Source: an uncultured Candidatus Saccharibacteria bacterium | GTDB taxonomy: Bacteria; Patescibacteriota; Saccharimonadia; Saccharimonadales; Saccharimonadaceae | Direction: 5' to 3' | Assembly: GCA_964585155.1 (NCBI GenBank) | Contig: CAZPCQ010000001.1 | Span: 8,070 to 72,069 of the forward strand | Length of the DNA stretch: 64,000 nucleotides | Part shown: one piece after another, positions 1 to 64,000 of the stretch | How positions within the stretch are numbered: position 1 is the first letter of the stretch | How the letters are laid out: every line of letters starts with the position of its first letter | Translations under genes and position numbers: made by a program | Notes under the pieces: model-generated | The model's database searches: none | The model's input: only the letters and a program-made list of their open reading frames with translations | What the model was told of the DNA's origin: nothing

Positions 1-593
1 AATCCATCAACTTCGACCTTATGTCCGAGACCGAGCGTGAAGGTGTTGAGTATAGTTACCAGAATTTCCTCAACTCTCTCAACTTTACTATTCAGATTCT
101 TGTTCGCTCTCAACGTGTCGATATCGGCCCTTATATTGAGCGCCTTTCCAACATCCGCCGTAACAACGACAATATGCTTCTCGGCGTCTTGATGGATGAT
201 TACATTAACTTCATCGACATTCTTTCCCAAGAAGCCAACATTATGGACAAATCCTTCTTTATTGTCATTCCATATTACAGTTCCGCCGATGCCGAAGCCC
301 TTGTCCAGCAGACCAAAAACCTGTTCAAAACTTTTGGCAAAAAAGCCCCCAACGTCACTCGTATCAATCGTGACACTTATAATAAAGCCGTCGACGAGCT
401 CAACAACCGCGTCGAAACCGTCATTTCTGGTCTATTTAATATCGGTATTCATTCCGTCCGCCTCAAAACTCGCGAACTCGCCGAACTCTATTACAACTTC
501 AATAATCCCGACACTGCCGTTCGCGAGCCTTTAGTTGACTTTACTAAGTTAGCCACCACCTATGTACGCAAAGGAGAAAAAACCAATGAGTAA
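1..593 (+). CDS. 5'-truncated T4SS-associated protein (TraC/TrsD-like VirB4 partner)
   Basis: Frame is open from the window edge (..SINFDLMSETERE..LNSLNFTIQILVRSQ..). It overlaps the start of the VirB4-like gene. Confidence 0.6.
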   Translation, partial: SINFDLMSETEREGVEYSYQNFLNSLNFTIQILVRSQRVDIGPYIERLSNIRRNNDNMLLGVLMDDYINFIDILSQEANIMDKSFFIVIPYYSSADAEALVQQTKNLFKTFGKKAPNVTRINRDTYNKAVDELNNRVETVISGLFNIGIHSVRLKTRELAELYYNFNNPDTAVREPLVDFTKLATTYVRKGEKTNE

Positions 594-2415
594 AAAAGAC
601 AAGCAAAACCAACTCTCTGCCGCCGAAATCGCTATGCAGTCCCAAGCCGCCGAAGAAGCGGAAATCCAGCAAGCCTTCGAGCAGGGGATTACCACTCTCC
701 GCGACCTCATTTCTCCTAGTTCTATTGAAATCCACTCCGGCTATTTCCGCCTCGGCACTAAATATGGCCGCACTATTTACATTTACGGTTATCCTCGCAG
801 CCTCTACACCGGTTGGCTTTCTCCTCTTATTAATATTGACGAAGTTCTTGATGTCTCTATGTATATTTATCCTGTCGAAACCGCCGTCGTCATGAAAAAC
901 CTCCGCAAAAAAGTCACCCAGCTCGAGGCTAGTTACAATGTTAATGCTGAGCGTGGCAAAGTTCGTGACCCAGAGATTGAAGCCGCCATCACCGACGCCG
1001 AAGAACTTCGTGACAAACTCCAAGTCGGCGCCGAAAAGTTTTTCCGTTTTGGTCTTTACATCACTTTGTGGGCTGATTCACTCGATGAATTGAGTTTTGT
1101 TCAACACAAGATCGAAACCATGCTCGGCCAACAAATGGTCTTCAGTAAAGTCGCCAGCTCTCAACAAGAGCAGGGAATGAACAGTACTATGCCTCAATGT
1201 ACCGACCAGCTCCAAATCCGCCGCAATATGAACACCGGTGCTATTTCCACCAGTTTTCCTTTCACCTCCGCCGACCTCACCCAAGAAAAAGGCATTCTCT
1301 ACGGTGTCAATATGCATAATAACGGTCTCGTTATCTTCGACCGCTTCAGCCTAGAAAACGCCAACCTCGTCGTCTTCGCCAAATCTGGTGCTGGTAAATC
1401 TTTCGCTGTCAAACTCGAAGCCTTGCGTTCCATGATGATCGGCGCCGAGATTCTCATTATCGACCCAGAAAACGAATATCAAAGATTATGCGATGCCGTC
1501 GGTGGTAGTTACATCCGCCTATCACTCAACTCCGACGTCCGTATCAACCCATTCGACTTACCAAAAGTAATTGATAGTGAAGATGCTAATGACGCATTAC
1601 GTGCCAACTTAGTCACTCTGCACGGTCTTTTCCGTCTTATGCTCGGCGGCAACCAAATCGGCCCTAATGGTCAAATTGTCCCCGCCTTAAGCGCCAACGA
1701 AGAAGCCGATCTCGACCAAGCCCTCATTGATACCTACGCCCGTGCTGGCATTACTAGCGACCCCGCCACTCACCAAAACGTTCCGCCAACTATTATCAAT
1801 TTATACGATACTCTACTTCATATGGGTGGCTCCGGCCCTCAGCTCGCTCAGCGCCTACGCAAATACACCACCGGTACTTTTGCTGGCATTTTCTCTCAAC
1901 AGTCTAATATTGATATCAATAACCAAATGGTCGTTTTCAATATTCGCGATCTCGAAGATGAACTCCGCCCCGTGGCCATTTATATCGTCCTTTCCCACAT
2001 TTGGAACATCGTCCGCGCCGACCAGCGCCGCCGTCTCCTCATCGTTGATGAGGCTTGGCAACTTATGCAACACGACGATTCCGCCAACTTCCTCTTCAGC
2101 CTCGCCAAGCGCGCTCGTAAGTATTATCTCGGTCTCACTACTGTCACTCAAGATGTCGAAGACTTTATGAGCACCAAAATGGGCCGTGCCATTGTCGCCA
2201 ACTCTTCTATGCAGTTATTACTCAAACAATCCGCCTCTGCCGTCGATGTTTTATCTGATGTTTTCAAACTTACCAACGAGGAAAAGAAGCGTCTCGCCAA
2301 CTTCCCAGTCGGTCACGGTCTCTTCTTTGCCGGCGCCAACCACGTCCATATTCAGATTATCGCTTCCGAGACCGAAGAATCCCTCATCACTACTCGACCA
2401 GGAGATAAGCGTTAA
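586..2415 (+). CDS. virB4: VirB4/TraE-like T4SS ATPase
   Basis: Walker A AKSGAGKS, IIDPENEY, Walker B LLIVDEAW, RARKY..TQDVEDF. RBS AAGGAG at 571-576 favours the ATG at 586. Confidence 0.85.
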   Translation: MSKKDKQNQLSAAEIAMQSQAAEEAEIQQAFEQGITTLRDLISPSSIEIHSGYFRLGTKYGRTIYIYGYPRSLYTGWLSPLINIDEVLDVSMYIYPVETAVVMKNLRKKVTQLEASYNVNAERGKVRDPEIEAAITDAEELRDKLQVGAEKFFRFGLYITLWADSLDELSFVQHKIETMLGQQMVFSKVASSQQEQGMNSTMPQCTDQLQIRRNMNTGAISTSFPFTSADLTQEKGILYGVNMHNNGLVIFDRFSLENANLVVFAKSGAGKSFAVKLEALRSMMIGAEILIIDPENEYQRLCDAVGGSYIRLSLNSDVRINPFDLPKVIDSEDANDALRANLVTLHGLFRLMLGGNQIGPNGQIVPALSANEEADLDQALIDTYARAGITSDPATHQNVPPTIINLYDTLLHMGGSGPQLAQRLRKYTTGTFAGIFSQQSNIDINNQMVVFNIRDLEDELRPVAIYIVLSHIWNIVRADQRRRLLIVDEAWQLMQHDDSANFLFSLAKRARKYYLGLTTVTQDVEDFMSTKMGRAIVANSSMQLLLKQSASAVDVLSDVFKLTNEEKKRLANFPVGHGLFFAGANHVHIQIIASETEESLITTRPGDKR

Positions 2416-2417
2416 CT

Positions 2418-5400
2418 ATGGCTACCGATACCAGAAAATCCACCAATGAGCTACAAGGCGGCGATCAACCGCTTTATCAGCCATGGAATGATTTTTCCGG
2501 TAGACCTCAAACCAGTCAAAGCCAAGACGATGTTCAAGATAACGGTCCTACCACCAGTAAAGAGAATTACGACAACGACCCTGGTTTTTATCGCAACTCC
2601 CGCGCCAACTCCGCCGTCAACACCCTTCGTAATGCCGAGAATGGCGCCTTATCCAATCGGGAAGCCGAATCTTCCTTATACACCGGTCAAGGTCGCAACA
2701 CCAATGCCAAATCCAAAGCCAAAGGCGGCAAGAAAAAAATCGGCGCTCTTATCACCATTCTTTGTATTCTCGGCGGTGGCGCTGCCTTCCTTGGCTCCTC
2801 CAACACACTCCTGCTCGACGCCGTCAATACTCTATTTACTAATGCCACTGATTATCAATACAGCCAATTTTCTCAACGTATTCTCAAACTTGTCGGTTTT
2901 AATATGGATAGCGATGATATCGTTATTACCGAAAAAAGTTGGACTGGCGCCCTTAAGTACAAACATATGTCCTCCGAATTCGAACAAAACCTCGCCAACG
3001 CCGGCTTCACTTTCGAAGGTTCCGGCGGCAAAAAAACCATGACCTGGACTTATGACACTGGCGACGGCACCACCATAACCCGCTCCGGCATCACCGCCAG
3101 CGAATTCATCGACTTATATAACAACAATGTTGACTTTCGCGGCAAATACAGTCTTGCCGCCGACAACCGTGCTATGACCGCTTTCGACGCCAGCGCCAAT
3201 GGCTCCTATCGCCACATCGGCAACACTCGTAATACTTTTAATGATTTTGAAGATACTGGCAATAACGAAACCAATCTCAAGAACTATCAAGATACCGTTC
3301 GCCCCAAGTTTGATGGCGATAGTACTACTCTCCAAACCTCAGGCAAACAAGAAGTCACCGAATACGTTGATAAATTAGATGCCAATGGCAATCCAGTTAT
3401 CGAAAATGGTCAAGTTGTCAAAGAACCAGTTACCAAAGAAGTACGACAATCCGCCTCCGATTCCGCTACCACTTCTTCCTCCGTTGATGTTGATGGAGCC
3501 AGAAGTATGATTAATAAAGTCTCTGGTGCCGTCAGTGATACTGGCAACTTCTACTGTGCCGCCATGAAATTCGGCAATATGATTTCTATGGCCATTGCTG
3601 GTAACGAAATCTATCAATCCATCCAATTCTTTATGACCCTCACTGAACCCCTCAGTAAGACCAAAGCCGGCTTCGGCGACCAGGCGCCCGTTCATCAGGT
3701 CCTCAACTGGTTTAGTACCAAAGCCGACACCGAAGTTAGTAATTTCGGCACCTTCAAGATCTCTGGCCAAGGCAAGCAGACTATCGAAGCACTTAGTCAA
3801 TCTGGCTCACCACTCGAATCTAACGGTATGCGCAATATCCTCGCTAATGCCGCACCCAATACCAAAGAAGTTAGCTCTTTCTCCCTCGAACGCGTCGACA
3901 ACTCCATCACCGGCCAGCTATCCAGTCTCGCCACTAGTAGTGATACCGCTGGTAATTGCGCCCGCTTCAGTATTACCGATAGCATAGTCTCTATCGGTCT
4001 CACTATTGCAAGTGGCGGTCTCACCAAGATTTTTGCCAACGTCATCGGCAAAGCCCTCATCGGCACCGCCATATCTGTCGCCATCAGCACCTTCTTTTCC
4101 TTCTTAACACCCACTATTCAAAACGCTTTCTTCACCAACGCTTTTGACAATGCTAAAGGTCAACCTGGCGGGGAATTATTTGCTCGCGGCAGCGGCGCCA
4201 TCGGCTCTCAAAATGCCCGTCGCAACAGCGGTTACGGTACCGCTTCCAAAACTAAAGTTATGCAATACAATAAGACTACCAACGCCGTACTCGCCCTCGA
4301 CGCCGAAGTTGACCGCCAGCGTCGCAGTCCTTTCGACATTAGTAGTCCCAATACCTTCTTTGGCAGTATCGCTTATAGTCTATTACCCACTCTCACCTCC
4401 ACCAACCTCACCGGTATTTCTTCTATCCTTACCTCCACCATGTCTTCGCTTTCTACCCTTATTGGCGGCGTTCACGCTGATGGCGAAAACTCCTCCTATA
4501 TGACCACTTTCGGCGAATGCCCTGCCCTCGAATCTATCGGCGCTACCGGTGATATGTATTGCAACCCTATACCTGTTCCCGACACTTCTACCGCCGACAT
4601 CACCCCTGACGACCAAAAATATCAAGAAGTCCTTAAAGAAGCCCAAGAGTGCGACAGTGAGGGTAACTGCACTATCAAACCCGAATCCGATCTCGCCAAA
4701 TACATTACATATTACGACGGTCGCGACTCACCTCTCGGCGTCGTCGATCAAAACATCCTCGCCGCTACGCAGCCCAGCAGCGATACTGGCATTATAGGTA
4801 CCGTCCTCAACCAAATCCCTATCGTTGGTGATATTATCAACATAGTTGACTCCGGTGCCGATATTGTAAATCTCCCCTGGGCCACTGGCGCCATCGGCTC
4901 CCAAAACGGCGGCGATAGTATCGCCAACCTCCTCGCCGCTACCGACGAAGTCGACTATAAAAACTGGTGGAACGAAAAAGGTAAATATTACCAACGCTAC
5001 GTCGAAGATTCTCGTATTCTCAATATGATGGGCGCCTACGAAGCCACCAATTCCAAAGATCCCGTCCTCGCCTACAAAGAAGAATACGAGCAAAAGTATC
5101 TCGAAGAACACCCCGAAGCCAACACCTACATCGGCTACCTCTCCCGTGTTTCCGGCCTCACTATCGAAAATACCGAAACCACTCTCGCCTTCATTGGCTA
5201 TCTCAATTATATCGATCAATACGACCCCACCCTCCGCATCGCTATGGACGGCGACACTACCGAGATCAAAACCGCCACCCAAATCGCCGCCATAGCCGCC
5301 GAGGATTATCACGCCATTTATTTCGAAAATGATAATCTAGAAACTACTTTCACTGAGCCCATTATCGCCAACCACCACATCATTTACGCCGACGTTCGTA

Positions 5401-5423
5401 ACCGGAGTTATGCCATATGTTAA
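2418..5423 (+). CDS. Large (1001 aa) membrane-anchored T4SS-cluster protein, function unknown
   Basis: Long ORF 2 nt after virB4 with hydrophobic segments (LITILCILGGGAAFL; SIGLTIASGGL..ISTFFSFL). Confidence 0.65.
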   Translation: MATDTRKSTNELQGGDQPLYQPWNDFSGRPQTSQSQDDVQDNGPTTSKENYDNDPGFYRNSRANSAVNTLRNAENGALSNREAESSLYTGQGRNTNAKSKAKGGKKKIGALITILCILGGGAAFLGSSNTLLLDAVNTLFTNATDYQYSQFSQRILKLVGFNMDSDDIVITEKSWTGALKYKHMSSEFEQNLANAGFTFEGSGGKKTMTWTYDTGDGTTITRSGITASEFIDLYNNNVDFRGKYSLAADNRAMTAFDASANGSYRHIGNTRNTFNDFEDTGNNETNLKNYQDTVRPKFDGDSTTLQTSGKQEVTEYVDKLDANGNPVIENGQVVKEPVTKEVRQSASDSATTSSSVDVDGARSMINKVSGAVSDTGNFYCAAMKFGNMISMAIAGNEIYQSIQFFMTLTEPLSKTKAGFGDQAPVHQVLNWFSTKADTEVSNFGTFKISGQGKQTIEALSQSGSPLESNGMRNILANAAPNTKEVSSFSLERVDNSITGQLSSLATSSDTAGNCARFSITDSIVSIGLTIASGGLTKIFANVIGKALIGTAISVAISTFFSFLTPTIQNAFFTNAFDNAKGQPGGELFARGSGAIGSQNARRNSGYGTASKTKVMQYNKTTNAVLALDAEVDRQRRSPFDISSPNTFFGSIAYSLLPTLTSTNLTGISSILTSTMSSLSTLIGGVHADGENSSYMTTFGECPALESIGATGDMYCNPIPVPDTSTADITPDDQKYQEVLKEAQECDSEGNCTIKPESDLAKYITYYDGRDSPLGVVDQNILAATQPSSDTGIIGTVLNQIPIVGDIINIVDSGADIVNLPWATGAIGSQNGGDSIANLLAATDEVDYKNWWNEKGKYYQRYVEDSRILNMMGAYEATNSKDPVLAYKEEYEQKYLEEHPEANTYIGYLSRVSGLTIENTETTLAFIGYLNYIDQYDPTLRIAMDGDTTEIKTATQIAAIAAEDYHAIYFENDNLETTFTEPIIANHHIIYADVRNRSYAIC

Positions 5424-7210
5424 AACACAAACTACAACTTTTTTTCAAAACTTTCCTCTGTCTCCTCCTCGCTCTCCTCATCGCCTCCCCCGCCTCCGCC
5501 GCCGACAGTTCCTACATTCAGTCTGCCGCCCTCAACGGTAGTTACTGGTACGATCCCTCCGCTCTTAATAGTAGCTGTTTTAGTAGTGATATTTCTATCT
5601 CTGGTAGTACCGCCGCTCAAAAAATCTGGTCCGGCCTCATTACTTTTATGACTCCCGAGCAAGCCGCTGGCGTCATCGGTAATATGGCCAGCGAAGGCGG
5701 TTTCAATCCCGTTCGTCACGAGATCTCCAAAAAGAATGCTCTTTGGCCCGGTTTCGATATTATGAACGACGTCTCCGATTCATATGGTATTGGCCTCATT
5801 CAATGGTCATGGGGGCGTCGCACCAAACTTCTTCATTATATCCAAAGCAACGACTCTAGTCTCATCCAATATTTTATGAATCCCGACACCTACAGTACTT
5901 ACGGTTCTGGCGACAAAACTTCCGGTGATGTTTTCCTTGAAAAAGTAGGTGATGCCGTTTTTGACCGCCTCATCCAGCTTGAGCTCGAAGTTCTCAAAAA
6001 CGAATTAAATATCAGTTACTCCGATTTCTTCAATCAAACCACCGTTTATGATGCCGCCAAATATTTCCTTGAGCGCGTCGAAAGACCCGCCAACCCTACC
6101 ATCGAAGCCCACCCCGAACGCGCCACCGCCGCCCAAACTTTTTATGACCAACTAAACGGCGCTTCTCTCACCCCATCCGGCAGTAACGGTACTAATATTT
6201 CCGGCTCCAGCATCACTATTATTGGCGATTCCATCACCGCCCGTTCCAGCAGCAGTCTCAGTAATAAACTCCCCGGCGTCGAGATTAACGCTGAAGTCGG
6301 TCGCAGTTTCGCTACCGGTATCGACATTGCTAGATCCATGGAACTCCGTAACGTCGTCGTCTTCGCCCTTGGCACCAATAGTCGCAATGTTAGCAGTGAC
6401 CAAATCCAAGAAGTCATCGATCTCGTCGGTCCTTCTCGCTCACTCTACTTCCTCACCAACTACGGCGTCGGCTACGACTTTACCAATAACAACCGTCTCT
6501 TCAATGAAGCCGCCGCCAGAAATTCCAACGTTAATGTTATCGACTGGGCCAGCTCCGTCTCTAGTAGCCCCGATAAATACATCGCCGTCAACGAATCCAC
6601 CCCGGTCCACCCCACTGCCGACGGCATCACCCTCTTTACTGATTTAATCTCTAACGCTGTTACCTCCAAAAACCTCACCAGCGACGGCTGTACTGTCAGC
6701 GGCGATTTCCAATCCACTGTTCTCGCCTACGCCTGGCCTACTCCATCCGACCCCGTCTCCACCGTCAACCAGGCTACTCCTAAACCCGAATACGCCGCCG
6801 CCGTTGCTCGTCGCCGCGCTGCCAACAAATATATCGGTACCAACGGCATTGACTGTGGCTGTTTCGTTGCCGCCGTCTTGACTGATAGTGGTTTCGCTCC
6901 TGGCTACCGTGATAATGGTATGGGTGGGGAAGAGTGGGTTATCGCCAATGGCTGGACTCTCCTCAATCCCGACGAAAACACCCCCATTTCCGACACTAGT
7001 ATTCTTCAGCCTGGCGATGTCGCCTTCTCCAACGGCGCCCCGGGCAACGCCGGCCACACCTTCCTATATGTCGGTGATATTCCTGGCTTCGGATCAAAAA
7101 TCGCTTCCGCTTCCACTGGACCCACCTGGCGCGCGCCTATGGCAGGCACAGAAAGCCTTACCCAAAGTAATTTTGGCGGCTATCCAGTTCGCTGGTATCG
7201 TAAAGGTTAA
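5417..7210 (+). CDS. Secreted cell-wall hydrolase: phage-tail-lysozyme-like + SGNH + NlpC/P60-like domains
   Basis: Signal peptide; QAAGVIGNMASEGGFNP..GIGLIQWS; IIGDS..ALGTN..VHP; DCGCFV..LQPGDV..GHTFLYVG. Confidence 0.75.
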   Translation: MLKHKLQLFFKTFLCLLLALLIASPASAADSSYIQSAALNGSYWYDPSALNSSCFSSDISISGSTAAQKIWSGLITFMTPEQAAGVIGNMASEGGFNPVRHEISKKNALWPGFDIMNDVSDSYGIGLIQWSWGRRTKLLHYIQSNDSSLIQYFMNPDTYSTYGSGDKTSGDVFLEKVGDAVFDRLIQLELEVLKNELNISYSDFFNQTTVYDAAKYFLERVERPANPTIEAHPERATAAQTFYDQLNGASLTPSGSNGTNISGSSITIIGDSITARSSSSLSNKLPGVEINAEVGRSFATGIDIARSMELRNVVVFALGTNSRNVSSDQIQEVIDLVGPSRSLYFLTNYGVGYDFTNNNRLFNEAAARNSNVNVIDWASSVSSSPDKYIAVNESTPVHPTADGITLFTDLISNAVTSKNLTSDGCTVSGDFQSTVLAYAWPTPSDPVSTVNQATPKPEYAAAVARRRAANKYIGTNGIDCGCFVAAVLTDSGFAPGYRDNGMGGEEWVIANGWTLLNPDENTPISDTSILQPGDVAFSNGAPGNAGHTFLYVGDIPGFGSKIASASTGPTWRAPMAGTESLTQSNFGGYPVRWYRKG

Positions 7211-8158
7211 ATGAGTAAAACATTTATGCAACCATCCAATCAATTTAACAAACGCAACACTATTATCCTAATCGTTATATGTACAATTATTATACTCGGA
7301 CTGATTATCTTTGGTATCGTTCGTGCCATTATTCGCTCTCACCAAGTTGAAATCGGTATCTACTATGCCCCTTTCACCGCTCAAGTTAAATTAAACGACG
7401 AGACCATCAAAAATAACTCCACCATCTGGATCGACCCCGGAGAATATCATATTACCGTTTCACTTGACCATTTCACCACGCTTAATACCACTTCTACCGT
7501 CGATCAATCCACTACCAACCTCTATGGCTCTCTTTCTCCTAGCGACGAAGAAGGTCAGCGCATCATGGAGACTTATCGCGCTGATTATGATATTATTCAA
7601 TCCCTTAATAGCGCCGCCGCCATTGCCCTAGGCGAAGCTCAACGCGCTAAATGGCCCCTTATTTCCGCCCTCCCTATTAGCAACCCTCTCTTTTCCATCG
7701 GCTACAATATTTCCACTAATGACCGCCTCACCATCAATATCAACGCCGCCACTACTTATCTCGATGACGCCATCCACACTCTCAAATCCCATCTTACCAC
7801 CAATGATTCGCTCGCCAATTACAACATCGCTTTTAATGATTGGACCAATCCACTTACTGATCAATTCCGCAGCAACACTAGCCAAGACCCCATCGAATAT
7901 CTTATTCAAGGTTATCGTCACCTCAACCCGGATCTCAATCTAGTTATTCAGTCAGGGAACTATGCTAACAACGGCCAGTATTACTATACCACTATCACTA
8001 CCGGATTCGACGAACGTTACAGTATCGTCACTTACCGCGCCATCCTCAAAAAAGACGGTACTTCTTGGCAACCCACCTCTACTCCTCAGCCTATTGTCAC
8101 TACTTATAATACTCCGGAAGTCTCCACTGACATCCTCAATGCAGCCAACAACCTATAA
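7211..8158 (+). CDS. Membrane-anchored hypothetical protein (possible PEGA-like domain)
   Basis: N-terminal TM helix; abuts the previous stop codon; followed by a terminator. Confidence 0.65.
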   Translation: MSKTFMQPSNQFNKRNTIILIVICTIIILGLIIFGIVRAIIRSHQVEIGIYYAPFTAQVKLNDETIKNNSTIWIDPGEYHITVSLDHFTTLNTTSTVDQSTTNLYGSLSPSDEEGQRIMETYRADYDIIQSLNSAAAIALGEAQRAKWPLISALPISNPLFSIGYNISTNDRLTININAATTYLDDAIHTLKSHLTTNDSLANYNIAFNDWTNPLTDQFRSNTSQDPIEYLIQGYRHLNPDLNLVIQSGNYANNGQYYYTTITTGFDERYSIVTYRAILKKDGTSWQPTSTPQPIVTTYNTPEVSTDILNAANNL

Positions 8159-8179
8159 ACACTACTCGCTCCACTCCCC

Positions 8180-8205
8180 AAAATACCCTCTCAGAGGGTA
8201 TTTTT
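8180..8205 (+). terminator. Intrinsic terminator
   Basis: AAAATACCCTC-TCA-GAGGGTATTTTT. Confidence 0.8.
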
Positions 8206-8541
8206 AAGCCCTACAAGGCCCTTCTTTTTCCAACAAGGCATCCATCCTTTTCTTTTTTCATTAAAATTTATTTTCACATTTCAAAATTATTTTCAACAAA
8301 ACTCGCCCAACGCATTCATACCCACCTTTCACCAAACACCCACCTTCCTGGCCAAATTTAGCGCCTTTCCCACCATTTTATCCACCCATCACCACCCACA
8401 TTCTTCCACTCATTTTTCACTTATTTTCCGTTCGGTTTTCCTCTACCTCTGTTTTTCTTACCAAAACCGAACAACCCGAACACTTACCTCCAAACCCGAA
8501 CACATTTTATATCACTTTCTTCTAAATTATACAACCATCAC

Positions 8542-8757
8542 TTTTCCACATTACGTGGATAACTTTTCCGCTTTTTCACCATACCAAACCCGAACACAAA
8601 AAGTCCACTTTATTACTAACATAATTAGTTTCACCTCAGTTTTCCACTTATCCACTTTTATCTGTGGAAAACTCCCACTCCACCCACCGCTCCGACGGGG
8701 ATTTTTCTTATAAAAATCGGTGGTAAGTTTTCCACTTTTCCACCTACTTTTCCACAT
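8542..8757. promoter_or_regulatory. DnaA-box cluster downstream of recF
   Basis: TTTTCCACA (8542, 8749), CGTGGATAA (8554), TTATCCACT (8648), TGTGGAAAA (8663), TTTTCCACY (8640, 8729, 8737). Confidence 0.7.
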
Positions 8758-8776
8758 TATTCAAAAACTAATGACG

Positions 8777-9781
8777 TTATTCTACACTTAGTCCACCACT
8801 CCCCACACTTGTCAGCACAATCTGATTATCCCTAAAATTCTTCACTAGACACTTCTGCCTCATCTCATCCAGTTCCGAGAATACATCATCCAGTAATACT
8901 AGCGGTCTCTTCTCTAGTACCTCCAGTATCAACTCCGCCTCAATAAATTTTAACGCCAGAATGCTCGACCTCACCTCACCTCTACTCGCCGAGCCATCCG
9001 CTTTTCGTCCATTAAACACGAACTCATAGTTATCATGATGTACTCCAAAACTCGTATGTCCGAGCAGGGAATCACGCCCAAAATCCCGCTCCAGTCTCAA
9101 CAAGAAATCACTCTCTTCTTCCACTTCACTCAAATATTCCAATTTCACCTCATCCTCATTTTCCGCAATCGACCGATACACCTCCGTAAATCTCCGGTTT
9201 ATCTTCTCCATTATTTTTCTTCGCTCTTGATTTAGCGCCACTCCATGTTTTACCAGTAAAATATTCCAAGAAAACAAATCCCCTGGCATTATCATTTCAT
9301 CTTTCAATAATTCATTCCGCTGCTTCAGCGCCTTATTGTATCGCGTCAAATTCACCGCGTAGTTTTCCGATAACTGCCCAAACATCCGATCAAAATACCC
9401 CCGTTTACTCGTCGGACTCGACCCCACTAAGTGCAAATCATCCGGCTCAAACAATACAATCGGATATTGCAACTTTTTCGGCAGCCTCCCCGCTTTTTTA
9501 TCTTCCACCAAAAATTCTTTCTTCACCCCGTCATACACCGCCACTACTTTTCTGCCATCCTTATATTCCAACTCCACCCGATAAAATTCCGCCCCCCTTC
9601 GCAAAATCTCTTTATCCGCCGCCCGGAAACTTTTCCCCCGCAATACCTCATAGATCGCCTCTAGGATCGAAGTTTTCCCACATCCATTTTGCCCCATAAT
9701 AGTCGTCGTCTGCCCGGCACAATCCAGCACAAAACTCTCATGACTCCGAAAATTCACCAACTTCACTCGTCTAATTACCAT
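8777..9781 (-). CDS. recF: DNA replication/repair protein RecF
   Basis: GQNGCGKTSILEA, SASRGEVR, LLDDVFSELD; lies downstream of dnaN. Confidence 0.93.
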   Translation of the reverse strand: MVIRRVKLVNFRSHESFVLDCAGQTTTIMGQNGCGKTSILEAIYEVLRGKSFRAADKEILRRGAEFYRVELEYKDGRKVVAVYDGVKKEFLVEDKKAGRLPKKLQYPIVLFEPDDLHLVGSSPTSKRGYFDRMFGQLSENYAVNLTRYNKALKQRNELLKDEMIMPGDLFSWNILLVKHGVALNQERRKIMEKINRRFTEVYRSIAENEDEVKLEYLSEVEEESDFLLRLERDFGRDSLLGHTSFGVHHDNYEFVFNGRKADGSASRGEVRSSILALKFIEAELILEVLEKRPLVLLDDVFSELDEMRQKCLVKNFRDNQIVLTSVGSGGLSVE

Positions 9782-9914
9782 CTTTTACCTCTAATCTTTC
9801 CCTGAAGAGAATGAATTTTGAGTTAATACGCGGAAAAAGTGAAGCACGCAAGCGAACCGTATTTGACATACGGAGAGCGCGTACTGGAACTTTTGACAAA
9901 GTAGTAACCAAAAT

Positions 9915-11021
9915 TCAACTCTTCAACGGCATTACTATATGAATGTAATTATTACACCCCACCCCCTGCACCACCACCGGATCCAACCTATTCGCAAACC
10001 GGAAAATCACTTCATCCTCTACCGTCGCATTCAGTGCATCTAGCAAAAACCTCGAGTTTAGTGTTACTTTTCCATCCACTTCTACTTTCGTCGCAATCTC
10101 TGAGCTATTCTCTCCTAATTCATTCGCCACTGCCGCAATCGCAAAAGTCCCATTTTCTACACTCGTGCTGCACACTACCGACCCACCTACTTCTCGCGCA
10201 AACAATGCCGCTAATTTTGTCACTCTGATCAACTCGCTTTTACCTAATTCCACTTTCACTTCCGATTCTTTCGGGATTAACTGTCGATAATCAGGGAACG
10301 AACCATCCACCAATTTTGAAGTTACCTCAATTCCATCTAAGCGGAACTTCACTTGCGTCTCGTCAAACAATATTTCCACTTCTTCCATTTCATCACTGAG
10401 CGACCGCATCACTTCCTGTAGCGACCCCGCCGGCACAATTGCCGACACTTCCGCCTCTACTTTATCCACCAGTTTACGCTCTGCCAGCCTATATCCATCC
10501 GTCGCCGCCACATACAGTCCACCTTCAAAAGTATTAAAATACACCCCAGTTAGCGCCGGTCGCGTCATATCACTACTCGCCGCCATCATCACTTGTCCCA
10601 GCCCCGCCTTAAATTCTTCCGCCGGCACCCGGAAACTCACCATTTTCTCTTCCTCTAATTCTGGCAATTCCGGAAAATCATCCGCCAACGCTCCATTAAT
10701 CATCGACCGACAAGCCCCCGCTTTCACTTCCACTTTCGTCCCATCCGCCGTAATTTCCACCATCTCACCCCTCGGTAGATTACTCACAAACTCCGCTATC
10801 AGTTTCGCCGGTACTGTCACTACTCCATTTTGACTATCCGTTACCGGTAACACACTCATTACTGCCATATCCAAATTTGTAGTGGTTAGACTTACTTTCT
10901 TATCTTCCACTCTTACTAATACATTGCTTAAAATCGGCAAAGTTGCCCGAGATCCCGCTGCTACTCGGCTCACATTACTTAAAGCCTTCGCCAACTTTTC
11001 CTGCAAAATCTTAATTTCCAT
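9915..11021 (-). CDS. dnaN: DNA polymerase III beta clamp
   Basis: LPILSNVL, RPALTG, AATDGYRLAE, GSFPDYRQLIP, IVMPL. Confidence 0.97.
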   Translation of the reverse strand: MEIKILQEKLAKALSNVSRVAAGSRATLPILSNVLVRVEDKKVSLTTTNLDMAVMSVLPVTDSQNGVVTVPAKLIAEFVSNLPRGEMVEITADGTKVEVKAGACRSMINGALADDFPELPELEEEKMVSFRVPAEEFKAGLGQVMMAASSDMTRPALTGVYFNTFEGGLYVAATDGYRLAERKLVDKVEAEVSAIVPAGSLQEVMRSLSDEMEEVEILFDETQVKFRLDGIEVTSKLVDGSFPDYRQLIPKESEVKVELGKSELIRVTKLAALFAREVGGSVVCSTSVENGTFAIAAVANELGENSSEIATKVEVDGKVTLNSRFLLDALNATVEDEVIFRFANRLDPVVVQGVGCNNYIHIVMPLKS

Positions 11022-11040
11022 ACTTCCTTTATCAGCCCTT

Positions 11041-11288
11041 CATTATAATTTATTTAATAATAGTAATAGTAAGTACTGTGGAAATTGTGGAAAACGCTCC
11101 CCCATATCTGTTTTCCTATGTGCAAATCGACCTGCAAAACTTTCCCACAGCCACGTGCAAAACTCCGACTTTTACCCACCAAAACCCCACTTTCCGACTT
11201 TTTCACAGCCCCCTTCCAACTTTCCCACAGTCTTTCCCACAAACTTTCCCACAAACTTATCCACATTTTTTCCACAGCCACCGCATTT
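11041..11288. promoter_or_regulatory. oriC: oriC: AT-rich DUE, DnaA-trios and DnaA boxes between dnaA and dnaN
   Basis: TAA TAA TAG TAA TAG TAA (11055-11072), then GTAC and TGTGGAAAT/TGTGGAAAA (11077, 11086). This matches the B. subtilis basal unwinding layout. Further boxes at 11221, 11233, 11245, 11257 (TTATCCACA) and 11268. Confidence 0.9.
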
Positions 11289-12662
11289 TTACCCATAAAT
11301 CTGCTCCCTCAGCTCGTTTACCTGATCCCTCAGACTGAAGTTCAATTTCAGGTCCTTTTCAATTTTCTTTACTCCGTGCATCACCGTTGTATGATCCTTC
11401 ACCCCTACCTCTAGCGCAATTTTCGGCGTACTCATCCCTAAATCTTTCGACAAAATATACATCGCCACCTGCCGTGCATTCTTAATATGCGCCACCCGAC
11501 TCTTTCCGCACATTTCTTTCGGTGTTAATTGATAAAACTTCGCCACTTTTTCTACCACCATCTTCGGTGACACCGTCTTCGCTCGTGTTGCATTAACCGA
11601 GTTCGCATACCCTTCCGTAATTACCTGATAAGGCGTCATATTCTTAAAATCTGCCACCGCCAAAATATGTGTCAACTCTCCTTCCAGTGCCCGAATATTT
11701 GTCTTCACATTATCCGCAATATATTCAATCGCTTCATCTTCAATTTCCGCTCCCCGGAACTCCGCCATCGATTTTAAAATCGCGCACCGGTCCTCAAACT
11801 GCGGCATCTGCAAATCATACTCACCCGCCTGTGATAGCCGCGACGCCAATCTCACATCTACCGACTTAATCTCATTCGGCAACCGATCCGATGTTACAAT
11901 AATCTGTTTGTCGTGTTGTGTTAGCTCGTTAAAAATATCAAAAAACTCCGCCTGTGACGCATCCTTATTCATGATCATCTGGAAATCATCAACAATCAAC
12001 ACATCTAATTTTTGGAATCTCTGCCGGAATTCCTCAATTTTTTTTGTCTGCAGCGCCTTAATGAAATCTGAATAAAAACTCGATATCGGCGTATAAAATA
12101 CTTTTAGTGACGGATCTCGCTTCAAGATCTCATTTCCGATCGCCTGCACTAGATGCGTCTTACCTAGTCCCGGTCCGCCATACAGGAAAAACGGGTTGTA
12201 TCTCGTCCCCGGCGCGTCAATTACATTTTGCGCCACGTTCACCGCTAGATCGTTATTTGTACCAATCACAAAATTATCTAGCGTATATCTTGGATTTAGC
12301 CCCGTTTGTACCGACCCGTTCACTAGTGGGGAAGAACGGTAATTTGAAGTCGCCACATTTGCTAATGACTGAATCGCATCCACTGGCGGTCTCGATATAT
12401 GATTTTTCGGTTTCGGCTTCTCTCGCGTCAAAATATCATATTTTATCTCTGTGACCGCTATGTCATTATGCGTCAGCGCCATCTTGATTACATCCGAGTA
12501 TTTCGACTGCAACTGTTTCCGCTTAAACACATTCGGCACCCCAATCACAATCAAATCATCTTCTATCGAAAGTAACTCTGCTCCAGTAAACCAAGTCGCA
12601 AACTGTTCCTTCGGAATCGTCTGTTCAATCTCAGCCATCACCTTCTTCCACACATCAAGCAT
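11289..12662 (-). CDS. dnaA: Chromosomal replication initiator DnaA
   Basis: YNPFFLYGGPGLGKTHL, DDFQ, RLASR, ARQVAMY, KDHTTVMHG. Confidence 0.98.
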   Translation of the reverse strand: MLDVWKKVMAEIEQTIPKEQFATWFTGAELLSIEDDLIVIGVPNVFKRKQLQSKYSDVIKMALTHNDIAVTEIKYDILTREKPKPKNHISRPPVDAIQSLANVATSNYRSSPLVNGSVQTGLNPRYTLDNFVIGTNNDLAVNVAQNVIDAPGTRYNPFFLYGGPGLGKTHLVQAIGNEILKRDPSLKVFYTPISSFYSDFIKALQTKKIEEFRQRFQKLDVLIVDDFQMIMNKDASQAEFFDIFNELTQHDKQIIVTSDRLPNEIKSVDVRLASRLSQAGEYDLQMPQFEDRCAILKSMAEFRGAEIEDEAIEYIADNVKTNIRALEGELTHILAVADFKNMTPYQVITEGYANSVNATRAKTVSPKMVVEKVAKFYQLTPKEMCGKSRVAHIKNARQVAMYILSKDLGMSTPKIALEVGVKDHTTVMHGVKKIEKDLKLNFSLRDQVNELREQIYG

Positions 12663-12679
12663 AGACCCCCGTCACCTCC

Positions 12680-12870
12680 TTCCTTAATAACTTCATTATA
12701 CCAAACCTTCTCCCATTTTTCCACAGTTTTTTCTCCAAAAACCCACATTTTCCAACTATGTTATAATATGTCCACTCCGTAACAGAGATAACTTTTCCAC
12801 AGCCAGCTCCAAATCTCTAGTTTAATATGTGGAAAACTTCTTGAAAAAAGTGGAAAACTGGTGTATACTA
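12680..12870. promoter_or_regulatory. Divergent dnaA/rpmH promoters with DnaA boxes
   Basis: Boxes at 12717, 12793, 12828, 12849. rpmH promoter TTGAAA(12841)-17-TATACT(12864). Minus-strand TGGTATAAT near 12686. Confidence 0.7.
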
Positions 12871-12925
12871 GAACAAGTAATTGCTATACATTAAAGCACA
12901 AGAGTAATAAATTGGAGAAAATACT

Positions 12926-13063
12926 ATGCCAAAGAGGACTTATCAGCCACACAAACGCCAACGCAAAGTCGAGCACGGCTTTATGAAGCGCAATAGCACC
13001 AAAAATGGTCAAAAAGTTCTGAAGCGCCGCCGTATTAAAGGTCGCGCCCGCTTAACCGCCTAA
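12926..13063 (+). CDS. rpmH: 50S ribosomal protein L34 (not in the ORF track)
   Basis: Translated by hand: [52 protein letters not shown]. Confidence 0.97.
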
Positions 13064-13069
13064 CTTACT

Positions 13070-13101
13070 AAAATAACCCTCAATGACGGGGGTTATTTTT
13101 T
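13070..13101 (+). terminator. Terminator after rpmH
   Basis: AAAATAACCCT-CAATGAC-GGGGGTTATTTTTT. Confidence 0.75.
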
Positions 13102-13145
13102 GAAGAAAAGAATACGAAGGGGTGGGAGTGCAAGCCCTTCAAAAA
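13097..13145 (+). repeat. Structured repeat family A, 3' remnant
   Basis: GAAGGGGTGGGAGTGCAAGCC is also present in the 14.1 and 62.2 kb copies. Confidence 0.7.
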
Positions 13146-13185
13146 CATATTTGCATTTTCATTTCAAATCTAGTATAATAAAAGT

Positions 13186-13545
13186 ATGTTATCCCAGCGT
13201 TATCGTTTTCATTCTCGGGGCGGCGTTAATTACACTTATCAAAAGGGTAAAACTATTCGCACGCCTCTGATTTCGCTAGTCTATAATCATAACTCTCGCG
13301 GCCGCCAACGCTTCGCTGTCGTCGTTTCCAAAAAAGTTCTTAAATCCGCCGTCGGTCGCAATACTATCCGCCGCCGCGTTTATGAGGCCATCCGCCTCGA
13401 ACTTCCGGGCTACCGCGAGCCGATGGATAATATTTTTGTCGTCTATAATCAATCCGTCCTCACGATGCCTTTTCTCGAACTTCGTCGCCTCATCAGGGGA
13501 CTAATGGACCGCAGCCTCACCGCTTATCATCCTCATCATAAATAA
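13186..13545 (+). CDS. rnpA: RNase P protein component
   Basis: RFAVVVSKKV.KSAVGRNTIRRR; synteny. Confidence 0.93.
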   Translation: MLSQRYRFHSRGGVNYTYQKGKTIRTPLISLVYNHNSRGRQRFAVVVSKKVLKSAVGRNTIRRRVYEAIRLELPGYREPMDNIFVVYNQSVLTMPFLELRRLIRGLMDRSLTAYHPHHK

Positions 13546-13571
13546 AAGCAGCCCCACCGAGGGCTACTTTT
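13544..13571 (+). terminator. Terminator after rnpA
   Basis: AAAAGCAGCCC-CACCGA-GGGCTACTTTT. Confidence 0.7.
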
Positions 13572-14117
13572 ATAGGCGAAGGATCTTGACATACGTTTAA
13601 TAGTGCGTTAAAATGGTCTCATACAGCTATTGAAAATTACTTTCGTTTACCGAAGGTAATTTTTATAGTCACCTTAAGGCGACTAATCTTGAATGATATA
13701 GTCATATAAGTCTCATTCCACATTGTTAAATTGTACTAATTCATCGACCAACCAATAAAGGTTGAATAGCATCGGCCAATTAGTCCTTCCTGTCAGTCTC
13801 CGCCATATCTCCATATTAGCATAAACTTTACTTAATATAAACACTAAATCATTATAAACATAAATATAAACACAAAAATAACTATATCACAACCCAAGAC
13901 TATACTTCCATAAACCAAATTTTATTATATAATAAGCAACACTAATATATCACCAAATGAATATTTAAGATATAATATTGATAATATGACACCAGATAAA
14001 AAATAAAGCCTCCTGAAGCAAAGGCCTACCGCCTCACGCCTCCCTCTAGCGAATAGTCATTATTTCATCTAAATCCAACTTTTTGTTTCTTAGTCTAGTT
14101 AAACTACGTCGTATTAT

Positions 14118-14212
14118 TCCGAGGCGACGAACCGCCCCTGAAGCGGGGCCTAAGACTTGGCCGAGCGGCCCGGAGCGGCCCCGCGGAAGGGGTGGGAGTG
14201 CAAGCCATCGGA
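14118..14212 (+). repeat. Structured repeat family A, short copy inside a larger nested inverted repeat
   Basis: GGCGACGAACCGCCCCT..CTAAGACTTGGCCGAGCGG..GCGGCCCCGCGGAAGGGGTGGGAGTGCAAGCC, flanked by a perfect 19-bp IR (14068-14086/14248-14266). Confidence 0.85.
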
Positions 14213-14406
14213 TGATTAGAAGAAAGATTTGTCTAGCATATTATCTTACAAAAAGTTGGATTTAGATTATGTACATTATTCGCTTAGAAAAAATTAAAAT
14301 ACCTTTTCCATTTTTTATTTTCAAAATATGTTAAAATTCTTTAAAATAAATATGAATTTCCACATCCCTTCTAGTCATCTCTATAAAAGTATGCTATAAT
14401 GGAACT

Positions 14407-15522
14407 ATGTTTTCATTTATTGATATGATTATCGTCCGCCCCATCACGAACATCCTCTTTTTGATCTACGGTTTCGTGGGTGATTTCGGCCTGGCGATTA
14501 TCCTTTTTACAGTTTTAGTTAAAATTTGTCTCTGGCCTATCGCCAAGAAACAGCTTCATCAGACTCGCCTGATGCGCAAGATTCAGCCTGAGCTCGCTGA
14601 GATCAAGAAGAATTGCAATGGTAACCGCCAGCTCGAATCTCTTCAGATGATGGATCTCTACAAGCGCAACAATATCAAACCTTTCCGCTCTATGCTTACG
14701 CTTATTATCCAGCTGCCGATTTTTATCGCCCTCTATACTGCGGTTCGCGTGATGGTTTTACCAGTTCCCGATGACAATCTTGAGCTTCGCGCCTACGCCC
14801 CCGTCCGCCAGATCGAGCGCGTCGAAGAAGTCGTCCAGCTTCAGCAGCCTTATCTCGAGTATCAGCGCGAAGTTGCCGCCATCCGCAGTGATAGTAATTT
14901 GAGTGACGAAGAAAAAACCGCCAAAATCGACGAACTTCCCAAAGTCACCTATGATTTTCACCCTAAACTTTTCGGTCTTGTCGATCTCGATGTTAAGGCT
15001 GGTTTTGGCTCCACTAGTGCTCTCGTGATTATGGTTTTTGCTCTCGCTTCCGCCTTCACTCAGTTTTGGATTTCTCGCCAACAACTTCCATCTAAAAAAG
15101 GTGACCGTAAAACCTTCCGCCAAATCATGGCCGAAGCCGCCGACGGTAAAGAGCCTGACCAAGCCGATATGAATCAAGTTATGTCTAGTCAGATGGCCTA
15201 TACGATGCCGATTATGATGCTCCTCATTATGATTAATCTCCCTGGCGCTCTTGTCTTTTACTATCTTATCACGAATCTTATGACCGGTCTCCAGCAAAAG
15301 TATATCCTCGGCAAAAAAGAAGAACAAATGGAAATCTCTGCCGACAAAAAACTCATCCGCGACCTCAAGAAAATGGAAGAAGGCCAGATTGTCGAAGATA
15401 CTACATCTAATCGGTGGGTCAAGAGTAAGAATGCGACCAAAAGTGAAGACAAAGCCGGTGTGAAAGTTACGCACATTTCCGCCAAAAGTAGTCGCAGGGG
15501 TCATAAGAAGAAAAGGAGTTAA
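14407..15522 (+). CDS. yidC: Membrane protein insertase YidC
   Basis: DFGLAIILFTVLVK..IQPEL..LIIQLPIFIALY; GALVFYY; synteny. Confidence 0.95.
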   Translation: MFSFIDMIIVRPITNILFLIYGFVGDFGLAIILFTVLVKICLWPIAKKQLHQTRLMRKIQPELAEIKKNCNGNRQLESLQMMDLYKRNNIKPFRSMLTLIIQLPIFIALYTAVRVMVLPVPDDNLELRAYAPVRQIERVEEVVQLQQPYLEYQREVAAIRSDSNLSDEEKTAKIDELPKVTYDFHPKLFGLVDLDVKAGFGSTSALVIMVFALASAFTQFWISRQQLPSKKGDRKTFRQIMAEAADGKEPDQADMNQVMSSQMAYTMPIMMLLIMINLPGALVFYYLITNLMTGLQQKYILGKKEEQMEISADKKLIRDLKKMEEGQIVEDTTSNRWVKSKNATKSEDKAGVKVTHISAKSSRRGHKKKRS

Positions 15523-15525
15523 TCT

Positions 15526-15987
15526 ATGAACAAAGATGAATCAATTCGGTTTGCCACCAAATACCTCGAGGACTTACTTTCGTTTTTCGGTATCAACGTC
15601 GCTGTCGATTCTACCATTGATGACGAAGTTATCCAGCTTTCCATTCCCAGCACCTCGATGAACTCCCTCCTTATCGGCCGCGAAGCGCAGAACCTCCGTG
15701 CCCTCCAGCACATCGTCTCCGCTGCCCTCACTTGTCGCGACGCCGAAGTTACCCGCGTCAATGTCGATGTCGCCGATTACAAACGTCAACGTGCCGACCG
15801 CATCGCCGAGCAAGCTGAGAGATGGATCCGCGAAGTCCGCGTCACTGGTAATCCTAAGCGTCTCAATCTCAATGCCGCCGACCGCCGTGTCGTCCACAAA
15901 GTCGCCCAAGATTACTCCGACATCCGCACTCATTCCGAAGGCGAAGGCCGCGAACGTCAGCTCATTATGGAAAAACTCCCCAACTAA
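15526..15987 (+). CDS. jag: Jag/KhpB RNA-binding protein (KH+R3H only)
   Basis: LLIGREAQNLRALQ, RRVVH..HSEGEGRER; follows yidC. Confidence 0.88.
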   Translation: MNKDESIRFATKYLEDLLSFFGINVAVDSTIDDEVIQLSIPSTSMNSLLIGREAQNLRALQHIVSAALTCRDAEVTRVNVDVADYKRQRADRIAEQAERWIREVRVTGNPKRLNLNAADRRVVHKVAQDYSDIRTHSEGEGRERQLIMEKLPN

Positions 15988-16009
15988 TCTTTTTAGGCTC
16001 CGCAACAGG

Positions 16010-16450
16010 GAATTAAACTCGATTTATGAAAAGTTTAATTCATTATTACGCGGTTTAACTTCACGCAAAAGAAAGTTTAATTTCTTGTCGTGTAATTTAA
16101 GTCTACACACAGAAAAGCATACTCCCATCGCGAACAATTTAAGTCCGCATTCAACAAAGTTTACTCTCGCTATAAACAATTTAAGTCGGAGCCTAAAGAA
16201 ACGTACCCGCCAGTACGTTTCTTTAGCCACCCCTGTTATTTTAGCAATTTTCCGCCCTTAGAAAATCTTAGTTCCGCGTCTGCAAAACTTAATCGGAAGT
16301 TCCGAAAGTTAAGTCAGAAGTTTGTAAAACATAGTCAAGAGATTAGGAAATTAAGATACAACTTAATGAAGTTAAGTGACATATTTTGTAATTTAAGTCA
16401 GATATTTCTTAAACTAAATCCTAATTTAATTGAGCTAAGTTTCAAACTCC
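16010..16450. repeat. Degenerate 21-bp tandem repeat array
   Basis: AAA(C/T)TTAA(G)T-like core recurs every 21 bp (nine consecutive units 16262-16449; AATTTAAGTC about 42 bp apart in 16095-16190). Confidence 0.7.
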
Positions 16451-16456
16451 CCCAAC

Positions 16457-18229
16457 TCACCGCGCCACGCATCTCACTGAAAGACCGTCATAACGGTTAC
16501 CATAACCACCGTTCTGTGCTGTGGGGTTTACTGAACTGCTGAAGGAGAGAACATATGATATAATATCGCTAACAGCACTATCGGATGACCAGTAATCGCC
16601 GCGAGAGCCAGCTTCTGTCATAGTCCCATGATACATATACCCACTGTATACGAAGAAAAGCGGCGCCAATCTGATATCGTATTGACCACTAGATAAGGTG
16701 CTCTGAAGGTTATATTGCGAGAGAAGGAAACCGAAAGATTTGCTGGATGTCTTATTATTGCCTATTGGTAGACGCCATCCCCTTGGACATATACTTCGTG
16801 AAGCAGATGCTTTGTCTGAAATATTCTGCGCCTCATTGGCTGTTGTTGCTCCCCAAGAGTAGTAATTACCTGATAAATAATGCGCGTCATACTCTTTATT
16901 AGTAACTACCTGGTTCCCCATATCTTTATAGAAATTAGGATTATCTGATGGAGTTAACGATTGTACGTTTTTCCATACATCTGCACATCCAGATAACGCA
17001 CTACCAGCGGTCAAATCACACTTTTTTATGGAAGTAGGATTTGAAAGTGCATATACGCCAGGGTTATAGTATTTCACCAAATTGGCGGTGTTTTGACTAC
17101 CGGACCAGAACCCACTCGCCCCCGTCGTCGACTTCCAGCTCCCCACTGTTTCCGGAATATCCGAATCCGCACTCGTCAGCGTCCTCCCGTTCAGATCAAG
17201 CGCCAAATTCTGCGTCATCCAACAGTTGCCATCCGCTAACTTCGCAATCCAGTAATACTTGCTATCTCTCGCATCCTTCACTCTTGCTGTATCACCTATC
17301 AGCGCCGCATCGCACACTCGCCACGTCATATCTTGCATTGTCGGCAGGGAAGATAGATTGACTACTTCTTTCGCATCTGTCGCTACACTCAGTGTGATAT
17401 TTGATTTATAGTGATCCGCTTTCGCCCCTTCCATATTTGCCGCGAACGCCAAAGTATATGGTTGTGTCACGTTGGTCAGTTGACTTCCATCACTTTTCTT
17501 CACTGTATCCGCCGCTATCCCTACTGTTGATTGGATTGCTTGATAAGTCAAACTCGCCGGGTCCGCATTATGACTTTTTGCCACCGCATAACCCCACTGC
17601 ATCGCGCCAATTCCATTCGCTGCTGTCGCTGTTGCGATACTACTAATTACATCCGGATTATTTGGTGTCGCACCGGTCAGCAAAGTACTGTCCGCCTGCA
17701 CGAACACTTGATATTGATCTACGTTGTTTGCTCCCACTGTGAAGTTTATGCTAATATATTGCGCTCCACCACTACTAGATACAGGCTGCGTGATAGTATT
17801 GTTATCCATTGCCGTGTCAATACTTAGTGCTACTCCTTTTTCCGGCACCGTTAGCGCTTGCGTATCGATCAAATTTTCTGTGTCACCCTCAGTTGCTGAT
17901 ACTTCACTTATTTGAGTAGGGAATATCATCATTCCGATTAACCCAACCAGAGCCAATGACGCCATCGCCGGCAAGCCTAGAGGAATTATCTTGCCCACAA
18001 TACGACTTTTCTTATGATTTAGACAAAATTCTTGGCGAGGGTCGCTCCCGAACTTTTCCACCACTCGTCCAGCCGCTTGTGTTTTCCTAAAGAAACTCTT
18101 ATTCAACTTATTTTTGTAGAAACAAGTACGTTTATCACTACGAAGAAGATGTGATTTTTGCTTAAGTTTTTCTGCACAAGAAACATTACTTTCTCGCACA
18201 GAATAAGTTTTCTTTATTCTATGCCTCAT
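16457..18229 (-). CDS. FISUMP (Fib_succ_major) domain surface protein 1
   Basis: LADGNCWMTQNL, GNYYSWGA, ICPRGWRLP, GDYWSS, GLSVRCVAR; TM helix; RBS AAGGAGG before MRHRIKK. Confidence 0.8.
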   Translation of the reverse strand: MRHRIKKTYSVRESNVSCAEKLKQKSHLLRSDKRTCFYKNKLNKSFFRKTQAAGRVVEKFGSDPRQEFCLNHKKSRIVGKIIPLGLPAMASLALVGLIGMMIFPTQISEVSATEGDTENLIDTQALTVPEKGVALSIDTAMDNNTITQPVSSSGGAQYISINFTVGANNVDQYQVFVQADSTLLTGATPNNPDVISSIATATAANGIGAMQWGYAVAKSHNADPASLTYQAIQSTVGIAADTVKKSDGSQLTNVTQPYTLAFAANMEGAKADHYKSNITLSVATDAKEVVNLSSLPTMQDMTWRVCDAALIGDTARVKDARDSKYYWIAKLADGNCWMTQNLALDLNGRTLTSADSDIPETVGSWKSTTGASGFWSGSQNTANLVKYYNPGVYALSNPTSIKKCDLTAGSALSGCADVWKNVQSLTPSDNPNFYKDMGNQVVTNKEYDAHYLSGNYYSWGATTANEAQNISDKASASRSICPRGWRLPIGNNKTSSKSFGFLLSQYNLQSTLSSGQYDIRLAPLFFVYSGYMYHGTMTEAGSRGDYWSSDSAVSDIISYVLSFSSSVNPTAQNGGYGNRYDGLSVRCVAR

Positions 18230-18566
18230 TGGCCCTCCTTGTTGGTTATTATTTTGGGCCAACACAAAATACTTGAATATAAATATAATTGGCCCTTCTT
18301 CGCTCGAGCGCCAACTTTCAGTCTACAACTAAAAACGACACCCTAGGTCCGAGTATCTCACTACGCGGAGGTGTCTACGTACAACTAATCTTTCGAATAC
18401 TTGTGAGCAAACGACTTTTTACCTAAGGTGCCGTTCAAATCTCATAAGTATTACCAAACTAGTTTCTTCAAACTTTAACAAATTGTACATAGATTATTAT
18501 AAAAATAATCCGCATAGTGAGATAACCCCATTATACCACATTTCTCACCAAATCAACCCAAAAAAC

Positions 18567-18622
18567 TTATCCACCACCCGCACACCACTTGTGCAAAACT
18601 CTGTGGAAAACTCTGTGCAAAA
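18567..18622. promoter_or_regulatory. DnaA-box-like cluster upstream of the FISUMP-1 promoter
   Basis: TTATCCACC 18567; TGTGCAAAA 18590; TGTGGAAAA 18602; TGTGCAAAA 18614. Confidence 0.55.
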
Positions 18623-18683
18623 CTTTCCGCGCACCTAATAATATAATATAACCCCGCGGAAAACCATTCCCCTACTCCCCCCT

Positions 18684-20519
18684 TCAAACCTCTCCCCCAC
18701 TTACTCCCAGAATGATCACAAAATCCACATCCCCCGGCTCAATCCCTTCCGGCAGATCATTTATGCCTTTCACGGGTACTTTATACCGCTCTTCCAGTTT
18801 CGCTTTGGTCGCCGGGAAATCTTGTCCTACCGCATAGACACAATATTGCGCCTCACACACTCCTAATTCCGCATCACCTACCGCAATATTCTCAAATCCC
18901 ACCTCAACTAACCTATCTCTTTCCGCTCCGGCCACGCCATACTGACCGCTTGCATTATAAACTATCATCCGTGAATGCTCTCGTGTCATCGGGTCGCTGC
19001 TAAACATCTCTGCTACATATTCACGAATCTGACTATAATTACCTTCGCCCGCCGAGGGAACTACATACGATATATTATTAATCGTCGCCGTCGTCATATA
19101 GAATGTTTGTGTATCGTAATTCACCAGCGGTACTTGTCGGATATTTGCGATATTAAAGTCGCTCAGGATCTTTACCCCTGCCTTGATATTATCTGTCGAG
19201 AAATTTGACCTTAAATTATCTCCCAAGATATTCACCAAGTTAAACGCTTCCGTCACCCCTACCCCGTTTTGCACAATTTTATCCACGATTGCCTGGACGA
19301 TTTTTTGCTGTGTATTCCCGCGGGTGAAGTCTCCCCCTTGCGTCCCGTGTCGCGCCCGCGCCAAGCCCAGCGCCTGCTCACCGTTCACTGTCACTGGTAC
19401 GCCTGCCTGTGCCACCGCACCTGTCCAGCCATAATCATTAATATCTTCATCTAGCGTCACCGTAATCCCGCCCAGCGTATCAATAATATCAATCAGCGAC
19501 GCCCAGTTAATATGTGCATAATATTGGAACTTAATCCCCAAAATCGTCCCGATTTGGTCCATCAATGCCTGCGCCCCGGCTTCCTCATTTGTCCCATCTT
19601 GGTTATGACACCAAAAGACTTCGTTAATTTTTCCCGCCGAGCACGCCATCGAGACTTTTAGATCCCGCGGCAGACTCAGTAGTGCTACATCCTTCGTATT
19701 CTGGTCTACACTCACCACCATAATCGAATCCGTCAGCTGTGACCCACCGTGCTCGCCGTAAGCCGTGTCGCCACTCATATTATAGCCTTCCGTCCCGAAG
19801 ACCAAAACATTCGTCCTCCCGTTTTTATCCGTCTCAAACGGCACCGCATCCGATACCATCGAATGAATCGCATCCCACAAGCCCGAGCGTCCACCGGTTA
19901 GTCGTGCGATCAACTCATCCCCCCACTTATACACAATTCCACCGCCAATTACTAATATTCCTAGTATCACCGCCGTCACAATTCGCCCAATATGGCGTTT
20001 CTTCTTCGGCGCCCGTACTCGACGCTTCGGTTTTGTTGGCTCTTCTGGCTCATCTTCCTCTTCTGTTTCGTCATCCAGTACACTCTGCGCCAAAAACTCC
20101 CGCGTATCACCCTCTCCGCCCCATTCGCTCAGAAAATCACTCTCCGCCGTCTCATTTTTACTATAATTATTATACTGCGGCGCATTATTCTCCTGGCTTG
20201 CCAATAGTTCCGACCAATCCGCTTCCGCCCCCGCGTTAAAATCATCATTCGGCTCATTCATCTCTTCCGCATCAAAATCAAATGTCTGCACTGGATCCAA
20301 GAATGAGTTTACGGCCGGATTCTTCTTTTTTATCTTATCAATCGAGTTCAAGGCCGCTCGTCGCTCTGTTCGCGAGCGTTCTACCTGTGCGTGAGCCGCT
20401 TGCGTGCGGGTCGTCAAATCGACGGTATGCGCCGATGCCGAACGCCGCGCCGTATTCACAGCACGATTTGGTTGCGCATCATCCCGCACTTTTAACCCGT
20501 CAATTGTCGTCCTTGCCAT
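18684..20519 (-). CDS. LCP (LytR-CpsA-Psr) family glycopolymer transferase with LytR_C domain
   Basis: TNVLVFGT, TDSIMVV, LSLPRDL, ARARHG..GDFTR..QQ, VYNASG; RBS GAGGAG before the ATG at 20519. Confidence 0.9.
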   Translation of the reverse strand: MARTTIDGLKVRDDAQPNRAVNTARRSASAHTVDLTTRTQAAHAQVERSRTERRAALNSIDKIKKKNPAVNSFLDPVQTFDFDAEEMNEPNDDFNAGAEADWSELLASQENNAPQYNNYSKNETAESDFLSEWGGEGDTREFLAQSVLDDETEEEDEPEEPTKPKRRVRAPKKKRHIGRIVTAVILGILVIGGGIVYKWGDELIARLTGGRSGLWDAIHSMVSDAVPFETDKNGRTNVLVFGTEGYNMSGDTAYGEHGGSQLTDSIMVVSVDQNTKDVALLSLPRDLKVSMACSAGKINEVFWCHNQDGTNEEAGAQALMDQIGTILGIKFQYYAHINWASLIDIIDTLGGITVTLDEDINDYGWTGAVAQAGVPVTVNGEQALGLARARHGTQGGDFTRGNTQQKIVQAIVDKIVQNGVGVTEAFNLVNILGDNLRSNFSTDNIKAGVKILSDFNIANIRQVPLVNYDTQTFYMTTATINNISYVVPSAGEGNYSQIREYVAEMFSSDPMTREHSRMIVYNASGQYGVAGAERDRLVEVGFENIAVGDAELGVCEAQYCVYAVGQDFPATKAKLEERYKVPVKGINDLPEGIEPGDVDFVIILGVSGGEV

Positions 20520-20591
20520 CAAACTCCTCATTATTAGTCCAAAATCTGGACTTACCCAATTAATATTTGTGTGATATACTTATTATAACAT

Positions 20592-20936
20592 ATGAAAGTC
20601 AAACTTACGAAAAAACAAGCGCTTATTATAGATTTTATTAAGGAATATCTGGCTCGCACTGGGGAATCACCTTCATATCGCGAAATTATGTCCGCCCTCG
20701 GCCTCTCTTCGGTTTCCGCTGTCGCTGAACATATTGATAATTTAGTTGCTAAAGGCGCTCTTAAAAAGATTCCCGGCGCCGCCCGCTCGCTCGAAGTTGT
20801 CGATCTTAGTTATCCCGAGACTACTGAACTTTTCTACCGCGTCCTCACCACTTCTTCCTCCACCGAACGTAAGATTCTACTACAAGCCGCCGACCTCCTC
20901 GGCCTCGACCTCAAACTACCCGATCCCGACGACTAA
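20592..20936 (+). CDS. LexA-like winged-helix DNA-binding protein lacking the S24 peptidase domain
   Basis: LTKKQ..I.DFI..Y....GESPSYREIM..LGLSSVSAV..HI..L..KGAL is the LexA N-terminal signature; only 114 aa. Confidence 0.8.
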   Translation: MKVKLTKKQALIIDFIKEYLARTGESPSYREIMSALGLSSVSAVAEHIDNLVAKGALKKIPGAARSLEVVDLSYPETTELFYRVLTTSSSTERKILLQAADLLGLDLKLPDPDD

Positions 20937-21094
20937 TCCAACTTGTAATTTCTATACAAGTTCAACCTGCCTCCACCTCTGTAAAATTCCAAACCCTACA
21001 CATCTTAAGCCAACCAAGTTTACATATATTTATTCGGGGTAAATTCATTGACCAAACTCGTTTTTCTGCTATACTAGTATTAGGAGAAAGGTCA

Positions 21095-21667
21095 ATGTCC
21101 AAATCAGAATCATCTCGCCACCGTGTTCCACCCTACAAGCGTCCACTAGTCGTGGGAGGATTTTTAGCGATTCTGGCGGTTGTGATTTTATCTACGGTTC
21201 TGATTTGCAAGAACTTTCTAGGATCTAGCGACGATTCGCAGGTTAAAAACCCAGATGATAATTCCAATACTCACCAGCCCGAGGAGCAGCCGCCCGATAC
21301 TAAGCCTGCCGAGCCCGACGAGCTGGAGAATAAAACTCCTCAGTTCGAAGGTGAAGATCCCAACGAGCTAAGCGAACTTACTGGCCACATCATTTACAAA
21401 GATATTGATACTGTAAACCAAGCCCTCCACTCCGCCGTAATGATTAATCAATATCTCCAGGCCGACGGTCAGTGTGTCTTCAATCTCAAACGTGACGACG
21501 CCGTCCTTCGTACCGCTTCTGCTGTTGCTACAGCCGATGTGACTACGTCCGTCTGTGGTCCGTTCGATATCTCCATTGCTGACCTGCCGCCAGGGAATTA
21601 TCAATTAGAAATTATCATTACCGGTGACGGCAAACGCGGAGTCATCACCGACGATTTAGAGATTTAG
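21095..21667 (+). CDS. Membrane-anchored hypothetical protein
   Basis: TM helix, P/Q/E-rich linker, beta-rich C-terminus; RBS AGGAG; promoter TTGACC..TATACT. Confidence 0.7.
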   Translation: MSKSESSRHRVPPYKRPLVVGGFLAILAVVILSTVLICKNFLGSSDDSQVKNPDDNSNTHQPEEQPPDTKPAEPDELENKTPQFEGEDPNELSELTGHIIYKDIDTVNQALHSAVMINQYLQADGQCVFNLKRDDAVLRTASAVATADVTTSVCGPFDISIADLPPGNYQLEIIITGDGKRGVITDDLEI

Positions 21668-21725
21668 TTGCATCTCAACCTACCAACACCAAACCAAAAG
21701 TCAAACATAAACAGGAGTTACCAAA

Positions 21726-23894
21726 ATGTCAAAGTTCACCCAAGAACTACAATCCGAGTTTTCCGCTCGTCGTAATCTACTCTTTGTGGTTTTTGCTTTT
21801 TGTATGGTCGCCACGCTCTCATTTTTTGCGACTAGCCGTATGCACGAATCTTCCGCTGCCAATCTTAGTAACTTTACTCCTGGTAATATTATCAGTGATG
21901 CCGTGATGTCTAATTATAGTTCTATGAGCGAACAAGATATTCAAAACTTCCTCAATAGTAAGAATAAGTGTGATAATCGCGATTACAATCTTTACCTGCA
22001 GTACACTAGTTCCAAGCCCACCATTTCTTGGCATTGGGAAGGCGAGCCTTACAATGGTCATTTTGTTTGTCTAGCCGAAGAAAAGTTTGGCGAAACTGCT
22101 TCCGAGATTGGTACCGGCAAAACTGCCGCTCGGATTATTTACGAAGCCGCTCAGGCTAATCATATCAATCCTCAGGCTCTCCTCGTCCTTTTGCAAAAAG
22201 AATCTAGCCTCATTACTGACAAAGTTCCCAATTCTTACGACTATGGCCAAGCCACCGGTTACGGCTGTCCTGATACCGCCGCTTGTGATAAAAAGTATTC
22301 TGGCTTTAGCAATCAAGTTCACCGCGCCGCCGAACTTTTCCGCTATGTCCTCGACCACAACTCTGTTTATTATCCCGCTGGCCGTACTGTCTACGTTGGC
22401 TATCATCCTAATTCCAGCTGTGGCGGCACTCAAGTCCTCATCGAAAATCGCGCCACTGCCGCCCTCTATCAATACACGCCTTATCAGCCCAACGCCTCTT
22501 CTCTCGCCGCTGGTTATGGCCAAGGCGACACCTGCTCCGCCTACGGCAACCGCAATTTTTATCTTTATTTCACTGATTGGTTTGGCAGCACTCAGGCCGC
22601 CGTTGAAGGGGAACTAGTGGATATTCCGGACGGTTCCTATACTTTAGTTTCCGGACTTTCCGAGCAGCGCATTCTCGGCGCCTCTTCTCGTAATGTCCAG
22701 CTGAGTAATATTACCGCCGCTGATACCTGGACTATCAAGCGCGATACTAATGGCTTGTATGAACTTACCAATGCCGCCACCAACCTCCCGCTCTCCGTTG
22801 ATCAGTCTCAACCCGAATCCGGCACCAACGTTTCTGTCCGTGCCACTTCCACTGAATGCGCCAAAAAATGGAAAATTTACCAAACCAAAGATGGCTACCT
22901 CACTTTAGAATCTTCCTGTACCAGTGGTTTCGTTCTCGATGTTAATGGTGGCTCTTCTGCTGTTGGTACCAATATCCAGACTTATATCACCAACGCCAGC
23001 CTTTCCCAAAAATGGCACCTCCGCGCCAGCCAAACCCTCGACGACGGTGTCTATACTATCTCTTCTGCACTCGACCGCAGTGCTATGATTGACGTTGCCG
23101 GCGGTGGTACTCACAATGGTGCTAATATTCAGATCTATGAGAACAACCAAACCCTCTCTCAGAAGTGGCTCATTCAATACGATTCTAGTACTGGTCATTA
23201 TACTATTACAAACCCACTTTCCAATAAATCCATCGACATTTCTTATGGCAATATCAAAGATGGTACCAATATCTGGCTTTATGAGCATAATAGTACTTGT
23301 TCTCAGCAATGGAATATTATTGAATCCGCTGGTCGTTATGTTATTTCTTCTGCTTGTTCACCTCTTAAAGTTCTTGAACTCAAAAACAAATCTACTACTA
23401 ATAGCACTAACATCCAGCTCCAAACTTATGACCGTGATCACCTTGGCGAATCTTGGGTTATTACCAAATCTCCTGAGCCTTCCGATGGTACTTATGCGAT
23501 TCACGCTCGTCTTGATAACGATCAATTACTCGACGCCTCGAACGGCAATGTTCAACTTTATCAATCCCAGTCCGACCGTAACCAAAAATGGACCATCAAA
23601 AAATCTGTCACCTCGGGATATTACACTATCGTTGATCAATCTTCCGGCCAAGCCATAGATATTAAATATGGTGACATTCGCAACAGTACCAATATTTGGC
23701 TCTACGACCAGAACAACACTTGTTCTCAACAATGGTATATTATCGAAAGTCGGTCTGACCATTATACGATTTTCTCTTCTTGTGTCTTAAATTATACTCT
23801 TGATGTTACTTACGGTGATGCTCGTAATGGCACTAATATCCAACTTTATCAGTCCAACGGTACGATTTCCCAAGAGTGGTATTTTGCTCGTTAA
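21726..23894 (+). CDS. Surface protein: lysozyme-like N-terminal domain plus ricin-B lectin repeats
   Basis: INPQALLVLLQKES..ATGYGCPD; repeated QxW ricin motifs (GANIQIY..SQKW, GTNIWLY..CSQQW). Confidence 0.75.
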   Translation: MSKFTQELQSEFSARRNLLFVVFAFCMVATLSFFATSRMHESSAANLSNFTPGNIISDAVMSNYSSMSEQDIQNFLNSKNKCDNRDYNLYLQYTSSKPTISWHWEGEPYNGHFVCLAEEKFGETASEIGTGKTAARIIYEAAQANHINPQALLVLLQKESSLITDKVPNSYDYGQATGYGCPDTAACDKKYSGFSNQVHRAAELFRYVLDHNSVYYPAGRTVYVGYHPNSSCGGTQVLIENRATAALYQYTPYQPNASSLAAGYGQGDTCSAYGNRNFYLYFTDWFGSTQAAVEGELVDIPDGSYTLVSGLSEQRILGASSRNVQLSNITAADTWTIKRDTNGLYELTNAATNLPLSVDQSQPESGTNVSVRATSTECAKKWKIYQTKDGYLTLESSCTSGFVLDVNGGSSAVGTNIQTYITNASLSQKWHLRASQTLDDGVYTISSALDRSAMIDVAGGGTHNGANIQIYENNQTLSQKWLIQYDSSTGHYTITNPLSNKSIDISYGNIKDGTNIWLYEHNSTCSQQWNIIESAGRYVISSACSPLKVLELKNKSTTNSTNIQLQTYDRDHLGESWVITKSPEPSDGTYAIHARLDNDQLLDASNGNVQLYQSQSDRNQKWTIKKSVTSGYYTIVDQSSGQAIDIKYGDIRNSTNIWLYDQNNTCSQQWYIIESRSDHYTIFSSCVLNYTLDVTYGDARNGTNIQLYQSNGTISQEWYFAR

Positions 23895-23949
23895 AGCCCT
23901 AAACTTAACTTCTTCTCAATAATCCTCGAGAGTATGCTATAATTACTTT

Positions 23950-25722
23950 ATGCGAGTATTTGTGAGGAAAATCTATAACTTTTTTGCACAACATTGGCAT
24001 TATCTTTTAGTTATTATTTTTGCACTTATTCTTAGTGTTGGTGTCTGGGGAAGCATCCATACTTATATTGCTGGCGACGATTATGCTTTCCATATCGCGC
24101 GTATCAAAAGTATCTCCGCTGCACTCAAGGATGGTCAACCTCTCGCTCAGATTTCTCCTCACGATATGTTTGGCTTTGGCTATGGGTACAACCTTTTCTA
24201 TGGACCACTTTTGCCTTGGCTTGGTACTTTTTTGCGTGTATTTTTCTCATCCTGGCCTCTCGCTATTAATATTCTGTGTATTTTGTTAATGTGTGCGTCT
24301 GGTTTGCTTACTTGTTATGCTGTCAGTCGTATTAGTCATCAAAAATCTCTCGCCGCTCTTGCCGGTATCTTTTACCTTGCTGCCCCATATCATCTTATTA
24401 ATTTATATGACCGCTTTGCTCTCGCTGAATTTGCCGGTATGGCTATTCTACCGCTTTTGATTTTAGGACTATATCAACTTACCAATCACGAGAAATTCGC
24501 CGTCCGCAAAATCATCATTGCTGCAACTTTGCTTATCCTCACGCATAGCCTTAGTACTATTTTCGCAATTATTATTTCCGCCGTTTACCTATTATTGAAT
24601 CTCAAGCAGATTTGGAATCTTGCCACCTTCAAGAAAATCCTCATCATTATCGGTTTCGTTTTGGGTAGCACCGCCTTTTTTACTCTTCCACTTCTCGAAG
24701 CCAAACTTACCGGCACTTATGGTGTTTTTGATAAAAGATATAGTTCACTTCGCTTAGAAACCAATCCTGAAAAAATCTCCGTTCAGCACTTGTCACTATC
24801 TGCTCTGCTCTATTCCGATTATGACAATGCCGAACTCGCTCGTGATAAAATGGCTATCGGCATTATTGCTATCATCGGGCTTACAGGGTATTGGTTTATT
24901 CGCAAAAACCTCCCAGCCGAGCAACGTCATTTCACTGACATTATGTATGTCCTTAGCCTTATTTCACTTTTTATGACTACTTCATTTGCGAATTGGAATC
25001 TTGTCCCTAGTGTATTCTACTCTATCCAATTTCCGTGGCGTTTTCTCAGTATTTTCGCTTTCACTTCCAGTATTATTTCCGCGTATGTTATTTATGAAAT
25101 CATCAAGACCTTCTCTACCTCCCAGCAACCACTTCTCGCCATCGTAATTGGTTTGCTTACCATTAGTACTGTTAGTGAACTTTATACTTTACCGCATGTC
25201 GCCCACACTGCTCCTGGTGATGAAGTACAGTTTAGTCTCGAGGAAGGTAGTCCGGGTTGGTCTGGCGAATATGCTCCAGTTGGCTTGCTTTGTGAAGATT
25301 ATGCCGATGACAAATGTGGTCTCGGTGAACTTTCTAGTAATCTCACTCTCCGCGGTCAAGACGTAAAAGTTCTTAGCGGTAACGTTGATATTCAAAACTA
25401 CCAAAAAACCGGCACTAAGATTACTTGTGATCTTGTTAATATTTCTAGCGATGCTACTATTGAGCTTCCTCTGATTTGGTATCCCGGATATGTTGCTACC
25501 TTGAACGGACAAAAACTTCCCGTCCGCGCCAGCGCTCAGTTTGGTCTTGTTGAGATTGATTTATCCGGTTTTACCAGCGGGGAACTAAAAATCCACTACC
25601 CCCTTTCTGTGGCGTCAGTTATTGGTCTAATTATTACTATTTTTACTATTATTTTAGCAACTATTCTTTTCATTTATCAAACTAAAAAATCTAAATTTTC
25701 TCTCAAGGAGTCCAACCAATGA
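23950..25722 (+). CDS. Multi-TM GT-C-like membrane protein (YfhO/PTPS-related)
   Basis: GDDYAFH, GYGYNLFYGPL, APYHLINLYDRFALAE, IQFPWRFL. Confidence 0.7.
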   Translation: MRVFVRKIYNFFAQHWHYLLVIIFALILSVGVWGSIHTYIAGDDYAFHIARIKSISAALKDGQPLAQISPHDMFGFGYGYNLFYGPLLPWLGTFLRVFFSSWPLAINILCILLMCASGLLTCYAVSRISHQKSLAALAGIFYLAAPYHLINLYDRFALAEFAGMAILPLLILGLYQLTNHEKFAVRKIIIAATLLILTHSLSTIFAIIISAVYLLLNLKQIWNLATFKKILIIIGFVLGSTAFFTLPLLEAKLTGTYGVFDKRYSSLRLETNPEKISVQHLSLSALLYSDYDNAELARDKMAIGIIAIIGLTGYWFIRKNLPAEQRHFTDIMYVLSLISLFMTTSFANWNLVPSVFYSIQFPWRFLSIFAFTSSIISAYVIYEIIKTFSTSQQPLLAIVIGLLTISTVSELYTLPHVAHTAPGDEVQFSLEEGSPGWSGEYAPVGLLCEDYADDKCGLGELSSNLTLRGQDVKVLSGNVDIQNYQKTGTKITCDLVNISSDATIELPLIWYPGYVATLNGQKLPVRASAQFGLVEIDLSGFTSGELKIHYPLSVASVIGLIITIFTIILATILFIYQTKKSKFSLKESNQ

Positions 25723-26897
25723 AAGTCCCCGCTATTTCTATTGTTATGCCAATCTATAACGCCGAGCCTTTTCTCAAGCAGACTCTAACTTGTCTTTTAC
25801 AACAAACTTTTACCGACTTTGAGTTAATCTGCGTTGACGATGGTTCTACTGATTGTACTCCCGAGCTGCTGCGTAAGTTTTCCTCTAAATTCTCCCATCG
25901 TATGCACATTATTACTCAGACCAACGCCGGCCCTGGCGCCGCTCGTAACGCCGGCATTGCTAAAGTTCGCGGTAAATATCTCGCCCTCCTTGATGCCGAT
26001 GATATTTATGAGCCCAATTTTCTCGAGCGTACCTATCAAAAAATCACTGCCGACCAGAGTGATCTTGTTGTTGTCCGCTCTGACGAATATCATCCGGACA
26101 CTGATCAATATATCTCCACTCCATGGACTATTAACTCGCATCTTTTACCATCTCATATACCTTTTGCCGGCACAGATATTCCTCAAAATGCCTTTGAGCT
26201 TTTCGTTGGCTGGCCTTGGGATAAACTTTTTCGCACCGATTTTATCCGCGAGCAACATTTACGTTTTCAAAACTTACGCTCGTCCGAGGATGCTTCATTT
26301 TGTTTTATGTCCATCATCTTAGCCCAAAAGATTTCCATTGTTGATAATATTCTGGTCCACCATCGTAAAACTCCTGGTTCCGTTTCTAACACTAGGGAAC
26401 AAACTTGGTCTTGTTTTTATGATGCGCTTCTCGACCTTCGTCGCCAGCTCAAGCAGCATCACCTATATCGGCGTTTCGAGCGTGACTTTATTAACTACGC
26501 CCTCAATTTTTCCTTATGGCACCTCACTACCCTCACTGGTTCCGCCTACTTTGAACTTTATGATCAGCTCAAAACGTCCTGGTGGCACGAGTTAAAAGTC
26601 GATCGTCATTCTGCCGACTACTTTTATAGTCCTTATCATTATAAACTCTATCAACAAGTCCTCCAAAATTCGGCGACTGACTTTCTTTTTCATTTTCTCC
26701 AGCAAAAACTTCAAGAAATTGACCATCTCCATCAAGACCTTGAGCAACTTCGCACAGAATGCCAAACTCTCGAACAAACTCTCGCTCTCCGCAATCAAAC
26801 TATTCAAGACTTGCATAACTCAACCTCCTGGAAGGTTGGTTACGCTCTCACTGCGCCCGCCCGCTTTCTCAAGTCTAAATTTAAACCTTCGACTTAG
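25719..26897 (+). CDS. Glycosyltransferase family 2
   Basis: ISIVMPIYNAE, VDDGSTD, GAARNAG, LDADD; coiled-coil tail. Confidence 0.9.
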   Translation: MKVPAISIVMPIYNAEPFLKQTLTCLLQQTFTDFELICVDDGSTDCTPELLRKFSSKFSHRMHIITQTNAGPGAARNAGIAKVRGKYLALLDADDIYEPNFLERTYQKITADQSDLVVVRSDEYHPDTDQYISTPWTINSHLLPSHIPFAGTDIPQNAFELFVGWPWDKLFRTDFIREQHLRFQNLRSSEDASFCFMSIILAQKISIVDNILVHHRKTPGSVSNTREQTWSCFYDALLDLRRQLKQHHLYRRFERDFINYALNFSLWHLTTLTGSAYFELYDQLKTSWWHELKVDRHSADYFYSPYHYKLYQQVLQNSATDFLFHFLQQKLQEIDHLHQDLEQLRTECQTLEQTLALRNQTIQDLHNSTSWKVGYALTAPARFLKSKFKPST

Positions 26898-27924
26898 TTT
26901 TCAGCCTGTAACGAGTTCTTAATATACTAAGCTCCGTTTTTGCTATGATCCAATTCGGTGCCAAAATAATCCCCAACAAGATTCGATCCGTCTTCCGAAA
27001 ATAAGTATACTTAAAACTTTTGTCCTCACGGACTGGCGATAACAACTTCCTTAACTGTAGCCAATAACTCTTCTCGTATTGCGCATCAATATTGTACAAA
27101 AACCCCAAATTCGTCCACAAAATGTGAATGTATAAAGCCTCTTTCACCTGCGCGAACTTGCCTGAGTTTTGTACAATTTCAACACCAGTTTTGCAAGCCG
27201 CAATCATCTGCAGCGCTTTTTTATCAGTTACGCTAGTTGAATGCTTTTGTTTCGGGTCGTTCCGCCAATGTACAAACGGTTTTTTGACGACTACAATCTT
27301 TTCTGCCGCACATAATACTTTCATCGCGAATGGAAAGTCTTGATACGCTGCTCCCGCAGTTTCCGTCAAGAGTTTATCGTCCTCCATCAGACTCTCCAAA
27401 AACTCCCTCCGGTAAATCGCCGACCAAATTGAAGCATGGAATGCTAATAACGCTGGCCACTCTGTAATATTAAAAGGTTTATTTGGTGCCAGGCGCAAAT
27501 TTACCTCACCTGGATCCGTAAAAACTACATCCTGTTCTCCCTCTGGTTTTGTTGAATCTGTCTTCCAAAACATCCCTTTTACAATGTCTGCTCCCGTTGC
27601 TTTGGCTTTCTCATACAACGTTTGCATCATTTCTGACTCAATCCAATCATCTGATTCGATTATTCCCACATACTCACCCTGTGCCAGATTGATTCCGCGA
27701 TTTACTGCCGCTCCATACCCTGCATTATTTTGGTGTACCACTTTGACGCGGTCGTCTTTTTCTGCCAGTTCGTCTGCTATCTTTGCGCACCCATCCGTCG
27801 ATCCATCGTCGATTAAAATTATCTCAATCTCTCTTAAACTTTGCGCCAAAATACTTTCCACGCACTTTTCTAGATACGCTTCCACGTTGTAAATCGGCAC
27901 TACTACTGACACTTTTATCTTCAT
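26881..27924 (-). CDS. Glycosyltransferase family 2
   Basis: VSVVVPIYNVE, IDDGSTD, ESDDW. Confidence 0.9.
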   Translation of the reverse strand: MKIKVSVVVPIYNVEAYLEKCVESILAQSLREIEIILIDDGSTDGCAKIADELAEKDDRVKVVHQNNAGYGAAVNRGINLAQGEYVGIIESDDWIESEMMQTLYEKAKATGADIVKGMFWKTDSTKPEGEQDVVFTDPGEVNLRLAPNKPFNITEWPALLAFHASIWSAIYRREFLESLMEDDKLLTETAGAAYQDFPFAMKVLCAAEKIVVVKKPFVHWRNDPKQKHSTSVTDKKALQMIAACKTGVEIVQNSGKFAQVKEALYIHILWTNLGFLYNIDAQYEKSYWLQLRKLLSPVREDKSFKYTYFRKTDRILLGIILAPNWIIAKTELSILRTRYRLKTKSKV

Positions 27925-27979
27925 TCTATCTATTATATCACAAAATGTGTTATAATAGAGAAAACAGGGAAGGAGAATT

Positions 27980-37368: not shown

Positions 37369-38337
37369 TCAGGTGGGGTCAGAAGGGAACGGACCAGTAT
37401 AAGGACCATTTTCCGGCTCAATCTGCCCCGTTTTTACCAGATGTTGCGTCCAGATTTCCTCCAACGCCTCCCGGTATTGCTCTTGCGAGTTCACGATATC
37501 GCCGTGCGTTGCCGGCACCGATACCTGGATCGCGTCCGCGTACAAGCCTTTTAGGGAGCTAATCTGCAGATACTCATCCTGCTCGCTGGTCACCAAGCCG
37601 ATAACGCTTCTCGTTGACGGCCTAATTGCACCATTCGCCTCTTCCACCAGGTTATATTCCCGCATTGTCTGCAGGTTATCTGACCGGCCATTCGCGTCCG
37701 GGATCAGGCTAAACCATCCCTTGATATATACCCACACACGCCGCCATGGGACTCCCCTAGTAACCGTCTTTTGCAGCTCCGGCCGTATCACCAATGTACT
37801 CGGGCACGGGTCGATCAGGACTATCCCTGGGTCATTCAAACTTGACTTCGACATCGCTTCGTGTGCCGCTAGCGCTCCCGATCCGATCGCCCAGATCGTC
37901 ACCTTGCTATAGCCATTGCGCATCACGTCGCGACTCAGCTCATTTGCCACGCCGTATGCGGTGTACTGGAATTGCTGACATTTGACTGCTTTAATCGTAC
38001 CGTGCAAATTATCCGGCAGGATTGCAAGCATATCTTCCGGTCGCGTCTGCTCACCGGCGATTAAGTAATGCACCTCGTCCGACTGGTAGATCCCCACGCC
38101 GTTTAGCGTCTCCAGCTTCGGTGGGCCATCGTACATACCAAGCCCAAGCACTCCCCTTACCAACGCAAAGGTCCCCGAGTTCGTGAACTCCGCGATGATT
38201 AGTACTATGAGCACTACGCGAAGCACTTGTCGGGATCGCTTCTCCGGCTCCCTATCCCAGAGAAAGGCGAGCCCAACGCCCAGCATCACCCACAGTATGG
38301 CCACAATCAGTCCTACCAGGAAAAATGACAACAACAT
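37369..38337 (-). CDS. Hypothetical membrane protein with a possible alpha/beta-hydrolase-like domain
   Basis: Two N-terminal TMs; VTIWAIGSGALAA and VLIDP resemble nucleophile-elbow regions; atypical codon usage. Confidence 0.55.
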   Translation of the reverse strand: MLLSFFLVGLIVAILWVMLGVGLAFLWDREPEKRSRQVLRVVLIVLIIAEFTNSGTFALVRGVLGLGMYDGPPKLETLNGVGIYQSDEVHYLIAGEQTRPEDMLAILPDNLHGTIKAVKCQQFQYTAYGVANELSRDVMRNGYSKVTIWAIGSGALAAHEAMSKSSLNDPGIVLIDPCPSTLVIRPELQKTVTRGVPWRRVWVYIKGWFSLIPDANGRSDNLQTMREYNLVEEANGAIRPSTRSVIGLVTSEQDEYLQISSLKGLYADAIQVSVPATHGDIVNSQEQYREALEEIWTQHLVKTGQIEPENGPYTGPFPSDPT

Positions 38338-38660
38338 TATTACCCCTCCTAATTTTTTGTCTTCTGATCTGATTTCACTGGATAACCGCAGTAGAACTTG
38401 TATAACTACCTGGTTTATAAAGTCCCACTTCGGTCTTTGCTGGATTTTTGCTGGTTTCTGCTATGTCTGGCCCATCCGCCAGAGATTTTCCCACCTTTCT
38501 TCTAGTAAAATTGATTTCAAAGAACCTCGGGTCACACCCAACCTTCAAATTATAGCACACTTCACCAAACATTTCAAGTCTTGCCAAAACGCTTATGCTG
38601 TGCTACAATAAGCTCATCGCTCTGCTAATGAGCCAAAAGTTGATTTTTCTATAAAGATTT

Positions 38661-38870
38661 TGAGGGCGGCGAACCGCCTCTGGAGCGGGACCTAAGACTT
38701 GGCCGAGCGGATTCCGAACTGCCGAGAATAGCGAACAGAAAGAAAAGTCTTTGAGTAGTATTCTATATATCATACACTTTATTAGACTTTTCTTTCTTAA
38801 GCGACGCAGGCAGCATGTGGCGCCAGCCACTGCAGCGGTCCCGCGGAAGAGGTGGGAGCGAAAGCCCTCA
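38661..38870 (+). repeat. Structured repeat family A, full copy
   Basis: Aligns end to end with 62221-62430; ends 6 bp from the galE stop codon. Confidence 0.9.
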
Positions 38871-38876
38871 GGAAAA

Positions 38877-39896
38877 CTATCTCAATTTCAACCCTTGCTC
38901 TTTCAAATACTTCAAAGTATCCTCCATCGCCTCATCCACTGTCAGCTCTGTCGTCCAGTGGAGTTCTTTTTCTGCTAATGTCGGGTCGGCATAGAACTCC
39001 GGCAAATCCCCCGCTCTGCGTCCCACGATCTGGCAGGGAAGTTTACGCTCACTTACCCGGTCAAACGCCTCCACCATCTGGAACACCGATCGCCCCTCGC
39101 CCGAGCCCAGATTATAGATTTGCACCCCTGCATCCATATGATTCAGCGCCGCCAAGTGTCCCTTCGCCAGGTCTACCACGTGGATGTAGTCGCGAATGCA
39201 ACTTCCGTCCGGCGTCGGGTAATCATCCCCGTACACCGACAACTGCTTCATCTGCCCCGTCGCCACCTTCATAATAATTGGCATCAAATTATTCGGCTTA
39301 TCATTCGGATCCTCACCCAGCAATCCCGACGGATGCGCTCCAATCGGGTTAAAATACCTCAAAATCGTCACCTGGAACTCCGGATCTGCCACCGCCACAT
39401 CCTTCAAGATTTCCTCGATCATATATTTCGTCCGGCCGTATGGGCTCGGGATCTCTTGCCCGGTCCGCATCGTTTCCACCAATTTTGGCGAATCCTGCAC
39501 TCCATATACCGTCGCCGACGAAGAGAACACGATCGCCTTGCAGCCAAACTCCTGCATACATTCCAGCAAGTTGATCGTTCCACCCACGTTATTCTCATAA
39601 TACCTTAGCGGCTGTTCTACCGACTCCCCTACCGCCTTCAGTCCGGCAAAATGTATCACCGCATCATACTCCGTCTCCGCAAATACCTTCGCCAGCGCCT
39701 CCGCATCCCTGAGGTCCACATTGTAAAATTTCGGCTTCGCTCCCGCGATCTCCGCAATCTTGTCCAGTACCTCGATCTTACTATTGTAGAGGTTATCCAG
39801 TATCTCCACCTCATATCCTGCCTGGATTAACTCCACCGCCGTATGCGACCCAATATACCCCGTCCCCCCTGTGACTAAAATCTTCTTTTTCTCCAT
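38877..39896 (-). CDS. galE: UDP-glucose 4-epimerase
   Basis: LVTGGTGYIGSH, HFAGLKAVGES, FSSSATVYG, YGRTK, LRYFNPIGAH. Confidence 0.97.
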   Translation of the reverse strand: MEKKKILVTGGTGYIGSHTAVELIQAGYEVEILDNLYNSKIEVLDKIAEIAGAKPKFYNVDLRDAEALAKVFAETEYDAVIHFAGLKAVGESVEQPLRYYENNVGGTINLLECMQEFGCKAIVFSSSATVYGVQDSPKLVETMRTGQEIPSPYGRTKYMIEEILKDVAVADPEFQVTILRYFNPIGAHPSGLLGEDPNDKPNNLMPIIMKVATGQMKQLSVYGDDYPTPDGSCIRDYIHVVDLAKGHLAALNHMDAGVQIYNLGSGEGRSVFQMVEAFDRVSERKLPCQIVGRRAGDLPEFYADPTLAEKELHWTTELTVDEAMEDTLKYLKEQGLKLR

Positions 39897-40139
39897 CTTA
39901 TTCCTATCTTACCATACTTTTCTCTATTTTGCCTAAAATCCTCCCCAGTCTCTCGCCTTGCAAATTCAACCACCTATGGCATTGCTCACCACATTCTCTA
40001 AAAAACACAAGCAAAATTCAATAATACCTATCTCGCCCCTTGCCAAATCCCGTTATTCTATCCTCCCTGACCATATTCTCCACAAAACACAAGTTATTCA
40101 GCCCAATCCCTGTTGCAATTTTTTGAAGACTGTGTTATG

Positions 40140-40325
40140 ATGGAGCAATAGCGACAAAGCGCCGTTTTTGTCGCCAAAAAGAGGGCTATCTGTACTAATA
40201 GGGCCAAATATTAGTTTTTTACATAAAGATTTTAGAAATAAGTACTTTTATCACTATGAAGAAGATGGTTATATAAAATAATACAAATTTCTTAAACTTT
40301 TCCGCAGGTAGCCCTCTTTTTGTAT
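40140..40325 (+). ncRNA. Candidate small RNA antisense to FISUMP mRNAs (or remnant of a FISUMP 5' end)
   Basis: Promoter-like TTGCAA..TGT-TATGAT; 13-bp IR (40166-40178/40309-40321) followed by Ts; 28 nt identical to 42084-42111. Confidence 0.4.
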
Positions 40326-40519
40326 TCCGCGGTCCGCGCAGGGAATTATGAAAATAAACCTTACCGAGATCTCAAACTTATGCCAATATAGAATCAGCGA
40401 GGCGTCCTAGTGTGTATTTCTTTAGGCTTAGCCCTCCGATTTTTTTGTTTAGGTTTCAGGAAAATGAGTGCCGGCAGGAGTGTCAGCACTCAACAAAACG
40501 CTACTTAAAAATAATGCGC

Positions 40520-42178
40520 CTAGCTGCCAGTAGTAAGGCAGCGAATTGACTGTGCGAAAGTCTGTGACGTGCCAGAGGATGTTCCCGCATAGTTAGCAGT
40601 AAATGTAAAGGCGTTAGCATCATTTCCATTAGGTATGGAGGTCCAATATCCCCCTTGCTTGCCTACATCATCATAGTCAGCCCCATTGCTGTATCGTCCG
40701 GCAGGCACTAAGTATTGTGGTGAATGCCGCAAAGTTCCATAATCACTACCCGTCACTGAGACTACGAAACTAGTAGGTAATTTCCATCCTTTAGGGCATA
40801 TATCACCATTCCCGCTAGCAGCACCAACGTTGCTACCACGAGTATTACTTGCATTTGCTGTATTATATGGGTAGTAATCGCCAACAAGATAATGAGTGTC
40901 TGTATTATTGGGGATACTTCCATTAAAGACCTCGAAATATGCTGTACAGGTAATAACTGTCCCTATATGGCAACCGGTCGATGGCATAGCTGCTGTGGCG
41001 CTAGATGGTTTATATATGTATGTGCCAGGATTATAGTAATTACCTAAGTCTGAAAACGTAAACACAGAAGGTACATTAGTGTCTTCCGGTTTCAATGTAG
41101 TCCCTACAGACAACGGCAAATCAAGATTTTGTGTCATCCAACAATTTCCGTCTTTCAGCTTGCCAACCCAATAAATAGTTTTGCCTAATCCACTCGTAGT
41201 GCGATCATCTACAAGTTGGATTTGGTCTCCGACTGCCATATTTGAGCAGACGGTCGGATATTTTGCGAACTCTTGCATTGTTGTTTCGCCACTTATTACA
41301 TCCAAAACGTCCCACTCATTCGGTAATACGGATAAAAGTACATTTGAAGTATAATGGCCAGCAACTTTATCTTTGCCGAATTTTGCTGCAAAGGAGATCT
41401 TAAGGGCTGCGCCAGCTCCCCCGGTACTTTTGTCAGTAGTATAACTTTCGGTCTTAGTTGGTTCTACTTCCGGCATAGTGCTATATTGTAAACTGGAATC
41501 AGCTTTGCTGGATTCTGCTATTGCGTATCCCCAAGTATTGTCTGCAAAATTATTGGGGGACACATTTTCTCCTACTCCAAATAACACATCGGGCGCTTCT
41601 TGGTTTTGCAATTTGTTAGAGTTTGCCTGTACATATACTTTGTAGCCTTGTGTTCGGCACGCTGTCACTGTAAAATCTTTTGAGAGATAGCTGACTGCAT
41701 TATTGGCAATATCGTCGTCTACACTCTTACTTAAATTTACATCTCCGGTCATATCAAGCGCTAAAACTGGTTTTCCGGCGGCACACTCTTCTGCTGGAGT
41801 TTCCGCATATACTCTTTCTCCGCCAACTCCCACTGGAAATATCATTAAACCTAATACCAAAAGAAGAGCAAATGAGGCTAGTACTAGAGGAATAGTACTA
41901 GGTCTAAGCGACCCAACTCTTCCTTTCCTAAGAAACCGTCCGCAGCGCCACGAGCGAGGAAGAGGTGGCTCGCACCCGTAACGACGGGCTGCGAGAACAC
42001 CGCGTTTCGTGGAAAGTGAAGAGTTGAGGTCGCTTGCGTCAGAGAACTTATCATTACTTGGCTTATCTTTGTAGAAATAAGTATAAGTACTTTTATCACT
42101 ATGAAGAAGATTTTGTCCATCACTAACGCAATGTAACAACGTACTTAAGTTTGGTATTTTCTTTATTCTATGGCGCAT
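40520..42178 (-). CDS. FISUMP domain surface protein 2
   Basis: LKDGNCWMTQNL, GDYYPYNTA, ICPKGWKLP, GGYWTS, QSIRCL; starts MRHRIKK like protein 1. Confidence 0.8.
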   Translation of the reverse strand: MRHRIKKIPNLSTLLHCVSDGQNLLHSDKSTYTYFYKDKPSNDKFSDASDLNSSLSTKRGVLAARRYGCEPPLPRSWRCGRFLRKGRVGSLRPSTIPLVLASFALLLVLGLMIFPVGVGGERVYAETPAEECAAGKPVLALDMTGDVNLSKSVDDDIANNAVSYLSKDFTVTACRTQGYKVYVQANSNKLQNQEAPDVLFGVGENVSPNNFADNTWGYAIAESSKADSSLQYSTMPEVEPTKTESYTTDKSTGGAGAALKISFAAKFGKDKVAGHYTSNVLLSVLPNEWDVLDVISGETTMQEFAKYPTVCSNMAVGDQIQLVDDRTTSGLGKTIYWVGKLKDGNCWMTQNLDLPLSVGTTLKPEDTNVPSVFTFSDLGNYYNPGTYIYKPSSATAAMPSTGCHIGTVITCTAYFEVFNGSIPNNTDTHYLVGDYYPYNTANASNTRGSNVGAASGNGDICPKGWKLPTSFVVSVTGSDYGTLRHSPQYLVPAGRYSNGADYDDVGKQGGYWTSIPNGNDANAFTFTANYAGTSSGTSQTFAQSIRCLTTGS

Positions 42179-42590
42179 CTGCCCTCCTTGTGGGTATTAA
42201 TTATCGCCCCGCAGCCGCCATCTTTGAGGAGGGCCAACTCCATACAAAAATGGCGCCGCGAGGCGAAACCACAATCTAGAAGCAATCTGCTCAAGAACGT
42301 TAGCTTTCTCGTGACGCCATTTTCACGTTCTCAAACAAATACACTCAAATAAGCAATTGTCATAATTCCAAATTGTGATTTCGCACTTCCAATTATATAT
42401 CAAACTGTCTGCGTTTTCAAGCATTTTTCTCGCCTCCCCAGCGAGCTGACGTACGTATCATAAGTTTCATAACCCACTCTTTAGCAGTTAGGATTAAAAA
42501 CCTTCAGAGCTGTCAACAACACGGCCTCCTAAGGCAGATACCTCCTCCTCTCCATCTCTCCTCTAGCGAATTAATCTTGATATTATGCTC

Positions 42591-42746
42591 GGCGCGACCC
42601 GGTGAACCTTTTCATTCGAGGTTATTTCGTTCCTGGCTGGCTCGGGTCCGATTCAGGCGGGTTGGTTCTGAGTGAGAATGGGCTAAATCCTGATGAGGAG
42701 AGAGCCACCAAACCTCGGAGGGAAAGGTGAGCGCAAGGGGAGCGCC
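42591..42746 (+). repeat. Structured repeat family B, copy 1
   Basis: GGCGCGACCCGGTGAACCTTTTCATTC..GGAAAGGTGAGCGCAAGGG shared with 51742-51898. Confidence 0.85.
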
Positions 42747-42915
42747 TTCGCATATATTATTTTAATTCGCCTAAAAAATAAAAATCCTTTTCCATTTTTT
42801 ATTTTCGATATTAATTATAAAAACTATTTCCAAAAACTTTTTATTAATTTTTTGGTTTCAAAAATCTAAGAATATCCTCCTTTCCCAAACCCCCAATCTA
42901 TGCTATACTTATCTT

Positions 42916-44343
42916 ATGAAACGGGACACGGGTTTGATTTTCCACGCTTTCCTGATTTTGGGTGACGCGTGCGCGATTTTACTGTCCTTTTTGGCGGCTT
43001 ATTTTATGCGCACTCATTTGGACCAACGCCCATTTTATTTTGAGGCTGACCCTTGGCGCTTCGTTTTGTCAATGCTGGTTATGGTCCCCGTTTATCTTCT
43101 AATTATGGCTGCCCTCGGGCTGTACAAGAAATCCGTTTTTCTCAGCAATAGTCGCTGGCACGAAATCGGCCGCATTTTCCTCGCCTCTGTCATTGGGATG
43201 ATGGCGATTATCACCTGTGACTTCTTCTTTTCCACCGACCTTTTCCCGGTCAAAGTTATGGCATTATATGCTGTTTTCACCTGTTTTGTCTTGCTTAGTC
43301 TTTTCCGCGGTGGCGTCCGCCTCGTCCGCAGTTTTGCTCTCAAGCACAGCCACAAAGCCGCTCTTCGTGCCATCATTGTCGGCAATAGTCAAAATACCGA
43401 GTACCTCGCTGACTACATCTCCGCTTATCCCGAGTCTGGCTTCCGTCTTGCCGGTATAGTCGCCTCGCAGAAATATATCCCCAAAGATCTCCGCCGCAAA
43501 CAATATTCCTCTCTCAAAGAGGCCTTGCGCAAGGCCCGCCCCGACGTTATTTTCCAAACCGATGAGCGCCGTACTGATTACGTCTATCGTCAGGCTGTCA
43601 ATCGTCATCTCTATTATTATTTCGTGCCTTCTAGTGCTGCTCTTACCGCCCAGACCGGAGAAATGGAGCTCGTCGGCAGTACCCCGGCTATCTTAGTCAA
43701 AGTCACCCCTCTTGCCGGCGGTGCCCGCTTTGCCAAGCGCTGTTTCGATCTGTTTTTCGGGTCGATTATTTTACTGCTTGCCCTCATTCCGATGGTTCTC
43801 ATCTGGCTAATCGAGAAGATCTCCGATCCACACGCCCCTGCCGTCTATAGTGATATCCGCCTCTCCCGCTATAACAAGAAGTTCAAGATTTACAAATTCC
43901 GCTCCATCAAGTCAGAATACAACGGCCTCACCCCAGAGGAGGCCTTCGAGAAAATGGGCAAACCTCAGCTGATCAAAAAATACCGTGCCGGCGGCGATAT
44001 GATCCCTAACGACCCTCGTATCACCAAACTCGGCCACTTCCTCCGCGCCACTTCGCTGGACGAATTGCCGCAATTGTTTAACGTTGTCAAAGGCGACATC
44101 TCTCTCGTCGGTCCCCGTGCCCTCGTCCCCGGAGAACTCCGCCATTACGGCGATCGCTCCCTCCTCCTCTCGGTCAAATCTGGGCTTACTGGCCTCGCCC
44201 AAGTCTCCGGCCGCCGCGACATCGGTTTCGACGAACGTCGCGCCCTCGACCTCTATTACATCCAAAACTGGTCTATCTGGCTTGATCTCCGCATCCTCCT
44301 CCGCACGGTTGGCGCTGTTCTACTCTGTAAAGGGGCGAAATGA
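42916..44343 (+). CDS. Polyprenyl-phosphate sugar-1-phosphate transferase (WcaJ/WbaP family)
   Basis: KRCFDL, FKIYKFRS, DPRITKLGHFLRATSLDELPQLFNV, SLVGPR, DLYYIQNWS. Confidence 0.93.
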   Translation: MKRDTGLIFHAFLILGDACAILLSFLAAYFMRTHLDQRPFYFEADPWRFVLSMLVMVPVYLLIMAALGLYKKSVFLSNSRWHEIGRIFLASVIGMMAIITCDFFFSTDLFPVKVMALYAVFTCFVLLSLFRGGVRLVRSFALKHSHKAALRAIIVGNSQNTEYLADYISAYPESGFRLAGIVASQKYIPKDLRRKQYSSLKEALRKARPDVIFQTDERRTDYVYRQAVNRHLYYYFVPSSAALTAQTGEMELVGSTPAILVKVTPLAGGARFAKRCFDLFFGSIILLLALIPMVLIWLIEKISDPHAPAVYSDIRLSRYNKKFKIYKFRSIKSEYNGLTPEEAFEKMGKPQLIKKYRAGGDMIPNDPRITKLGHFLRATSLDELPQLFNVVKGDISLVGPRALVPGELRHYGDRSLLLSVKSGLTGLAQVSGRRDIGFDERRALDLYYIQNWSIWLDLRILLRTVGAVLLCKGAK

Positions 44344-46337
44344 CCTCTAGGAACTCTCCAAAGGTGGGCTCACGAGCGCAAAACCCCTCAAAATCACCCA
44401 AAAATGACCAACGGTCAGTTTTTCCTGTCAAAAACGCCCAAAAATCTCAAAAACCGAAAAAAGATAATTCTTCGTCGGAAACCGCGCTTTTTGACAAAGA
44501 ATCAAACTGGTCTTTGGAGGTTAGACACCTTTCTCCCAGAAAGGGGTCTAAATATGGCGTCGCCCTCGTCTGTGACTGGCTCACCACCCCTGGTGGCGCC
44601 GAAAAAGTTCTCCTCGAGCTCCACCGTATGTATCCCGACGCCCCCATCTACACCTCTCAATATAGTAAAAAGGGAATCGACTGGTTTGCTGACGCCGATG
44701 TTCGCACCGGCTGGCTCCAAATCTTCCCGAGAGCCTTCCGCAAATTCATCGGTCCCTTACGTCAGCTCTATTTTAGCCACCTCGACCTTTCCAGCTACGA
44801 TCTTGTTATCTCTGTTACTGGTGCTGAAGCCAAATCCGTCCGTACGAAACCTAGGCAACAATCTTCATCAAAAAGCTCCAAAACCGACCTCACCGTGCCC
44901 AAAAAACACCCATCATCAAAAAATGCACCTTCCATCGAACCGCAAACCGGCGCCACCCACCTCTGTTACTGTCACGTCCCTACCCAATACTATTGGCAAA
45001 TGTATGACAAATATGTCGCAAACCCTGGTTTTGGCCTGCTCAACCCTCTTGTTCGCCTCGCTTTTAGAGTTCTAGTCAAGCCTCTCCGCCAGGCCGATTA
45101 TCGCGCCGCTCAGCAGCCCGACCAGTTTATCACCATCTCAAATTACGCCAAAGATCAGATTCAGAAATACTATCAGCGTGACGCTGTTGTCATCGCTCCG
45201 CCGGTCGAAGTTGCCAAATTTACCCGCTCTTCTGTGTGCTCTCTGCCGGAAAACTCTAAAAATCATCGACGGAATTCTACTTTTCCACCGGAAGTAGCCC
45301 AGAAATCCACTGCTAGTGGGGAATTATCCACCAAATCTCCCAAGATTTCCACAAATTCTCCACAAGAAATCCACTGCACGCCTCATACTTTTCCATCAAG
45401 ATCATCTACTTCTCCACAGATTATCCACAGCCAAAACGTAGTTTATCCACAGGGGATTACAACTTCTCCACAACATTTCCACCAGAAATCCACCGAAAAC
45501 CGTAACTTTTCCACAACTTCTCCACAGAATATAGCAGATCTTTCCACCGTTAGCACTAAAATTTCCACAACTTTTCCACAAGTTTTCCACAATCAAAGTC
45601 AAAGTTATCCACAGGACGGATATTTTATCATTTCTTGTCGCCAGGTGAACTGGAAACGCGTTGACCTTGCCATCACCGCCTGCAAATCTCTTCATCTCCC
45701 CCTCAAAGTCATCGGTAGCGGCCCCGAGCATTCACGCCTTGTCAAACTTGCCGATAACTGTCCTAATATTGAATTTATCCCTTGGCTCGACACTGGAGAA
45801 TTAGCCCATTTTCTGCAAAATGCCACCGCCTATCTTTTTCCTAGCCTTGAGCCTTTTGGCATCGCTGCTGTCGAGGCTCTTGCTGCCGGTTGTCCCGTCA
45901 TCGCCTATCGCGAGGGCGGCAGCCAAGACTTTATCGAAGAAGGGAAGAATGGGCTCTTCTTCGATCAGCAGACTCCGGATTCTCTTATCAAGGCTCTCCA
46001 TACTTTCTATGATTACGACTTCGACCCCAATATTGTCGCTCAGACCGCCCAGCGTTTTAGTCCTGACCACTTCCGCCAGCAGATTCAGTCTCTCATCAAT
46101 CAATCTTTTCACGGTATCGTGAAATCAGATCTCGACCCCAGTCAAAGCCACCCCAGTTCATCGACCTCATCTCACTCCAAGCCTATCACGCAAGCCAAAC
46201 AAGGTCACTCAAATCCCAAAGCATCAAACTCCTCATCCCGCCCCAAATCCATCACGAAATCCAAACCTCAGCCCAAAGATCTCATATCAGACCATCGTGC
46301 CAATAAAAAATCAACCAAGAAAGGAACAAATTTATGA
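44340..46337 (+). CDS. GT4 glycosyltransferase with several low-complexity insertions
   Basis: VALVCDWLT..GGAEKV, WKRVDLAI, EPFGIAAVEALAAGCPVIAY. Confidence 0.88.
   Translation: MTSRNSPKVGSRAQNPSKSPKNDQRSVFPVKNAQKSQKPKKDNSSSETALFDKESNWSLEVRHLSPRKGSKYGVALVCDWLTTPGGAEKVLLELHRMYPDAPIYTSQYSKKGIDWFADADVRTGWLQIFPRAFRKFIGPLRQLYFSHLDLSSYDLVISVTGAEAKSVRTKPRQQSSSKSSKTDLTVPKKHPSSKNAPSIEPQTGATHLCYCHVPTQYYWQMYDKYVANPGFGLLNPLVRLAFRVLVKPLRQADYRAAQQPDQFITISNYAKDQIQKYYQRDAVVIAPPVEVAKFTRSSVCSLPENSKNHRRNSTFPPEVAQKSTASGELSTKSPKISTNSPQEIHCTPHTFPSRSSTSPQIIHSQNVVYPQGITTSPQHFHQKSTENRNFSTTSPQNIADLSTVSTKISTTFPQVFHNQSQSYPQDGYFIISCRQVNWKRVDLAITACKSLHLPLKVIGSGPEHSRLVKLADNCPNIEFIPWLDTGELAHFLQNATAYLFPSLEPFGIAAVEALAAGCPVIAYREGGSQDFIEEGKNGLFFDQQTPDSLIKALHTFYDYDFDPNIVAQTAQRFSPDHFRQQIQSLINQSFHGIVKSDLDPSQSHPSSSTSSHSKPITQAKQGHSNPKASNSSSRPKSITKSKPQPKDLISDHRANKKSTKKGTNL
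45281..45613 (+). repeat. Phased DnaA-box array inside the GT4 coding sequence
   Basis: 20 (T/A)T(A/T/C)TCCAC-type 9-mers, every gap 11, 21 or 22 bp; perfect TTATCCACA at 45421, 45443 and 45605. Confidence 0.9.
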
Positions 46338-48328
46338 AGATCCTCCGCAACCTTCTCTGGCCCCTAGTCTACGCCCTCCCTGCCGTCCTCTTTTTCTCCT
46401 ATCACCCCGTCATCGGCCTCGGCGCCAACTCCTCCATGAACTTCGAACTCTCCCTTCCGCTCCTCTGGCTGATTATTTTTGATTTCTTTAGTTTCATTAC
46501 AATGGTCGTCCTCTTCGTTCAAAAACGTCAATCAGCGCAGCACAAATCCACTTCAAAATCAATAGGCCAAGCATCCGCCCGCTCTAAGCATCACTCTGGC
46601 CCCTGGGGACCTCACCTCCCTGGCCTCACCGACCGCCGCTTCTTCCTCTTAGCCATTTTCCCGCTCTACCTCACCATCTCGGTTTTCTGGTCGGCCAATC
46701 CCCTCCGCGGTCTCTTCACCGCCGGCGTGATGTGGGCTGTCTTTTTCGCCGTTTTCTCTCTGTTATTTATTGTCCCCCAGACTGGCGCTCCTCGCCGCCT
46801 CCGCACTCACGTCCTCTTGACAATGTTCATCTCCGCTGTTATCGTTTGCAAATTTTGCTATGCTCAGAGTATTATGGATACTTGCTTTGGCCTTTCCCGC
46901 GATGCTACTCTCCTCTGCCCCGGCTGCACTTACCGCTCCTTCGGCTTTCCTCATCCTTCCGGCTTCGCCATCGAGCCCCAGTTTATGGGCAATCTCCTTC
47001 TCGCCCCCACCCTCACCGCGCTCTATCTCGTCGCCTTCCGCTCGCGCAAATTCGCCAATACCGTTATCCATGAAGCCTCTCATCTTGAGAATGAGGCCGA
47101 ACATAATCTCCTTCACGACCAAGTTCACCTCCCCGAGGTCAACTGGAAACTCTGGCAACGCATCGGTATGATCATCCTCGCCGGCTTCCTTTCGATGACG
47201 CTGTTTTTCACCTTCTCCCGCGGCGCCATTTACGCTTACGTCGTCGCCATCTTGAGTATGCTAATTTTTGCCCTCAAGCGTCACCAATTCCGCTGGAGCC
47301 TCATCGCTATCCCCGTTGTCAGTTTCATCCTCTCGCTCAGCCTCCAGGGAACATTCGCCGCCGTCGGCCCCACCGCTGAGACTTTCTTCTCCGGCGTCGC
47401 CAAATCCGTCCACCAGCTCTCCCTCGGCCTCATCGACTTCCGTTCGCTCGCTTATGAGCCCTCCGAGGACGCCATCGAGCAATATAGTTATGAGCATGCC
47501 GTCCCCACCTCTGTCGCTCGGGAGATTCTCAAACGTCAATATCAATCCCAGCTCTCTTCTCAATCTGTGAAAAACTCCTCATCAAACGGTGGAAAACCTG
47601 TGGATAAAACCAGCCTAGATGTGGAAAAGAATGACCAAAATGTAGATAAAATCGATCAAGATGTAGAAAAAACCGCCGAAATCATCGACCACGAAATCAC
47701 CAAAGAGGAAACCAAGTTAGAAAACGAGGTTGATACTACGCTTGAAGATATCATTTTCGAGGGCTACGTTCCCGAATCCACCAATATCCGCCTGCACCTC
47801 AATCGCGCCGCCATCGACACCTGGCTTTCCGCCCCCGGCCATCCCGAGTCCGGCCTCAGTATTGGTCTCAAATGTTCCCACTCCGACCCCTGCCTTGCCT
47901 CTGGTAAACTCACTCCCACCAGCATCCTCTTCGGCGTTGGCCTTGGTGGTGCCGGCACCGCCCTCTATCTCAATTCTCCCGTTACTGACATTAACTCGCC
48001 CAAAGAAATCGTCCAAAACGAACCCTTCTCCCTCCTCTTAGAAACCGGACTCGTCGGCATCGCTCTGGCTATTTTCGGACTCCTCATCATCTTCGCGCCC
48101 CAGATTTTCACGCGCAAATTCCTCGACGGCAAATCCGCTCCAGCTACCAAATCCACCCCCAGCCCCTTCTGGCGCCATCCCGCTCTCCCGCTTCTCCTCT
48201 CCCTCATCGTCGCCTACGTCATCACCCTCAATTTCTTCTCCGGCCTCCCCAACGCCCTCCAGATTTACCTCATGCCGCCCCTCCTCTACCTCATCTTTTC
48301 TGACCACTACCGCGTCACCACTGTTTAG
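46334..48328 (+). CDS. O-antigen ligase/polymerase-like (Wzy_C) membrane protein
   Basis: Many TMs; GFAIEPQ, TFSRGA, FGVGLGG, NEPFSLLLETGLVG. Confidence 0.75.
   Translation: MKILRNLLWPLVYALPAVLFFSYHPVIGLGANSSMNFELSLPLLWLIIFDFFSFITMVVLFVQKRQSAQHKSTSKSIGQASARSKHHSGPWGPHLPGLTDRRFFLLAIFPLYLTISVFWSANPLRGLFTAGVMWAVFFAVFSLLFIVPQTGAPRRLRTHVLLTMFISAVIVCKFCYAQSIMDTCFGLSRDATLLCPGCTYRSFGFPHPSGFAIEPQFMGNLLLAPTLTALYLVAFRSRKFANTVIHEASHLENEAEHNLLHDQVHLPEVNWKLWQRIGMIILAGFLSMTLFFTFSRGAIYAYVVAILSMLIFALKRHQFRWSLIAIPVVSFILSLSLQGTFAAVGPTAETFFSGVAKSVHQLSLGLIDFRSLAYEPSEDAIEQYSYEHAVPTSVAREILKRQYQSQLSSQSVKNSSSNGGKPVDKTSLDVEKNDQNVDKIDQDVEKTAEIIDHEITKEETKLENEVDTTLEDIIFEGYVPESTNIRLHLNRAAIDTWLSAPGHPESGLSIGLKCSHSDPCLASGKLTPTSILFGVGLGGAGTALYLNSPVTDINSPKEIVQNEPFSLLLETGLVGIALAIFGLLIIFAPQIFTRKFLDGKSAPATKSTPSPFWRHPALPLLLSLIVAYVITLNFFSGLPNALQIYLMPPLLYLIFSDHYRVTTV
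47566..47670 (+). repeat. Small phased DnaA-box array inside the ligase-like gene
   Basis: Boxes at 47566, 47588, 47599 (perfect TGTGGATAA), 47620, 47641, 47662. Confidence 0.75.
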
Positions 48329-48468
48329 CTCTTGTTTTCTAATCCGGTCCATCATTACAAAATCTCCTCACCTCAAAAATCGCCTTTCCACCCCTGCATA
48401 AGTCCCTAGCCTCAAGAATACCGCCCCGCCCCTGTAGAGTCCATTTCCAATAGCGTCAGCCCTCGCGC

Positions 48469-48499
48469 AAAAAGCCCCGGATTTTCATCCGAGGCTTTT
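48469..48499. terminator. Bidirectional terminator
   Basis: AAAAAGCCCCGG-ATTTTCAT-CCGAGGCTTTT. Confidence 0.7.
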
Positions 48500-48513
48500 G
48501 GGGTAATAGATAG

Positions 48514-48924
48514 TTAACGCCGTTTTCTAGGATCGTAATGATCGCTCATCTCATAGAACGCAACACAGAGCCCTATATGTAGCAGTATCGCCCAGTCCAC
48601 CGCGTATTCCACGCTTTTCTCAGTTCCGAAAATGCCGTAAGTCAGGCTGAGATATAGCAGCACCAATATCAGCTGCCCCAGGTAGGTCAATCCTATCTGT
48701 ACTTTCTCCTTCACTCCGTTATATCCGAACCAATCATCCCTCAGTATGTCACGCACCATAAACAGCAAAAACGTCAATACGGCCAAGACAGCCGCCGGCA
48801 CGATAACAGTTAGGATTGTGAAGAAGATCGCCGGCAACCCCAGTCCGCCTATTGCTTCTCCGAGTATTTTCCAGAATTCCCAGAATCTCTCCCAAAACAG
48901 CCCCCAACTCAACATCAGATTCAC
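48514..48924 (-). CDS. Hypothetical membrane protein (3-4 TM)
   Basis: Hydrophobic ORF with its own promoter and terminator. Confidence 0.6.
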   Translation of the reverse strand: MNLMLSWGLFWERFWEFWKILGEAIGGLGLPAIFFTILTVIVPAAVLAVLTFLLFMVRDILRDDWFGYNGVKEKVQIGLTYLGQLILVLLYLSLTYGIFGTEKSVEYAVDWAILLHIGLCVAFYEMSDHYDPRKRR

Positions 48925-49189
48925 CCCATATTAAAAATTTCCAACAAAAACCCTGCTGGATGCTAGGATTTCTCATCCCATATTTCCATTATAGCACGCA
49001 TCTGCCAAAAAGTCAAGACCATACCGCGTGAATCCCTAAGCCTTGCGTCGCCAACCCGAGGCGCCGCTCTAGGGGGGGTAAAAATTCCTAGAGACACAAA
49101 GTAGTTTAGGGATTCGGGTCATACCCACACATACGACTATCAATCTTAAAAACCTCCCCCGCTTGCGCAGGGGAGTTGGGTGGTTAGTT

Positions 49190-49753
49190 TTAGTCTTTGT
49201 CGGCGCCATCTTTTGCCTGCTGCAGTCTCTCTCGGATTACCTCCGACCGCAGCGCCGCCTTGAACACGCCCGCAATTAAATTCAGTTTAGCTAACGGGCA
49301 GACAATGCTATCTACGCTTTTACACCGTCCCAGGTAAAGTCCCCAAGTTGGCACGTTGGGGGCTACATCTACTCCTCCCCTGACGATATTCGCTATCATA
49401 CCAAGCTCAAGCGCCGACTTGCCGACTATCACCGCGGTTCTCAGATCCCTGGCGCCAAGTCCCCGCTCATCCAGCACCATACATCCACCGGCACTGTCCG
49501 AATCAGGCGCTTTTATGCCAAAACCGCCAACGCACACCCCGATAAACTGCAACAGCGTATACACTAAATCCAGCTCTTCATCTCTGACATTTGTTGTCTC
49601 ACTCAGACAGAGAGCGATGTGCTCGGTTGGCTCGTCATCGTCGCGACCAAAATCCACCGCCCCAGCGCTCGTCTTGATGCCTAATCTGGCCGCCAGCTGA
49701 CTGAGCTCGATCATCTTCGCCGCCGTCTCACTATCAAAAGCCCGTTCTGCCAT
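49190..49753 (-). CDS. Hypothetical protein
   Basis: RBS AAAGGAGG before MAERAFD; terminator at 49152-49177. Confidence 0.65.
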   Translation of the reverse strand: MAERAFDSETAAKMIELSQLAARLGIKTSAGAVDFGRDDDEPTEHIALCLSETTNVRDEELDLVYTLLQFIGVCVGGFGIKAPDSDSAGGCMVLDERGLGARDLRTAVIVGKSALELGMIANIVRGGVDVAPNVPTWGLYLGRCKSVDSIVCPLAKLNLIAGVFKAALRSEVIRERLQQAKDGADKD

Positions 49754-50252
49754 TAAAATTCCTCCTTTGAGTAGTCTAAAGCCACTCCATCCAGTGGCCT
49801 TATTTCTACCCAAACAGGGAATTAACTAACCAAAATGTACCTAAGCCACTACAGATAATAGACTGTAGCCAGCCCATATCTCCACTATAGCACACATCTG
49901 CCAAAAAGTCAAGGTTGCTTTTCCGCCCAATCATATGATTTTATACTATCGACTAAAATAAAATCAATACCGCCTACACTTCTCTCCTGCAAAGTCAAAC
50001 TAACTCGCGAAATCTCACTATTTTCCACTCAAAACCTAAATTCTGTGCTATAATAGAACTGCTGAAAGACAATTTGATTAAGTAACCTATGGTTTTATAT
50101 GTAGCCTACATTTTTCATAATGCATTAAAATGGCGTCACGAACGGCTAAAAAAGTGCATTGTGATCGTAAGGTTACTCTGTTGTCTTTCAGCACCGTCTC
50201 GCGGCGCCATTTTTGTATTAAGCCTCGGGCGGTGAACTAATAAAGGAGGCAG

Positions 50253-51737
50253 ATGCTAAAACTCAACACTAAATTAAAATACCCACTCTTCACAATAACT
50301 TTTGCGTTGGGTGGATTTTTCTTATTTCAATACCTAACTTTTATTCCCGAATACTCCAACGCCACAACTATAGAAACTCCCGTCTACGACGATTCCAAAG
50401 TCGACACGCGCACTCTTTCTGACATTACTTATATGCAAGAAATGACATCTGGAATATGTAAACGTTCTGTAAAAAATGAAAGTAAACAACTTATCGATGG
50501 CCGTGATGGAAAACACTATTGGGTAACAAAGCTCGTTGGTCCAGGCGGTGAAGAAAAAAATGGATGTTGGATGACGCAAAATTTGGATTTCGATTTGTGG
50601 AATGAGGAGACTAATGAACCAATAGTATTAAAAGTGGATAATTTAAATTTTATGGGCACAGATATAGAAAAGAATTGGGAGTCTACTTCTGGGAGATCTG
50701 TGCTATGGGCGGATTCGGGGAGCGAGACAGTTAAGTACTATGACCCGGGGTACTATTTGTATAAAGGCTTTTCTTTACGTCAGCCGGCGTCTCGCGATTT
50801 GGCATATGGCAAGGCATCGGAAAATTTGACCTTGACGGATGCTCATTACCTTCAAGGGAATTACTATTCATTCAACGCTGCTACGGCTGGCAAAGGGGCA
50901 AATTTTGGCCTTGTGGGTAAGGATGAAGATGTACGGAGTAGTATTTGTCCGAAAGGCTGGAGGCTACCTACGGCTCTTAGTGATGATGGGGTGTCATTCA
51001 ATTTTTTAAATACAGTAAGCACAACTAAGATATTTTCATCACCGTATTTCTTTATAAATAGCGGTTTTGTGAATGGAGGCTTGCTAGATGATGCCTTCGC
51101 TGGTAGATACTGGTCTTCTACGGCTTATGCTTATAGGGACGATGCTTATGATTGGGGTTTTGCTGATGGTGACGAGTGGCCAGCGCTTGGTATAATTTAC
51201 AGATATGAGGGAAAGACTATAAGATGCGTAGCGAGGGACGATACTGAAGATGTGGAGACTCCGGGCATTGATAATCCAAACACCTCCGTCACCGTCCCAA
51301 ACATAATAACACTAGACGTAAGTAATAATGTAAATATAGAAACAAATACTAATACAGTAAACGAAGGTAGTTTCACCGCTTCCGTCAGTTCTAATGCTCC
51401 ATATAGCATTAGTCTTAGTACCACGGATGGTGGCCACACCGACTTACGTAATGATAATACCAACTCCTCCATTCCCGCATTAAACCCTACTTCTAATATC
51501 ACAGAGAGTAGTAGTAAATGGTGGGGAATCAAATGTACTAACTCAGGCACTTCCACGGGTTGTACTAAAACAACCTATACTGGTCTTACTAATCACTTAA
51601 CTCCCACTCTTTTCTATACATCAACTCAAAGTACCTCTAACCAACTCACCCACTTCACCATCGGCATCCAAACCTCTCCCGACCTCCCAAGTGGCACTTA
51701 TTCCACCAGTATATTAGTTACTGCATCTCAGAATTAG
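50253..51737 (+). CDS. FISUMP domain surface protein 3 (FISUMP first, beta-sandwich domain last)
   Basis: NGCWMTQNL, GNYYSFNAA, ICPKGWRLP, GRYWSST, TIRCVAR; RBS AAGGAGG. Confidence 0.8.
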   Translation: MLKLNTKLKYPLFTITFALGGFFLFQYLTFIPEYSNATTIETPVYDDSKVDTRTLSDITYMQEMTSGICKRSVKNESKQLIDGRDGKHYWVTKLVGPGGEEKNGCWMTQNLDFDLWNEETNEPIVLKVDNLNFMGTDIEKNWESTSGRSVLWADSGSETVKYYDPGYYLYKGFSLRQPASRDLAYGKASENLTLTDAHYLQGNYYSFNAATAGKGANFGLVGKDEDVRSSICPKGWRLPTALSDDGVSFNFLNTVSTTKIFSSPYFFINSGFVNGGLLDDAFAGRYWSSTAYAYRDDAYDWGFADGDEWPALGIIYRYEGKTIRCVARDDTEDVETPGIDNPNTSVTVPNIITLDVSNNVNIETNTNTVNEGSFTASVSSNAPYSISLSTTDGGHTDLRNDNTNSSIPALNPTSNITESSSKWWGIKCTNSGTSTGCTKTTYTGLTNHLTPTLFYTSTQSTSNQLTHFTIGIQTSPDLPSGTYSTSILVTASQN

Positions 51738-51741
51738 TCTC

Positions 51742-51898
51742 GGCGCGACCCGGTGAACCTTTTCATTCAAGGTTATTTCTTTACTGGCTGAGCCGGGTCC
51801 GATTTGCGAGAGGAGAATAGTAGAACAGAATAACTATGCTCCGCAATGAGGAGAGGCTCACCGAACCTTGAATGGAAAGGTGAGCGCAAGGGTTGCGC
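51742..51898 (+). repeat. Structured repeat family B, copy 2
   Basis: Homologous to 42591-42746; starts 4 bp after the FISUMP-3 stop codon. Confidence 0.85.
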
Positions 51899-52554
51899 GT
51901 ATTGGCCTTTTGAACAAGGTAGCCGTGCCTTGGAAAAAATCAAACAAAAAAGAGCGCAGAAACCCTTGTATTTTTCAGATAAGTGTGTTAGAATGGGAGC
52001 ATAAAGAGAGTTGATTACCTTCGATTGATGTCGAGGGTAATCTTTAGTTTACGCACTAGTGGGCTTTTAGCCTTGTCTAGCTCGATTTCTAAAGAGGCTC
52101 TCTTCATACTCACCTCCTCACGCAAGGCCATTTTTATAAAAAATGGCGGTAGAGCGTATCTTCGGAAATAAAAATACAAGTATTTTTGTTTCACTCAGAT
52201 ACTACTACCTAAAATTGTTTATATTATCGAAAATTGTAGGAGACGAACCAATAAAAGTAACACTACTTATAGAAAGTAGTGCCTTAGCGGGAATTAAGTT
52301 ATTTTTATTGTGAGGCGACGCCCAATTTTCTGGCGCGTCAGCGACAGACCTGAAAAAGTTAATAATCTAAACTATACAAAACGTTTTCTACGCTCTCTAC
52401 ATCTATCCTATCAGAGAAATAGGCTTTTGCATAGGGTAAAATTCGGTCGAAGCCCGATTTCCCCAGAGGCAACCACAAAAAAGTCCCATTTTTGTGAAAA
52501 AAGTCTTAAAAAAGTCTTGATTTTCTAAAAATCTGCGGTATAATGTACATATGT

Positions 52555-52631
52555 CGCGGGATAGAGCAGCCTGGTAGCTCGTTTGGCTCATAACCAAAAG
52601 GTCGTTGGTTCAAATCCAACTCCCGCCACCA
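52555..52631 (+). tRNA. tRNA-Met(CAT), initiator type
   Basis: Cloverleaf CGCGGGA..TTTGG-CTCATAA-CCAAA..GTTGG-TTCAAAT-CCAAC-TCCCGCC-A-CCA; C1:C72 mismatch; encoded CCA; promoter TTGATT-17-TATAAT upstream. Confidence 0.95.
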
Positions 52632-52632
52632 T

Positions 52633-52674
52633 AATCAGCGCTAGTATCGCCCCCCCGATCTAGCGCTGATTTTG
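52633..52674 (+). terminator. Terminator after the tRNA
   Basis: AATCAGCGCTAG..CTAGCGCTGATTTT. Confidence 0.75.
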
Positions 52675-52978
52675 GTTTTGGGCTAAACCTGAGTCACGCA
52701 TTAAACCAACTCTCGTATATCTTATGAAACCCCCGTCTACCTTACCAAATTCAAAGCCTTAAACATCATCTTGAAATTAATATTAAATAAAAAATAATCC
52801 CGTCAAACCCTAGAACCTTATTCATCTCTTGCTTTTTCCGCCAATCTATGCAATAATATAAGTATTGAGCCTTCGCCCATATTTTTCTTACACCAGCGAA
52901 TCGCTGGAAGGGAAATACACGGCGCTAGAGACCCACGTCCTTTCCCAGTTCGGAAAACTATCAAAGGAGGAATTCCCA

Positions 52979-53461
52979 ATGTCAACCCCTACCCCTCGCC
53001 CTGCCACTTCTCGTCGCGCCCGTCTTGTTCATGGCCTGCTCGACTTTTTTGTCCCATTTTGGGGCGCTTACGGCCTAATCGCCGCTCTGCAGTCGCTTTG
53101 CGATTTCCCGCAATCTTTTTCACTCACCCAGCTCCCGCTCGGCCTAATTTATCTCCTCGCCCTCAGCCAGAATTCCCACACCTTACCCTACCTCTCCGTC
53201 GTTCTCAATCTCGAGCTCCCTGTCCTCACCAGCCGTCGTCTCTACCAACTCGCCGGTTTCCGCACTCTCGCCATTGCCCTACCCCTGGTCAACTTTATCG
53301 CCGCTCTCACCGGCACTCCCGACCCGCTCTACGTCGCCATCCTGCAGTTGCTCGGTAGCATCGCTAGCCTAGTCGTCTATCTGCTCGTCCTTTTCTATAT
53401 TATTTATATTCCCATCGGCCTCTACGGCTATTTCGTCTACCAGAACCGTCAAAAAGATTGA
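52979..53461 (+). CDS. Hypothetical membrane protein
   Basis: RBS AAAGGAGG before MSTPTPRP; multiple TMs. Confidence 0.65.
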   Translation: MSTPTPRPATSRRARLVHGLLDFFVPFWGAYGLIAALQSLCDFPQSFSLTQLPLGLIYLLALSQNSHTLPYLSVVLNLELPVLTSRRLYQLAGFRTLAIALPLVNFIAALTGTPDPLYVAILQLLGSIASLVVYLLVLFYIIYIPIGLYGYFVYQNRQKD

Positions 53462-53474
53462 GAGGTATAATACA

Positions 53475-54074
53475 ATGTTATTCCGTAGTCAAATCTATTG
53501 CAGTGGCACCGACGTTGCCCGTCAGCCCTTCAACGCTTCTGTTCCCGCCGAGTATGCTATTCAGGACAATCGCCTCTATCTCTATTCCGCGCAAGGGAAT
53601 TGCAAAATTCGCGTCAGACCTGGTAAAGTCTACACTGTCGATTTTACCAAATCTCCCCCAGGCATCTACCGCGCTCATCCTCCCGCCGGAGTTCCCGAGA
53701 CTTTGATGTGGCTCCTCGGCCTCAGTGATCGCAAACGCGCCCGTACGCTCGATCATTATCGAAATACCCTTGAATTTTTCCGCTCCACCCAGCGCACTGC
53801 TGATTATGAAGAGCATCATATCAGCGGCGAAGGCTACGAATTTGTCGTTTTCACATACTCCGACTCCACCGAGATCTGCCCCGTCGTTGGCTATATCAGT
53901 AATAAAACTGAAGTCACCCCTGATTTCGTCAAAACTTTCCTCTGTCTCTGGCCCTACCAGTTGCCTTTTCCGGCTTCGTATGTCAAAAATATTCTGCATC
54001 AGCGTCTCCACCTCTCCCGCTCGGATTGGCGAGCCCTCACTGCTTCCAATCCCCGCCTTTTCCCAGAAATCTAA
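53475..54074 (+). CDS. Hypothetical protein
   Basis: 199-aa ORF with host-like codon usage. Confidence 0.6.
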   Translation: MLFRSQIYCSGTDVARQPFNASVPAEYAIQDNRLYLYSAQGNCKIRVRPGKVYTVDFTKSPPGIYRAHPPAGVPETLMWLLGLSDRKRARTLDHYRNTLEFFRSTQRTADYEEHHISGEGYEFVVFTYSDSTEICPVVGYISNKTEVTPDFVKTFLCLWPYQLPFPASYVKNILHQRLHLSRSDWRALTASNPRLFPEI

Positions 54075-54431
54075 CCCTGCGGCTTTGTTTCATAATTAAT
54101 GTACCACCTCCGCAAAAGAATATCGTTCCTAAGTTATGAAAACAAGTCTAACCCTACTCCAACAATCTGCCTTTCTCGCAAAAATATCCTTAGTTAAGCC
54201 ACTTTTCTAGTTTTCCGCCACCCCGGCTCACTCGAGTCGGGGCGTTTTCTTGCAGTTCCACAAGCCTCTCTCTAGAACATCCAATCTCCGCATAAATTCC
54301 GTCAAAATTATCAAATACTTTTGCCTTTTTCTCAAAAATAAGCATAAAACTATTGACTTTTTCACAAATGTGTGATACAATAGAAATATAGGATAATACC
54401 TATATAATATCTCACTGGGGGGAGTAAGATA

Positions 54432-54971
54432 ATGAACCTTATTAAAACTAAGAAATCTCGGAAGAATTACCTAACCGAAATAGTCGACCTGATGTTGCTC
54501 GACGTGTCGTTCGCGTTGGTGCTCCTCGTCATCTCAGGAGCCCTATTCCTGTTGTGTTATGCCCACCAGCAGGTTTTCGTCCGCCAGCATCTCTGGATGG
54601 AAAGATACTGTCTCCCAGTCATATGTATTCAGATCGTATGCGTGGACTTCGTTAGGAAACTCCTTCATGTCCGTCCTTATCGACTCATTGAAAGTCCGAT
54701 ATTTGATCGGCCTGACTTCATTAGCATACTTAGTGTCGTCATCGGAGCAATACTTATCATTGCCGTCTGCCTGCCGATCTCTGAAATCCCTATGTATCTG
54801 AACGAGGAAGGGCTGCTCTACAAAATCATCCAAAGCCGCGGCTGGAGAATCCCTGACTTTATGGTCTGCGCCGGTGCCTTTGCGGCCCCGATAGCTGTCT
54901 ATCTGTTAGGCTTCTTCACGACTCCGGACAATACTGCCGACGACGCCGTGACTAACTCCGACAATTCTTAG
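54432..54971 (+). CDS. Hypothetical membrane protein (4 TM)
   Basis: Promoter TTGACT(54353)-17-TACAAT; RBS GGAG; terminator 54982-55012. Confidence 0.65.
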   Translation: MNLIKTKKSRKNYLTEIVDLMLLDVSFALVLLVISGALFLLCYAHQQVFVRQHLWMERYCLPVICIQIVCVDFVRKLLHVRPYRLIESPIFDRPDFISILSVVIGAILIIAVCLPISEIPMYLNEEGLLYKIIQSRGWRIPDFMVCAGAFAAPIAVYLLGFFTTPDNTADDAVTNSDNS

Positions 54972-55042
54972 CTCTTCGACTAAAAGGGGACGCCTTCACT
55001 GGCGTCCCCGTTCTGCTTGTTAAGGCTCGTCGCAACGGGGAA

Positions 55043-56572
55043 CTACTCCACCTCGCTCGAGCTCTCTTCCTCACTATCGACGTCGACAACCTTATTCAAA
55101 TCTTCGTCAATATCTTCCTCGGGCTTCTTATAATCATCTTTAACTACTTTCGGCTCGTCTTTCACTACCGAGTCAGCCTCGTCTTCAGTCTCTACCGTGG
55201 CGTTATCTTTGCTTACTTCGGCTTCTTCTTTTTGCTCGGCTTCGTCGGCCTCTTCGTTGAGCTCTAGCATATCTACCACTGCATCTTCCGCTACATCCGC
55301 CTCTTTCTCTAATTCTGCACTCTCCTCAGCGTCACCTTTTTCCGCCTCGCCATCCTTAGCCTTTTTCGTTTTCTTGCCAGATTTCTTTGCGTCTTCAGGC
55401 TTCTCTGTACCGTCACTATCAGTCGCCTTCTCTGCACTCTCATTCGTATCGGCATTCTCATCTTCGTCCGACTCACTCAGCGCATTCAATAATGCATCTT
55501 CCGCATTCTTACGTTTCTTCTTTTCCGGCGCCTTTGCCAGCTCGATGTCTAGATCGTATCCGGTCAATTTCGACGCCAAGCGCACATTTTGCCCCTGTTT
55601 ACCAATCGCGATCGACTGCTGGTCTTCATTTACATAGACTTTCGCCTTCTTCCCATCGATTTCCACCTTCACCACCTCTGCCGGGCTCAGCGCCTCCCGG
55701 ATATACTCCGACGGATTATCGCTCCAGGTAATAATATCAATTTTCTCCCGGTCGCCGATCTCGTTCATAATCGCCTGTACGCGCATCCCGCGTCCCCCGA
55801 CGAACGTTCCTACTGGATCCACTCCCGCACTATTCGCCGTCACCGCAATCTTTGTCCGCCGGCCCGCCTCACGCGCGATTCCTTTAATTGACACTGCGCC
55901 ACTATCCAGCTCTGGCACCTCTTGCCGGAACAGATTCTCAATAAACGCCGTATTTCCCCGCGAGAGAATTAGTTGCGCCTTTGAATCGTCGTGCTCCACT
56001 CCCTTGATGTAAACTTTCAAACGCTCACCTACAGTATAATATTCACCATCAATCTGCTCGCTCCGCGGCATAATCCCGCTTGCGCGCCCCATATCGATAT
56101 GCACCACCCGCGGATCCACTCTCGAGACCACTCCCACCGCGATCGTCCCGATTTTATCCTCAAACTCCGCCAACACCGCATCGCGCTCTGCCTCGCGTAG
56201 CCGTTGCACCACCACCTGCTTCGCCGTCATCGCCGCCACCCGGCCAAATTCTTCCACGTCATACGCTTCCTCCACGATGTCACCAATCTCCGCATCGGCC
56301 TTCAGTTTCTTCGCCTCTTCCTGCGGAATCTCTGTCGCCGGGTTATAGGCCAACCCATCTTCGATCACCTCGCGGCTCACATAAGCCTTCGCCGTGCCAT
56401 TATTCGTATCCAAAAGCGCCCGCACATTCATCTCACGCTCACCGTGATCTCGCCGCCACGCTGCCGCGATCGCCATCTGCACCGCATCCAGCACCGCCTC
56501 TTTCGAGAGGCCTTTTTCCTCCGCGATTACATCCACCATCGCCGTCATTTGTTTCAGATCTAGATTTTCCAT
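55043..56572 (-). CDS. nusA: Transcription factor NusA with a long acidic C-terminal tail
   Basis: FGRVAAMTAKQV, AREAGRRTKIAV, DPVGTFVG, AIGKQGQNVRLASKLTG. Confidence 0.96.
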   Translation of the reverse strand: MENLDLKQMTAMVDVIAEEKGLSKEAVLDAVQMAIAAAWRRDHGEREMNVRALLDTNNGTAKAYVSREVIEDGLAYNPATEIPQEEAKKLKADAEIGDIVEEAYDVEEFGRVAAMTAKQVVVQRLREAERDAVLAEFEDKIGTIAVGVVSRVDPRVVHIDMGRASGIMPRSEQIDGEYYTVGERLKVYIKGVEHDDSKAQLILSRGNTAFIENLFRQEVPELDSGAVSIKGIAREAGRRTKIAVTANSAGVDPVGTFVGGRGMRVQAIMNEIGDREKIDIITWSDNPSEYIREALSPAEVVKVEIDGKKAKVYVNEDQQSIAIGKQGQNVRLASKLTGYDLDIELAKAPEKKKRKNAEDALLNALSESDEDENADTNESAEKATDSDGTEKPEDAKKSGKKTKKAKDGEAEKGDAEESAELEKEADVAEDAVVDMLELNEEADEAEQKEEAEVSKDNATVETEDEADSVVKDEPKVVKDDYKKPEEDIDEDLNKVVDVDSEEESSSEVE

Positions 56573-56941
56573 TTCACTCCTTTGTAAGATAATAATAAAC
56601 CCTCCTGATAAAAGTCTTTCCTCCTCGGTCCGGCGCCCGCAGCCTTCCGCGTCCGCAGTACCGCCACTTCTAGTGCTACTGTTTCCGTTAAACCACTCAG
56701 ACCCCTCCCGACGAAAAATCCGCCCTTCTTCAGGTCGGTCAATATCAGTATAATTCCATTATAACGCAAAACCCCGCCCCGTCAACCCCTTTTCCGTAAA
56801 ATTTGGCTTCGCTGCCCAATTTCCATTTCACTCCTGTCGACTTATCATTAGTCTCCGCAAATTCTGTCTAACAGTTGCCTTAGTAAAAATTCCCAGCAAA
56901 AACGGGCCAGACTCAGTCCGGCCCGTTGTGCGCATAGGTGA

Positions 56942-57643
56942 TTACTTGTCAGAAAGGCGTCCGCCGCTCGTCTCCCGGGTTTCTTCCGGAATCACCTCCA
57001 GCGCGGTCGATTTTGCCGGATCGCTCTCTCTTACGAAAGATCTGCCGATAAACCAGCCAAGCTGACAGAATGCGTTCGCTGCGTAGAGCAGAAAAATCGC
57101 TACGATCGCGAACAGGAGCGCGATGCCAGAAATGGCCATCAGGGTGGCGGTGGCATTCTCGAGCCTGCCGCTCAGAGGGCTATACGTCACCAGCCAGTCC
57201 AAACTTGGCAAAGCGACAGATACTCCCAAGAAGGTGTGCCACAGAGTTTTCATAAAACGTTTGTAGCCGTCATCGTCCGGAATAACCTGTGTTGGCAGAA
57301 CCAGCGGCAGCATTATATACAGCGCCGTCAGCATGGCCATCAGGCCAGTTTTCGCCAAAAGGTTTAAGCCGTCGTCGTTCTGCATAAAGCGGGTTCCAAT
57401 CATCCGTAACAACGGCTGTGCCAGCAGTGTCAGGCTAATGATCGCCGCTTTGAACAGCATCAACTGCAACTGTTTGATCGCTCGCACCGGTGTAATGTCG
57501 CCATCAGAGACGGCAAAATCACTGGTCTTAGCGTCCTGGCGCATTTTAGCGTAGGAGTGCTGCATTTTTATGCAGCACTTCCGTCCCAAGCCGCCAAAAG
57601 CCTTTACGATCAGCGTCTTCAGCATATCAACGATCTTCTCCAT
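56942..57643 (-). CDS. Hypothetical membrane protein
   Basis: 4 TM; promoter TTGACA-17-TACAAT (57758-57730); terminator 56898-56927. Confidence 0.6.
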   Translation of the reverse strand: MEKIVDMLKTLIVKAFGGLGRKCCIKMQHSYAKMRQDAKTSDFAVSDGDITPVRAIKQLQLMLFKAAIISLTLLAQPLLRMIGTRFMQNDDGLNLLAKTGLMAMLTALYIMLPLVLPTQVIPDDDGYKRFMKTLWHTFLGVSVALPSLDWLVTYSPLSGRLENATATLMAISGIALLFAIVAIFLLYAANAFCQLGWFIGRSFVRESDPAKSTALEVIPEETRETSGGRLSDK

Positions 57644-57987
57644 AGTTGATACCCCTCTCTTTCGTCTTTTGTATAGTATTAACCTATGCTAGGGTACGAT
57701 GGGGTTAGGTTAATCACCCCATTACTACCATTGTAGCACACATAAGCATTTTTGTCAATACTTTTATGCTTATTTTTCACCAAAACACAACCCTCTCACC
57801 CAATTCTCCTACATCTGTCAAATCCCCGCCCCGCGCTTCCCAGAACTAGAACACAAAAAACACCAACCTTCTGAACGAAGTAGTCGTACCAAAAACACAA
57901 TTACAAAAAACCGACCCCCATTCGGCGCCGGCGCAGCAATTACATGCTCCTAACTTCGCTTCCGTAACATTTCGCCATATCTACCTC

Positions 57988-58461
57988 CTAAAAGAACTTA
58001 ACTATTAACAATATTATAACCCCTACGATAAATAAAAACAAGGCCAAATTTGCCGCCCGTGCGTATTTCCCAGTAATTCTACAGGCCTCGTCATAGGCTG
58101 CATTATAATCATTGACGGCCACTTCCAGAATTTCTTTCTCATATTCTAGATTATTGATTTTTTCGAGTTCAACGGGGCCAATCGGCATTGGCCAGTTATG
58201 TATTGCTCGATAGTGCGCCAAAAGTATTCCAATAGATATCAAGATTGCAATGACTCCTACCGCAAAGAAAATTATCCCATACAACTCTTTAGGCAAACAT
58301 TCACGAATATCTGAAAAGAAATAAGTTAAAATTGCTATCCCGAGAGTCAAGAATAATAACATACGATTTTTGATATCTTTACAGGTTTGGTCGACCCTTG
58401 CGTATTTCCTCCGGCCTTCCTCCAACAGGAAATAATATTTAGCAGATTCGTCATTGCTCAT
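57988..58461 (-). CDS. Hypothetical 3-TM protein, AT-rich
   Basis: Two N-proximal TMs, a helical linker and a C-terminal TM. Confidence 0.65.
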   Translation of the reverse strand: MSNDESAKYYFLLEEGRRKYARVDQTCKDIKNRMLLFLTLGIAILTYFFSDIRECLPKELYGIIFFAVGVIAILISIGILLAHYRAIHNWPMPIGPVELEKINNLEYEKEILEVAVNDYNAAYDEACRITGKYARAANLALFLFIVGVIILLIVKFF

Positions 58462-58520
58462 ATCCCCAGTTTAGCATACCTCAGTGGCTAAGTAAAATCC
58501 TAGTGTCAATAAAAATAGCT

Positions 58521-59297
58521 CTATCTCCCCACTTTCACCGTCTTACTATAAATTTCCTTCATCCGCTCATCCGGAAACTTCTGGTCCAGCACCTTCTCTA
58601 GCCGTGTTTTCGCCGGGTCACCTTCGTCCCGCTCATTCTGCCGCCACACTGCCGCTGCCGACAGGGTAATATCAAACAATAGAAACAATGCAATCGCCAG
58701 GCACAGCCGATTCGCCTGCCTTGCCTCAATCTGCCGATAAATTTTCTCAATAAACGGGCACACCCCCTTCGCCGTCACGAACACCAGTATTCCCCACACC
58801 AGCGCATACGGCACCGTCGTCCGCCCGTCAATATTCAGCCACAGTTGTGAATAATCCCACGACCGCGTCTGGAAAATTATCTCCTGCAGCCAACTGAGCA
58901 AGAACTCCAGTGCTCCGCCAAAAAACGCTCCTCCCACCAAGCATACCCACCCCCGGAACTTCGGTAGGTAAAATATCAAATAAATCAGCACCGCCCCAAT
59001 CCCATACACCGGACTAAACGGCCCATACACCAGCCCTCGCCGCGACTCCCAGTCAAACACCCCCGTCGTCCACAGCGTCGATACCAGATGCAGTACCTCT
59101 TCCCAATACGTCCCAAATACGCATCCTACTGTAAAAATCAGCACTACCATATTAAAAATCCCCCGTTTTGTCAACTTCAGCTGCCCGTCATCCTCCGCAA
59201 ACAGCCATTCTCGCCAATTCCACCCCTGTTTCCGTGGCGTCTTCATCACTTTAGCCTTTACCGATTTCTTTTTCGCGGAATTCGTTGTCTGCTTCAT
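58521..59297 (-). CDS. Putative ABC transporter permease (DUF1113/CmpB-like)
   Basis: GLVYGPFSPVYGIGA, LEF..SWLQE..F..RSWDYS..LNIDGR; start at 59297, 6 nt after TATAAT. Confidence 0.75.
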   Translation of the reverse strand: MKQTTNSAKKKSVKAKVMKTPRKQGWNWREWLFAEDDGQLKLTKRGIFNMVVLIFTVGCVFGTYWEEVLHLVSTLWTTGVFDWESRRGLVYGPFSPVYGIGAVLIYLIFYLPKFRGWVCLVGGAFFGGALEFLLSWLQEIIFQTRSWDYSQLWLNIDGRTTVPYALVWGILVFVTAKGVCPFIEKIYRQIEARQANRLCLAIALFLLFDITLSAAAVWRQNERDEGDPAKTRLEKVLDQKFPDERMKEIYSKTVKVGR

Positions 59298-59495
59298 AAT
59301 CTCATTATACCGAACTTTCCCCAAAAATCCAACCGCATATCTCCAGCCTCGCCACTCTTCATTACAATCTTGCCAAAAGTCAAAACCCCCTTAAACTTCA
59401 TCACGATCCCGCAAAATGTCCAGTCAACCTCTAACGCATCCAACCCATAAAAAGCACCCCGTCCGTAGACAGGGTGCATAGGAGCGTGTGGCGAG

Positions 59496-59927
59496 TTACA
59501 AGGCGGCAACCTGAGCGTCAGCGCTGTCCTCCGGCCGCCTCAGAGCAATCACGTTGCCAAAGGATCTCTCGTCGCCGGCTTCCGCGGCCTCCCTGCTCGC
59601 CTCGAGCTCGGCCTGCCGCCGCTCCCGCTCCTCCGGGCTCGTTTCCAGCCCATCAAAGCAGAACCCAGCGCAGACCCGCCGCTTCTCCAGGAATACCAGC
59701 GCCTCGCGGACTTTGTTGACAGTAAAAGGGAACTCGTGCAGCTGCGTGTTCTCGGTTTCCTCCATCGGCTGGCAGAAAATCTCCACCTTGCCGTCCGCCA
59801 GATTCACCAGTGTCCGCCGCGGCGGTACCCGGAAGAACTCCAGCAGCATCTTGTACGCATCGGGATTCTTGTCAGCGAAAGTCTCCCTGCTCATCACGGT
59901 AGAAGTCTGTTTGTCCATAGGGGTCAC
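59496..59927 (-). CDS. Hypothetical protein
   Basis: ORF with an upstream minus-strand TGTGCTATAAT promoter near 59975. Confidence 0.55.
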   Translation of the reverse strand: MTPMDKQTSTVMSRETFADKNPDAYKMLLEFFRVPPRRTLVNLADGKVEIFCQPMEETENTQLHEFPFTVNKVREALVFLEKRRVCAGFCFDGLETSPEERERRQAELEASREAAEAGDERSFGNVIALRRPEDSADAQVAAL

Positions 59928-60230
59928 TCTTCTTTCCTATAAAATAACGAACAAGCCATAATTGACCCACCTCTATTATAGCACACAATTTTCCCAAAAT
60001 CAACTATCATTGTGGAAAACTTCCCATTTTGTCCATTATTTTAATAAAAATCCTAAATTACCGCAACAGGGAACTACCCCTATTACCACAACTCTCATCA
60101 CCACTCAAAACCTATAGATTAACCATAAAAACTATTGACAAAAACAAAAAAGTGTGCTACAATGGATGTATAAGGTGGCTAAATAATAGCTCGTACCTAA
60201 CACAATTTGTATGAAAAGGAGAATACCGTT

Positions 60231-60908
60231 ATGTCTAATACTCTGAGAGTCCTGATGAGAACCCACTTCGGGCGCAACGACGCTAAGGATTATGCCATCG
60301 ACGATTTCACTGAGTATCATCAGAAAATTGTCGACACAGCAAAGAAGCTGTTTCAGGCGGTCCCGGTGATACCCAACGACAAGGCTAAGTTCGAAGAAAT
60401 CTCCGCCAAGGCGACCCAGTCGTACTATGACACCGCAGAACTCCGCTCGACGCTCACTGGCGCGATTGATGAGTTCGGTAAAATGCTGCGGAGTGTCTGG
60501 GGTGACAGCGAGTTGCCCGTCTTCATCGAAGAGGCTGAGTCTAGCAACCCTTTGAGCACCGGCTGGATTTTTGAGATTTCAGACGAGTCTCTGAGTGAGA
60601 TAGAGTCTTGCCAGCGAGAGCTGAACGACAGCGATCGAGACCTCGATGACGCTCTCTGGTGTCTTCAGAATGGTCTTGGGCTCAGGTGGCTAGTGGAAGT
60701 AGGATTTTTCTGCTTCCCGTTCGGCGATGATGAGGATACTCCGGACAATTCCGAGCTGCGCAATTCTGAGCTGAAGGAATTTCTGGAGATCTGCGACAAG
60801 CAATACGCTCTGATCAAGAAAATATTCAACCTGGCCAGTCAGGCCCGGGATCACGAGCTGGCTGAGATCGTCGCCACCAAAGCCGCACGCGCTGTCGCCA
60901 TGGCCTAG
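60231..60908 (+). CDS. Hypothetical acidic protein
   Basis: Promoter TTGACA(60135)-17-TACAAT; RBS AAGGAG; terminator 60964-60986. Confidence 0.65.
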   Translation: MSNTLRVLMRTHFGRNDAKDYAIDDFTEYHQKIVDTAKKLFQAVPVIPNDKAKFEEISAKATQSYYDTAELRSTLTGAIDEFGKMLRSVWGDSELPVFIEEAESSNPLSTGWIFEISDESLSEIESCQRELNDSDRDLDDALWCLQNGLGLRWLVEVGFFCFPFGDDEDTPDNSELRNSELKEFLEICDKQYALIKKIFNLASQARDHELAEIVATKAARAVAMA

Positions 60909-61361
60909 CTATCACTCATACCAACTTGCCGGATTCGACCCATACGCCTTTTCAGCAAAACTCGCCCCCTACCACCCGTAGGGGGCACTTGCTATCCCGA
61001 ACCAAAGTTCAAAAATTAGTCATATTAATCGCGCAAGAGCAACTACTACTTTAGTAATTACCAATTTTGTCCATTATTTTAATAAAAATTCTAATATCTC
61101 GCAATTAAAACTACCCCTGTAAACATACCTTTATCCCCTAATCAAATCAGTAAAATAGACATAAAAAGTATTGACAAAAATAGCAATGTGTGCTACAATG
61201 GAAGTATGAGATACATTAAGTATCATCAAGCAGTTTAATAGTTCTTGAAATATAGGTAAAAATAAAATCATTTCCTCAGTTTACCACGTAATTTTTCGGA
61301 GTAACGACCTCGATTTCGTGGAAATGATTTTAGATTATCTATATTTCAGGAGGGAAAGAAA

Positions 61362-61880
61362 ATGTTTAAAACTGTTAAAACCGTCCACGATGACATTTTT
61401 TACCAATTCAGTAATGACGCACTCGTCAAGGAGTTGAAGCTCCTGGAAGGCCAGGCCGAGGAGCTTGGTTGGAACTTGCTGCTGGACACCGACATCGGCC
61501 AGTTTGGGCTTTTAAGCCCAGAGGGCGTTATCTGCCAGTATTCCTACCAGAAGCCGGGCAGCTATCAAGCCGACACGGCCTCCGTTGCCCTGACTCGCAA
61601 CCTTGTCACCCTGTTCGTCGAAAAGTTCCAGACCATATCAGATGAACTGGAGCAGCTCCGGCGCAAAAATGAGGATCTGAGCGCCGACCTCCGCGAGGCC
61701 AAGAAGAACAATGAGCGCCTTAGTGGGCAGCTCAACAATGCTGAGTGCAAACTCAGTTATGAGAGGCGTGAGCGGAAGGAGGCTCAGGAACAGCTGCGCG
61801 TCGCCCAAACGGAGCTGGCCAAGCTAAAAGAGGCTTCCGGCGGCATCGCTGCCACCACTGATGCGGGTATGTCCGCCTAA
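61362..61880 (+). CDS. Hypothetical protein with a C-terminal coiled coil
   Basis: Promoter TTGACA(61171)-17-TACAAT; RBS AGGAGG; terminator 61933-61960. Confidence 0.65.
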   Translation: MFKTVKTVHDDIFYQFSNDALVKELKLLEGQAEELGWNLLLDTDIGQFGLLSPEGVICQYSYQKPGSYQADTASVALTRNLVTLFVEKFQTISDELEQLRRKNEDLSADLREAKKNNERLSGQLNNAECKLSYERRERKEAQEQLRVAQTELAKLKEASGGIAATTDAGMSA

Positions 61881-62056
61881 CTCCACTTCTGGCATTAGCC
61901 CCACCTCTATTACTCCTCCAAGAACTACCATTAATCCCCCGGCTTCGGCTGGGGGATTTCTGTTTTTATCATAAAGTCGCTGACCTATTCTTGAGATATT
62001 TTCCATTCAAGGCCCATAAAATCATCAAAAATCCTCAAAATCTTCAAAAAAGTCCA

Positions 62057-62166
62057 TTAGCACTCTTGCATTGTGAGTGCTAATGTGCTACAATAGAGGT
62101 AAGTTGGCAATCGCAATGCCCGACTGCCAACTAAATTAAATAGCACTATTGACATTCGAGTGCTAG
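62057..62166 (+). promoter_or_regulatory. Three CIRCE/CIRCE-like HrcA operators
   Basis: TTAGCACTC-N9-GAGTGCTAA (62057, perfect); TTGGCAATC-N9-GACTGCCAA (62104); ATAGCACTA-N9-GAGTGCTAG (62140). Confidence 0.88.
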
Positions 62167-62217
62167 TGAATTAGAATAATAAAAGATGAAGTTTAATAAT
62201 TTGACGTAGAAAATGAT

Positions 62218-62433
62218 TTTGAAGGCGACGAACCGCCCCTGGAGCGGGGCCTAAGACTTGGCCGAGCGGATTCCGAACTGCCGAGGATAGCGACTAGAAA
62301 GAAAAAGTCAGTACGTATCAATATATAACCAATGTAATACAAATGACTTTTTCTTTCTGGAGCGACGCAGGCAGCACGTGGCGTCAGCCACTGCAGCGGC
62401 CCCGCGGAAGGGGTGGGAGTGCAAGCCTTCAAA
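62218..62433 (+). repeat. Structured repeat family A, full copy in the dnaK leader
   Basis: TTTGAAGGC..GCCTTCAAA termini; homologous to 38661-38870. Confidence 0.9.
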
Positions 62434-62479
62434 GCCAATATGATTCATACGTTAGATTTTATTACAAAGGAGGACAAAT

Positions 62480-64000
62480 ATGTCAAAAATCATCGGTATC
62501 GACCTCGGCACGACCAACTCCGCTTTTGCGTATATGGTCGCCGGTAAGCCCGAAGTTATTACCAATAGCGAAGGCGACCGCACCACGCCGTCCGTCGTCG
62601 CTGTTACTAAGAAAGGCGACCGTCTCGTCGGCAAAGTCGCCCAGCGTCAACGCGTCACCAATCCGCGCAACACTATTTATGGTATCAAACGTTTGATTGG
62701 TCGCAAATTTGACGATAAAGAAGTCCAGCGCGACCTCGACATTATGCCTTACAAGATTGTTAAGAAAGGCAATGGTGTCGCCGTCGAGATGGATGGCAAG
62801 GAATATACTCCGGAGGAAATTTCCGCAATGATTCTCAGCAAAATCAAGGCTGACGCGGAAGCCTTCCTCGGTGAGAAAGTTACCGAAGCCATCATTACTG
62901 TCCCGGCTTACTTCAACGATTCTCAGCGCCAGGCTACCAAAGACGCCGGCAAGATCGCTGGCCTCGAAGTTCGCCGTATTATTAATGAGCCGACTGCTGC
63001 TGCCTTGGCTTATGGCCTCGAGAGCAAGAAGGACGAAAAAATCGCCGTCTTCGACCTCGGTGGTGGTACGTTCGATGTGAGTATCCTTGACATCGGCGAT
63101 GGCGTCTTTGAGGTGAAATCCACCAACGGCGATACTCACCTCGGTGGTGAAGATTTCGATAACGTCATTGTTAACTTCTTGCTTGACGAGTTCAAGAAAG
63201 AATCCGGTATCGACATTCGTGACGATGCTGCCGCTATGCAGCGTGTCAAGGATGAGGCCGAGAAAGCCAAGAAGGAACTTTCCTCGACCACTTCTGTTGA
63301 GATCAACTTACCTTTCTTGACTGCTGACGCCGATGGTCCAAAGCATTTCGAGTATACTTTGACTCGTGCCAAGATGGAAGAATTAGTTAAGCCACTTCTG
63401 AACCGCCTCGCCGATCCAGTCGAGAAGGCCCTGAAAGACGCCAAACTCACCGCCAAAGACATTGACGAGGTCGTAATGGTCGGTGGTATGACCCGTATGC
63501 CTGCTGTCGTCGAAGAAGTCAAGAAGATCTTCGGCAAAGACCCCATGCAGGGTGTCAACCCTGACGAAGTCGTCGCCGTCGGTGCGGCTATCGAAGGTGG
63601 TGTCTTGCAAGGTGATGTGAAAGATGTTCTCTTGCTTGACGTTACTCCGCTTTCCTTGGGTATCGAGACGATGGGTGGCGTTTCCACTAAGTTAATCGAG
63701 CGCAATACTACCATCCCTACCAGCAAATCCGAAGTCTTCTCCACCGCCGCTGACAATCAGCCGCAGGTCGAGATCCACGTTTTGCAGGGTGAGCGCGAAA
63801 TGGCCGCCGACAACAAATCTCTTGGTCGTTTCATCCTCGATGGTATCGCTCCCGCTCCTCGCGGCATCCCTCAGATCGAAGTTACTTTCAACATCGACGC
63901 CAACGGTATCTTGAACGTTACCGCCAAAGACAAGGGTACCGGCAAAGAGCAGAGTATCACCATTCAGAACTCTGGTAATATGAGCAAGGAAGATATCGAG
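62480..64000 (+). CDS. dnaK: Chaperone DnaK (3'-truncated by the window; not in the ORF track)
   Basis: [41 protein letters not shown]..; RBS AGGAGG. Confidence 0.98.

Follow-up and report, generated by a model that had tools for sequence, protein, structure and literature searches.

Introduction

Transcription attenuators, like the expression platforms of transcriptional riboswitches, carry a structured domain between the promoter and the SD sequence, with a GC-rich stem followed by a U-tract and with alternative pairings, and read-through is needed for expression of the gene. In the ZTP (pfl), preQ1-II and SAM-II riboswitches a loop pairs with the 3' tail in a pseudoknot, and the 3' strand of this pseudoknot is part of a terminator or SD module. 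Flavivirus xrRNAs combine a three-way junction with an apical loop that pairs with the strand located just 3' of the closing helix, in a fold that could be closed like a ring. The stabiliser stem-loops of E. coli ompA and of B. subtilis aprE and ermC include the first transcript nucleotides in a helix, and bidirectional intrinsic terminators are made of an A-tract half and a U-tract half.

Saccharibacteria live as epibionts; they are ultrasmall, and few regulators can be recognised in their tiny genomes. Their surface proteins are the likeliest mediators of attachment to host bacteria. A structured leader placed before many envelope and secretion genes would give a direct handle on surface-protein regulation, and regulation by such a leader is testable because co-culture and engineering are now possible for some Saccharibacteria. 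The locus described here, which resembles each of the systems mentioned above in part, is located in a stretch of 64,000 nucleotides (the window) from an uncultured Candidatus Saccharibacteria bacterium. Its four pairing segments are real, and the locus is one member of a large Candidatus Saccharibacteria family of structured 5' leader RNAs that begin close to their promoter.

Results

The leader at 18.3 kb is encoded on the minus strand, to which all the coordinates of this and the following paragraph refer. The extended -10 box TGGTATAAT (18538-18530; TG at 18538-18537 and TATAAT at 18535-18530) was read from the sequence, and the transcription start predicted from it falls at about 18524-18522. 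A gap of 5 nt separates the box from the 5' arm of helix a, UAUCUCACUAUGCGGA (18524-18509), which includes the predicted 5' end of the RNA and pairs with the 3' arm a', UCCGCGUAGUGAGAUA (18369-18354), through 16 contiguous base pairs with one G.U; both arms were also recovered independently by a repeat search. Segment b, AACGGCACCUUAGGU (18435-18421), lies in the apical region of the stalk, and its partner b', ACCUAGGGUGUCGUU (18348-18334, then U5 at 18335-18331), is the 3' arm of a terminator-like module. The b:b' helix has 15 bp with two G.U, or 16 bp if one more G.U is counted. The minus-strand sequences and positions that a previous sequence-only reading had assigned to the -10 box and to a, b, a' and b' agreed with these data base for base, as did its remark that the three deviations from Watson-Crick pairing are all G.U on the sense strand; no other mismatch was found in a:a' or b:b'. 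A point not made in that reading is that the order a<b<a'<b' is interleaved, a pseudoknot topology that ends in a terminator-like U-tract.

The stalk is branched in the minimum free energy (MFE) structure. A small 5'-side hairpin, UUAUU-UUUAU-AAUAA (18508-18494), makes the first branch point at 16 bp from the base, and a second one, AGUUU-GAAG-AAACU (18474-18461), the second at 32 bp. A second TATAAT is present inside the first of these hairpins (18500-18495). Between both branch points, an inner helix of 13 bp found by the repeat search is formed by UCUAUGUACAAUU (18493-18481) and AGUUGUACGUAGA (18386-18374), and this 3' arm together with CACC aligns with the family consensus UUAGACACC. Helix a pairs as had been claimed, but it is an extra outer helix in this copy, since the closing helix of the family aligns with 18493-18481/18386-18374. 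The upper stalk helix, AAUACUUAUGAG (18452-18441) with CUCACAAGUAUU (18407-18396), was detected both by the repeat search and in the MFE structure. A GUCGUU motif (18415-18410), which copies the 3' end of b', pairs with AACGGC of b in the MFE structure; it was found only in the 18.3-kb copy, where the unpaired probability of b is just 0.28. From this model, the motif may be a local decoy that competes for b. An alternative local hairpin T (18357-18337, GAUACUC/GGGUGUC, 7 pairs including 3 G.U, -8.3 kcal/mol) was called by a terminator scan together with U5. Its arms are taken from a' (3' end) and b' (3' half), and it abuts the U-tract, the same one that b:b' abuts.

A covariance-model search of the whole window with filters off gave exactly three sense-strand matches (18326-18442 on the minus strand, 42241-42328 on the minus strand and 50122-50219 on the plus strand), in agreement with the earlier count of the 18.3-kb element as a third instance. 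The second copy (42397-42246, minus strand) comprises a -10 box at 42397-42392, a at 42384-42366, b at 42323-42308, a' at 42281-42263 and b' at 42262-42247 plus a U-run, with an ATG beginning at 42178. The third one (50046-50214, plus strand) comprises TGcTATAAT at 50046-50054, a at 50060-50072, b at 50127-50141, a' at 50181-50193 and b' at 50199-50213 plus a U-run, and its ATG begins at 50253. These copies were compared by architecture, which they share, because outside the SD/start region and b/b' they share no sequence. The three elements are all upstream of a FISUMP-domain gene. The gene downstream of the 18.3-kb leader (18229-16457, minus strand; first base of the ATG at 18229) encodes a product of 590 amino acids that starts with MRHRIKK, has an N-terminal membrane anchor and matches TIGR02145 with 45.8 bits (cut-off 41.65), and Pfam PF09603 weakly.

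Saccharibacteria genomes, together with metagenomes (gut, rumen or termite-type, others), yielded about 90 further copies, with many leaders per genome. The family was analysed in two sets, 38 copies from genome loci and 50 from metagenomes, which are alike in order and spacing; the metagenome set was gathered with the exact 3' pattern, so that b/b' conservation in it is partly built in. The order is constant: extended -10, a, helical stalk, loop b, a', b' and U-tract. From there to the ribosome-binding site the distance is 11-340 nt. In 32 of the 38 genome-locus copies the TGnTAnAAT box ends 3-6 nt before helix a (TGn is present in 31 of 38), the same distance was observed in the 50 metagenome copies, and a FISUMP-family ORF follows nearly every match in the genome loci, which supports the view of the sequence-only reading that the element is a leader. 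The element, named FISUMP-1 leader in that reading, is not FISUMP-specific, as other downstream genes encode a T4SS pilin, DUF4352, Ltp lipoprotein, DUF6591, DUF669, Metallophos and zinc-ribbon membrane proteins, and small membrane proteins. The leader was absent upstream of the FISUMP homologues of a Eubacteriales genome and of one Saccharibacteria subfamily (loci L034 and L013, respectively). The stalk interior of the FISUMP-type copies shows no sequence conservation. A compact class has conserved non-helical stretches (a GUGA internal loop, CAUAAGCA and short junction strands), the meaning of which is uncertain. The position of the leaders between a strong promoter and a cell-surface gene, together with the terminator-like 3' module, indicates that they probably control gene transcription.

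That the arms work as RNA was analysed across the family. The three G.U pairs of the 18.3-kb copy alone are weak evidence, because the minus strand of the window is G-rich throughout, and the argument holds only since the bias recurs across the family and in the copy on the plus strand at 50.1 kb. Among internal non-Watson-Crick positions of 38 copies, 71 were G.U, 6 A.C and 11 others. The sense strand folded better than the antisense in 36 of the 38 copies (mean difference 11.4 kcal/mol, p = 2e-7) and scored about 30 bits above it with the covariance model; at 18.3 kb the fold energies are -96.5 kcal/mol (z = -5.7) for the minus strand and -69 (z = -3.9) for the plus strand. In a sequence-only MAFFT alignment b:b' was 91.8% paired (35-57% in slid controls), with double compensatory changes in 7 of 15 pairs, a result matched by none of 500 shuffles; pairing reached 96% in the compact class. 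With an alignment anchored only on the invariant UGU..ACA, a:a' was 92.6% paired as compared with 60% in shuffles, and 13 of its 16 pairs were compensatory. The stalk helices P2 and P4 showed compensatory changes in 7 of 7 pairs each. RNAalifold recovered just b:b' and a few interior pairs from the compact-class alignment; the structure of this class was written by hand and its pairs counted because MAFFT misaligns the variable stalk. Matched partners were also more stable than swapped ones, both for a (-27.0 versus -10.4 kcal/mol) and for the interior (-25.7 versus -11.9 kcal/mol), and helix a of the 18.3-kb leader gave -31.2 kcal/mol with its own partner and -15.2 at best with the partners of 37 other leaders. 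Thus compensatory covariation and the G.U bias of the sense strand identify the structure as RNA and not DNA. The preference for an RNA structure over a DNA inverted repeat that had been drawn from one copy is in this way borne out by G.U bias, fold energies and model scores, and the proposed folding and covariance analysis revealed strong compensatory covariation in both long-range helices. Pairing of b from one paralogue with b' of another is unlikely: the two segments co-vary leader by leader, and paralogues within one genome have different ones.

Long inverted repeats beside the promoter of a multigene surface-protein family, in which phase variation is common, could also be a feature of the DNA, such as invertible recombinase sites, a cruciform or operator half-sites. 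This is very improbable: the promoter lies outside the a/a' repeats, four DNA runs that cover the locus show the reference arrangement only, with no inverted or rearranged joints, the wobbles are strand-asymmetric and the arms vary between copies yet stay complementary. A chance pattern, given the same very low weight, is excluded by shuffling of the 194-nt segment, as a perfect helix of at least 15 bp (Watson-Crick plus G.U) appeared in 0.9% of 1000 dinucleotide shuffles, and the real segment contains two helices of 16 bp and one of 13 bp.

The 3' module has a GC-rich stem directly before a U-tract, as in intrinsic terminators, and canonical hairpin-plus-U terminators are present at gene ends in the window. 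The U-tract is invariant in the alignments, where U's stay U, and the A:U pairs beside the b:b' stem are replaced only by G.U, never by G-C or another standard pair. Hairpin T is a canonical hairpin of 6-7 bp (-9 to -13 kcal/mol) in about half of the copies and has just 4 bp in a dozen members, in which b:b' reaches 15-18 bp; its covariation is marginal (-7.75 versus -6.81 kcal/mol, p = 0.03). The same 3' pattern also occurs at about 25 metagenome loci as a plain, undivided A-tract/stem/U-tract hairpin, which scores equally on both strands. The start codon is 11-60 nt beyond the U-tract in many copies, with the SD as close as 4-30 nt. Such copies leave no space for a second promoter, so that the gene must be read by polymerases passing the U-tract, and a scan of the segment between the U-tract and the gene of the 18.3-kb copy (18230-18330, minus strand) found no promoter-like site. 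As in attenuators, the terminator-like module is thus located between promoter and ORF with no second promoter, and the pairings are mutually exclusive, since the 3' end of a' is common to a:a' and T, and b' is common to T and b:b'. A promoter and a terminator-like 3' end of its own, and many copies per genome, would also fit an independent small RNA gene that makes a structured RNA of about 190 nt and is merely located upstream of protein genes. This interpretation is considered improbable, because the element is always co-oriented with the gene immediately downstream, the SD follows the U-tract at 4-30 nt without a second promoter, and the sequence is gene-specific and not conserved outside b and b'.

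The b:b' pairing shows the covarying complementarity between a loop and the 3' tail that is typical of an H-type pseudoknot. The folding tools used are nested and a pseudoknot such as b:b' is outside their scope. The unpaired probability of b was 0.51 versus 0.26 for the rest, and freeing b costs 6.5 kcal/mol while the b:b' duplex yields -23.4 kcal/mol. The fold-back hinge deviated by 4.1 versus 9.4 bp, a comparison in which compact-class members are not independent and many FISUMP-type copies fit poorly. In the 18.3-kb leader the fit is exact, with a predicted hinge at 32.0 and junctions at 16 and 32 bp.

This hinge position, which is suggestive of a fold-back with stalk and pseudoknot together, would also agree with a constitutive expression module. 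In such a module the closed fold, with its paired 5' end and the pseudoknot, would protect the mRNA from 5'-end-dependent decay by RNase J or pyrophosphohydrolase, and the U-tract would be a folding pause or a landing site for ribosomal protein S1 before the SD, with little or no regulated termination. The predicted +1 falls at the start of helix a in about 85 copies, the promoters, extended -10 boxes of consensus type, are strong, the downstream envelope or secreted proteins, the pilin included, are often abundant, the stalk plus b:b' is thermodynamically the most stable state, and exonuclease-resistant viral RNAs likewise combine a three-way junction with a loop-to-3'-tail pseudoknot. However, a simple 5' hairpin is enough in known cases, which leaves the elaborate b:b' unexplained, the U-tract is kept as U beyond mere pairing, and about half of the copies include a canonical local terminator hairpin, which terminator predictors of any kind would report. 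This explanation is therefore regarded as doubtful, although it is the strongest of the competitors.

The overlap of both T arms with elements of the folded domain would in turn agree with a sensor (riboswitch-like or protein-binding) that is ON when the stalk is folded: a:a' would withdraw the 5' arm of T and b would capture its 3' arm, so that a correct fold would lead to read-through, and a ligand, ion or protein would stabilise the fold. Expression platforms of transcriptional riboswitches are as a rule arranged in this way, and the compact class does have conserved non-helical stretches. It is rather unlikely, however, because a dozen members have a T of only 4 bp and, with b:b' at its longest, no other strong helix at the U-tract, the U-tract has its pairing partner in the A-tract of b, just as it would in the A-tract of an ordinary terminator, the downstream genes have no common metabolic theme and the FISUMP-type interior lacks sequence conservation.

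Against Rfam 15 (4227 models), only tRNA was found in the whole window at gathering score, the target region gave just two chance-level matches at E <= 10, and nine related genome loci and ten metagenome loci gave nothing on the element at E <= 1. The leader family matches no Rfam 15 family and the split-terminator design is not represented in Rfam. A full-text literature search found nothing on the leader element or on FISUMP genes in Saccharibacteria. Neither blastn against phage and plasmid collections nor a pattern search of the 2.9 million viral contigs of IMG/VR matched the element. Several known classes were considered and discarded. A T-box leader was rejected, as no T-box model matched and the downstream genes are unrelated to aminoacyl-tRNA. 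A metabolite riboswitch is disfavoured because the downstream genes are too diverse and lack a common function, and the FISUMP-type interior is not conserved. A mobile element (MITE/REP-like) does not agree with copies that are dissimilar in sequence outside the SD/start region and b/b'. The conserved 5' GUG was considered as a start for leaderless translation and discarded, because the window copies do not begin with it and it is not followed by a conserved reading frame. A hammerhead-like three-way junction was rejected because the conserved core lies outside the junction strands and no model matched. Searches for RNA runs covering the 18.3-kb locus gave host-labelled runs only. Among low-depth metatranscriptome contigs, broken at paralogue repeats, one of 151 nt spans the U-tract at a related locus (L041) and carries little weight.

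Discussion

The element is a well-supported new RNA motif, with three helices that show abundant compensatory changes and a terminator 5' arm that would be provided by a distant loop. The preferred interpretation, with a probability of about one half, is a transcription attenuator in which b' plus U5, the 3' arm of the terminator, pairs with the remote loop b. Transcription from the extended -10 box is predicted to begin at helix a or within 1-3 nt of it, and the RNA very probably folds into a branched stalk with the 5'-terminal a:a' as its closing helix. The distal loop region of this stalk (b, A-rich on its 5' side) is complementary to b', the segment that follows a' and leads into the U-tract. 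As the 3' half of an intrinsic terminator, b' plus U5 could obtain its 5' half from the remote loop b, in a long-range pseudoknotted stem, or, less stably, from the 3' end of a' in hairpin T. In this scheme a:a' would compete with T, and b would compete with T for b'.

We lean towards b:b' itself being the terminator stem, in which case the default state would be termination. Polymerase would then read through only if b or b' were kept from pairing, either by a factor or, as the GUCGUU decoy might do in the 18.3-kb copy, by another pairing. Default termination sits badly with some of the downstream genes, because high expression is the norm for genes such as that of the type IV secretion pilin. 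The paired 5' end probably also shields the RNA from 5'-end-dependent decay. After the terminator-like module, the segment 18295-18229 (minus strand) contains GGGCCAA (18295-18289), an anti-SD UUGGCCC (18262-18256) and the SD AAGGAGG with another GGGCCAA (18240-18229), and anti-SD/SD pairing is a possible second, translational lock. The SD was paired in at least four of its five positions in 31 of 45 family members, a raw count without a shuffled baseline.

On a broader scale, it is tentatively proposed that these leaders might be the first regulatory RNA class specific to Saccharibacteria, perhaps shared with other Candidate Phyla Radiation bacteria. It would consist of a branched ring-closing leader with a pseudoknot that doubles as a split intrinsic terminator, and it would answer a global signal or protein and co-ordinate a 'surface and secretion' regulon of FISUMP adhesin-like proteins, type IV secretion pilin, lipoproteins and small membrane proteins.

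When compared with the known systems, the leader shares with attenuators and transcriptional riboswitch platforms the structured domain between promoter and SD, the GC-rich stem with U-tract, the alternative pairings and the need for read-through. However, attenuators use nested 1:2/2:3/3:4 hairpins, whereas in the leader the strongest partner of the terminator 3' arm is an interleaved loop located 70-95 nt upstream, and the leader has no leader peptide and no Rfam match. The loop-to-3'-tail pseudoknot, with its 3' strand in a terminator or SD module, recalls the ZTP (pfl), preQ1-II and SAM-II riboswitches, but its helix has 12-20 bp as compared with 4-8 bp in these, and they have conserved ligand pockets and coherent regulons, whereas the stalk sequence of the leader is free to vary and its genes are diverse. 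The likeness to flavivirus xrRNA is one of topology only, with no sequence or model similarity, and xrRNA protects the RNA downstream of a degrading 5' end, whereas the leader structure starts at the predicted +1. The ompA, aprE and ermC stem-loops also contain the first transcript nucleotides in a helix, but they are simple hairpins without terminator module or pseudoknot. Finally, the leader contains both halves of a bidirectional intrinsic terminator, one in b (A-tract plus GCGRCAYC) and the other in b' (GGUGYCGC plus U-tract), but they are placed 30-70 nt apart, with the spacer itself paired to the 5' part of the transcript.

Structure of the target leader

The leader at 18331-18538 of the minus strand comprises an extended -10 element TGGTATAAT (18538-18530), segment a UAUCUCACUAUGCGGA 5 bases after it (18524-18509), segment b AACGGCACCUUAGGU (18435-18421), segment a' UCCGCGUAGUGAGAUA (18369-18354), a CUCGG linker between a' and b', segment b' ACCUAGGGUGUCGUU (18348-18334) and a U5 tract continuing from b' (18335-18331), and the segment sequences and coordinates claimed in the sequence-only reading matched the minus strand exactly. 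Segment a pairs with a' (16 pairs, one G.U) and b with b' (15 pairs, two of them G.U; counting another G.U gives 16); as had been noticed, all three deviations from Watson-Crick pairing are G.U on the sense strand, with zero other mismatches in both helices. The a/a' arms were also recovered by an independent repeat search. The 194-nt target stretch contains two perfect helices of 16 bp and one of 13 bp, and a perfect helix of at least 15 bp was found in 0.9% of 1000 dinucleotide shuffles. The folding proposed as a check gave -96.5 kcal/mol for the sense strand (z = -5.7) versus -69 for the antisense (z = -3.9). In the predicted fold, a nested helix (18493-18481 with 18386-18374) and an upper one (18452-18441 with 18407-18396) lie inside a:a' on the minus strand, and two small hairpins are found on the 5' side of the stalk, which puts b at the distal tip of a branched stalk. 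Since the four segments are interleaved in the order a, b, a', b', the helix b:b' is a pseudoknot relative to this stalk.

Window copies and neighbouring genes

The target precedes a FISUMP-domain gene (16457-18229, minus) that begins MRHRIKK and has a strong SD (TIGR02145, 45.8 bits, cut-off 41.65), and an LCP-family gene is located upstream of the leader. A window scan carried out with filters off, using a covariance model of the b...a'-b'-U module, revealed exactly three sense-strand copies, in agreement with the description of the target as a third instance; the other two are at 42241-42328 (minus) and 50122-50219 (plus). The E-values of this model are rough, and its seed sequences necessarily match the model built from them. 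Each copy has a FISUMP-domain gene downstream, and the complete architecture is common to all three; apart from b/b' and the region of the SD and start codon, they have no sequence similarity to one another.

The SD and first codons (AAGGAGGGC..ATG.G.CATAGAATAAAGAAAA, MRHRIKK) occur in two paralogues (18196-18240 and 42157-42189), and this 33-nt pattern is identical at 29 positions, the two proteins being otherwise only 29% identical. In DNA contigs from four runs the depth of the segment was 5-10 times that of its flanks, which indicates a multi-copy start region common to many paralogues. The gene at 21726-23894 (plus), which adjoins the FISUMP/LCP cluster, encodes a protein of 722 aa in which five ricin-type beta-trefoil lectin repeats were recognised, probably another surface carbohydrate-binding protein; this gene lacks a leader of the target type.

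The window also contains dnaA-dnaN-recF and yidC-jag. Twelve-mers GTTTT[CG]CACAGA resembling DnaA boxes (TTTTCCACA / TTTTGCACA) are present 10 times versus 0.58 expected, all on the minus strand: about three tandem copies with 12-bp spacing directly upstream of the target promoter (18590-18625, minus), five clustered at 33.7-34.0 kb (33685-33975), and others at 8661-8672, 12826-12837 and 47564-47575, one twelve-mer being upstream of dnaA. Judged from sequence, these repeats could reflect DnaA control of the target promoter or an origin-like cluster. The plus-strand GC skew is strongly negative across the window (-0.05 to -0.5 in all but two of 32 bins) and close to 0 in the bins at 50-52 kb and 62-64 kb; no skew switch was found around dnaA, the skew being negative on both sides.

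Related leaders in genomes and metagenomes

A search with the two paralogous proteins gathered 80 loci, almost exclusively from Candidatus Saccharibacteria genomes. A short 3' motif plus helix search identified 35 more leaders in these protein-selected loci, and about 10 non-seed leaders were added by the covariance model. All genome-locus leaders show the order extended -10, a, stalk, b, stalk, a', linker, b', U-tract, with spacings of 25-77 nt (stalk a-b), 26-51 nt (stalk b-a') and 0-11 nt (linker a'-b'). Helix a starts 3-6 nt after the -10 box in 32 of 38 copies, TGn is present in 31 of 38, and a FISUMP-family ORF follows nearly every hit at 30-340 nt.

Because this sample was selected through the protein, metagenome contigs were scanned with a DNA pattern from the 3' module alone. 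The resulting 80 loci, ascertained by exact 3' pattern, comprise about 55 full elements, with the -10 box 4-6 nt ahead of helix a, and about 25 plain 38-nt symmetric hairpins (L084, L095, L097, L099, L107, L112, L114, L122, L125, L128, L140, L141, L145, L151, L156, L159 and others). The plain hairpins have an A-tract and a U-tract and score equally on both strands; they are ordinary bidirectional terminators that look like a b and a b' with just a short loop between them. On many leader-bearing contigs the flanking ORFs are 55-91% identical to Saccharibacteria-locus or window ORFs, so these contigs are also assigned to Saccharibacteria, a taxonomy based on neighbour similarity. One metagenome contig with a leader, L119, also has a region (2256-2310, plus) that matches the type III hammerhead ribozyme below threshold (31.6 bits, gathering score 48.5, E = 0.0023).

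The start codon is often only 11-60 nt past the U-tract in metagenome leaders, and the genes that follow encode a type IV secretion pilin, DUF4352, an Ltp-type lipoprotein with a PASTA domain, DUF6591, DUF669, a metallophosphoesterase, zinc-ribbon and other small membrane proteins, and some FISUMP proteins. This diversity indicates a general leader of the lineage, enriched before envelope and secreted proteins and not FISUMP-specific. The leader was absent at the FISUMP genes of loci L034 (Eubacteriales genome) and L013 (Saccharibacteria genome).

One feature sets the target apart from this family. MAFFT aligns the family consensus a' end (UUAGACACC) with the target inner helix arm ...GUACGUAGACACC (18386-18370) and treats the target a' (18369-18354) as a 21-nt insertion. 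A second TATAAT is located at 18500-18495, four bases ahead of the inner helix. The outer promoter matches the family rule better, as it includes TGn and is separated from the outer helix by five bases, and for this reason the outer helix is read as an add-on that lengthens the stalk; the inner TATAAT is possibly a relic. In the predicted fold a decoy GUCGUU (18415-18410) is able to hold b, whose unpaired probability (0.28) is lower than in the family.

Evidence for an RNA structure

The covariance analysis that had been proposed revealed compensatory changes in both helices across related leaders. In a sequence-only alignment of 38 copies, b:b' is 91.8% paired, with two-sided changes in 7 of 15 pairs (e.g. 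A-U 23 / G-C 13; C-G 21 / U-A 15), a result reached by 0 of 500 shuffles, slid controls being 35-57% paired. When 27 copies were aligned by anchoring solely on the invariant UGU...ACA, a:a' was 92.6% paired versus 60% in shuffles and 33-40% in slid controls, with compensatory changes in 13 of 16 pairs. With partners swapped between leaders, the a duplex reached -10.4 kcal/mol, against -27.0 when matched, and the interior stalk -11.9 kcal/mol, against -25.7; the true partner ranked first in 36 of 38 copies for a and in 32 of 38 for the interior stalk. The structure of the compact class (the more compact metagenome leaders) was written by hand and then counted helix by helix: P1 (equivalent to a:a', 91% paired), an internal loop, P2 (85%), a three-way junction with a small P3, P4 (77%) with a loop of about 27 nt that carries b, and the pseudoknot (96%). 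Every pair of P2 and P4 shows compensatory changes.

Internal non-Watson-Crick positions in the 38 copies are G.U (71), A.C (6) and other (11). Since the window minus strand is G-rich throughout, the three G.U pairs of the single target copy say little by themselves; what settles the RNA point is that this bias recurs in the plus-strand copy at 50.1 kb and in dozens of genomes. The sense fold beats the antisense in 36 of 38 copies, and the antisense scores about 30 bits below the sense with the covariance model. No inversion at the target locus was found in DNA contigs from the four runs. The earlier preference for an RNA leader over DNA inverted repeats is supported and extended. The probability that the transcript carries a genuine, conserved RNA structure of the sense strand at its predicted 5' end is put at about 95%, and base-pairing of this end probably adds to RNA stability.

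The 3' module and its proposed function

The 3' module resembles an intrinsic terminator. Its U-tract is kept as U, and the adjoining A:U pairs change only to G.U, never to G-C or any other standard pair. Undivided b and b' occur elsewhere as an ordinary A-tract/stem/U-tract terminator, and hairpin+U terminators are found at gene ends in the target genome. Together these features point to conditional termination. In many copies the U-tract and the SD are too close for a promoter to fit between them, which leaves the gene dependent on read-through, and a scan found no promoter-like site in this interval of the target. The odds that the leader is an attenuator built from a split terminator, acting via conditional termination, are put at about even.

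Segment b' has two possible partners, the remote loop b or the adjacent 3' end of a', with which it would form a local hairpin (T) directly before the U-tract; a:a' would compete with T, and b would compete with T over b'. The b:b' helix has 12-20 bp and about -23 kcal/mol, and across the family b has twice the accessibility of the remaining leader sequence. Hairpin T is canonical, with 6-7 bp, in about half of the copies and has only 4 bp in some others; in the target it has 7 pairs, three of them G.U. Our preference is for b:b' as the terminator stem, with termination by default, because the A-tract of b mirrors the U-tract and b:b' is the sole strong helix beside the U-tract in members with a weak T. 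The opposite polarity, in which the folded leader would be the ON state, is a live rival. The stalk and b:b' might co-exist. A straight stalk would keep b too far from b', but the 5' strand of most copies is interrupted by a branch or bulge near the position where folding back would bring b to the base. The mean deviation from this position is 4.1 bp versus 9.4 expected, a comparison in which compact-class members are not independent and many FISUMP-type copies fit poorly; in the target the hinge is predicted at 32 and a junction is at 32.

Beyond the U-tract, 31 of 45 copies have an anti-SD that could base-pair with the SD (SD at least 4/5 paired in the fold; a raw, uncontrolled count). The predicted fold of the target includes the set GGGCCAA / UUGGCCC / GGGCCAA (18229-18295, minus), and pairing is predicted between GGCCCUCCU and the SD AGGAGGGC in the 42 kb copy (42180-42240) and between GCCUC and GAGGC in the 50 kb copy (50215-50255).

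Comparison with known systems

Even with relaxed thresholds, Rfam 15 gave no family match for the target, for nine related genome loci or for ten metagenome loci. Neither deposited phages nor plasmids showed similarity, IMG/VR gave zero pattern matches, and literature searches yielded nothing on the leader element. A metabolite riboswitch, a T-box, an invertible DNA switch and a mobile repeat were each considered as identities for the leader and rejected. Terminator/antiterminator leaders appear nearest in function; in topology the nearest would be pseudoknot riboswitches such as ZTP and the viral exonuclease-resistant RNAs, with their three-way junction and loop-tail pseudoknot. The leader represents a new family, unusual in design but belonging to a kind of system that is known.

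Follow-up and report, generated by a model that had tools for sequence, protein, structure and literature searches.

Trans-encoded small RNAs (sRNAs) that repress the mRNAs of envelope proteins are well known from the Enterobacteria, in which MicC (acting on ompD), RybB and MicA pair with their targets, in some cases inside the coding region. Antisense control is also exerted by RNA-OUT of IS10 on RNA-IN, with RNA-OUT encoded in cis, opposite its own target. In Mycoplasma pulmonis, the paralogous vsa surface-protein genes carry a vrs box in their 5' coding regions, with HvsR as the recombinase. Antisense regulators can also derive from pseudogenes or paralogs, a concept described chiefly in eukaryotes. 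Few regulators are known in Saccharibacteria, which are tiny bacteria that depend on a host; we know of no sRNAs described in the phylum, and a literature search found no regulatory small RNA described for Saccharibacteria, and nothing on the gene family considered here.

The locus in question lies near 40 kb in the window, by which is meant the whole 64-kb stretch of DNA that was analysed. It carries the antisense of a conserved box found in genes for FISUMP-domain surface proteins, and the reading that we favour, as somewhat probable on the sequence evidence, is that the element is a + strand, trans-acting antisense sRNA against the FISUMP paralog family.

Such an RNA would both resemble and depart from each of the described systems. 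Firstly, like the enterobacterial sRNAs, it would come from a stand-alone gene with its own (here predicted) promoter, and would have many surface-protein mRNAs as targets, with a pairing site downstream of the ribosome-binding region. However, the enterobacterial sRNAs use a short, imperfect seed, whereas complementarity here is perfect or near-perfect over 28-38 nt; the candidate's targets share one conserved box because they are paralogs. Secondly, it resembles RNA-OUT in its perfect complementarity, over ~35 nt, to a 5' region of the target mRNA, and in a stable stem-loop of which an exposed loop would make first contact, with action on every copy of the target. RNA-OUT is nevertheless encoded in cis, whereas this element stands at a locus of its own, opposite no gene, and its pairing would fall ~70-105 nt inside the coding sequence, leaving the start codon uncovered. 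Thirdly, the ~34-nt, DNA-conserved box in the 5' coding region, at which 5' ends and gene bodies have been recombined, recalls vsa and vrs. Yet M. pulmonis has a single expression site and silent copies, whereas most genes here appear to have their own promoter and start; no counterpart of HvsR was identified here, and the copies in the window are all direct; and the orphan copy of the box at 40 kb differs in its conserved, flanking RNA-like structure. Fourthly, as with pseudogene-derived regulators, the element is a fragment of a gene family, in antisense and able to pair with all members, and this is also its probable origin, but the setting is bacterial and only the 35-nt box has been retained, in a new conserved scaffold.

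The box in the FISUMP family

The 28-mer at 40239-40266 (TAAGTACTTTTATCACTATGAAGAAGAT) is identical to 42084-42111, as originally predicted, and local alignment widens this match to 29/29. The same 28-mer differs at three positions from 18123-18150, and here the predicted second match was also real, though imperfect, extending to 34/38 between 40230-40267 and 18114-18151 (mismatches in Table 1). No further matches to 40239-40266 at three or fewer mismatches occur in the 64 kb, the number expected by chance being 0 (100 shuffles). Both partners are minus-strand ORFs with weak-to-moderate FISUMP/Fib_succ_major domain hits, and the match sites fall at codons ~23-32 of the 42-kb gene and ~27-36 of the 18-kb gene, in agreement with the early coding positions that had been assigned to them.

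Both genes belong to a larger set. A box of 33-35 nt, at codons ~23-36 and ~70-105 nt into the coding region, recurs in FISUMP paralogs; its sequence is (AT)CTTCTTCATAGT(GAT)AAAAGTACTTATTTCTA, encoding LLHS(D)KSTYF directly before a membrane anchor. Dozens of homologs share the N-terminus, M-R-H-R-I-K-K..., then LLHS(D)KSTYFY, then the membrane anchor. Within the box the codons are uniform (CTT CAT AGT (GAT) AAA AGT ACT TAT TTC TAC), in a comparison that took in L001, L002, L005 and L006, as well as 18 genes in L007-L025, from unrelated metagenomes. For pairs of homologs from different metagenomes with 31-46% protein identity, the fraction of identical residues encoded by the same codon was ~0.30-0.50 outside the box, compared with, for example, 12/12, 10/11 and 9/9 inside it. 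This codon reuse bears out conservation of the motif at the DNA level, and not at that of the protein alone, and indicates that the box is constrained as a nucleotide sequence, synonymous sites included, in homologs of just 30-40% protein identity. In the source metagenomes only 40233-40269 is multi-copy, at a depth 30-40x that of its flanks, and complementarity of 28-38 nt extends to the two genes in the window and many source-metagenome contigs. The supposition that two FISUMP mRNAs are the targets therefore stood insofar as both carry the box, but the putative targets are the whole paralog family.

The copy at 40 kb is of a different kind. Read on the minus strand, it gives ...V, a stop codon, EICIILYNHLLHSDKSTYF and another stop; lacking a start codon and enclosed by stops, it is an orphan copy of the box. 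Exact DNA scans for TCTTCTTCNTAGTGATAAANGTAC gave no match in species-representative genomes or JGI metagenome contigs, and a looser box pattern gave none in viral contigs; in metagenome contigs, the looser pattern led to a second orphan, at the locus L018. A protein pattern, MRHRIKK[IT], returned 40 unconfirmed stretches and no loci across genomes. An upstream ORF ending at the TAG-TGA-TAA run, in the other frame of the box, was considered and rejected, stops being frequent upstream in that frame.

The combination of basic start, LLHS(D)KSTYFY and membrane anchor (P0001-P0062 and others) occurs in many Saccharibacteria surface proteins, is lineage-specific, and lacks a Pfam or NCBIfam model; at the protein level it may additionally serve as a sorting signal. 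Those homologs of the 42-kb protein with a named source are labelled Candidatus Saccharibacteria. The window protein itself belongs to a contig of 98 kb, and the window locus was found in four DNA runs of one study, with an animal-host species label.

The long 5' UTRs of both FISUMP genes in the window carry GGCCCTCC or TTGGCCC, complementary to an unusually long ribosome-binding site, AAGGAGGGC(C), the complementary pairs being 42227-42236 with 42181-42189 (minus strand) and a pair at 18.2-18.3 kb (minus strand). By sequence, GGCCCTCC/TTGGCCC could sequester the FISUMP ribosome-binding site, and the sRNA candidate has a loop, GGGCCAAA (40201-40208), that could act as a competitor for this anti-SD in the FISUMP UTR; the loop is not conserved in L018.

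The orphan element and its counterpart in a second species

Table 1. Positions in the window of the parts of the 40-kb element, the two partner genes and their boxes.
Feature	Position	Strand	Remark
FISUMP-domain surface protein gene, P0001, 552 aa, putative target	40520..42178	-	
FISUMP-domain surface protein gene, P0030, 590 aa, putative target	16457..18229	-	
Box in 42-kb FISUMP mRNA (LLHSDKSTY-TY-FYK), split by 6-nt ACTTAT duplication	42066..42113	-	
Box in 18-kb FISUMP mRNA (HLLRSDKRTCFYK)	18114..18151	-	4 mismatches to anti-box over 38 nt, 2 of which would be G.U
Promoter-like site: -35 TTGCAA (40113-40118), 17-nt spacer, extended -10 TGTTATGAT (40133-40141)	40113..40141	+	9/12 match, with TG
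Predicted sRNA, ~185 nt, both ends inferred	40148..40332	+	fold -56.2 kcal/mol
5' hairpin GCGACAAAG-CGCCGU-UUUUGUCGC	40151..40174	+	pairing probability ~1
Basal stem, 5' arm (CAAAAAGAGGGCUAUCUGU)	40175..40193	+	pairs with 40304-40322
Basal stem, 3' arm (GCAGGUAGCCCUCUUUUUG)	40304..40322	+	pairs with 40175-40193
Anti-box, exact antisense of the FISUMP 5'-coding box	40233..40267	+	alignment, metagenome depth
Apical loop GAAGAAG, complementary to box CUUCUUC	40258..40264	+	unpaired probability 0.99
U-rich tract UUUUUGUAUU, at or after 3' arm, possible terminator tail	40318..40327	+	sequence reading

The candidate parts of the 40-kb element are listed in Table 1. The promoter-like site expected on the + strand exists (TTGCAA-17-TATGAT, preceded by TG), but by itself the match does not exceed chance, four such promoter-like sites being found in the region against 5.5 expected. 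The + strand of 40140-40335 folds at -58.2 kcal/mol (z = -5.7 against shuffles), and the minus strand of the locus at -51.3 kcal/mol (z = -4.1). The fold departs from that originally predicted in two respects. Firstly, the left arm of the proposed stem (40166-78/40309-21) was misplaced by 10 nt, as 40309-21 complements 40176-88; the actual basal stem has 19 pairs, two of them G.U on the + strand. Secondly, the antisense motif does not sit in an open loop but in a weakly structured interior, with most of the anti-box paired internally in the predicted RNA of the window, and only the 7-nt apical loop and a few bulges unpaired. By this model, GAAGAAG is a possible first-contact (kissing) loop. 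The energies predicted for short-segment duplexes are -44.4 kcal/mol with the 42-kb mRNA and -48.7 kcal/mol with the 18-kb mRNA; short segments were used as whole-RNA duplexfold on 300-nt targets gave meaningless, over-extended duplexes.

At the 3' end, the GC-containing basal stem runs into UUUUUGUAUU in the window, and into UUUUG, a short U tract, in L018. A canonical terminator is absent, a terminator scan giving no call at the 3' end of the element in either locus, because the enclosed ~110-nt region exceeds the 3-8 nt loop limit of the scan. Rfam searches at gathering thresholds found nothing in the window except one tRNA, and at E ≤ 5 over 38300-42500 nothing except a chance hit inside galE. 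Two other interpretations of the element were discarded: a + strand small protein (a 37-aa ORF with a TTG start, 40168-40281) has no conserved counterpart in L018, and a perfect palindrome of the whole element, centred on AGTACT, is incompatible with its asymmetric interior.

The second orphan offers a comparison between species. The box was held by 19 metagenome loci, in 18 of which it lay at the 5' end of a long FISUMP-like ORF; the other was L018, from mouse-gut Saccharibacteria, in which the orphan (L018:9912-10099) reads ...NNLLHSKSTYF and then a stop. The interval is bounded by a galE ortholog (82% identical) on one side and a sugar-transferase gene on the other, as in the window. The start of the L018 transferase matches the product of 42916-44343, and P0130, identical to the L018 transferase over the 38 available residues, is 80% identical to the window protein overall. 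The window differs in that a FISUMP gene now stands between orphan and transferase. The order of parts is common to both orphans: an extended -10, the block CCG..TTTTTGTYGCCAAAARGAGRG, the anti-box, and then GGTRGCYCTCYTTTTG. In both, the match to the genes breaks off at one and the same place, after TTTCTA, where a stop follows, and each carries the box variant of its own genome, the GAT codon being present in the boxes and orphan of the window, and absent from the L018 orphan and all 18 L018-type genes. Complementarity to the L018 orphan was seen in every one of the 18 box-bearing genes found.

In L018 the extended -10 is TGCTATAAT, on the antisense strand of the box, 35 nt before the basal stem, compared with 33 nt in the window. 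It lies within a 17-mer, AATTATGCTATAATATA, that is identical to the sequence at the same position directly before the transferase ATG in L032/L033, and is therefore probably a working promoter. Consensus scans listed no sense-strand promoter upstream of either orphan, and the upstream neighbour of the L018 orphan on the sense strand is a divergent gene. No RNA run contained the window locus, those offered for it sharing just the label of the host species, and RNA-labelled runs with the L018 locus had flat, low or DNA-like coverage, in unstranded contigs.

The structure is conserved most clearly in the basal stem, of which the first 16/16 pairs are kept in both orphans. Between the window and L018 there are three compensatory double changes (40180/40317, AU to GC; 40184/40313, GC to AU; 40187/40310, UA to CG), one further pair changed from CG to UG, and two shared U.G pairs. 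These wobble positions, including that at the L018 strain variant 9948, pair on the + strand and are C.A mismatches on the minus strand, and the + strand fold is the more stable by 4-7 kcal/mol in both species. The 3' half of the 5' hairpin, CCG..TTTTTGTYGCC, is kept in L018, where the hairpin is weaker and shifted in register; conservation of the interior helices, and of the 5' hairpin as a whole, is not clear, and the L018 anti-box is predicted to be only loosely structured.

Variation between strains delimits the same element. At the L018 locus, for which contigs of at least three strain variants were compared, 2/188 sites were variable in the element, compared with 14/174 in its immediate flanks (Fisher p = 0.0014). 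The variable sites of the upstream flank are 9837, 9839, 9867, 9868, 9878, 9881 and 9910, and those of the downstream flank 10100, 10107, 10110, 10111, 10157, 10180 and 10198, so that the quiet block is bounded by 9910 and 10100, in agreement with the predicted ends of the RNA. Just two sites vary within 9912-10099: 9927 lies in a loop, and 9948 preserves pairing, A>G turning an A-U pair into G.U on the + strand. By this measure the L018 element does not evolve neutrally. With sequence and structure conserved between the two species compared, and strain variation reduced, the second-species comparison suggests that the element is no dead fragment of a gene, but encodes a conserved regulatory RNA.

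The orphan was absent upstream of the transferase gene in five other relatives, and no orphans beyond those of the window and L018 were found by fuzzy motif and arm searches of all 33 loci, or by blastn with the box-free halves. In every relative examined, the sugar-transferase gene itself has an extended -10 (TGCTATAMT) just 6-8 nt before its ATG (window 42901-42918, +; L018:10166-10183; L026 and L030-L033, just before position 5001 or 240), which implies a leaderless mRNA.

Recombination and other explanations

Sequence comparison shows that paralogs have also recombined into mosaics at the box, so that an explanation at the DNA level stays in play. Paralogs and strains have in common 100-240 nt of near-identical DNA that adjoins the box on one side, and nothing on the other; both directions occur (upstream only in L006/L019 and L009/L011, downstream only in L006/L021). 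Leader types, comprising promoter, UTR and N-terminal region, join different gene bodies freely, and vice versa, with the breakpoints at the box (L006-L025). Hence the box could be a crossover site, whether site-specific or a homologous hot spot, that shuffles 5' expression cassettes among FISUMP bodies, with the orphan a solo or 'null' site at which crossover would disconnect a gene body from its promoter; an RNA function would then be unnecessary. We regard this as unlikely, though it is the alternative that survives best. In its favour, besides the one-sided identity and free combination of types, are the palindrome AAGTACTT within the box, insertions exactly inside it, the occurrence of the box in both orientations on single contigs (L007/L018, L013/L022, L016/L020), and an integrase-family gene 1.3 kb from one FISUMP gene (L001); recombination or gene conversion at the box, which is clearly taking place, could also yield both the synonymous conservation and the matching box variants. 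However, it leaves unexplained the near-invariance of the whole 188-nt block, beyond the box, the one-strand G.U covariation of the 16-bp stem, and the promoter-like sequence at a fixed distance. Moreover, all three boxes of the window are direct repeats, so recombination between them would delete rather than invert, and no dedicated recombinase was found adjoining the window FISUMP genes. If paralogs have no other stretch of identity than the box, a mosaic pattern should in any case follow as a by-product.

Insertions ranging from 9 to ~300 nt fall precisely within the box, with duplicated T-Y or T-C codons on either side (ACTTAT...ACTTAT), at 42072-42083 (minus strand) in the window, in P0002, P0004, P0008, P0016, P0022 and P0075, and at L005:1010-1030, suggesting a preferred insertion or integration point at the AAGTACTT palindrome. 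The TYTY of the window gene looks like the footprint of one such insertion, and the 6 nt at 42077 are missing from some contigs. Just past the box of the same gene, 41876-42062 (minus strand) is an in-frame insertion of ~187 nt that forms a long hairpin (-77.5 kcal/mol, z -5.7); its depth in the source metagenomes is 10-25x that of its flanks, and it is precisely absent from one contig. As a palindromic insertion within a coding sequence, it recalls the Rickettsia palindromic elements, which likewise insert into coding regions. The integrase-family gene is a short (190 aa) member of the phage integrase family at L001:4548-5120, downstream of a box-bearing FISUMP gene.

Function might alternatively reside on the sense strand, with the element either a minus-strand mimic or decoy of the FISUMP translation-initiation region, in which an SD-like arm and the box would titrate a box-recognising protein or RNA, or the 3' UTR or terminator of the upstream FISUMP gene. 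The window element is indeed 190 nt downstream of the stop of the 42-kb gene, on the same strand, its minus strand folds well, and its 5' arm resembles the ribosome-binding site of the family, AAGGAGGGC. Yet L018 has no upstream gene on that strand, the promoter scan lists nothing for it, every stem wobble becomes a mismatch on it, and the fold is the weaker of the two in both species, making this explanation improbable.

Equally improbable is the alternative to an sRNA that had been put forward, in which the element is only the decayed 5' end of a paralog, left without function when a tandem FISUMP gene was deleted. The minus strand does read ...NHLLHSDKSTYF and then a stop, with stops on both sides and no start, and an SD-like AAAGAGGGC stands 43 nt upstream, at about the spacing of short-leader homologs; as an evolutionary origin this is plausible. 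However, homology is limited to 35-38 nt and ends at both edges of the box, the limits of the element, including TTTCTA followed by a stop, are the same in two species whose flanking proteins are 80-82% identical, strain variation is far below that of the flanks, and the stem has compensatory changes; the element is not evolving neutrally.

Least probable, to the point of being very hard to credit, is a palindromic, MITE-like mobile element that carries the box by chance: the long imperfect hairpin has inverted arms of 16-19 bp that might be terminal inverted repeats, and the genome holds other long-hairpin repeats, one inserted in the 42-kb gene, but the element occurs once in the window, its flanks and arms are single copy at ≥80% identity in four deep metagenomes and all fetched loci, so this is not a repeat family, there is no target-site duplication, and the position is syntenic in two species.

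The window does contain repeats of its own. One of ~220 nt, with a long hairpin (-89 kcal/mol, z -6.5) and no Rfam match, is present as full copies at 38650-38872 and 62212-62431 (both minus strand; 84% identical), and as a short third copy at 14123-14209, in which the conserved ends are joined and the central AT-rich hairpin is absent. One full copy begins 5 nt past the galE stop, the other lies between CIRCE-like operators and the dnaK start, and the homolog P0008 has an in-frame copy (…RCSGWRHVLSASLKKEK…SAVRNPLGQVLG…) inside its box. Two operators lie within 62070-62170, one a perfect CIRCE (TTAGCACTC-N9-GAGTGCTAA) and the other imperfect; the dnaK gene begins ~400 nt downstream of them, near 62486 on the + strand, and is cut off by the end of the window. 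An ORF on the minus strand, 62483-63139, has a Pfam NAD-GH hit (E = 1e-60), but this family derives from the strand opposite hsp70 genes, and the ORF is therefore probably no real gene. GC skew is strongly negative (about -0.15 to -0.5) across nearly all 64 kb, regardless of gene orientation, climbing to around zero only near 50-52 kb and beyond 60 kb.

A candidate RNA for control of a surface-protein family

The original prediction of a + strand antisense RNA is strengthened by the ortholog, the covariation, the position of the -10, the quiet block and the constraint on the box, although the coordinates of the stem, the open loop and the scope of two targets had to be given up. Under the antisense reading, the extended -10 promoter would drive an RNA of ~185 nt (40148-40332, + strand), consisting of a 5' hairpin, a basal stem of 16-19 bp closing a ~110-nt interior with the 35-nt anti-box, and a U-rich tract. 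The anti-box, as the complement of the paralogs' box, is the sole sequence-specific feature that the RNA would have. This RNA would pair in trans with all box-bearing mRNAs, probably making first contact through the exposed GAAGAAG loop, followed by a long, perfect duplex in the early coding region. The duplex would lower expression, either through RNase III-type cleavage or by blocking elongation with decay of the mRNA, the nuclease and the sign of regulation being taken from what is known of bacterial antisense RNAs. A single locus could thereby control the entire paralog family, having most likely originated as a paralog 5' fragment that was later kept by selection.

More speculatively, and with less conviction than we would grant recombination at the box alone, the box may have a dual role, as a junction for swapping cassettes of promoter and leader between gene bodies and a preferred point of insertion for palindromic elements at the level of DNA, and as a silencing handle at the level of RNA for a single antisense RNA from a surface-polysaccharide locus. 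If so, the display of surface proteins would be coupled to the synthesis of capsule or cell-wall polysaccharide in an ultra-small episymbiont, and the Candidate Phyla Radiation would have its first described sRNA regulon.

An antisense sRNA, if real, would explain why 35 coding nucleotides are frozen, synonymous sites included, amid divergence to ~30% identity. Even without an RNA, the box is a clear and testable recombination junction for the diversification of surface proteins. With one, the pairing of a single RNA with all members of a large, fast-evolving family would be a simple means of controlling the surface with which these bacteria meet their host bacterium, the animal host and phages.

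Follow-up and report, generated by a model that had tools for sequence, protein, structure and literature searches.

An apparently undescribed family of structured RNA leaders in gut Saccharibacteria, with a candidate split terminator upstream of surface-protein genes

Introduction

What could be the function of an RNA leader, lying between a promoter and the gene of a membrane protein, in which two pairs of complementary segments cross each other, the sequence of one pair being kept and that of the other replaced between paralogous copies? The question is raised by leader 2, positions 42246–42420 on the minus strand of the window (the whole 64,000-nt stretch of Candidatus Saccharibacteria DNA that was analysed here), in which an earlier note had marked the segments a, b, a′ and b′ and compared them with those of a paralogous leader.

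Saccharibacteria are tiny, mostly uncultured episymbionts with a genome of typically about 1 Mb, and no described cis-regulatory RNA family in these organisms was found in a search of Rfam 15 and the literature. The leaders stand in front of the organism's main expanded surface-protein family, which carries the C-type-lectin-like Fib_succ_major domain, and these proteins plausibly let the cells attach to host bacteria or to their gut surroundings. The domain is a known target of diversity-generating retroelements (PMC4159848, PMC5758913); no template/variable repeat pair of such an element was detected in the window.

Results

Layout and fold of leader 2

The promoter and all four segments of leader 2 were found on the minus strand exactly as they had been placed. 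The parts of the locus, in the order of transcription, are listed below.

42415–42420, minus strand: −35-like hexamer TTGAAA, not conserved family-wide
42392–42397, minus strand: −10 hexamer TATAAT, from the promoter scan
42366–42384, minus strand: 5′ arm of helix a, the base of the 5′-terminal rod; core GCGAAATCACAAT (42384–42372), full arm GCGAAATCACAATTTGGAA
42325–42340, minus strand: 5′ strand of inner helix c, from the fold and an inverted-repeat search
42308–42323, minus strand: b, conserved apical segment, AAAATGGCGTCACGAG / AAAAUGGCGUCACGAG, proposed 5′ strand of the split terminator
42285–42300, minus strand: 3′ strand of inner helix c, from the fold and an inverted-repeat search
42263–42281, minus strand: 3′ arm of helix a, pairing with a; core ATTGTGGTTTCGC (42275–42263), full arm TTCTAGATTGTGGTTTCGC
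42246–42262, minus strand: b′, complement of b, CTCGCGGCGCCATTTTT / CUCGCGGCGCCAUUUUU, ending in the U5 run 42250–42246
42227–42234, minus strand: anti-Shine-Dalgarno-like sequence GCCCUCCU, complementary to AGGAGGGC at 42188–42181; read from leader 2 alone
42216–42226, minus strand: b2, a second b-like segment, CAAAGAUGGCG, able to pair with b′ once transcribed
42181–42188, minus strand: Shine-Dalgarno sequence AGGAGGGC, by direct reading
40520–42178, minus strand: downstream gene, encoding a 552-aa membrane protein with a Fib_succ_major (PF09603) domain

The two promoter hexamers are separated by a 17-nt spacer, and the promoter scan scores them 11/12. The pairing of a with a′ stands, but its description as a helix with one G·U pair had stopped too short, the full helix running over 19 bp with three G·U pairs (42384–42366 with 42281–42263). 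An inner helix c:c′ (42340–42325 with 42300–42285), absent from the earlier note, puts b in the apical region, and the minimum-energy fold of the leader is a single long rod with a:a′ and c:c′ stacked and b at the apex. For these 157 nt the folding energy is −54 kcal/mol (z = −4.3), a stability that none of 200 shuffled sequences reached. The complementarity of b and b′, as given by a repeat finder, is 88% over 16 nt. The match of the downstream 552-aa product to PF09603 is weak. The label "FISUMP", under which the leader had been described, is correct as the name of a protein domain and misleading as to the organism, the leaders belonging almost certainly to Saccharibacteria (TM7) and not to Fibrobacter.

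Two paralogous leaders are present in the same window.

18327–18530, minus strand: leader 1 (a 18524–18509, b 18435–18422, a′ 18369–18354, b′ 18347–18334 plus the U-run), upstream of gene 16457–18229
50058–50221, plus strand: leader 3 (a 50060–50072, b 50127–50141, a′ 50181–50193, b′ 50198–50214), upstream of gene 50253–51737

Leader 3 adopts the same fold as leader 2 (z = −4.1) and scores 82 bits with the covariance model of the family. That b and b′ nearly match between these two leaders proved correct, b being identical over 15 nt and b′ over 21 nt, and 10 of the 13 a:a′ pairs differ when counted from the helix base. The view that a and a′ are of unrelated sequence is right across the family, where copies agree at only 36% over the initial 14 nt of the 5′ arm, but slightly overstated for leaders 2 and 3, since an indel-shifted alignment keeps GC..GAAA..ACAAT in both. 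Leader 1 has the same layout with a different b/b′ sequence, which still pairs, with two G·U.

A leader family in front of one gene family

The family was found by means of two homologues from one Saccharibacteria assembly that bear the same leader, from which the search string CTCG[CT]GG[CT]GCCATTTTTGTAT was taken. In species-representative genomes the string matched 94 stretches, of which about 88 lie in Saccharibacteria assemblies; the roughly five matches in other phyla showed none of the other leader features and were set aside as chance. In all, the family comprises about 100 copies in some 25 gut Saccharibacteria genome assemblies, with 10–15 copies per genome, the sources being sheep, goat, mouse and other guts, and the covariance model returned 95 sense-strand matches at E ≤ 1e-9. 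In JGI metagenomes, a search with b as the anchor added only six true copies, too few for an unbiased estimate of b′ conservation. For one mouse-gut copy, contigs assembled from runs labelled as RNA are of mixed RNA and DNA origin; they are fragmentary, extend into DNA upstream of the promoter, and are collapsed at the repeated segments of b′ and of the 5′ coding part.

Each copy follows the same layout: a −10 box, helix a (UGU... to ...ACA(CC)), the apical AAUGGCACCAYGAG(G), b′ with the sequence CUCGUGGUGCCA, and U5. The −10 box reads TATAAT in 55 and TACAAT in 19 of 91 copies, with the upstream TG of an extended −10 promoter in 61, and the distance from the end of this hexamer to the first helix-a pair is 4–5 nt in 69 of the 91. 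From this promoter spacing, transcription is predicted to start at the base of helix a, and the transcript thus probably begins with the rod itself.

In nearly all cases the first long ORF downstream of a leader follows the Shine-Dalgarno sequence AAAGGAGGGC and encodes a basic N-terminus, and PF09603 was found in 53 of 65 proteins so encoded. Named relatives of the 40520–42178 product are all Candidatus Saccharibacteria proteins, and together with the assemblies in which the pattern hits lie they make a TM7 bacterium of an animal gut the almost certain source of the window. The proteins of the window are singletons at 90% identity in a cluster look-up, and a protein-guided search for the locus in species-representative genomes, using an N-terminal alignment of two MRHRIKK proteins, returned no relatives.

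The position of the leaders bears on the reading that the unit from promoter to U5, about 150 nt, is a separate small RNA gene and itself the product, with the downstream gene expressed by leak-through. The unit does have a promoter of its own and a terminator-like end, as such a gene would. However, the leaders are always in sense orientation, 34–305 nt upstream of a gene of one family, no free-standing copy occurs among about 100, and no common target is apparent because the rod sequence differs in every copy. We consider a small RNA gene of this kind very unlikely.

No family matching the leader was found in Rfam 15 or in the literature searched. At the gathering threshold, Rfam 15 found one tRNA and nothing else in the whole window, while E-value scans of leader 2, L047 and L036 gave chance miRNA and snoRNA hairpins of 12–22 bits, as compared with gathering scores of 42–211. 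The leaders apparently constitute an undescribed, large family of structured RNA leaders in gut Saccharibacteria.

Covariation and strand asymmetry of the rod helices

Whole-helix covariation with the architecture kept, which had been proposed from leaders 2 and 3, was confirmed in the family: among 95 model-aligned copies, 12 of the 13 helix-a pairs are changed on both sides, and 96.9% of the cells are paired. Because the arms cannot be aligned by sequence, RNAalifold on a plain MAFFT alignment recovers only part of b:b′, and for the same reason we have used base-anchored counts and a covariance model in which helix a was specified by hand. For the unfitted count, the helices were anchored gaplessly at the base and the first pair was forced to be Watson–Crick. 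Counted in this way, positions 1–13 of helix a are canonical in 97–100% of copies, apart from 93% at position 2, and all four Watson–Crick types occur at most positions.

The nulls relied on were cross-pairing, shuffling and slid registers; reversed- or complemented-sequence controls are invalid as hairpin nulls, because reversal keeps the pairing. Helix a, with a median of 18 bp, has a mean score of 32.5 in real copies; cross-pairing of arms taken from different copies gives a mean of 14.6 and a maximum of 29, which 72 of the 91 real copies exceed. For helix c, whose median length is 12 bp, the corresponding scores are 20.9 (real) and 9.1 (cross-paired). Shuffling lowers the covariation score from 0.571 to 0.181 (0 of 500 shuffles reach 0.571), and slid registers give 0.065–0.103.

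The base-anchored pairs of helix a comprise 1488 Watson–Crick, 113 G·U, 22 A·C and 22 other pairs, and helix c contains 118 G·U against 33 A·C. Since G·U greatly exceeds A·C in both helices, it is the sense strand that folds, as a single strand. At the same sites the model gives 58–107 bits for the sense and 25–46 bits for the antisense strand.

This asymmetry speaks to a possible role at the level of DNA, in which b and b′ would be recombinase sites flipping a 45–70-bp segment (phase variation), or the unit would be an attC-like or MITE-like repeat or a cruciform. A conserved b/b′ inverted repeat before a multi-copy surface-protein family would suit such an element, flipping would neatly turn an antiterminator into a terminator, and the genome has other long palindromic repeats. 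On the other hand, the preference for G·U over A·C points to folding of one strand and not to duplex recognition, and the sense model scores about twice the antisense one. The rod orientation is found in at least 90 of the 91 assembled copies, and four DNA runs each gave one 483-nt unitig in a single orientation, although contigs can hide rare variants. A segment of 45–70 bp would also be very short for inversion. Unlike MITEs, the rods are unique in sequence, with arms about 36% identical, and of single-copy depth, as seen for the leader 2 rod. Nor do the copies form an array, as gene cassettes do; they lie dispersed, and every one has a promoter. The inverton, attC and MITE readings were accordingly rejected on orientation, strand asymmetry and sequence uniqueness, and we hold any such DNA-level element to be extremely improbable.

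The b and b′ segments and the U-run

The conserved apical segment b has the consensus AAUGGCACCAYGAG, and in the model alignment b:b′ is 96.5% paired, four pairs being changed on both sides and eight on one side. Part of the apparent invariance of b′ comes from ascertainment, the copies having been collected with a b′ pattern. A descriptor search free of b′ sequence gave seven copies with a non-canonical b′, and in all seven b has changed in compensation, as in UGAC/GUCA, CGGC/GCCG and UGGU/ACCA. A U-run of at least five follows b′ in every copy, including divergent ones from a search that did not require a T-run.

In the predicted rod folds, b positions 3–9 (UGGCACC) usually pair with GGYGCY just 3′ of the AYGA loop, and positions 10–13 (AYGA) are open in more than 90% of cases. 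Tested strictly, this tip pairing exceeds chance only modestly, being present in 52 of 91 copies and in 37% of cases once shuffled; three divergent copies show concerted changes in b, its tip partner and b′. No extra copy of b or b′ was found outside the leaders in 728 kb, and no repeated binding motif was seen beyond U-rich bulges, which are enriched in the 5′ arm.

The order of elements is a-c-b-c′-a′-b′, with b:b′ crossing both a:a′ and c:c′, yet all three helices covary or keep their pairing. Helices a:a′ and c:c′ share no nucleotides with b:b′, and the true competitor of b:b′ would be the short tip pairing. The rod has a median length of 126 nt, about 43 bp and about −52 kcal/mol, is hypervariable in sequence, and has the centre of b at 0.55 of its length. 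When b:b′ is forced, the median energy rises from the −54.3 kcal/mol of the rod fold to −43.2 kcal/mol, at a median cost of 11.2 kcal/mol and of only 5.4 kcal/mol in leader 2; the b:b′ duplex alone accounts for −23 kcal/mol.

Transcription attenuation as the preferred reading

The helix b:b′ has the stem and U-run of an intrinsic terminator, namely 14–16 bp with a GGCRCC/GGYGCC core followed by U5 or longer. The enclosed loop would measure 45 nt in leader 2 and 41–70 nt family-wide, far above the usual 3–8 nt of intrinsic terminators, and a standard terminator scan does not call b:b′ plus U5. Classical hairpin-plus-U terminators are enriched in the window, with 31 found versus 18 ± 4.6 expected.

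We read b:b′ as the terminator of an attenuator because this GC-rich helix of 14–16 bp with U5 sits between the promoter and the Shine-Dalgarno sequence. The leader would then be a transcription attenuator in which the 5′-terminal rod opposes the split intrinsic terminator, a reading to which we give about an even chance of being correct. Judging from sequence and pairing, termination probably takes place at the leader U-run. The strands of the terminator would be parted by the 3′ arm of the rod. A formed rod would keep b at its apex, partly paired within a small tip hairpin and well away from b′, and the polymerase would read through into the surface-protein gene. If the rod were not formed, for instance where a factor prevents it, the b:b′ helix could arise beside the U-run and transcription would stop. 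Alternatively, b′ might capture the apical AYGAG loop and displace the tip pairing, so as to place b:b′ beside the U-run with the same outcome. A rod reaching the 5′ end would probably also stabilise the read-through mRNA.

The rod forms first during transcription and is more stable, and the terminator should seldom prevail unless helped by an active factor or by a capture of the pseudoknot type. The leader and copy comparisons identified no sensor, whether a protein, tRNA, ligand pocket, leader peptide or trans factor; the short ORFs that occur lie in single 5′ arms and have no conserved AUG or Shine-Dalgarno sequence. The near invariance of b and b′ in the 10–15 paralogous leaders of a genome and also between species, with the rod drifting, nevertheless suggests a shared trans-acting factor, either protein or RNA, that would set the balance across the gene family.

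A variant of the attenuator reading is obtained when the default state is reversed. The rod would then always be formed and serve as a scaffold for a pseudoknot terminator, b′ taking the apical loop by default with a stop at U5, which we regard as unlikely; that a family-wide RNA-binding protein on the apical hairpin or on b′ blocks this capture and so turns the genes on appears to us equally doubtful. Several observations are in keeping with such a scheme: both crossing helices covary, the rod precedes the b:b′ fold and in every case exceeds it in stability, and the sequence of b and b′ is conserved while that of the rod is not. Moreover, the AYGA of b is open and complementary to CUCGU, the part of b′ that emerges first, and could act as a toehold. 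The geometry is less favourable, since b′ is tethered at the rod base with b about 43 bp off at the apex, and the lower and upper rod segments show no positive length coupling (r = −0.28) of the sort expected from a defined fold-back geometry. The linkers are 3–4 nt from helix c to b and 6–7 nt from b to c′, and the former would leave too little room for a full 14-bp helix within the closed loop. A candidate protein was not found either.

The same rod could instead belong to a constitutive structural 5′ UTR, as a guard against 5′-end-dependent decay or as a site for a double-strand-specific RNase. The b:b′ complementarity would then serve a tertiary or pseudoknot contact, or ribosome access would be governed through b2 and the anti-Shine-Dalgarno-like sequence, with the U-run as a protein-binding or pause site. 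The great stability of the rod and the predicted start of its helix at the transcript 5′ end agree with this proposal, and so does an alternative b′:b2 hairpin in leader 2 that encloses the anti-Shine-Dalgarno-like sequence. However, b2-like segments occur in only about 15% of family members, so that the arrangement is not family-wide, and a U-run of at least five right after the GC-rich helix in every copy, those with diverged b/b′ included, is the signature of a terminator. Neither the protective or RNase-site role of the rod nor the contact and ribosome-access roles of b/b′ seem likely to us.

Discussion

The leader family described here fronts the principal expanded surface-protein family of these bacteria, and its architecture is not that of a textbook attenuator, since one strand of the proposed terminator lies at the apex of a long hairpin and the other just past its base. 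It offers a testable case in which to ask how termination may be controlled by long-range or topologically exclusive RNA folds, and likewise how a reduced genome may coordinate a repertoire of paralogous surface proteins. Going further than the attenuator reading, one may picture a new class of regulatory RNA, in which a split terminator is armed by loop capture, one factor reads b/b′ in all 10–15 leaders, and the hypervariable rods, by their length, bulges and stability, act as paralogue-specific timers or identity tags. We think this quite improbable; if true, lectin-like surface proteins would be expressed differentially or one at a time, as an RNA-based variation without DNA rearrangement.

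Known systems that come near to the leader include the B. subtilis trp/TRAP, pyr/PyrR, bgl-sac RAT and T-box leaders, which likewise have their own promoter and a GC-rich helix with a U-run before the coding region. As in these Gram-positive-type attenuators, there is a mutually exclusive alternative fold, and one element is repeated before many genes of a regulon. Unlike in them, the rod helices and b:b′ of the leader have no strand in common, the short tip pairing being a possible exception, and the proposed antiterminator is a hairpin of about 43 bp that carries a terminator strand in its apex and whose own 3′ arm fills the terminator loop. The leader also differs in having no binding-site repeats, specifier, T-box sequence or ligand pocket, and the Rfam models of these attenuators are unmatched. 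The UGGC/GCCA of the leader at most suggests a likeness to the T-box; T-box model RF00230 gave no match at E ≤ 10 in leader 2, L047 and L036, and the downstream genes encode surface proteins.

The IncI-alpha/IncB repZ/repA pseudoknots are helices of 4–8 bp that activate translation under the control of an antisense RNA. The leader resembles them in that an apical loop is complementary to a conserved 3′ sequence, a pairing that in those plasmids alters expression. In contrast, the complementarity here extends over 14–16 bp and borders directly on a U-run, and there is no sign of an antisense RNA.

The stabilisers of E. coli ompA and of B. subtilis aprE and ermC are short hairpins that lack a conserved apex, a complementary 3′ flank and a U-run. 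With these the leader would share a stem at, or a few nucleotides from, the transcript 5′ end, judging from its predicted start, whereas the conserved apex, the complementary 3′ flank and the U-run are features of the leader alone.

Finally, the surface loci of gut Bacteroides resemble the present family in having many paralogues per genome, each with a promoter and a leader that contains a conserved element. In gut Bacteroides, invertible promoters share an inverted-repeat consensus, and UpxY acts in antitermination in 5′ UTRs. In the Saccharibacteria leaders, by contrast, neither inversion nor a NusG-like factor was detected, and the conserved element is itself a covarying RNA structure.

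Copy depth and contig joins at the start of the leader 2 gene

In the contigs of the DNA runs, the start of the gene downstream of leader 2 (the structured 5′ leader of a Fib_succ_major gene) has a depth far above that of the genome. The stretch at window 42062-42196, with the Shine-Dalgarno sequence and the codons that open the gene (MRHRIKK...), has a depth of 20-30x genome in the DNA contigs and is split there into unitigs of 44-129 nt. Such a depth, together with such short unitigs, suggests mosaic, recombining 5′ modules that are common to many paralogues or strains.

A contig linking 42109 directly to 42612 was found in all four DNA runs (X1-X4), and it omits 502 bp, including leader 2 and its promoter. 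The flanks of the joint are 22-24 nt only. As the segments on either side are both high-copy, the contig probably stems from a further paralogous locus or from a link in the assembly graph, and a deletion is the less likely reading.

An element shared between coding and leader sequence

The N-terminal coding region of the same gene carries, in frame, an element of ~80 nt:

41930-42040, minus strand: ACGGTGTC..CAGCCCGTCGTTACGGGTG..CACCTCTTCCTC.CTCGTG, in the 5′ part of CDS 40520..42178
L001 9830-9930, L028 and L085 (family stretches outside the window): further locations of this element

By homology, its counterpart in other family members is non-coding 5′ UTR sequence. The GCCCGU/ACGGGU hairpin of the element shows compensatory change between copies, and the depth at 41930-42040 in the DNA contigs is ~10x the genome depth.

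Variation and asymmetry of the leader structure

Two deviations from the common leader architecture were found, one within leader 2 and one in a family stretch outside the window:

42216-42226, minus strand: second b-like segment of leader 2, downstream of b′ (the complement of the apical segment b)
L082 5322-5476: degenerate family copy

The second b-like segment is found downstream of b′ in ~15% of family members, and in leader 2 it forms with b′ a hairpin of 17-18 bp enclosing an anti-Shine-Dalgarno-like sequence. In some subfamilies, such a segment might link the leader with translation. The degenerate copy has good b, c and b′ segments plus U5 and a weak helix a; no recognisable promoter was found at this copy, and the gene 314 nt downstream is of the murJ type, not a Fib_succ_major gene.

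Family-wide, the rod (helix a:a′ plus the inner helix c:c′) is asymmetric. Its 5′ arm exceeds its 3′ arm both in length (62 vs 51 nt) and in U content, and most unpaired bases lie in it (17 vs 7); the bulges of this arm are U/A-rich, with UUU enriched 3.4-fold. Among the wobbles of the rod, U(5′)-G(3′) outnumbers G(5′)-U(3′) by 2:1 overall, and in helix a this excess is far above the overall ratio.

Other repeats and proteins of the window

Two further repeated intergenic elements and a set of shared promoter-like modules were found in the window:

42582-42745 and 51733-51898, plus strand: ~165-nt element
38653-38870 and 62212-62431, plus strand: ~220-nt element
14122-14168: partial copy of the ~220-nt element
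48974-49017, 49870-49913, 54346-54390, 60128-60172, 61164-61208 and others: promoter-like modules

Of the two ~165-nt copies, 83-89% identical to each other, the first sits just ahead of the leader 2 promoter and the second directly after the stop of gene 50253..51737; the element folds into a long hairpin (-78.6 kcal/mol, z = -4.5). The promoter-like modules, TTGAC..N..TGTGCTACAAT (repeat families D1, D2 and D7), are shared ahead of several unrelated genes. At 90% identity clustering, even the DnaN and NusA proteins of the window are singletons. The window almost certainly belongs to an uncultured gut bacterium of the Candidatus Saccharibacteria (TM7).

The label 'FISUMP' refers to the protein domain only. 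The Fib_succ_major domain, carried by three genes of the window, has been reported among the target domains of diversity-generating retroelements (PMC4159848, PMC5758913); the window yielded no template/variable repeat pair. The ~220-nt element, with 89-98% identity among its copies, is a near-perfect long palindrome (-102.5 kcal/mol, z = -7.6) that resembles a MITE or some other structured RNA.

What the first reader, a model, noticed from the sequence alone, without database searches (positions are those of the whole stretch)
42591..51898. Repeat family B: pseudoknotted, ribozyme-like architecture with a triple compensatory helix
Seen: two copies (42591-42746, 51742-51898). Helix TGGCTC/GAGCCA becomes TGAGCC/GGCTCA (three compensatory pairs). 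ACCTTTTCATTCGAGGTT/AACCTCGGAGGGAAAGGT becomes ..CAAGGTT/AACCTTGAATGG.. (a G-C to A-U swap). GACCC near the 5' end can pair with an internal GGGTC, crossing that helix. A variable central hairpin and conserved unpaired blocks (GGTGA, GGTTATTTC, ATGAGGAGAG, GAGCGCAAGGG) are present. Inference: a structured RNA, possibly catalytic or regulatory.
Basis: partly seen in the sequence, partly recalled or inferred. Interest (0 to 1): 0.78.

Follow-up and report, generated by a model that had tools for sequence, protein, structure and literature searches.

The report
Dispersed rod-shaped hairpin repeat family
The two 160-base copies are real members of a multi-copy, hairpin-forming intergenic repeat in a gut Saccharibacteria-like bacterium whose long stem is kept intact by matching mutations, but nothing supports a pseudoknot or a ribozyme, so it most resembles known transcribed, mobile-element-like bacterial repeats such as bcr1.

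Summary
Both copies exist (42588-42750 and 51739-51903, + strand). They fold into the same unbranched rod of about 54 base pairs. All 48 consensus pairs form in both copies, and 8 pairs changed on both sides.

The + strand folds 18-26 kcal/mol better than its complement. Rfam has no match, ribozyme families included. The proposed pseudoknot never varies and competes with two helices of the rod.

The element is not a conserved gene leader. The downstream sugar-transferase gene has its promoter 7 nt before the ATG. The element is also missing from the same site in five relatives.

Contig depth in the source samples suggests about 15-30 copies per genome, with different flanks. No hit appeared in genome, metagenome, viral, phage or plasmid collections.

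A second family in the window ("A", three copies) shares the same basal module. There the helices covary and the unpaired G, A, GAG and AA are invariant. Two A copies sit directly behind strong promoters, one of them in the dnaK leader, so an RNA-level role is plausible.

Modules are nested and shuffled between families.

Verdict: a new family of structured dispersed repeats (bcr1/ERIC/Correia kind). Function and mobility are unproven, and no RNA data were available.

The parts
42588..42750 (+). Family B copy A: full rod-shaped element
   Evidence: CM hit of 189 bits. MFE -78.6 on + against -50.3 on -.
51739..51903 (+). Family B copy B: full element, starting 2-4 nt after the stop codon (51735-51737) of ORF 50253-51737
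   Evidence: CM hit of 193 bits. MFE -75.9 on + against -57.9 on -. ORF.
42592..42613 (+). 5' strand of the basal module: P1 42592-95, P2 CCC 42598-600, unpaired G, P3 GUG 42602-04, unpaired A, P4 42606-13
   Evidence: The module is shared with family A.
42721..42745 (+). 3' strand of the basal module: P4 42721-28, GAG, P3 CGC 42732-34, AA, P2 GGG 42737-39, P1 42742-45
   Evidence: G, A, GAG and AA are invariant in all five A and B elements.
42615..42623 (+). P5 5' strand, pairing with 42711-42719. It contains the G-C to A-U swap at 42618/42715.
   Evidence: The A variant at 42618 sits in about 20% of the summed contig depth.
42624..42633 (+). 10-nt one-sided bulge AUUUCGUUCC (AUUUCUUUAC in copy B)
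42638..42643 (+). P7 5' strand UGGCUC, pairing with 42702-42707 GAGCCA. Three double compensatory changes against copy B (51789-94 / 51855-60).
   Evidence: An intermediate form was seen in a gut-metagenome contig.
42653..42693 (+). Hypervariable apical hairpin
   Evidence: Partly reconstructed variants keep the hairpin, with G42656C matched by C42690G in two other copies.
42644..42648 (+). Internal GGGTC proposed to pair with GACCC 42596-42600 as a pseudoknot. This is not supported.
   Evidence: Invariant in both copies. It conflicts with P2 and P8. A G42596A variant is present without any reported partner change.
51904..51935 (+). 3' tail after copy B (TATTGGCCTTTTGAACAAGG...). It recurs after several other copies and is absent after copy A.
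   Evidence: Loose ends..
42561..42587 (+). Left half of an enclosing palindromic module (CTCTAGCGAATTAA...). It includes an extended -10-like TGATATTAT (42578-86) that ends 5 nt before the element.
   Evidence: The same left flank occurs on at least 3 other contigs.
42751..42806 (+). Right half of the enclosing module (TTAATTCGCC plus an A/T hairpin). It is also found at 14278-14322.
   Evidence: (D17).
42882..42909 (+). Promoter of the sugar-transferase operon (TTCCCA-16-TGcTATACT), 7 nt before ATG 42916. The element therefore lies upstream of it, not in a leader.
   Evidence: The -10 element and ATG are conserved in 5 relatives.
14113..14218 (+). Family A copy 1 (short form), sister family sharing the basal module
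38653..38870 (+). Family A copy 2, 44 nt downstream of promoter TTGCCA-17-TG-TACAAT (38581-38609)
62212..62431 (+). Family A copy 3, inside the dnaK 5' leader. It follows the CIRCE-like operators and promoters at 62058-62177 and precedes ATG 62480.

Best explanation
Family B is a roughly 160-nt member of a modular superfamily of dispersed, imperfectly palindromic intergenic repeats. The host is a gut Candidatus Saccharibacteria-like bacterium.

Shown:
- There are about 15-30 copies per genome with unrelated flanks.
- The copy upstream of the sugar-transferase gene is absent from that site in close relatives.
- The + strand folds into an unbranched rod of about 54 bp.
- Between copies, all stem changes are compensatory or wobble changes. 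Internal-loop bases of the basal module are invariant, even in sister family A.
- Modules (basal arms, distal arms, apical hairpin, enclosing palindrome) are nested and exchanged between families.

Inferred:
- The elements spread by an unidentified transposition or recombination process that acts on hairpins, like MITE, REPIN or bcr1-type repeats.
- Their constrained form is the + strand RNA. It would be made by read-through (copy B lies in the 3' UTR of ORF 50253-51737) or from adjacent promoters (an extended -10 lies just before copy A).
- In that form the long duplex would serve as a 3'-end-protecting or terminator-like hairpin, or as a double-strand-specific RNase or protein-binding site. 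It would insulate or tune neighbouring transcripts.

It is not a self-cleaving ribozyme, not pseudoknotted, and not a riboswitch of the polysaccharide operon.
For: - Two discrete copies with sharp ends.
- Covariation: 48/48 pairs formed, 8 double changes and 0 disruptions, matched by 3 of 500 shuffles.
- The + strand is 18-26 kcal/mol more stable than the - strand for B, and 9-13 kcal/mol for A.
- Summed contig depth over the conserved arms is 15-30 times the single-copy depth in four samples. Many different flanks join at 42587-42594 and 42739-42747.
- The element is absent upstream of the orthologous sugar-transferase gene (81-94% protein identity) in L005, L006, L007, L008, L009 and L010. 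It is also absent from about 80 kb of related genomes.
- Only chance hits were found in genome contigs and metagenome contigs, and none in viral, phage or plasmid collections.
- The basal module shared with family A is 92% paired, with 7 pairs changed on both sides and invariant unpaired G, A, GAG and AA. 0 of 500 shuffles reach the observed percentage paired and covariation score; 13 of 500 reach the count of pairs changed on both sides.
- Family A copies lie behind strong promoters and in the dnaK leader.
- All five elements are G-rich (skew +0.10 to +0.22) on a strand whose overall skew is -0.22.
- Nested and chimeric arrangements are seen.
- Precedent: bcr1 of the Bacillus cereus group is about 155 bp, has a non-conserved genomic distribution, is transcribed, and keeps its RNA structure through compensatory changes (PMC3184786).
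Against: - No transcript data exist for this organism in the runs available, so RNA-level action is inferred only.
- No transposase, RAYT or integrase was found in the window.
- No convincing target-site duplication was found. The ATATTAT repeat flanking copy A belongs to a larger module that is itself repeated.
- No empty-site allele was seen.
- Only two complete B sequences were available. Other copies were seen only as depth, variant tables and 30-nt flanks.
- Invariant loop bases combined with a hypervariable apex fit a dedicated functional RNA at least as well as a selfish repeat.
Confidence: 0.55

Rival explanations
1. A family of dedicated small RNAs or RNP scaffolds. The conserved basal module would bind a specific protein, and the variable apical hairpin would give each paralogue its specificity. 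Copies would be genes rather than selfish repeats.
For: - Unpaired bases of the basal module are invariant across two families while the helices covary.
- The arms are nearly invariant among about 20 copies, yet the apex is replaced wholesale.
- Family A copy 2 has its own consensus promoter.
- An extended -10 lies directly before copy A and before at least 3 other copies.
- G-U pairs make the fold strand-specific.
Against: - Upstream flanks of most copies are unrelated, so no promoter is conserved.
- There is no conserved terminator.
- The element is absent from relatives whose NusA is 76-87% identical.
- Contexts are heterogeneous: a 3' UTR, a divergent promoter region and the dnaK leader.
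- Chimeric and nested copies look like mobile DNA.
Confidence: 0.2
2. A single-stranded-DNA recombination or transposition site. The hairpin with its conserved extrahelical bases would be recognised on one DNA strand by an HUH (IS200/IS605 or RAYT-type) transposase or an integron-like tyrosine recombinase.
For: - Stems covary while the asymmetric loop bases are conserved, as in attC sites and REP hairpins.
- All five A and B elements have the same orientation on a strand with uniform GC skew.
- Hairpins are nested within hairpin centres, and a recurrent junction follows TCCGA.
- Copy B abuts a stop codon, as a cassette-end site would.
Against: - No HUH transposase or integrase is found in the 64 kb.
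- There is no RYYYAAC/GTTRRRY or GTAG/CGTC tag.
- By GC skew, the better-folding strand is the leading-strand template, not the exposed lagging-strand template.
- Family A copies lie in the sense orientation behind promoters.
Confidence: 0.12
3. A cis-regulatory leader (riboswitch or attenuator) of the exopolysaccharide operon 42916-48328.
For: Copy A lies 170 nt upstream of the Bac_transf gene on the same strand.
Against: - The operon promoter (TGcTATACT) sits 7 nt before the ATG and is conserved in five relatives.
- The upstream region is not conserved and lacks the element in those relatives.
- Copy B has an unrelated context.
Confidence: 0.03
4. A pseudoknotted self-cleaving ribozyme.
For: GACCC and GGGTC are complementary. 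Copy A contains CUGAUGA.
Against: - No Rfam ribozyme model matches at E<=10.
- CUGAUGA is CAAUGA in copy B.
- The pseudoknot is invariant and excludes P2 and P8. P2 covaries in family A.
- A G42596A variant occurs without a partner change.
- The architecture is a single unbranched rod.
Confidence: 0.03

Closest known systems
bcr1 repeat of the Bacillus cereus group (Okstad 2004; Klevan 2007; reviewed in PMC3184786)
   Same: It is about 155 bp, multi-copy and intergenic, and its genomic distribution is not conserved between close relatives. It has a stable predicted RNA structure kept by compensatory changes, and no coding capacity.
   Different: There is no sequence similarity. bcr1 folds as a two-arm cruciform-like structure and has 5-bp TTTAT direct repeats. 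Here the fold is a single rod, no clear duplication is seen, and modules are nested and shuffled. bcr1 transcription is shown, whereas here it is untested.
Hairpin-forming MITE-like repeats (Neisseria Correia/NEMIS, enterobacterial ERIC, pneumococcal RUP/BOX/SPRITE, Rickettsia RPE)
   Same: These are 100-170-bp imperfect palindromes scattered in intergenic DNA. They are co-transcribed with neighbours and fold into long RNA hairpins that can change mRNA stability or termination.
   Different: Those families have defined terminal inverted repeats, target duplications (for example TA) and often a parent IS. None of these could be shown here. The asymmetric loop bases conserved across two families are unusual for MITEs.
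REP/REPIN elements mobilised by RAYT transposases (PMC3733652)
   Same: They are strand-specific hairpins with many copies, selection for hairpin integrity, and an orientation bias.
   Different: REPs are 20-40 nt and REPINs about 70-110 nt, and they carry a GTAG or CGTC tag. No tag and no RAYT gene were seen. Copy number here is far lower.
Integron attC sites
   Same: Sequence is variable but the hairpin is conserved. Conserved extrahelical bases set strand choice, the terminal structure is variable, and the site lies directly after an ORF (copy B).
   Different: There are no R''/R' core sites, no integrase, and no cassette array. Copy A and the family A copies are not at ORF ends.
TIGR stem-loop arrays and IS110 bridge RNAs (PMC12045711)
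   Same: These are structured guide RNAs with internal loops, found in Patescibacteria and gut metagenomes.
   Different: They occur as tandem arrays or next to Nop-domain or IS110 proteins, and they carry two hypervariable loop spacers. Here the units are dispersed singletons, no such protein is in the window, and the one-sided 10-nt bulge is nearly constant.

Membership tests
MITE / small dispersed repeat | Many copies with unrelated flanks | tested here: met
   Depth over the arms is 15-30 times the single-copy depth in X1-X4. At least 8 different flanks join at the element ends.
MITE / small dispersed repeat | Terminal inverted repeats | tested here: met
   The whole element is an imperfect palindrome. 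The ends are GGCGCGACCC and GGGTTGCGCG.
MITE / small dispersed repeat | Target-site duplication | tested here: inconclusive
   ATATTAT occurs at 42580-86 and 42754-60 around copy A. The left flank recurs with other copies as part of a larger module. No duplication is seen at copy B.
MITE / small dispersed repeat | Presence/absence at orthologous sites | tested here: met
   The element is absent upstream of the orthologous Bac_transf gene in L005, L007, L008 and L010. No empty-site allele was seen within the species.
MITE / small dispersed repeat | Parent IS or transposase with the same ends | not testable with these tools
   None is present in the 64-kb window. The rest of the source genome is withheld.
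bcr1-type transcribed structured repeat | Compensatory changes that keep the RNA fold | tested here: met
bcr1-type transcribed structured repeat | Transcription of the repeat | not testable with these tools
   No RNA run holds this organism. Only the tRNA is covered.
Self-cleaving ribozymes (hammerhead, twister, pistol, hatchet, HDV-like, hairpin) | Match to the family covariance model or catalytic core | tested here: not met
   No Rfam hit at the gathering threshold or at E<=10. CUGAUGA is not conserved in copy B.
Pseudoknotted RNA | Crossing helix supported by covariation and compatible with the other helices | tested here: inconclusive
   The five pairs never vary. They exclude P2 and P8. 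P2 covaries in family A. G42596A occurs without a partner change. The evidence leans against the pseudoknot.
Riboswitch / 5' leader | Lies between promoter and start codon and is conserved with the gene | tested here: not met
   The promoter lies 7 nt before the ATG, and the element is absent in orthologous loci.
REPIN/RAYT | GTAG/CGTC-tagged REP pair and a RAYT gene | tested here: not met
   No tag occurs at the ends. No Y1 transposase was found in the window.
Integron attC | RYYYAAC ... GTTRRRY core sites and IntI | tested here: not met
   The ends read GGTGAAC ... GGTGAGC. No integrase was found.
TIGR array / IS110 bridge RNA | Tandem units next to a Nop-domain or IS110 protein | tested here: not met
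   The units are dispersed singletons. No PF01798, PF01548 or PF02371 hit was found. The description of the system comes from PMC12045711.
6S RNA | Single-copy rod with a two-sided central bubble | tested here: not met
   The element is multi-copy, has only a one-sided 10-nt bulge, and gives no RF00013 hit.

The most novel reading that the evidence does not exclude
Families A and B would be paralogues of a previously undescribed Patescibacteria-specific structured RNA class. A rod carries an invariant asymmetric loop module (5' G-NNG-A / 3' GAG-NGN-AA) that recruits a dedicated protein. The replaceable apical hairpin acts as a specificity or cargo module. The RNA would be used both as stand-alone sRNAs and inside mRNAs such as the dnaK leader.
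Probability: 0.12. Interest if true: 0.75.

Novelty: new member of a known kind. Interest (0 to 1): 0.4.

Why it matters
Structured dispersed repeats have, as far as I could find, not been described in Saccharibacteria or Patescibacteria, whose roughly 1-Mb genomes are thought to be streamlined. A repeat family that occupies intergenic DNA, carries compensatory changes and an invariant loop module, and sits in the dnaK leader and next to surface-polysaccharide genes would be a handle on post-transcriptional control or genome plasticity in these uncultivated epibionts. Practically, such repeats break short-read assemblies of these genomes: the Logan contigs end at the element. They should also be masked before screening for new riboswitches or ribozymes.

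Tried and rejected
- Rfam at gathering and E<=10 thresholds on both copies and on family A gave only a tRNA and chance hits.
- Two-block pattern scans of genome contigs and metagenome contigs returned only coding-region chance matches.
- Four viral scans and blastn against phages and plasmids found nothing.
- Look-ups of the window's own proteins and its paralogues failed because the source genome is not on record.
- Eight related loci were fetched through NusA and Bac_transf homologues. None has A or B elements by nhmmer, covariance model or motif regex.
- The RNA runs found hold only the neighbouring tRNA.
- K-turn reading of the basal module: B fits the tandem G.A arrangement if a 6-nt insertion is allowed. 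Family A does not fit, so this was rejected.
- Small-ORF reading (ATG at 42693 and 51846, MRR..KGERKG): only 17 codons are shared, the changes are non-conservative, and the ORFs diverge entirely outside the element. Rejected.
- DGR target-end hairpin: there is no reverse transcriptase and no TR/VR repeat in the window.
- Hammerhead: the CUGAUGA box is in copy A only.
- TIGR and IS110 guide RNAs were rejected.
Full report
**Observation.** The two stretches are real and discrete.
- The alignment shows identity starting at about 42582/51733 and ending at about 42746/51898, with unrelated flanks.
- A covariance model built from the pair scores 189 and 193 bits at 42588-42750 and 51739-51903 on the + strand. 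Nothing else in the window scores above 22 bits.
- Each copy alone folds into the same unbranched rod: -81.4 and -76.6 kcal/mol, z-scores -5.6 and -6.6 against dinucleotide shuffles.

**Structure.** The RNAalifold consensus has 48 pairs, and all of them form in both copies.
- Eight pairs changed on both sides, five changed on one side through G-U wobble, and none is broken.
- Only 3 of 500 column shuffles reach these values. Sliding the 3' partners by 1-3 columns drops pairing to 35-53% with almost no double changes.
- The + strand is 28 and 18 kcal/mol more stable than its complement because of G-U pairs.
- From base to tip the rod runs as follows.
  - P1 (42592-95 / 42742-45), then the loop GA/GA.
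  - P2 CCC/GGG, then the loop G/AA.
  - P3 GUG/CGC, then the loop A/GAG.
  - P4, then P5.
  - A one-sided 10-nt bulge (42624-33).
  - P6, then P7.
  - The loop GGG/AG.
  - P8 UCC/GGA, then the loop GAU/UGA.
  - A hypervariable apical hairpin.

**Pseudoknot and ribozyme.** Neither is supported.
- GACCC (42596-600) and GGGUC (42644-48) are complementary but identical in both copies, so they carry no covariation.
- The pairing would destroy P2 and P8.
- P2 is supported independently. In the sister family the homologous helix is GGC/GCC.
- About 17% of the summed depth carries A at 42596, with no reported change at 42648.
- No Rfam family matches at gathering or at E<=10, and that includes all self-cleaving ribozymes.
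- The hammerhead-like CUGAUGA of copy A is CAAUGA in copy B.

**Organism and surroundings.**
- The window carries dnaA, dnaN and recF (8777-12662, - strand), yidC and jag, and a VirB4-like ATPase.
- It also carries LCP and many glycosyltransferase genes, several FISUMP-domain surface proteins, NusA and dnaK.
- One distant FISUMP homologue is named as coming from Candidatus Saccharibacteria.
- The sequence is found in gut samples.
- The taxon assignment is therefore an inference.

**Not a leader of the polysaccharide operon.**
- Copy A lies between divergent genes, 170 nt upstream of a Bac_transf/GT4/Wzy-like operon.
- That operon's promoter (TTCCCA-16-TGcTATACT) ends 7 nt before the ATG.
- The -10 element and ATG are conserved in five relatives, while everything further upstream is unrelated.
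- In loci whose Bac_transf protein is 81-90% identical (L005, L007, L008, L010), the intergenic region lacks the element. The contigs of the two closest relatives, L006 (91%) and L009 (94%), end about 140 nt upstream of the gene, before the position of the element.
- Copy B starts 2-4 nt after the stop codon of a FISUMP-like ORF and lies upstream of a promoter and a tRNA gene.

**A dispersed, lineage-restricted repeat.**
- I laid Logan contigs of four samples that hold this genome on copy A. Summed depth rises from about 90-110 (single copy) to 1400-2900 over the conserved arms, and falls back over the apical hairpin. That corresponds to roughly 15-30 copies.
- Contigs leave the element at 42587-42594 and 42739-42747 into many different sequences. 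The same holds in other gut metagenomes with related strains.
- Among these copies the arms show only a handful of variant positions. These include the 42618 A variant (about 20% of depth) and 42703/42720, which match copy B.
- The apex is replaced wholesale. Partly reconstructed variants keep the hairpin, with G42656C matched by C42690G twice. These reconstructions are incomplete.
- The family is not found elsewhere.
  - Scans of 185,579 species genomes and of the JGI metagenomes gave only chance matches in coding DNA.
  - Viral, phage and plasmid collections gave nothing.
  - About 80 kb from relatives with NusA at 76-87% identity has no copy.
  - The sampled 31-mers occur only in one study and partly in one other run.

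**A sister family and a shared module.**
- A second repeat, family A, occurs at 14113-14218, 38653-38870 and 62212-62431, all on the + strand. It also folds into rods that are more stable on the + strand.
- A and B share the basal module 5' SSS-G-NYG-A-ACC / 3' GG(U)-GAG-YGN-AA-SSS.
- In a five-sequence alignment of this module, 92% of cells pair and 7 of 16 pairs changed on both sides.
- The unpaired G, A, GAG and AA are invariant. 0 of 500 shuffles reach the observed percentage paired and covariation score; 13 of 500 reach the count of pairs changed on both sides.
- This signature points to a motif recognised in single-stranded form. The sample amounts to essentially two lineages, so it is suggestive rather than conclusive.

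**Transcription (predicted only).**
- Family A copy 2 lies 44 nt downstream of a TTGCCA-17-TG-TACAAT promoter.
- Family A copy 3 lies inside the dnaK leader, after two CIRCE-like operators and two promoters and before the Shine-Dalgarno sequence.
- Relatives carry a different G+C-rich rod at the same place in the dnaK leader.
- Copy A of family B is preceded by TGATATTAT, ending 5 nt before the element. The same left flank precedes at least three more copies.
- Copy B would be transcribed as a 3' UTR.
- No metatranscriptome in reach contains the organism.

**Modularity.**
- Copy A of B, and copy 1 of A, each sit in the centre of a larger palindromic module (CTCTAGCGAAT ... ATTCGCYTAR plus an A/T hairpin).
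- The whole regions fold as nested rods of 250-290 nt.
- Some contigs join the B 5' arm, right after GUCCGA, to the interior of family A.
- Other contigs combine the B distal part (51771-51867) with different basal arms.
- Family A itself exists with and without a 115-nt insert.
- This looks like repeated insertion or exchange of hairpin modules at hairpin tips.

**Composition.** The + strand of the whole window has a GC skew of -0.22, whatever the gene orientation. The five elements have +0.10 to +0.22. Their G-rich, better-folding strand is always the same genomic strand.

**Interpretation.**
- The best-supported reading is a new family of structured dispersed repeats of the bcr1, ERIC or Correia kind. 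These are non-coding, multi-copy, variably located and under selection for a hairpin (precedent in PMC3184786).
- I infer that the constrained form is the + strand RNA. It would act as a long duplex at transcript ends or in leaders, for 3'-end protection, termination or processing.
- Mobility is inferred from distribution only. No transposase, clear target duplication or empty site was found.
- Rivals not excluded are a true sRNA or RNP family, favoured by the invariant loops and one dedicated promoter, and an ssDNA recombination site, favoured by uniform orientation and nesting.
- The riboswitch and ribozyme readings are contradicted.

**Limits.** Only two complete B sequences could be read. 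Copy number and variants come from contig depth tables. All statements about transcription rest on promoter consensus matches.

Noticed in passing
window 14113-14218, 38653-38870, 62212-62431: Second structured repeat family ('A'), in short and long forms. It shares its basal loop module with family B. One copy has its own promoter and one lies in the dnaK 5' leader.
   Followed up: partly
window 62040-62482; L011 3745-3900 (-); L004 3987-4367 (-): The dnaK leader holds two CIRCE-like operators (TTAGCACTC-N9-GAGTGCTAA) overlapping promoters, followed by a G+C-rich rod. Related genera carry a different conserved rod (…CUCGGGAAUCUCCGCGACUAACGAGGAGCG…GUCCCGAAAAGAC) at the same position. It may be a heat-shock leader element.
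   Followed up: partly
window 14044-14322 and 42561-42806: A palindromic module (CTCTAGCGAAT … ATTCGCYTAR plus the A/T hairpin CCTTTTCCATTTTTTATTTTC) encloses an A or a B element, giving nested rods of 250-290 nt. Its left half is itself highly repeated in related gut metagenomes.
   Followed up: partly
window 1-64000: GC skew of the + strand is strongly negative (-0.22) throughout, for genes on either strand and for intergenic DNA. There is no sign change at dnaA/dnaN/recF (8777-12662), so the skew switch is not at dnaA in this window.
   Followed up: partly
window 42882-42916, 14372-14407; L005-L010: An extended -10 (TGcTATAMT) ends only about 7 nt before the ATG of Bac_transf and yidC, which suggests leaderless or near-leaderless mRNAs. 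For Bac_transf it is conserved across relatives.
   Followed up: partly
window 51959-52042: A consensus-like promoter (TGTGTTAGAAT) is followed within about 10 nt by a 13-bp stem and a T-run (52013-52042). This could be a very short transcript or an attenuator upstream of ORF 52310-52528 and the tRNA at 52555-52628.
   Followed up: no
window 51904-51935: The tail after copy B (GGCCTTTTGAACAAGG) partly repeats the 5' arm (ACCTTTTCATTCAAGG). It could pair with the 3' arm as an alternative structure, and similar tails follow other copies.
   Followed up: no
window 45327-45591: Six imperfect 38-nt repeats (TCCACN…TTCTCCACA) at irregular spacings of 11-65 nt lie inside the 665-aa GT4 glycosyltransferase ORF.
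   Followed up: no
window 1-8158: A cluster holds a VirB4-like ATPase (CD1110 family), a 1001-aa protein of unknown function and a phage-tail-lysozyme-domain protein. It resembles the monoderm-type T4SS reported for Patescibacteria.
   Followed up: no
window 62483-63139 (-): An ORF matching Pfam NAD-GH lies antisense to the dnaK gene, which starts at 62480 on the + strand. I take it to be a spurious antisense ORF rather than a gene.
   Followed up: partly
L008 9780-9960: The relative GCA_964508115.1 has an unrelated G+C-rich long hairpin upstream of its Bac_transf gene. Structured intergenic elements therefore seem common in this lineage but differ between species.
   Followed up: no

Follow-up and report, generated by a model that had tools for sequence, protein, structure and literature searches.

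Why should the coding sequence of a glycosyltransferase contain a long, regular row of sites resembling those bound by DnaA? Extra-origin DnaA-box clusters are recognized as a means of initiation control and have hitherto been described as intergenic. We analysed a 64-kb stretch of DNA (the window) from an uncultured Candidatus Saccharibacteria bacterium, in which 20 such sites lie inside an open reading frame. We found no prior description in the literature on DnaA boxes in Saccharibacteria/Patescibacteria or on intragenic clusters. The features discussed below are listed in Table 1.

Table 1. Features of the window, with positions counted from its first nucleotide
Feature	Position	Strand	Description
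DnaA-box array, 20 TTWTCCACA-like boxes, head-to-tail	45281..45613	+	Encodes aa 314-425 of the GT4 protein
GT4 (GT-B fold) glycosyltransferase ORF (predicted), 665 aa	44340..46337	+	Glycos_transf_1 at aa 417-557; invariant E504-x7-E512
In-frame 133-aa insert, aa 295-427, predicted disordered	45222..45620	+	Between last helix of N-terminal Rossmann domain and first strand of C-terminal domain
Second array, 16 phased boxes, TGTGGAWAA on coding strand, gaps 11/21/22	33687..33974	-	N-terminal extension of ABC-transporter ATPase ORF 33616..34761
Sigma-70-type promoter-like element, near-consensus, antisense: TTGACT-17 nt-TGTG-TATAAT	33642..33670	-	In frame in the ABC ATPase extension, peptide PPLYHTKGKKSIE
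Third array, 6 phased boxes, gaps 22, 11, 21, 21, 21	47566..47670	-	VDK/VEK peptides in Wzy/O-antigen-ligase-like membrane protein ORF 46334..48328
dnaA gene	11289..12662	-	Domain IV with RQ.AMY, P, DHTTV.H DNA-contact signature
oriC-like module, dnaA-dnaN spacer	11040..11280	.	AT-rich stretch, trio-like repeats (TAG/TAA) and a pair of adjacent boxes, followed by five boxes spaced 12/12/12/11 bp
Intergenic DnaA-box cluster downstream of recF	8370..8760	.	Non-coding; used as comparison
DnaA boxes in the dnaA-rpmH interval, upstream of dnaA	12717..12860	.	

An array of phased DnaA-box-like sites in a glycosyltransferase gene

We found that the 333-bp array contains the core TCCAC 19 times and TCCAT once, with none on the minus strand. 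The original prediction had placed 20 9-mers at positions from 45281 to 45605, all on one strand, with gaps of 11, 21 or 22 bp and with three perfect boxes. Every 9-mer was present as stated, and a recount gave the same strand, exclusively the same three spacings and the same number of perfect boxes. Three boxes match TTATCCACA perfectly (45421, 45443 and 45605); the others deviate from it at one (8 boxes), two (3) or three positions (6). The strong boxes (perfect or with one mismatch) are mixed among weak ones along the array.

The boxes occupy 20 of the 31 slots of a 10.8-bp lattice, in runs of 1-3 neighbouring sites with a single empty slot between runs. Phase coherence at this period was R=0.98. 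For 19 positions placed at random in the same span, the best R averaged 0.40 and reached a maximum of 0.69. TTTT tracts within the array also repeat each 10.8 bp.

The region is far richer in TCCAC than its composition predicts: it has 19 copies, whereas 2000 dinucleotide shuffles of its sequence averaged 1.3 and never exceeded 6. When the full 64 kb was shuffled 100 times, the richest 333-bp segment averaged 3.6 copies, with a maximum of 6. Contigs from four independent sequencing runs cover positions 44579-46400 with zero differences and zero gaps, and comparable arrays are present in independent assemblies of >20 species. Chance and assembly error, both raised as objections in the original prediction, are excluded by the shuffles, the random placements and the agreement of the four runs, and we give an artefact or chance cluster practically no credence.

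Within the 333 bp of the array, at a distance of 33 kb from dnaA, 11 boxes differ from TTATCCACA at no more than one position. Outside clusters, 18 such boxes were found in 64 kb, compared to ~14 expected, so the motif is not over-represented and a dispersed motif of the uptake-signal type was ruled out. A phase-variable simple-sequence repeat was also ruled out: the repeat units are 66-79% alike (72-95% in TRF rows, across short stretches), and there were no indels in four runs. There is no Rfam match to a structured RNA at the GT4 array.

The array encodes a predicted disordered linker

Based on sequence and a structural model, the host protein is predicted to be a GT4 glycosyltransferase with a GT-B fold and an EX7E motif. 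The ORF, whose start overlaps the stop codon of a priming sugar transferase gene, encodes a match to Pfam PF00534 (E=6e-26), and the EX7E residues E504 and E512 are invariant. Foldseek matched the fold to PimA, MshA, BshA and HepE. In the AF2 model, domains at residues 74-294 and 429-595 are separated by a disordered stretch at 309-423.

These results agree with the earlier proposal of an in-frame insert of ~130 aa in the GT-B interdomain linker, which we delimited at 133 aa. Its bounds are F294 (IAPPVEVAKF) on one side and Y428 (YFIISCRQV) on the other, and the insert is absent from minimal orthologs of 370 aa. Translated, the array is a predicted disordered linker of Ser, Thr, Pro, Gln and His. 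The box starts use all three codon phases of the ORF (7, 4 and 9 boxes).

The array motif and the DnaA box

The identification of the motif as a DnaA box, as first claimed, is supported by its sequence and by its use near dnaA. A position weight matrix built from 370 array sites (255 forward and 115 reverse) yielded TTWTCCACA. This consensus equals the DnaA box at 9 of 9 positions, and its conserved part is TCCACA, not the T-tract alone. The DnaA encoded in the window was aligned with 8BTG, 3PVP and 1J1V, and RQ.AMY, Pro and DHTTV.H are conserved; we take the base-contacting residues to be those assigned from the 1J1V complex. The five boxes of the oriC-like module, whose AT-rich and trio-type part is located at 11040-11100, are made of the AACTTWTCCACA unit, which is also the building block of the GT4 array.

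The sites might instead be read by a partition or iteron-type protein, or by a nucleoid protein that recognizes the curvature of phased T-tracts, in which case the likeness to DnaA boxes would be superficial. Direct repeats phased at 11 bp are commonly seen in plasmid centromeres and iterons, and the 10.8-bp repetition of TTTT tracts is what such a protein might recognize. We consider this improbable: the match to the DnaA box is complete, conservation covers TCCACA beyond the T-tract, and the array unit also flanks dnaA in a canonical origin layout. No alternative candidate binding protein for the arrays was identified.

That the array acts as another replication origin, or belongs to the origin as a distant portion, is conceivable but very improbable. 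The array has many phased boxes, and the GC skew of the window does not switch at dnaA. However, the flanks of the array have neither an AT-rich unwinding element nor trio-like repeats and consist of conserved coding sequence of ~50% GC. There is no switch in skew at 45 kb either, as values over the 44-49 kb interval range from -0.27 to -0.40, and a complete oriC-like module is already present in the dnaA-dnaN spacer. Because the skew does not switch at dnaA, origin-proximal status is not secure in the window. In the literature, one paper notes T4SS genes near dnaA (PMC12102498).

Arrays are conserved in related genomes, and selection appears to act on the DNA

We found arrays of 5-19 cores at the same GT4 linker in the window and in 22 species-level Saccharibacteria genomes. 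These GT4 genes are only ~65-70% identical even within the conserved domain, and array length differs among species. At least two linker boxes, in either orientation, were present in 58 of 80 species. Many Saccharibacteria have merely 0-4 boxes there, and species L067 and L068, with a GT4 gene 7 kb from dnaA, have zero. A large array is therefore not a universal need.

We surveyed the neighbourhood of the GT4 gene (+/-10 kb) and the 64-kb window for further arrays. The hosts were the GT4 linker, a loop of the Wzy-like protein, the N-terminus of the ABC ATPase and, in L049, the N-terminus of a GT2 protein. A phmmer search for further host proteins, run with only the insert peptide, gave no matches, probably an effect of low-complexity filtering. 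All 42 of 42 surveyed arrays are enclosed by gene-strand ORFs (309-1096 aa), and their positions are orthologous within each of three or four gene families. These positions, and the lack of inverted-repeat structure in the GT4 array, ruled out an in-frame mobile repeat of the RPE or MITE type. Over 27 arrays, the median phase coherence was R 0.97 at 10.75 bp.

Spacing follows the helix and not the reading frame. Among 328 gaps, the common lengths were 11 (88), 12 (22), 21 (127), 22 (50) and 32/33 bp (21), and there were next to none of 13-20 or 23-31 bp. Almost half (159/328) are not multiples of three. Codon choice within the inserts is distinctive: Ser-Thr is encoded as TCC-ACN in 123 of 133 pairs (92%), compared to 3 of 20 (15%) outside, and Pro-Gln as CCA-CAR in 57 of 66, compared to 1 of 14 outside. 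Given boxes in all three frames, roughly half of the gaps off-frame and codons fixed by the motif, the sequence pattern indicates that selection targets the DNA, not the peptide, of the array. The gap census and the codon counts bear out what the original prediction had argued on this point.

The opposite view is that the array is a peptide-level or neutral repeat, a Ser/Thr/Pro-rich linker that grew by replication slippage, is possibly phase-variable and has no function as DNA. The variation in array length among species is consistent with this, as is the prevalence in several species of frame 0 (xST), for example in 13 of 16 boxes in L002. We regard this view as very unlikely, and the gap census and the codon counts contradict it. 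Beyond the use of all frames and the motif-dictated codons, gaps that would suit a peptide (15, 18, 24 and 27 bp) are absent. Reverse-complement copies in other proteins yield the unrelated peptides VDK, VEN and CGK, the repeat units differ too much for slippage to be efficient, and four samples showed no length polymorphism.

Arrays with the same spacing were also found at metagenome loci, where the open frames are mostly 30-170 aa and dnaA is present on 20 of 120 loci. Given these short frames and the presence of dnaA, such arrays are, judging from their sequence, ordinary non-coding origins.

Sister arrays and antisense promoter-like elements

The window contains three translated arrays, all in one polysaccharide locus (Table 1). 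A conserved Shine-Dalgarno sequence and ATG precede the ABC array. In the window, L013 and L016, a near-perfect antisense promoter-like element has this array directly upstream of its -35; in the window the closest DnaA box is 16 bp from that -35. The same antisense promoter-like element is also present within a GT4 N-domain insertion in thirteen species; in L002 it is ~330 bp past the array. There was no adjacent strong promoter at the Wzy arrays, at the GT4 array of the window, or at the ABC arrays of L010, L014 and L015. In Nanosyncoccus-type genes, promoter-like matches at +347/+356 in the linker overlap conserved YYIITSRQVNWKR codons and were therefore discounted. We also looked for joints that an inversion between the GT4 and Wzy arrays, which are convergent, would leave; four runs had none.

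The antisense promoter-like element abuts the ABC-ATPase array, and local transcriptional control is therefore a serious alternative to pure titration. DnaA occupancy might primarily control the surface polysaccharide locus, by blocking elongation or by gating an antisense promoter, and so tie the synthesis of envelope glycans to the state of replication, with titration as a side effect. DnaA is known as a transcription factor (PMC3245932, PMC13438810), and the antisense elements of the ABC and GT4 genes and the widespread retention of linker boxes fit such a role. Arrays were seen solely in polysaccharide-locus genes, but this restriction may be an ascertainment effect, as the survey covered the neighbourhood of this locus. 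Twenty phased sites far exceed what promoter control needs, and the arrays listed above that have no adjacent strong promoter also speak against it. We consider a primarily local role possible, although rather doubtful.

A possible role in restraining initiation

Our preferred explanation, which we hold with moderate confidence, is that the 333-bp stretch is a putative DnaA-box cluster of the DBC/datA type, selected as DNA, carried in frame in a peptide-tolerant linker, and presumably serving to restrain initiation. ATP-DnaA would nucleate at the strong boxes and spread cooperatively to weak neighbours, giving a filament of perhaps 20-30 protomers; ATP-DnaA behaves in this way on the low-affinity site arrays of E. 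coli oriC. The GT4 array and those of the ABC ATPase (with 16 boxes) and the Wzy-like protein (with 6) would jointly form a high-capacity cluster outside oriC, 22-36 kb from dnaA. Such a cluster could hold or inactivate the initiator, like the B. subtilis DBCs or E. coli datA. The arrays would be duplicated early after initiation, and re-initiation would thereby be restrained. As in the case of B. subtilis DBCs, occupancy probably also alters how the polysaccharide locus is transcribed. The linker of the GT4 protein presumably accepts any flexible peptide, and the arrays may be placed in ORFs because small genomes hold little intergenic DNA.

The unswitched skew at dnaA and the small number of boxes in many linkers weigh against this proposal. 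Transcription across the arrays should also displace DnaA and make the sink leaky. Moreover, recurrence in the same few polysaccharide genes, together with the putative antisense promoter, points to a local role that could be primary. By analogy with known clusters, those described here would buffer DnaA, regulate the polysaccharide locus, or both. Tentatively, a broader picture can be drawn from these sequences: this clade may keep regulatory DNA, as long phased arrays and, in places, complete antisense sigma-70-type promoters, within coding sequence that is translated into disordered linkers. DnaA filaments on it might tie the state of initiation to initiator availability and to antisense or roadblock control of surface polysaccharide synthesis, a cell-cycle circuit in bacteria that lack most known regulators.

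Comparison with known systems

DBCs of B. subtilis lie outside oriC, in most cases close to the origin. Their binding of DnaA is stable, they hold initiation in check, and some also regulate genes next to them (Okumura et al. 2012, PMC3245932). Like the GT4 array, they are clusters of many DnaA boxes away from the origin. In contrast to these intergenic DBCs, the putative Saccharibacteria cluster is inside ORFs and translated, and its boxes, as many as 20, are strictly unidirectional on a 10.8-bp lattice.

E. coli datA, a locus near oriC but distinct from the origin, carries a cluster of high-affinity DnaA boxes and reduces the potential for initiation (PMC3245932, PMC5010248). It is described as non-coding (PMC4585315, PMC5010248), requires IHF (PMC10950094), and promotes hydrolysis of DnaA-bound ATP (PMC4585315). 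It has about five boxes, whereas the GT4 array has 20, phased differently and in coding sequence.

The arrayed sites of E. coli oriC are one helical turn apart (9-mer plus 2 bp), and the GT4 array shares their uniform orientation and helical-turn spacing. The oriC arrays have 4-5 non-coding sites beside an unwinding element; the GT4 array has 20 sites, is coding, and has no unwinding element. According to Rozgaja et al. 2011, as cited in PMC4621074, strong boxes anchor the arrayed low-affinity sites, which guide progressive, cooperative oligomerisation of ATP-DnaA.

The array also resembles other DNA that is tolerated within genes. Rickettsia palindromic elements, of which Ogata et al. wrote in 2000, reportedly insert in frame into genes and are translated as an extra surface segment. 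The likeness lies in a DNA-level repeat that is tolerated in frame and translated. However, those elements are mobile, palindromic and selfish with no known binding array, whereas the Saccharibacteria repeat is an array of putative sites for a transcription and replication factor, and its orthologous placement is conserved. Uptake signal sequences, Chi, KOPS and parS are short functional DNA motifs within ORFs that shape the local peptide. They are single dispersed sites, in contrast to long phased arrays that form a whole protein segment. Schaefer and Messer are said to have found, in 1988 and 1989, that a DnaA box inside a transcription unit stops RNA polymerase in an orientation-dependent manner. 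That was one box and the GT4 case is an array, where a similar local effect is possible.

If DnaA binds the array, this would be a very clear natural case of dual coding, in which an array of sites dictates a protein segment. It would also give a first handle on replication control in Patescibacteria/CPR and possibly a direct link between replication and envelope glycans in obligate episymbionts. For annotation, low-complexity 'linkers' of streamlined genomes can be cis-regulatory DNA. The design rule is simple: a forward DnaA box contains a stop codon in 0 of 3 frames.

Phased DnaA boxes in a GT4 glycosyltransferase gene

We found that the boxes of the GT4 array are phased and arose neither by chance nor by artefact. 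All 20 positions in the original prediction contain the claimed 9-mers. Three sites match TTATCCACA exactly, as predicted; the others differ from it at one position (eight sites), two positions (three sites) or three positions (six sites). The core is TCCAC in 19 sites and TCCAT in one. The single strand and the spacing that had been described were also found: the opposite strand carries none of the sites, and every gap measures 11, 21 or 22 bp. The proposed test of spacing periodicity gave a lattice with a period of 10.8 bp (R = 0.98; 20 of 31 slots occupied), compared with a best R of 0.40 on average and 0.69 at most for random positions. Nor was the motif equally frequent in shuffled sequence. 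Dinucleotide shuffles of the array region had a mean of 1.3 cores (maximum 6), and the shuffled whole window had at most 6 cores in any 333 bp. The shuffles and the random-position null rule out chance. Contigs of four independent runs cover 44579-46400 with 0 differences, ruling out misassembly as the source, and we consider the likelihood of an artefact negligible.

Locations of features in the window and in related loci (L numbers)
Feature	Location	Strand	Remarks
T4SS, VirB4/TraG P-loop ATPase	562..2415
T4SS, 1001-aa ORF
T4SS, tail-lysozyme-domain protein	5417..7210
recF-dnaN-dnaA	8777..12662	minus	adjoins rpmH-rnpA-yidC
oriC-like module, dnaA-dnaN spacer	11040-11280		complete; AT-rich stretch, trio-like repeats, boxes
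TAG/TAA trio-like repeats	11058-11077
Two adjacent reverse boxes	11078-11095
Five forward boxes	11221-11276		spaced 12/12/12/11 bp
G-rich ~220-nt element	14122-14209 (partial), 38653-38870, 62212-62431		intergenic
ABC-transporter ATPase ORF	33616..34761
Antisense sigma-70-type promoter-like element	33642-33670	minus	TTGACT-17-TGTG-TATAAT, near-consensus
Same element, ABC ATPase extension of relatives	L013 3715-3743; L016 3156-3184
ABC-transporter ATPase array	33687-33974		16 phased boxes; opposite orientation to GT4 array
~165-nt element	42582-42745, 51733-51898		two copies
Priming sugar transferase (Bac_transf)	42916..44343		neighbour of GT4 gene, one side
GT4 ORF	44340..46337
GT4 low-complexity additions	44340-44560, 44841-44960, 46140-46337		N-terminal 70 aa; N-domain insertion; C-terminal 65 aa
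GT4 array	45281-45613	plus	20 boxes
Wzy/O-antigen-ligase-like membrane protein	46334..48328		neighbour of GT4 gene, other side
Wzy-like array	47566-47670		six phased boxes, inside ORF 46334..48328
GT4 N-domain antisense element	L002 3924-3952; L003 9230-9258; L006 8112-8140; L007 10405-10433; L010 10477-10505		8 more loci

The array is an insert between two domains

The 665-aa GT4 product has a Glycos_transf_1 domain (aa 417-557), and its residues 248-291 weakly match Glyco_transf_4. In an AlphaFold2 model built with 24 homologs, residues 74-294 and 429-595 form two confidently predicted Rossmann-type domains, and the segment between them, 309-423, has pLDDT below 50. Foldseek matches of the model are the GT4 enzymes PimA, MshA, BshA and HepE, and E504 and E512 of the EX7E motif are invariant in the homolog alignment. 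Homologs are 370 to 1010 aa long. Between F294 and Y428 there are 133 residues in the window protein and nine in the 370-aa homologs, bearing out the predicted ~130-aa linker insert. Many homologs have inserts of 43-207 aa at exactly the same point.

The gene belongs to a surface-polysaccharide locus (21-48 kb) that includes its two neighbours, several GT2 genes, GT8, Glf, an epimerase and an ABC-2 exporter. Three more low-complexity additions in the GT4 protein have no counterpart in the minimal 370-aa orthologs. The peptide SSETALFDKESNWSLEVRHLSPRKGS, at the N-terminus of the window protein, reappears in one homolog (P0003) at the N-domain insertion site, suggesting a shuffled DNA segment. 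The ~165-nt elements (83-89% identical, no Rfam match) include one copy immediately upstream of the priming sugar transferase gene.

Conservation and selection on the DNA

The window is Candidatus Saccharibacteria DNA. Searching with the host protein recovered 80 related loci, all from Saccharibacteria MAGs (gut, rumen and mouth). In the window and 22 species-level genomes, the linker has 5-19 TCCAC cores on the coding strand and 0 on the non-coding strand, with gap sizes as in the window. Even the conserved catalytic domain has a nucleotide identity of only ~65-70% among these genomes; at such divergence, a linker evolving neutrally would have been randomised. Linkers of other lineages have 2-4 boxes; those of L058, L070 and L071 are in reverse orientation, and L073 has one in each. 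At least two linker boxes were present in 58 of the 80 species, and box density was 4.4 per kb in the linker versus 0.9 per kb elsewhere.

Four agreeing lines of evidence indicate that selection acts on the DNA of the arrays, as originally proposed. First, gaps in 42 arrays were 11 (88), 12 (22), 21 (127), 22 (50) or 32/33 bp (21), with almost none of 13-20 or 23-31 bp. Since 159 of 328 gaps are not multiples of three, the spacing contradicts a peptide repeat and fits helical phasing exactly (median phase coherence 0.97 at 10.75 bp in 27 arrays). Second, boxes occupy all three reading frames in the GT4 array and its relatives; read in these frames, the box yields the peptides LST/FST/KST, FPQ/YPQ/SPQ and IH/FH that make up the inserts of the homologs. 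Third, the motif dictates codon choice in the inserts: Ser-Thr is encoded TCC-ACN in 123/133 pairs there versus 3/20 in the flanking domains, and Pro-Gln is encoded CCA-CAR in 57/66 versus 1/14. Fourth, in other proteins the reverse-complemented motif yields the unrelated peptides VDK, VEK, VEN and CGK. It is very improbable that the GT4 array is a peptide or neutral repeat.

The motif and the dnaA region

By sequence, the array motif is the DnaA box. The position matrix from 370 array sites is TTWTCCACA, and a AACTTWTCCACA unit is common to the GT4 array and the five forward boxes of the dnaA-dnaN spacer. The window DnaA can be aligned over its full length with that of B. subtilis (8BTG; E=3.5e-80), and domain IV of the window protein retains RQ.AMY, Pro and DHTTV.H. 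These results uphold the predicted identity, and binding by another protein is improbable. Outside clusters the motif is not over-represented in the window (18 sites versus ~14 expected).

The spacer has a textbook origin layout, and further boxes lie upstream of dnaA and past recF. A 390-bp intergenic region downstream of recF (8370-8760) has ~9-12 DnaA-box-like sites in both orientations and could be a non-coding DBC (DnaA-box cluster outside oriC) or a second origin half. Short tandem TGTGCAAAACTC units (variant boxes TTTTGCACA; 18590-18624) sit between minus-strand genes for a Fib_succ_major-domain protein and an LCP-family protein. Type IV secretion genes (562-7210) directly adjoin recF-dnaN-dnaA, an arrangement reported in Patescibacteria (PMC12102498). 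The G-rich elements (86-98% identical, no Rfam match) may be a leader, ncRNA or REP-like repeat.

Throughout 1-60 kb the + strand has a strongly negative GC skew (-0.05 to -0.56), which approaches 0 only past 60 kb; no sign switch was found at the dnaA-dnaN module (11.0-11.3 kb). In the related loci L067/L068, skew flips at dnaA-dnaN, and 7 kb separate dnaA from the GT4 gene. In these loci, as in the window, the polysaccharide block borders the dnaA region, but its orientation relative to the dnaA block is inverted between them and the window. A rearrangement may have played a part. The lack of a skew switch at dnaA in the window weakens the argument that the arrays are origin-proximal. That the GT4 array is itself a second origin seems highly improbable.

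Sister arrays are also coding

The ABC-transporter ATPase array lies in a 140-aa N-terminal extension. GGAGG and ATG right after the permease stop, 5' of this array, are conserved in the window, L010, L013, L014 and L015, which indicates that the extension is probably translated. In relatives, GT4 arrays have TCCAC on the coding strand. Wzy arrays (11 loci) have GTGGA on the coding strand, ~2 kb downstream of the GT4 array, and ABC ATPase arrays occur in 5-6 loci. L049 has a 10-core reverse array (3035-3234) in the N-terminal extension of a GT2 protein, whose GT2 domain starts at aa 157; no such extension is present in the window ortholog (36164..37198).

Each of the 42 arrays lies wholly within a gene-strand ORF (309-1096 aa). 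As a control, we searched metagenomes for sets of three boxes spaced 11 bp apart. Arrays in the resulting 120 loci lay in open frames mostly of 30-170 aa (four longer frames were spurious); 20 loci contained dnaA and none contained this GT4. Phased 11-bp DnaA-box arrays are thus ordinary in origins, and the unusual feature of the Saccharibacteria arrays is their coding status.

Antisense promoter-like elements

The arrays might primarily control local transcription, with DnaA gating antisense transcription or acting as a roadblock. We consider this the main alternative, though less likely than a buffering role. In the surveyed loci, arrays were found solely in polysaccharide-locus genes, and in the window, L013 and L016 the -35 of a near-perfect antisense promoter-like element lies just downstream of the ABC array (16 bp away in the window). 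This element is in frame within the ATPase extension, translated PPLYHTKGKKSIE, and transcription starting from it would run into the ABC-2 permease gene in the antisense direction. Of the 14 other strong promoter-like sites in the window, 13 lie between genes, mostly right in front of one. The same antisense element occurs in the GT4 N-domain insertion of 13 species (translated LPLYHTSSEKSIE or SPHYSTDDVKSQ), 24-54 nt before the CHVPTQY motif (159 nt in L011), and is apparently a second kind of in-frame regulatory DNA. It lies ~330 bp beyond the GT4 array in L002; the window copy (44841-44960) has apparently decayed. Promoter-like matches within GT4 ORFs were 26 antisense versus 3 sense. However, promoter control needs far fewer than twenty sites, and the window GT4 array lacks a strong adjacent promoter, as do the Wzy arrays and several of those in ABC genes.

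A possible buffering role

On balance, our analysis favours a putative DnaA-binding cluster with a DBC-like buffering role. The arrayed sites of E. coli oriC have 2-bp spacing. Like them, the GT4 array intersperses strong and weak boxes in a single orientation, one helical turn apart. On such an architecture, ATP-DnaA oligomerises progressively at the E. coli origin (Rozgaja et al. 2011, as cited in PMC4621074). DnaA filaments of ~20-30 protomers could form on the GT4 array, with similar filaments on the sister arrays; together, the three window arrays would add ~42 phased sites at a distance of 22-36 kb from dnaA. Six DBCs, lying outside oriC and for the most part near the origin, restrain initiation in B. 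subtilis; some of them also regulate adjacent genes (PMC3245932). The Saccharibacteria arrays fit this role but, unlike that family, are not intergenic.

Full-text literature searches returned no account of DnaA boxes in either Saccharibacteria or Patescibacteria, and none of DnaA-box arrays that are intragenic or translated. Clusters of DnaA boxes outside oriC are a known kind of element. What is new here is that the array is in frame, with its boxes read in three frames, that it keeps its phase for 30 helical turns and that its position in the protein is conserved among orthologs. ORFs may tolerate such arrays because they lie in disordered or terminal segments of the host proteins and because the forward box is stop-free in every frame; the reverse box, TGTGGATAA, has a stop codon in one frame.
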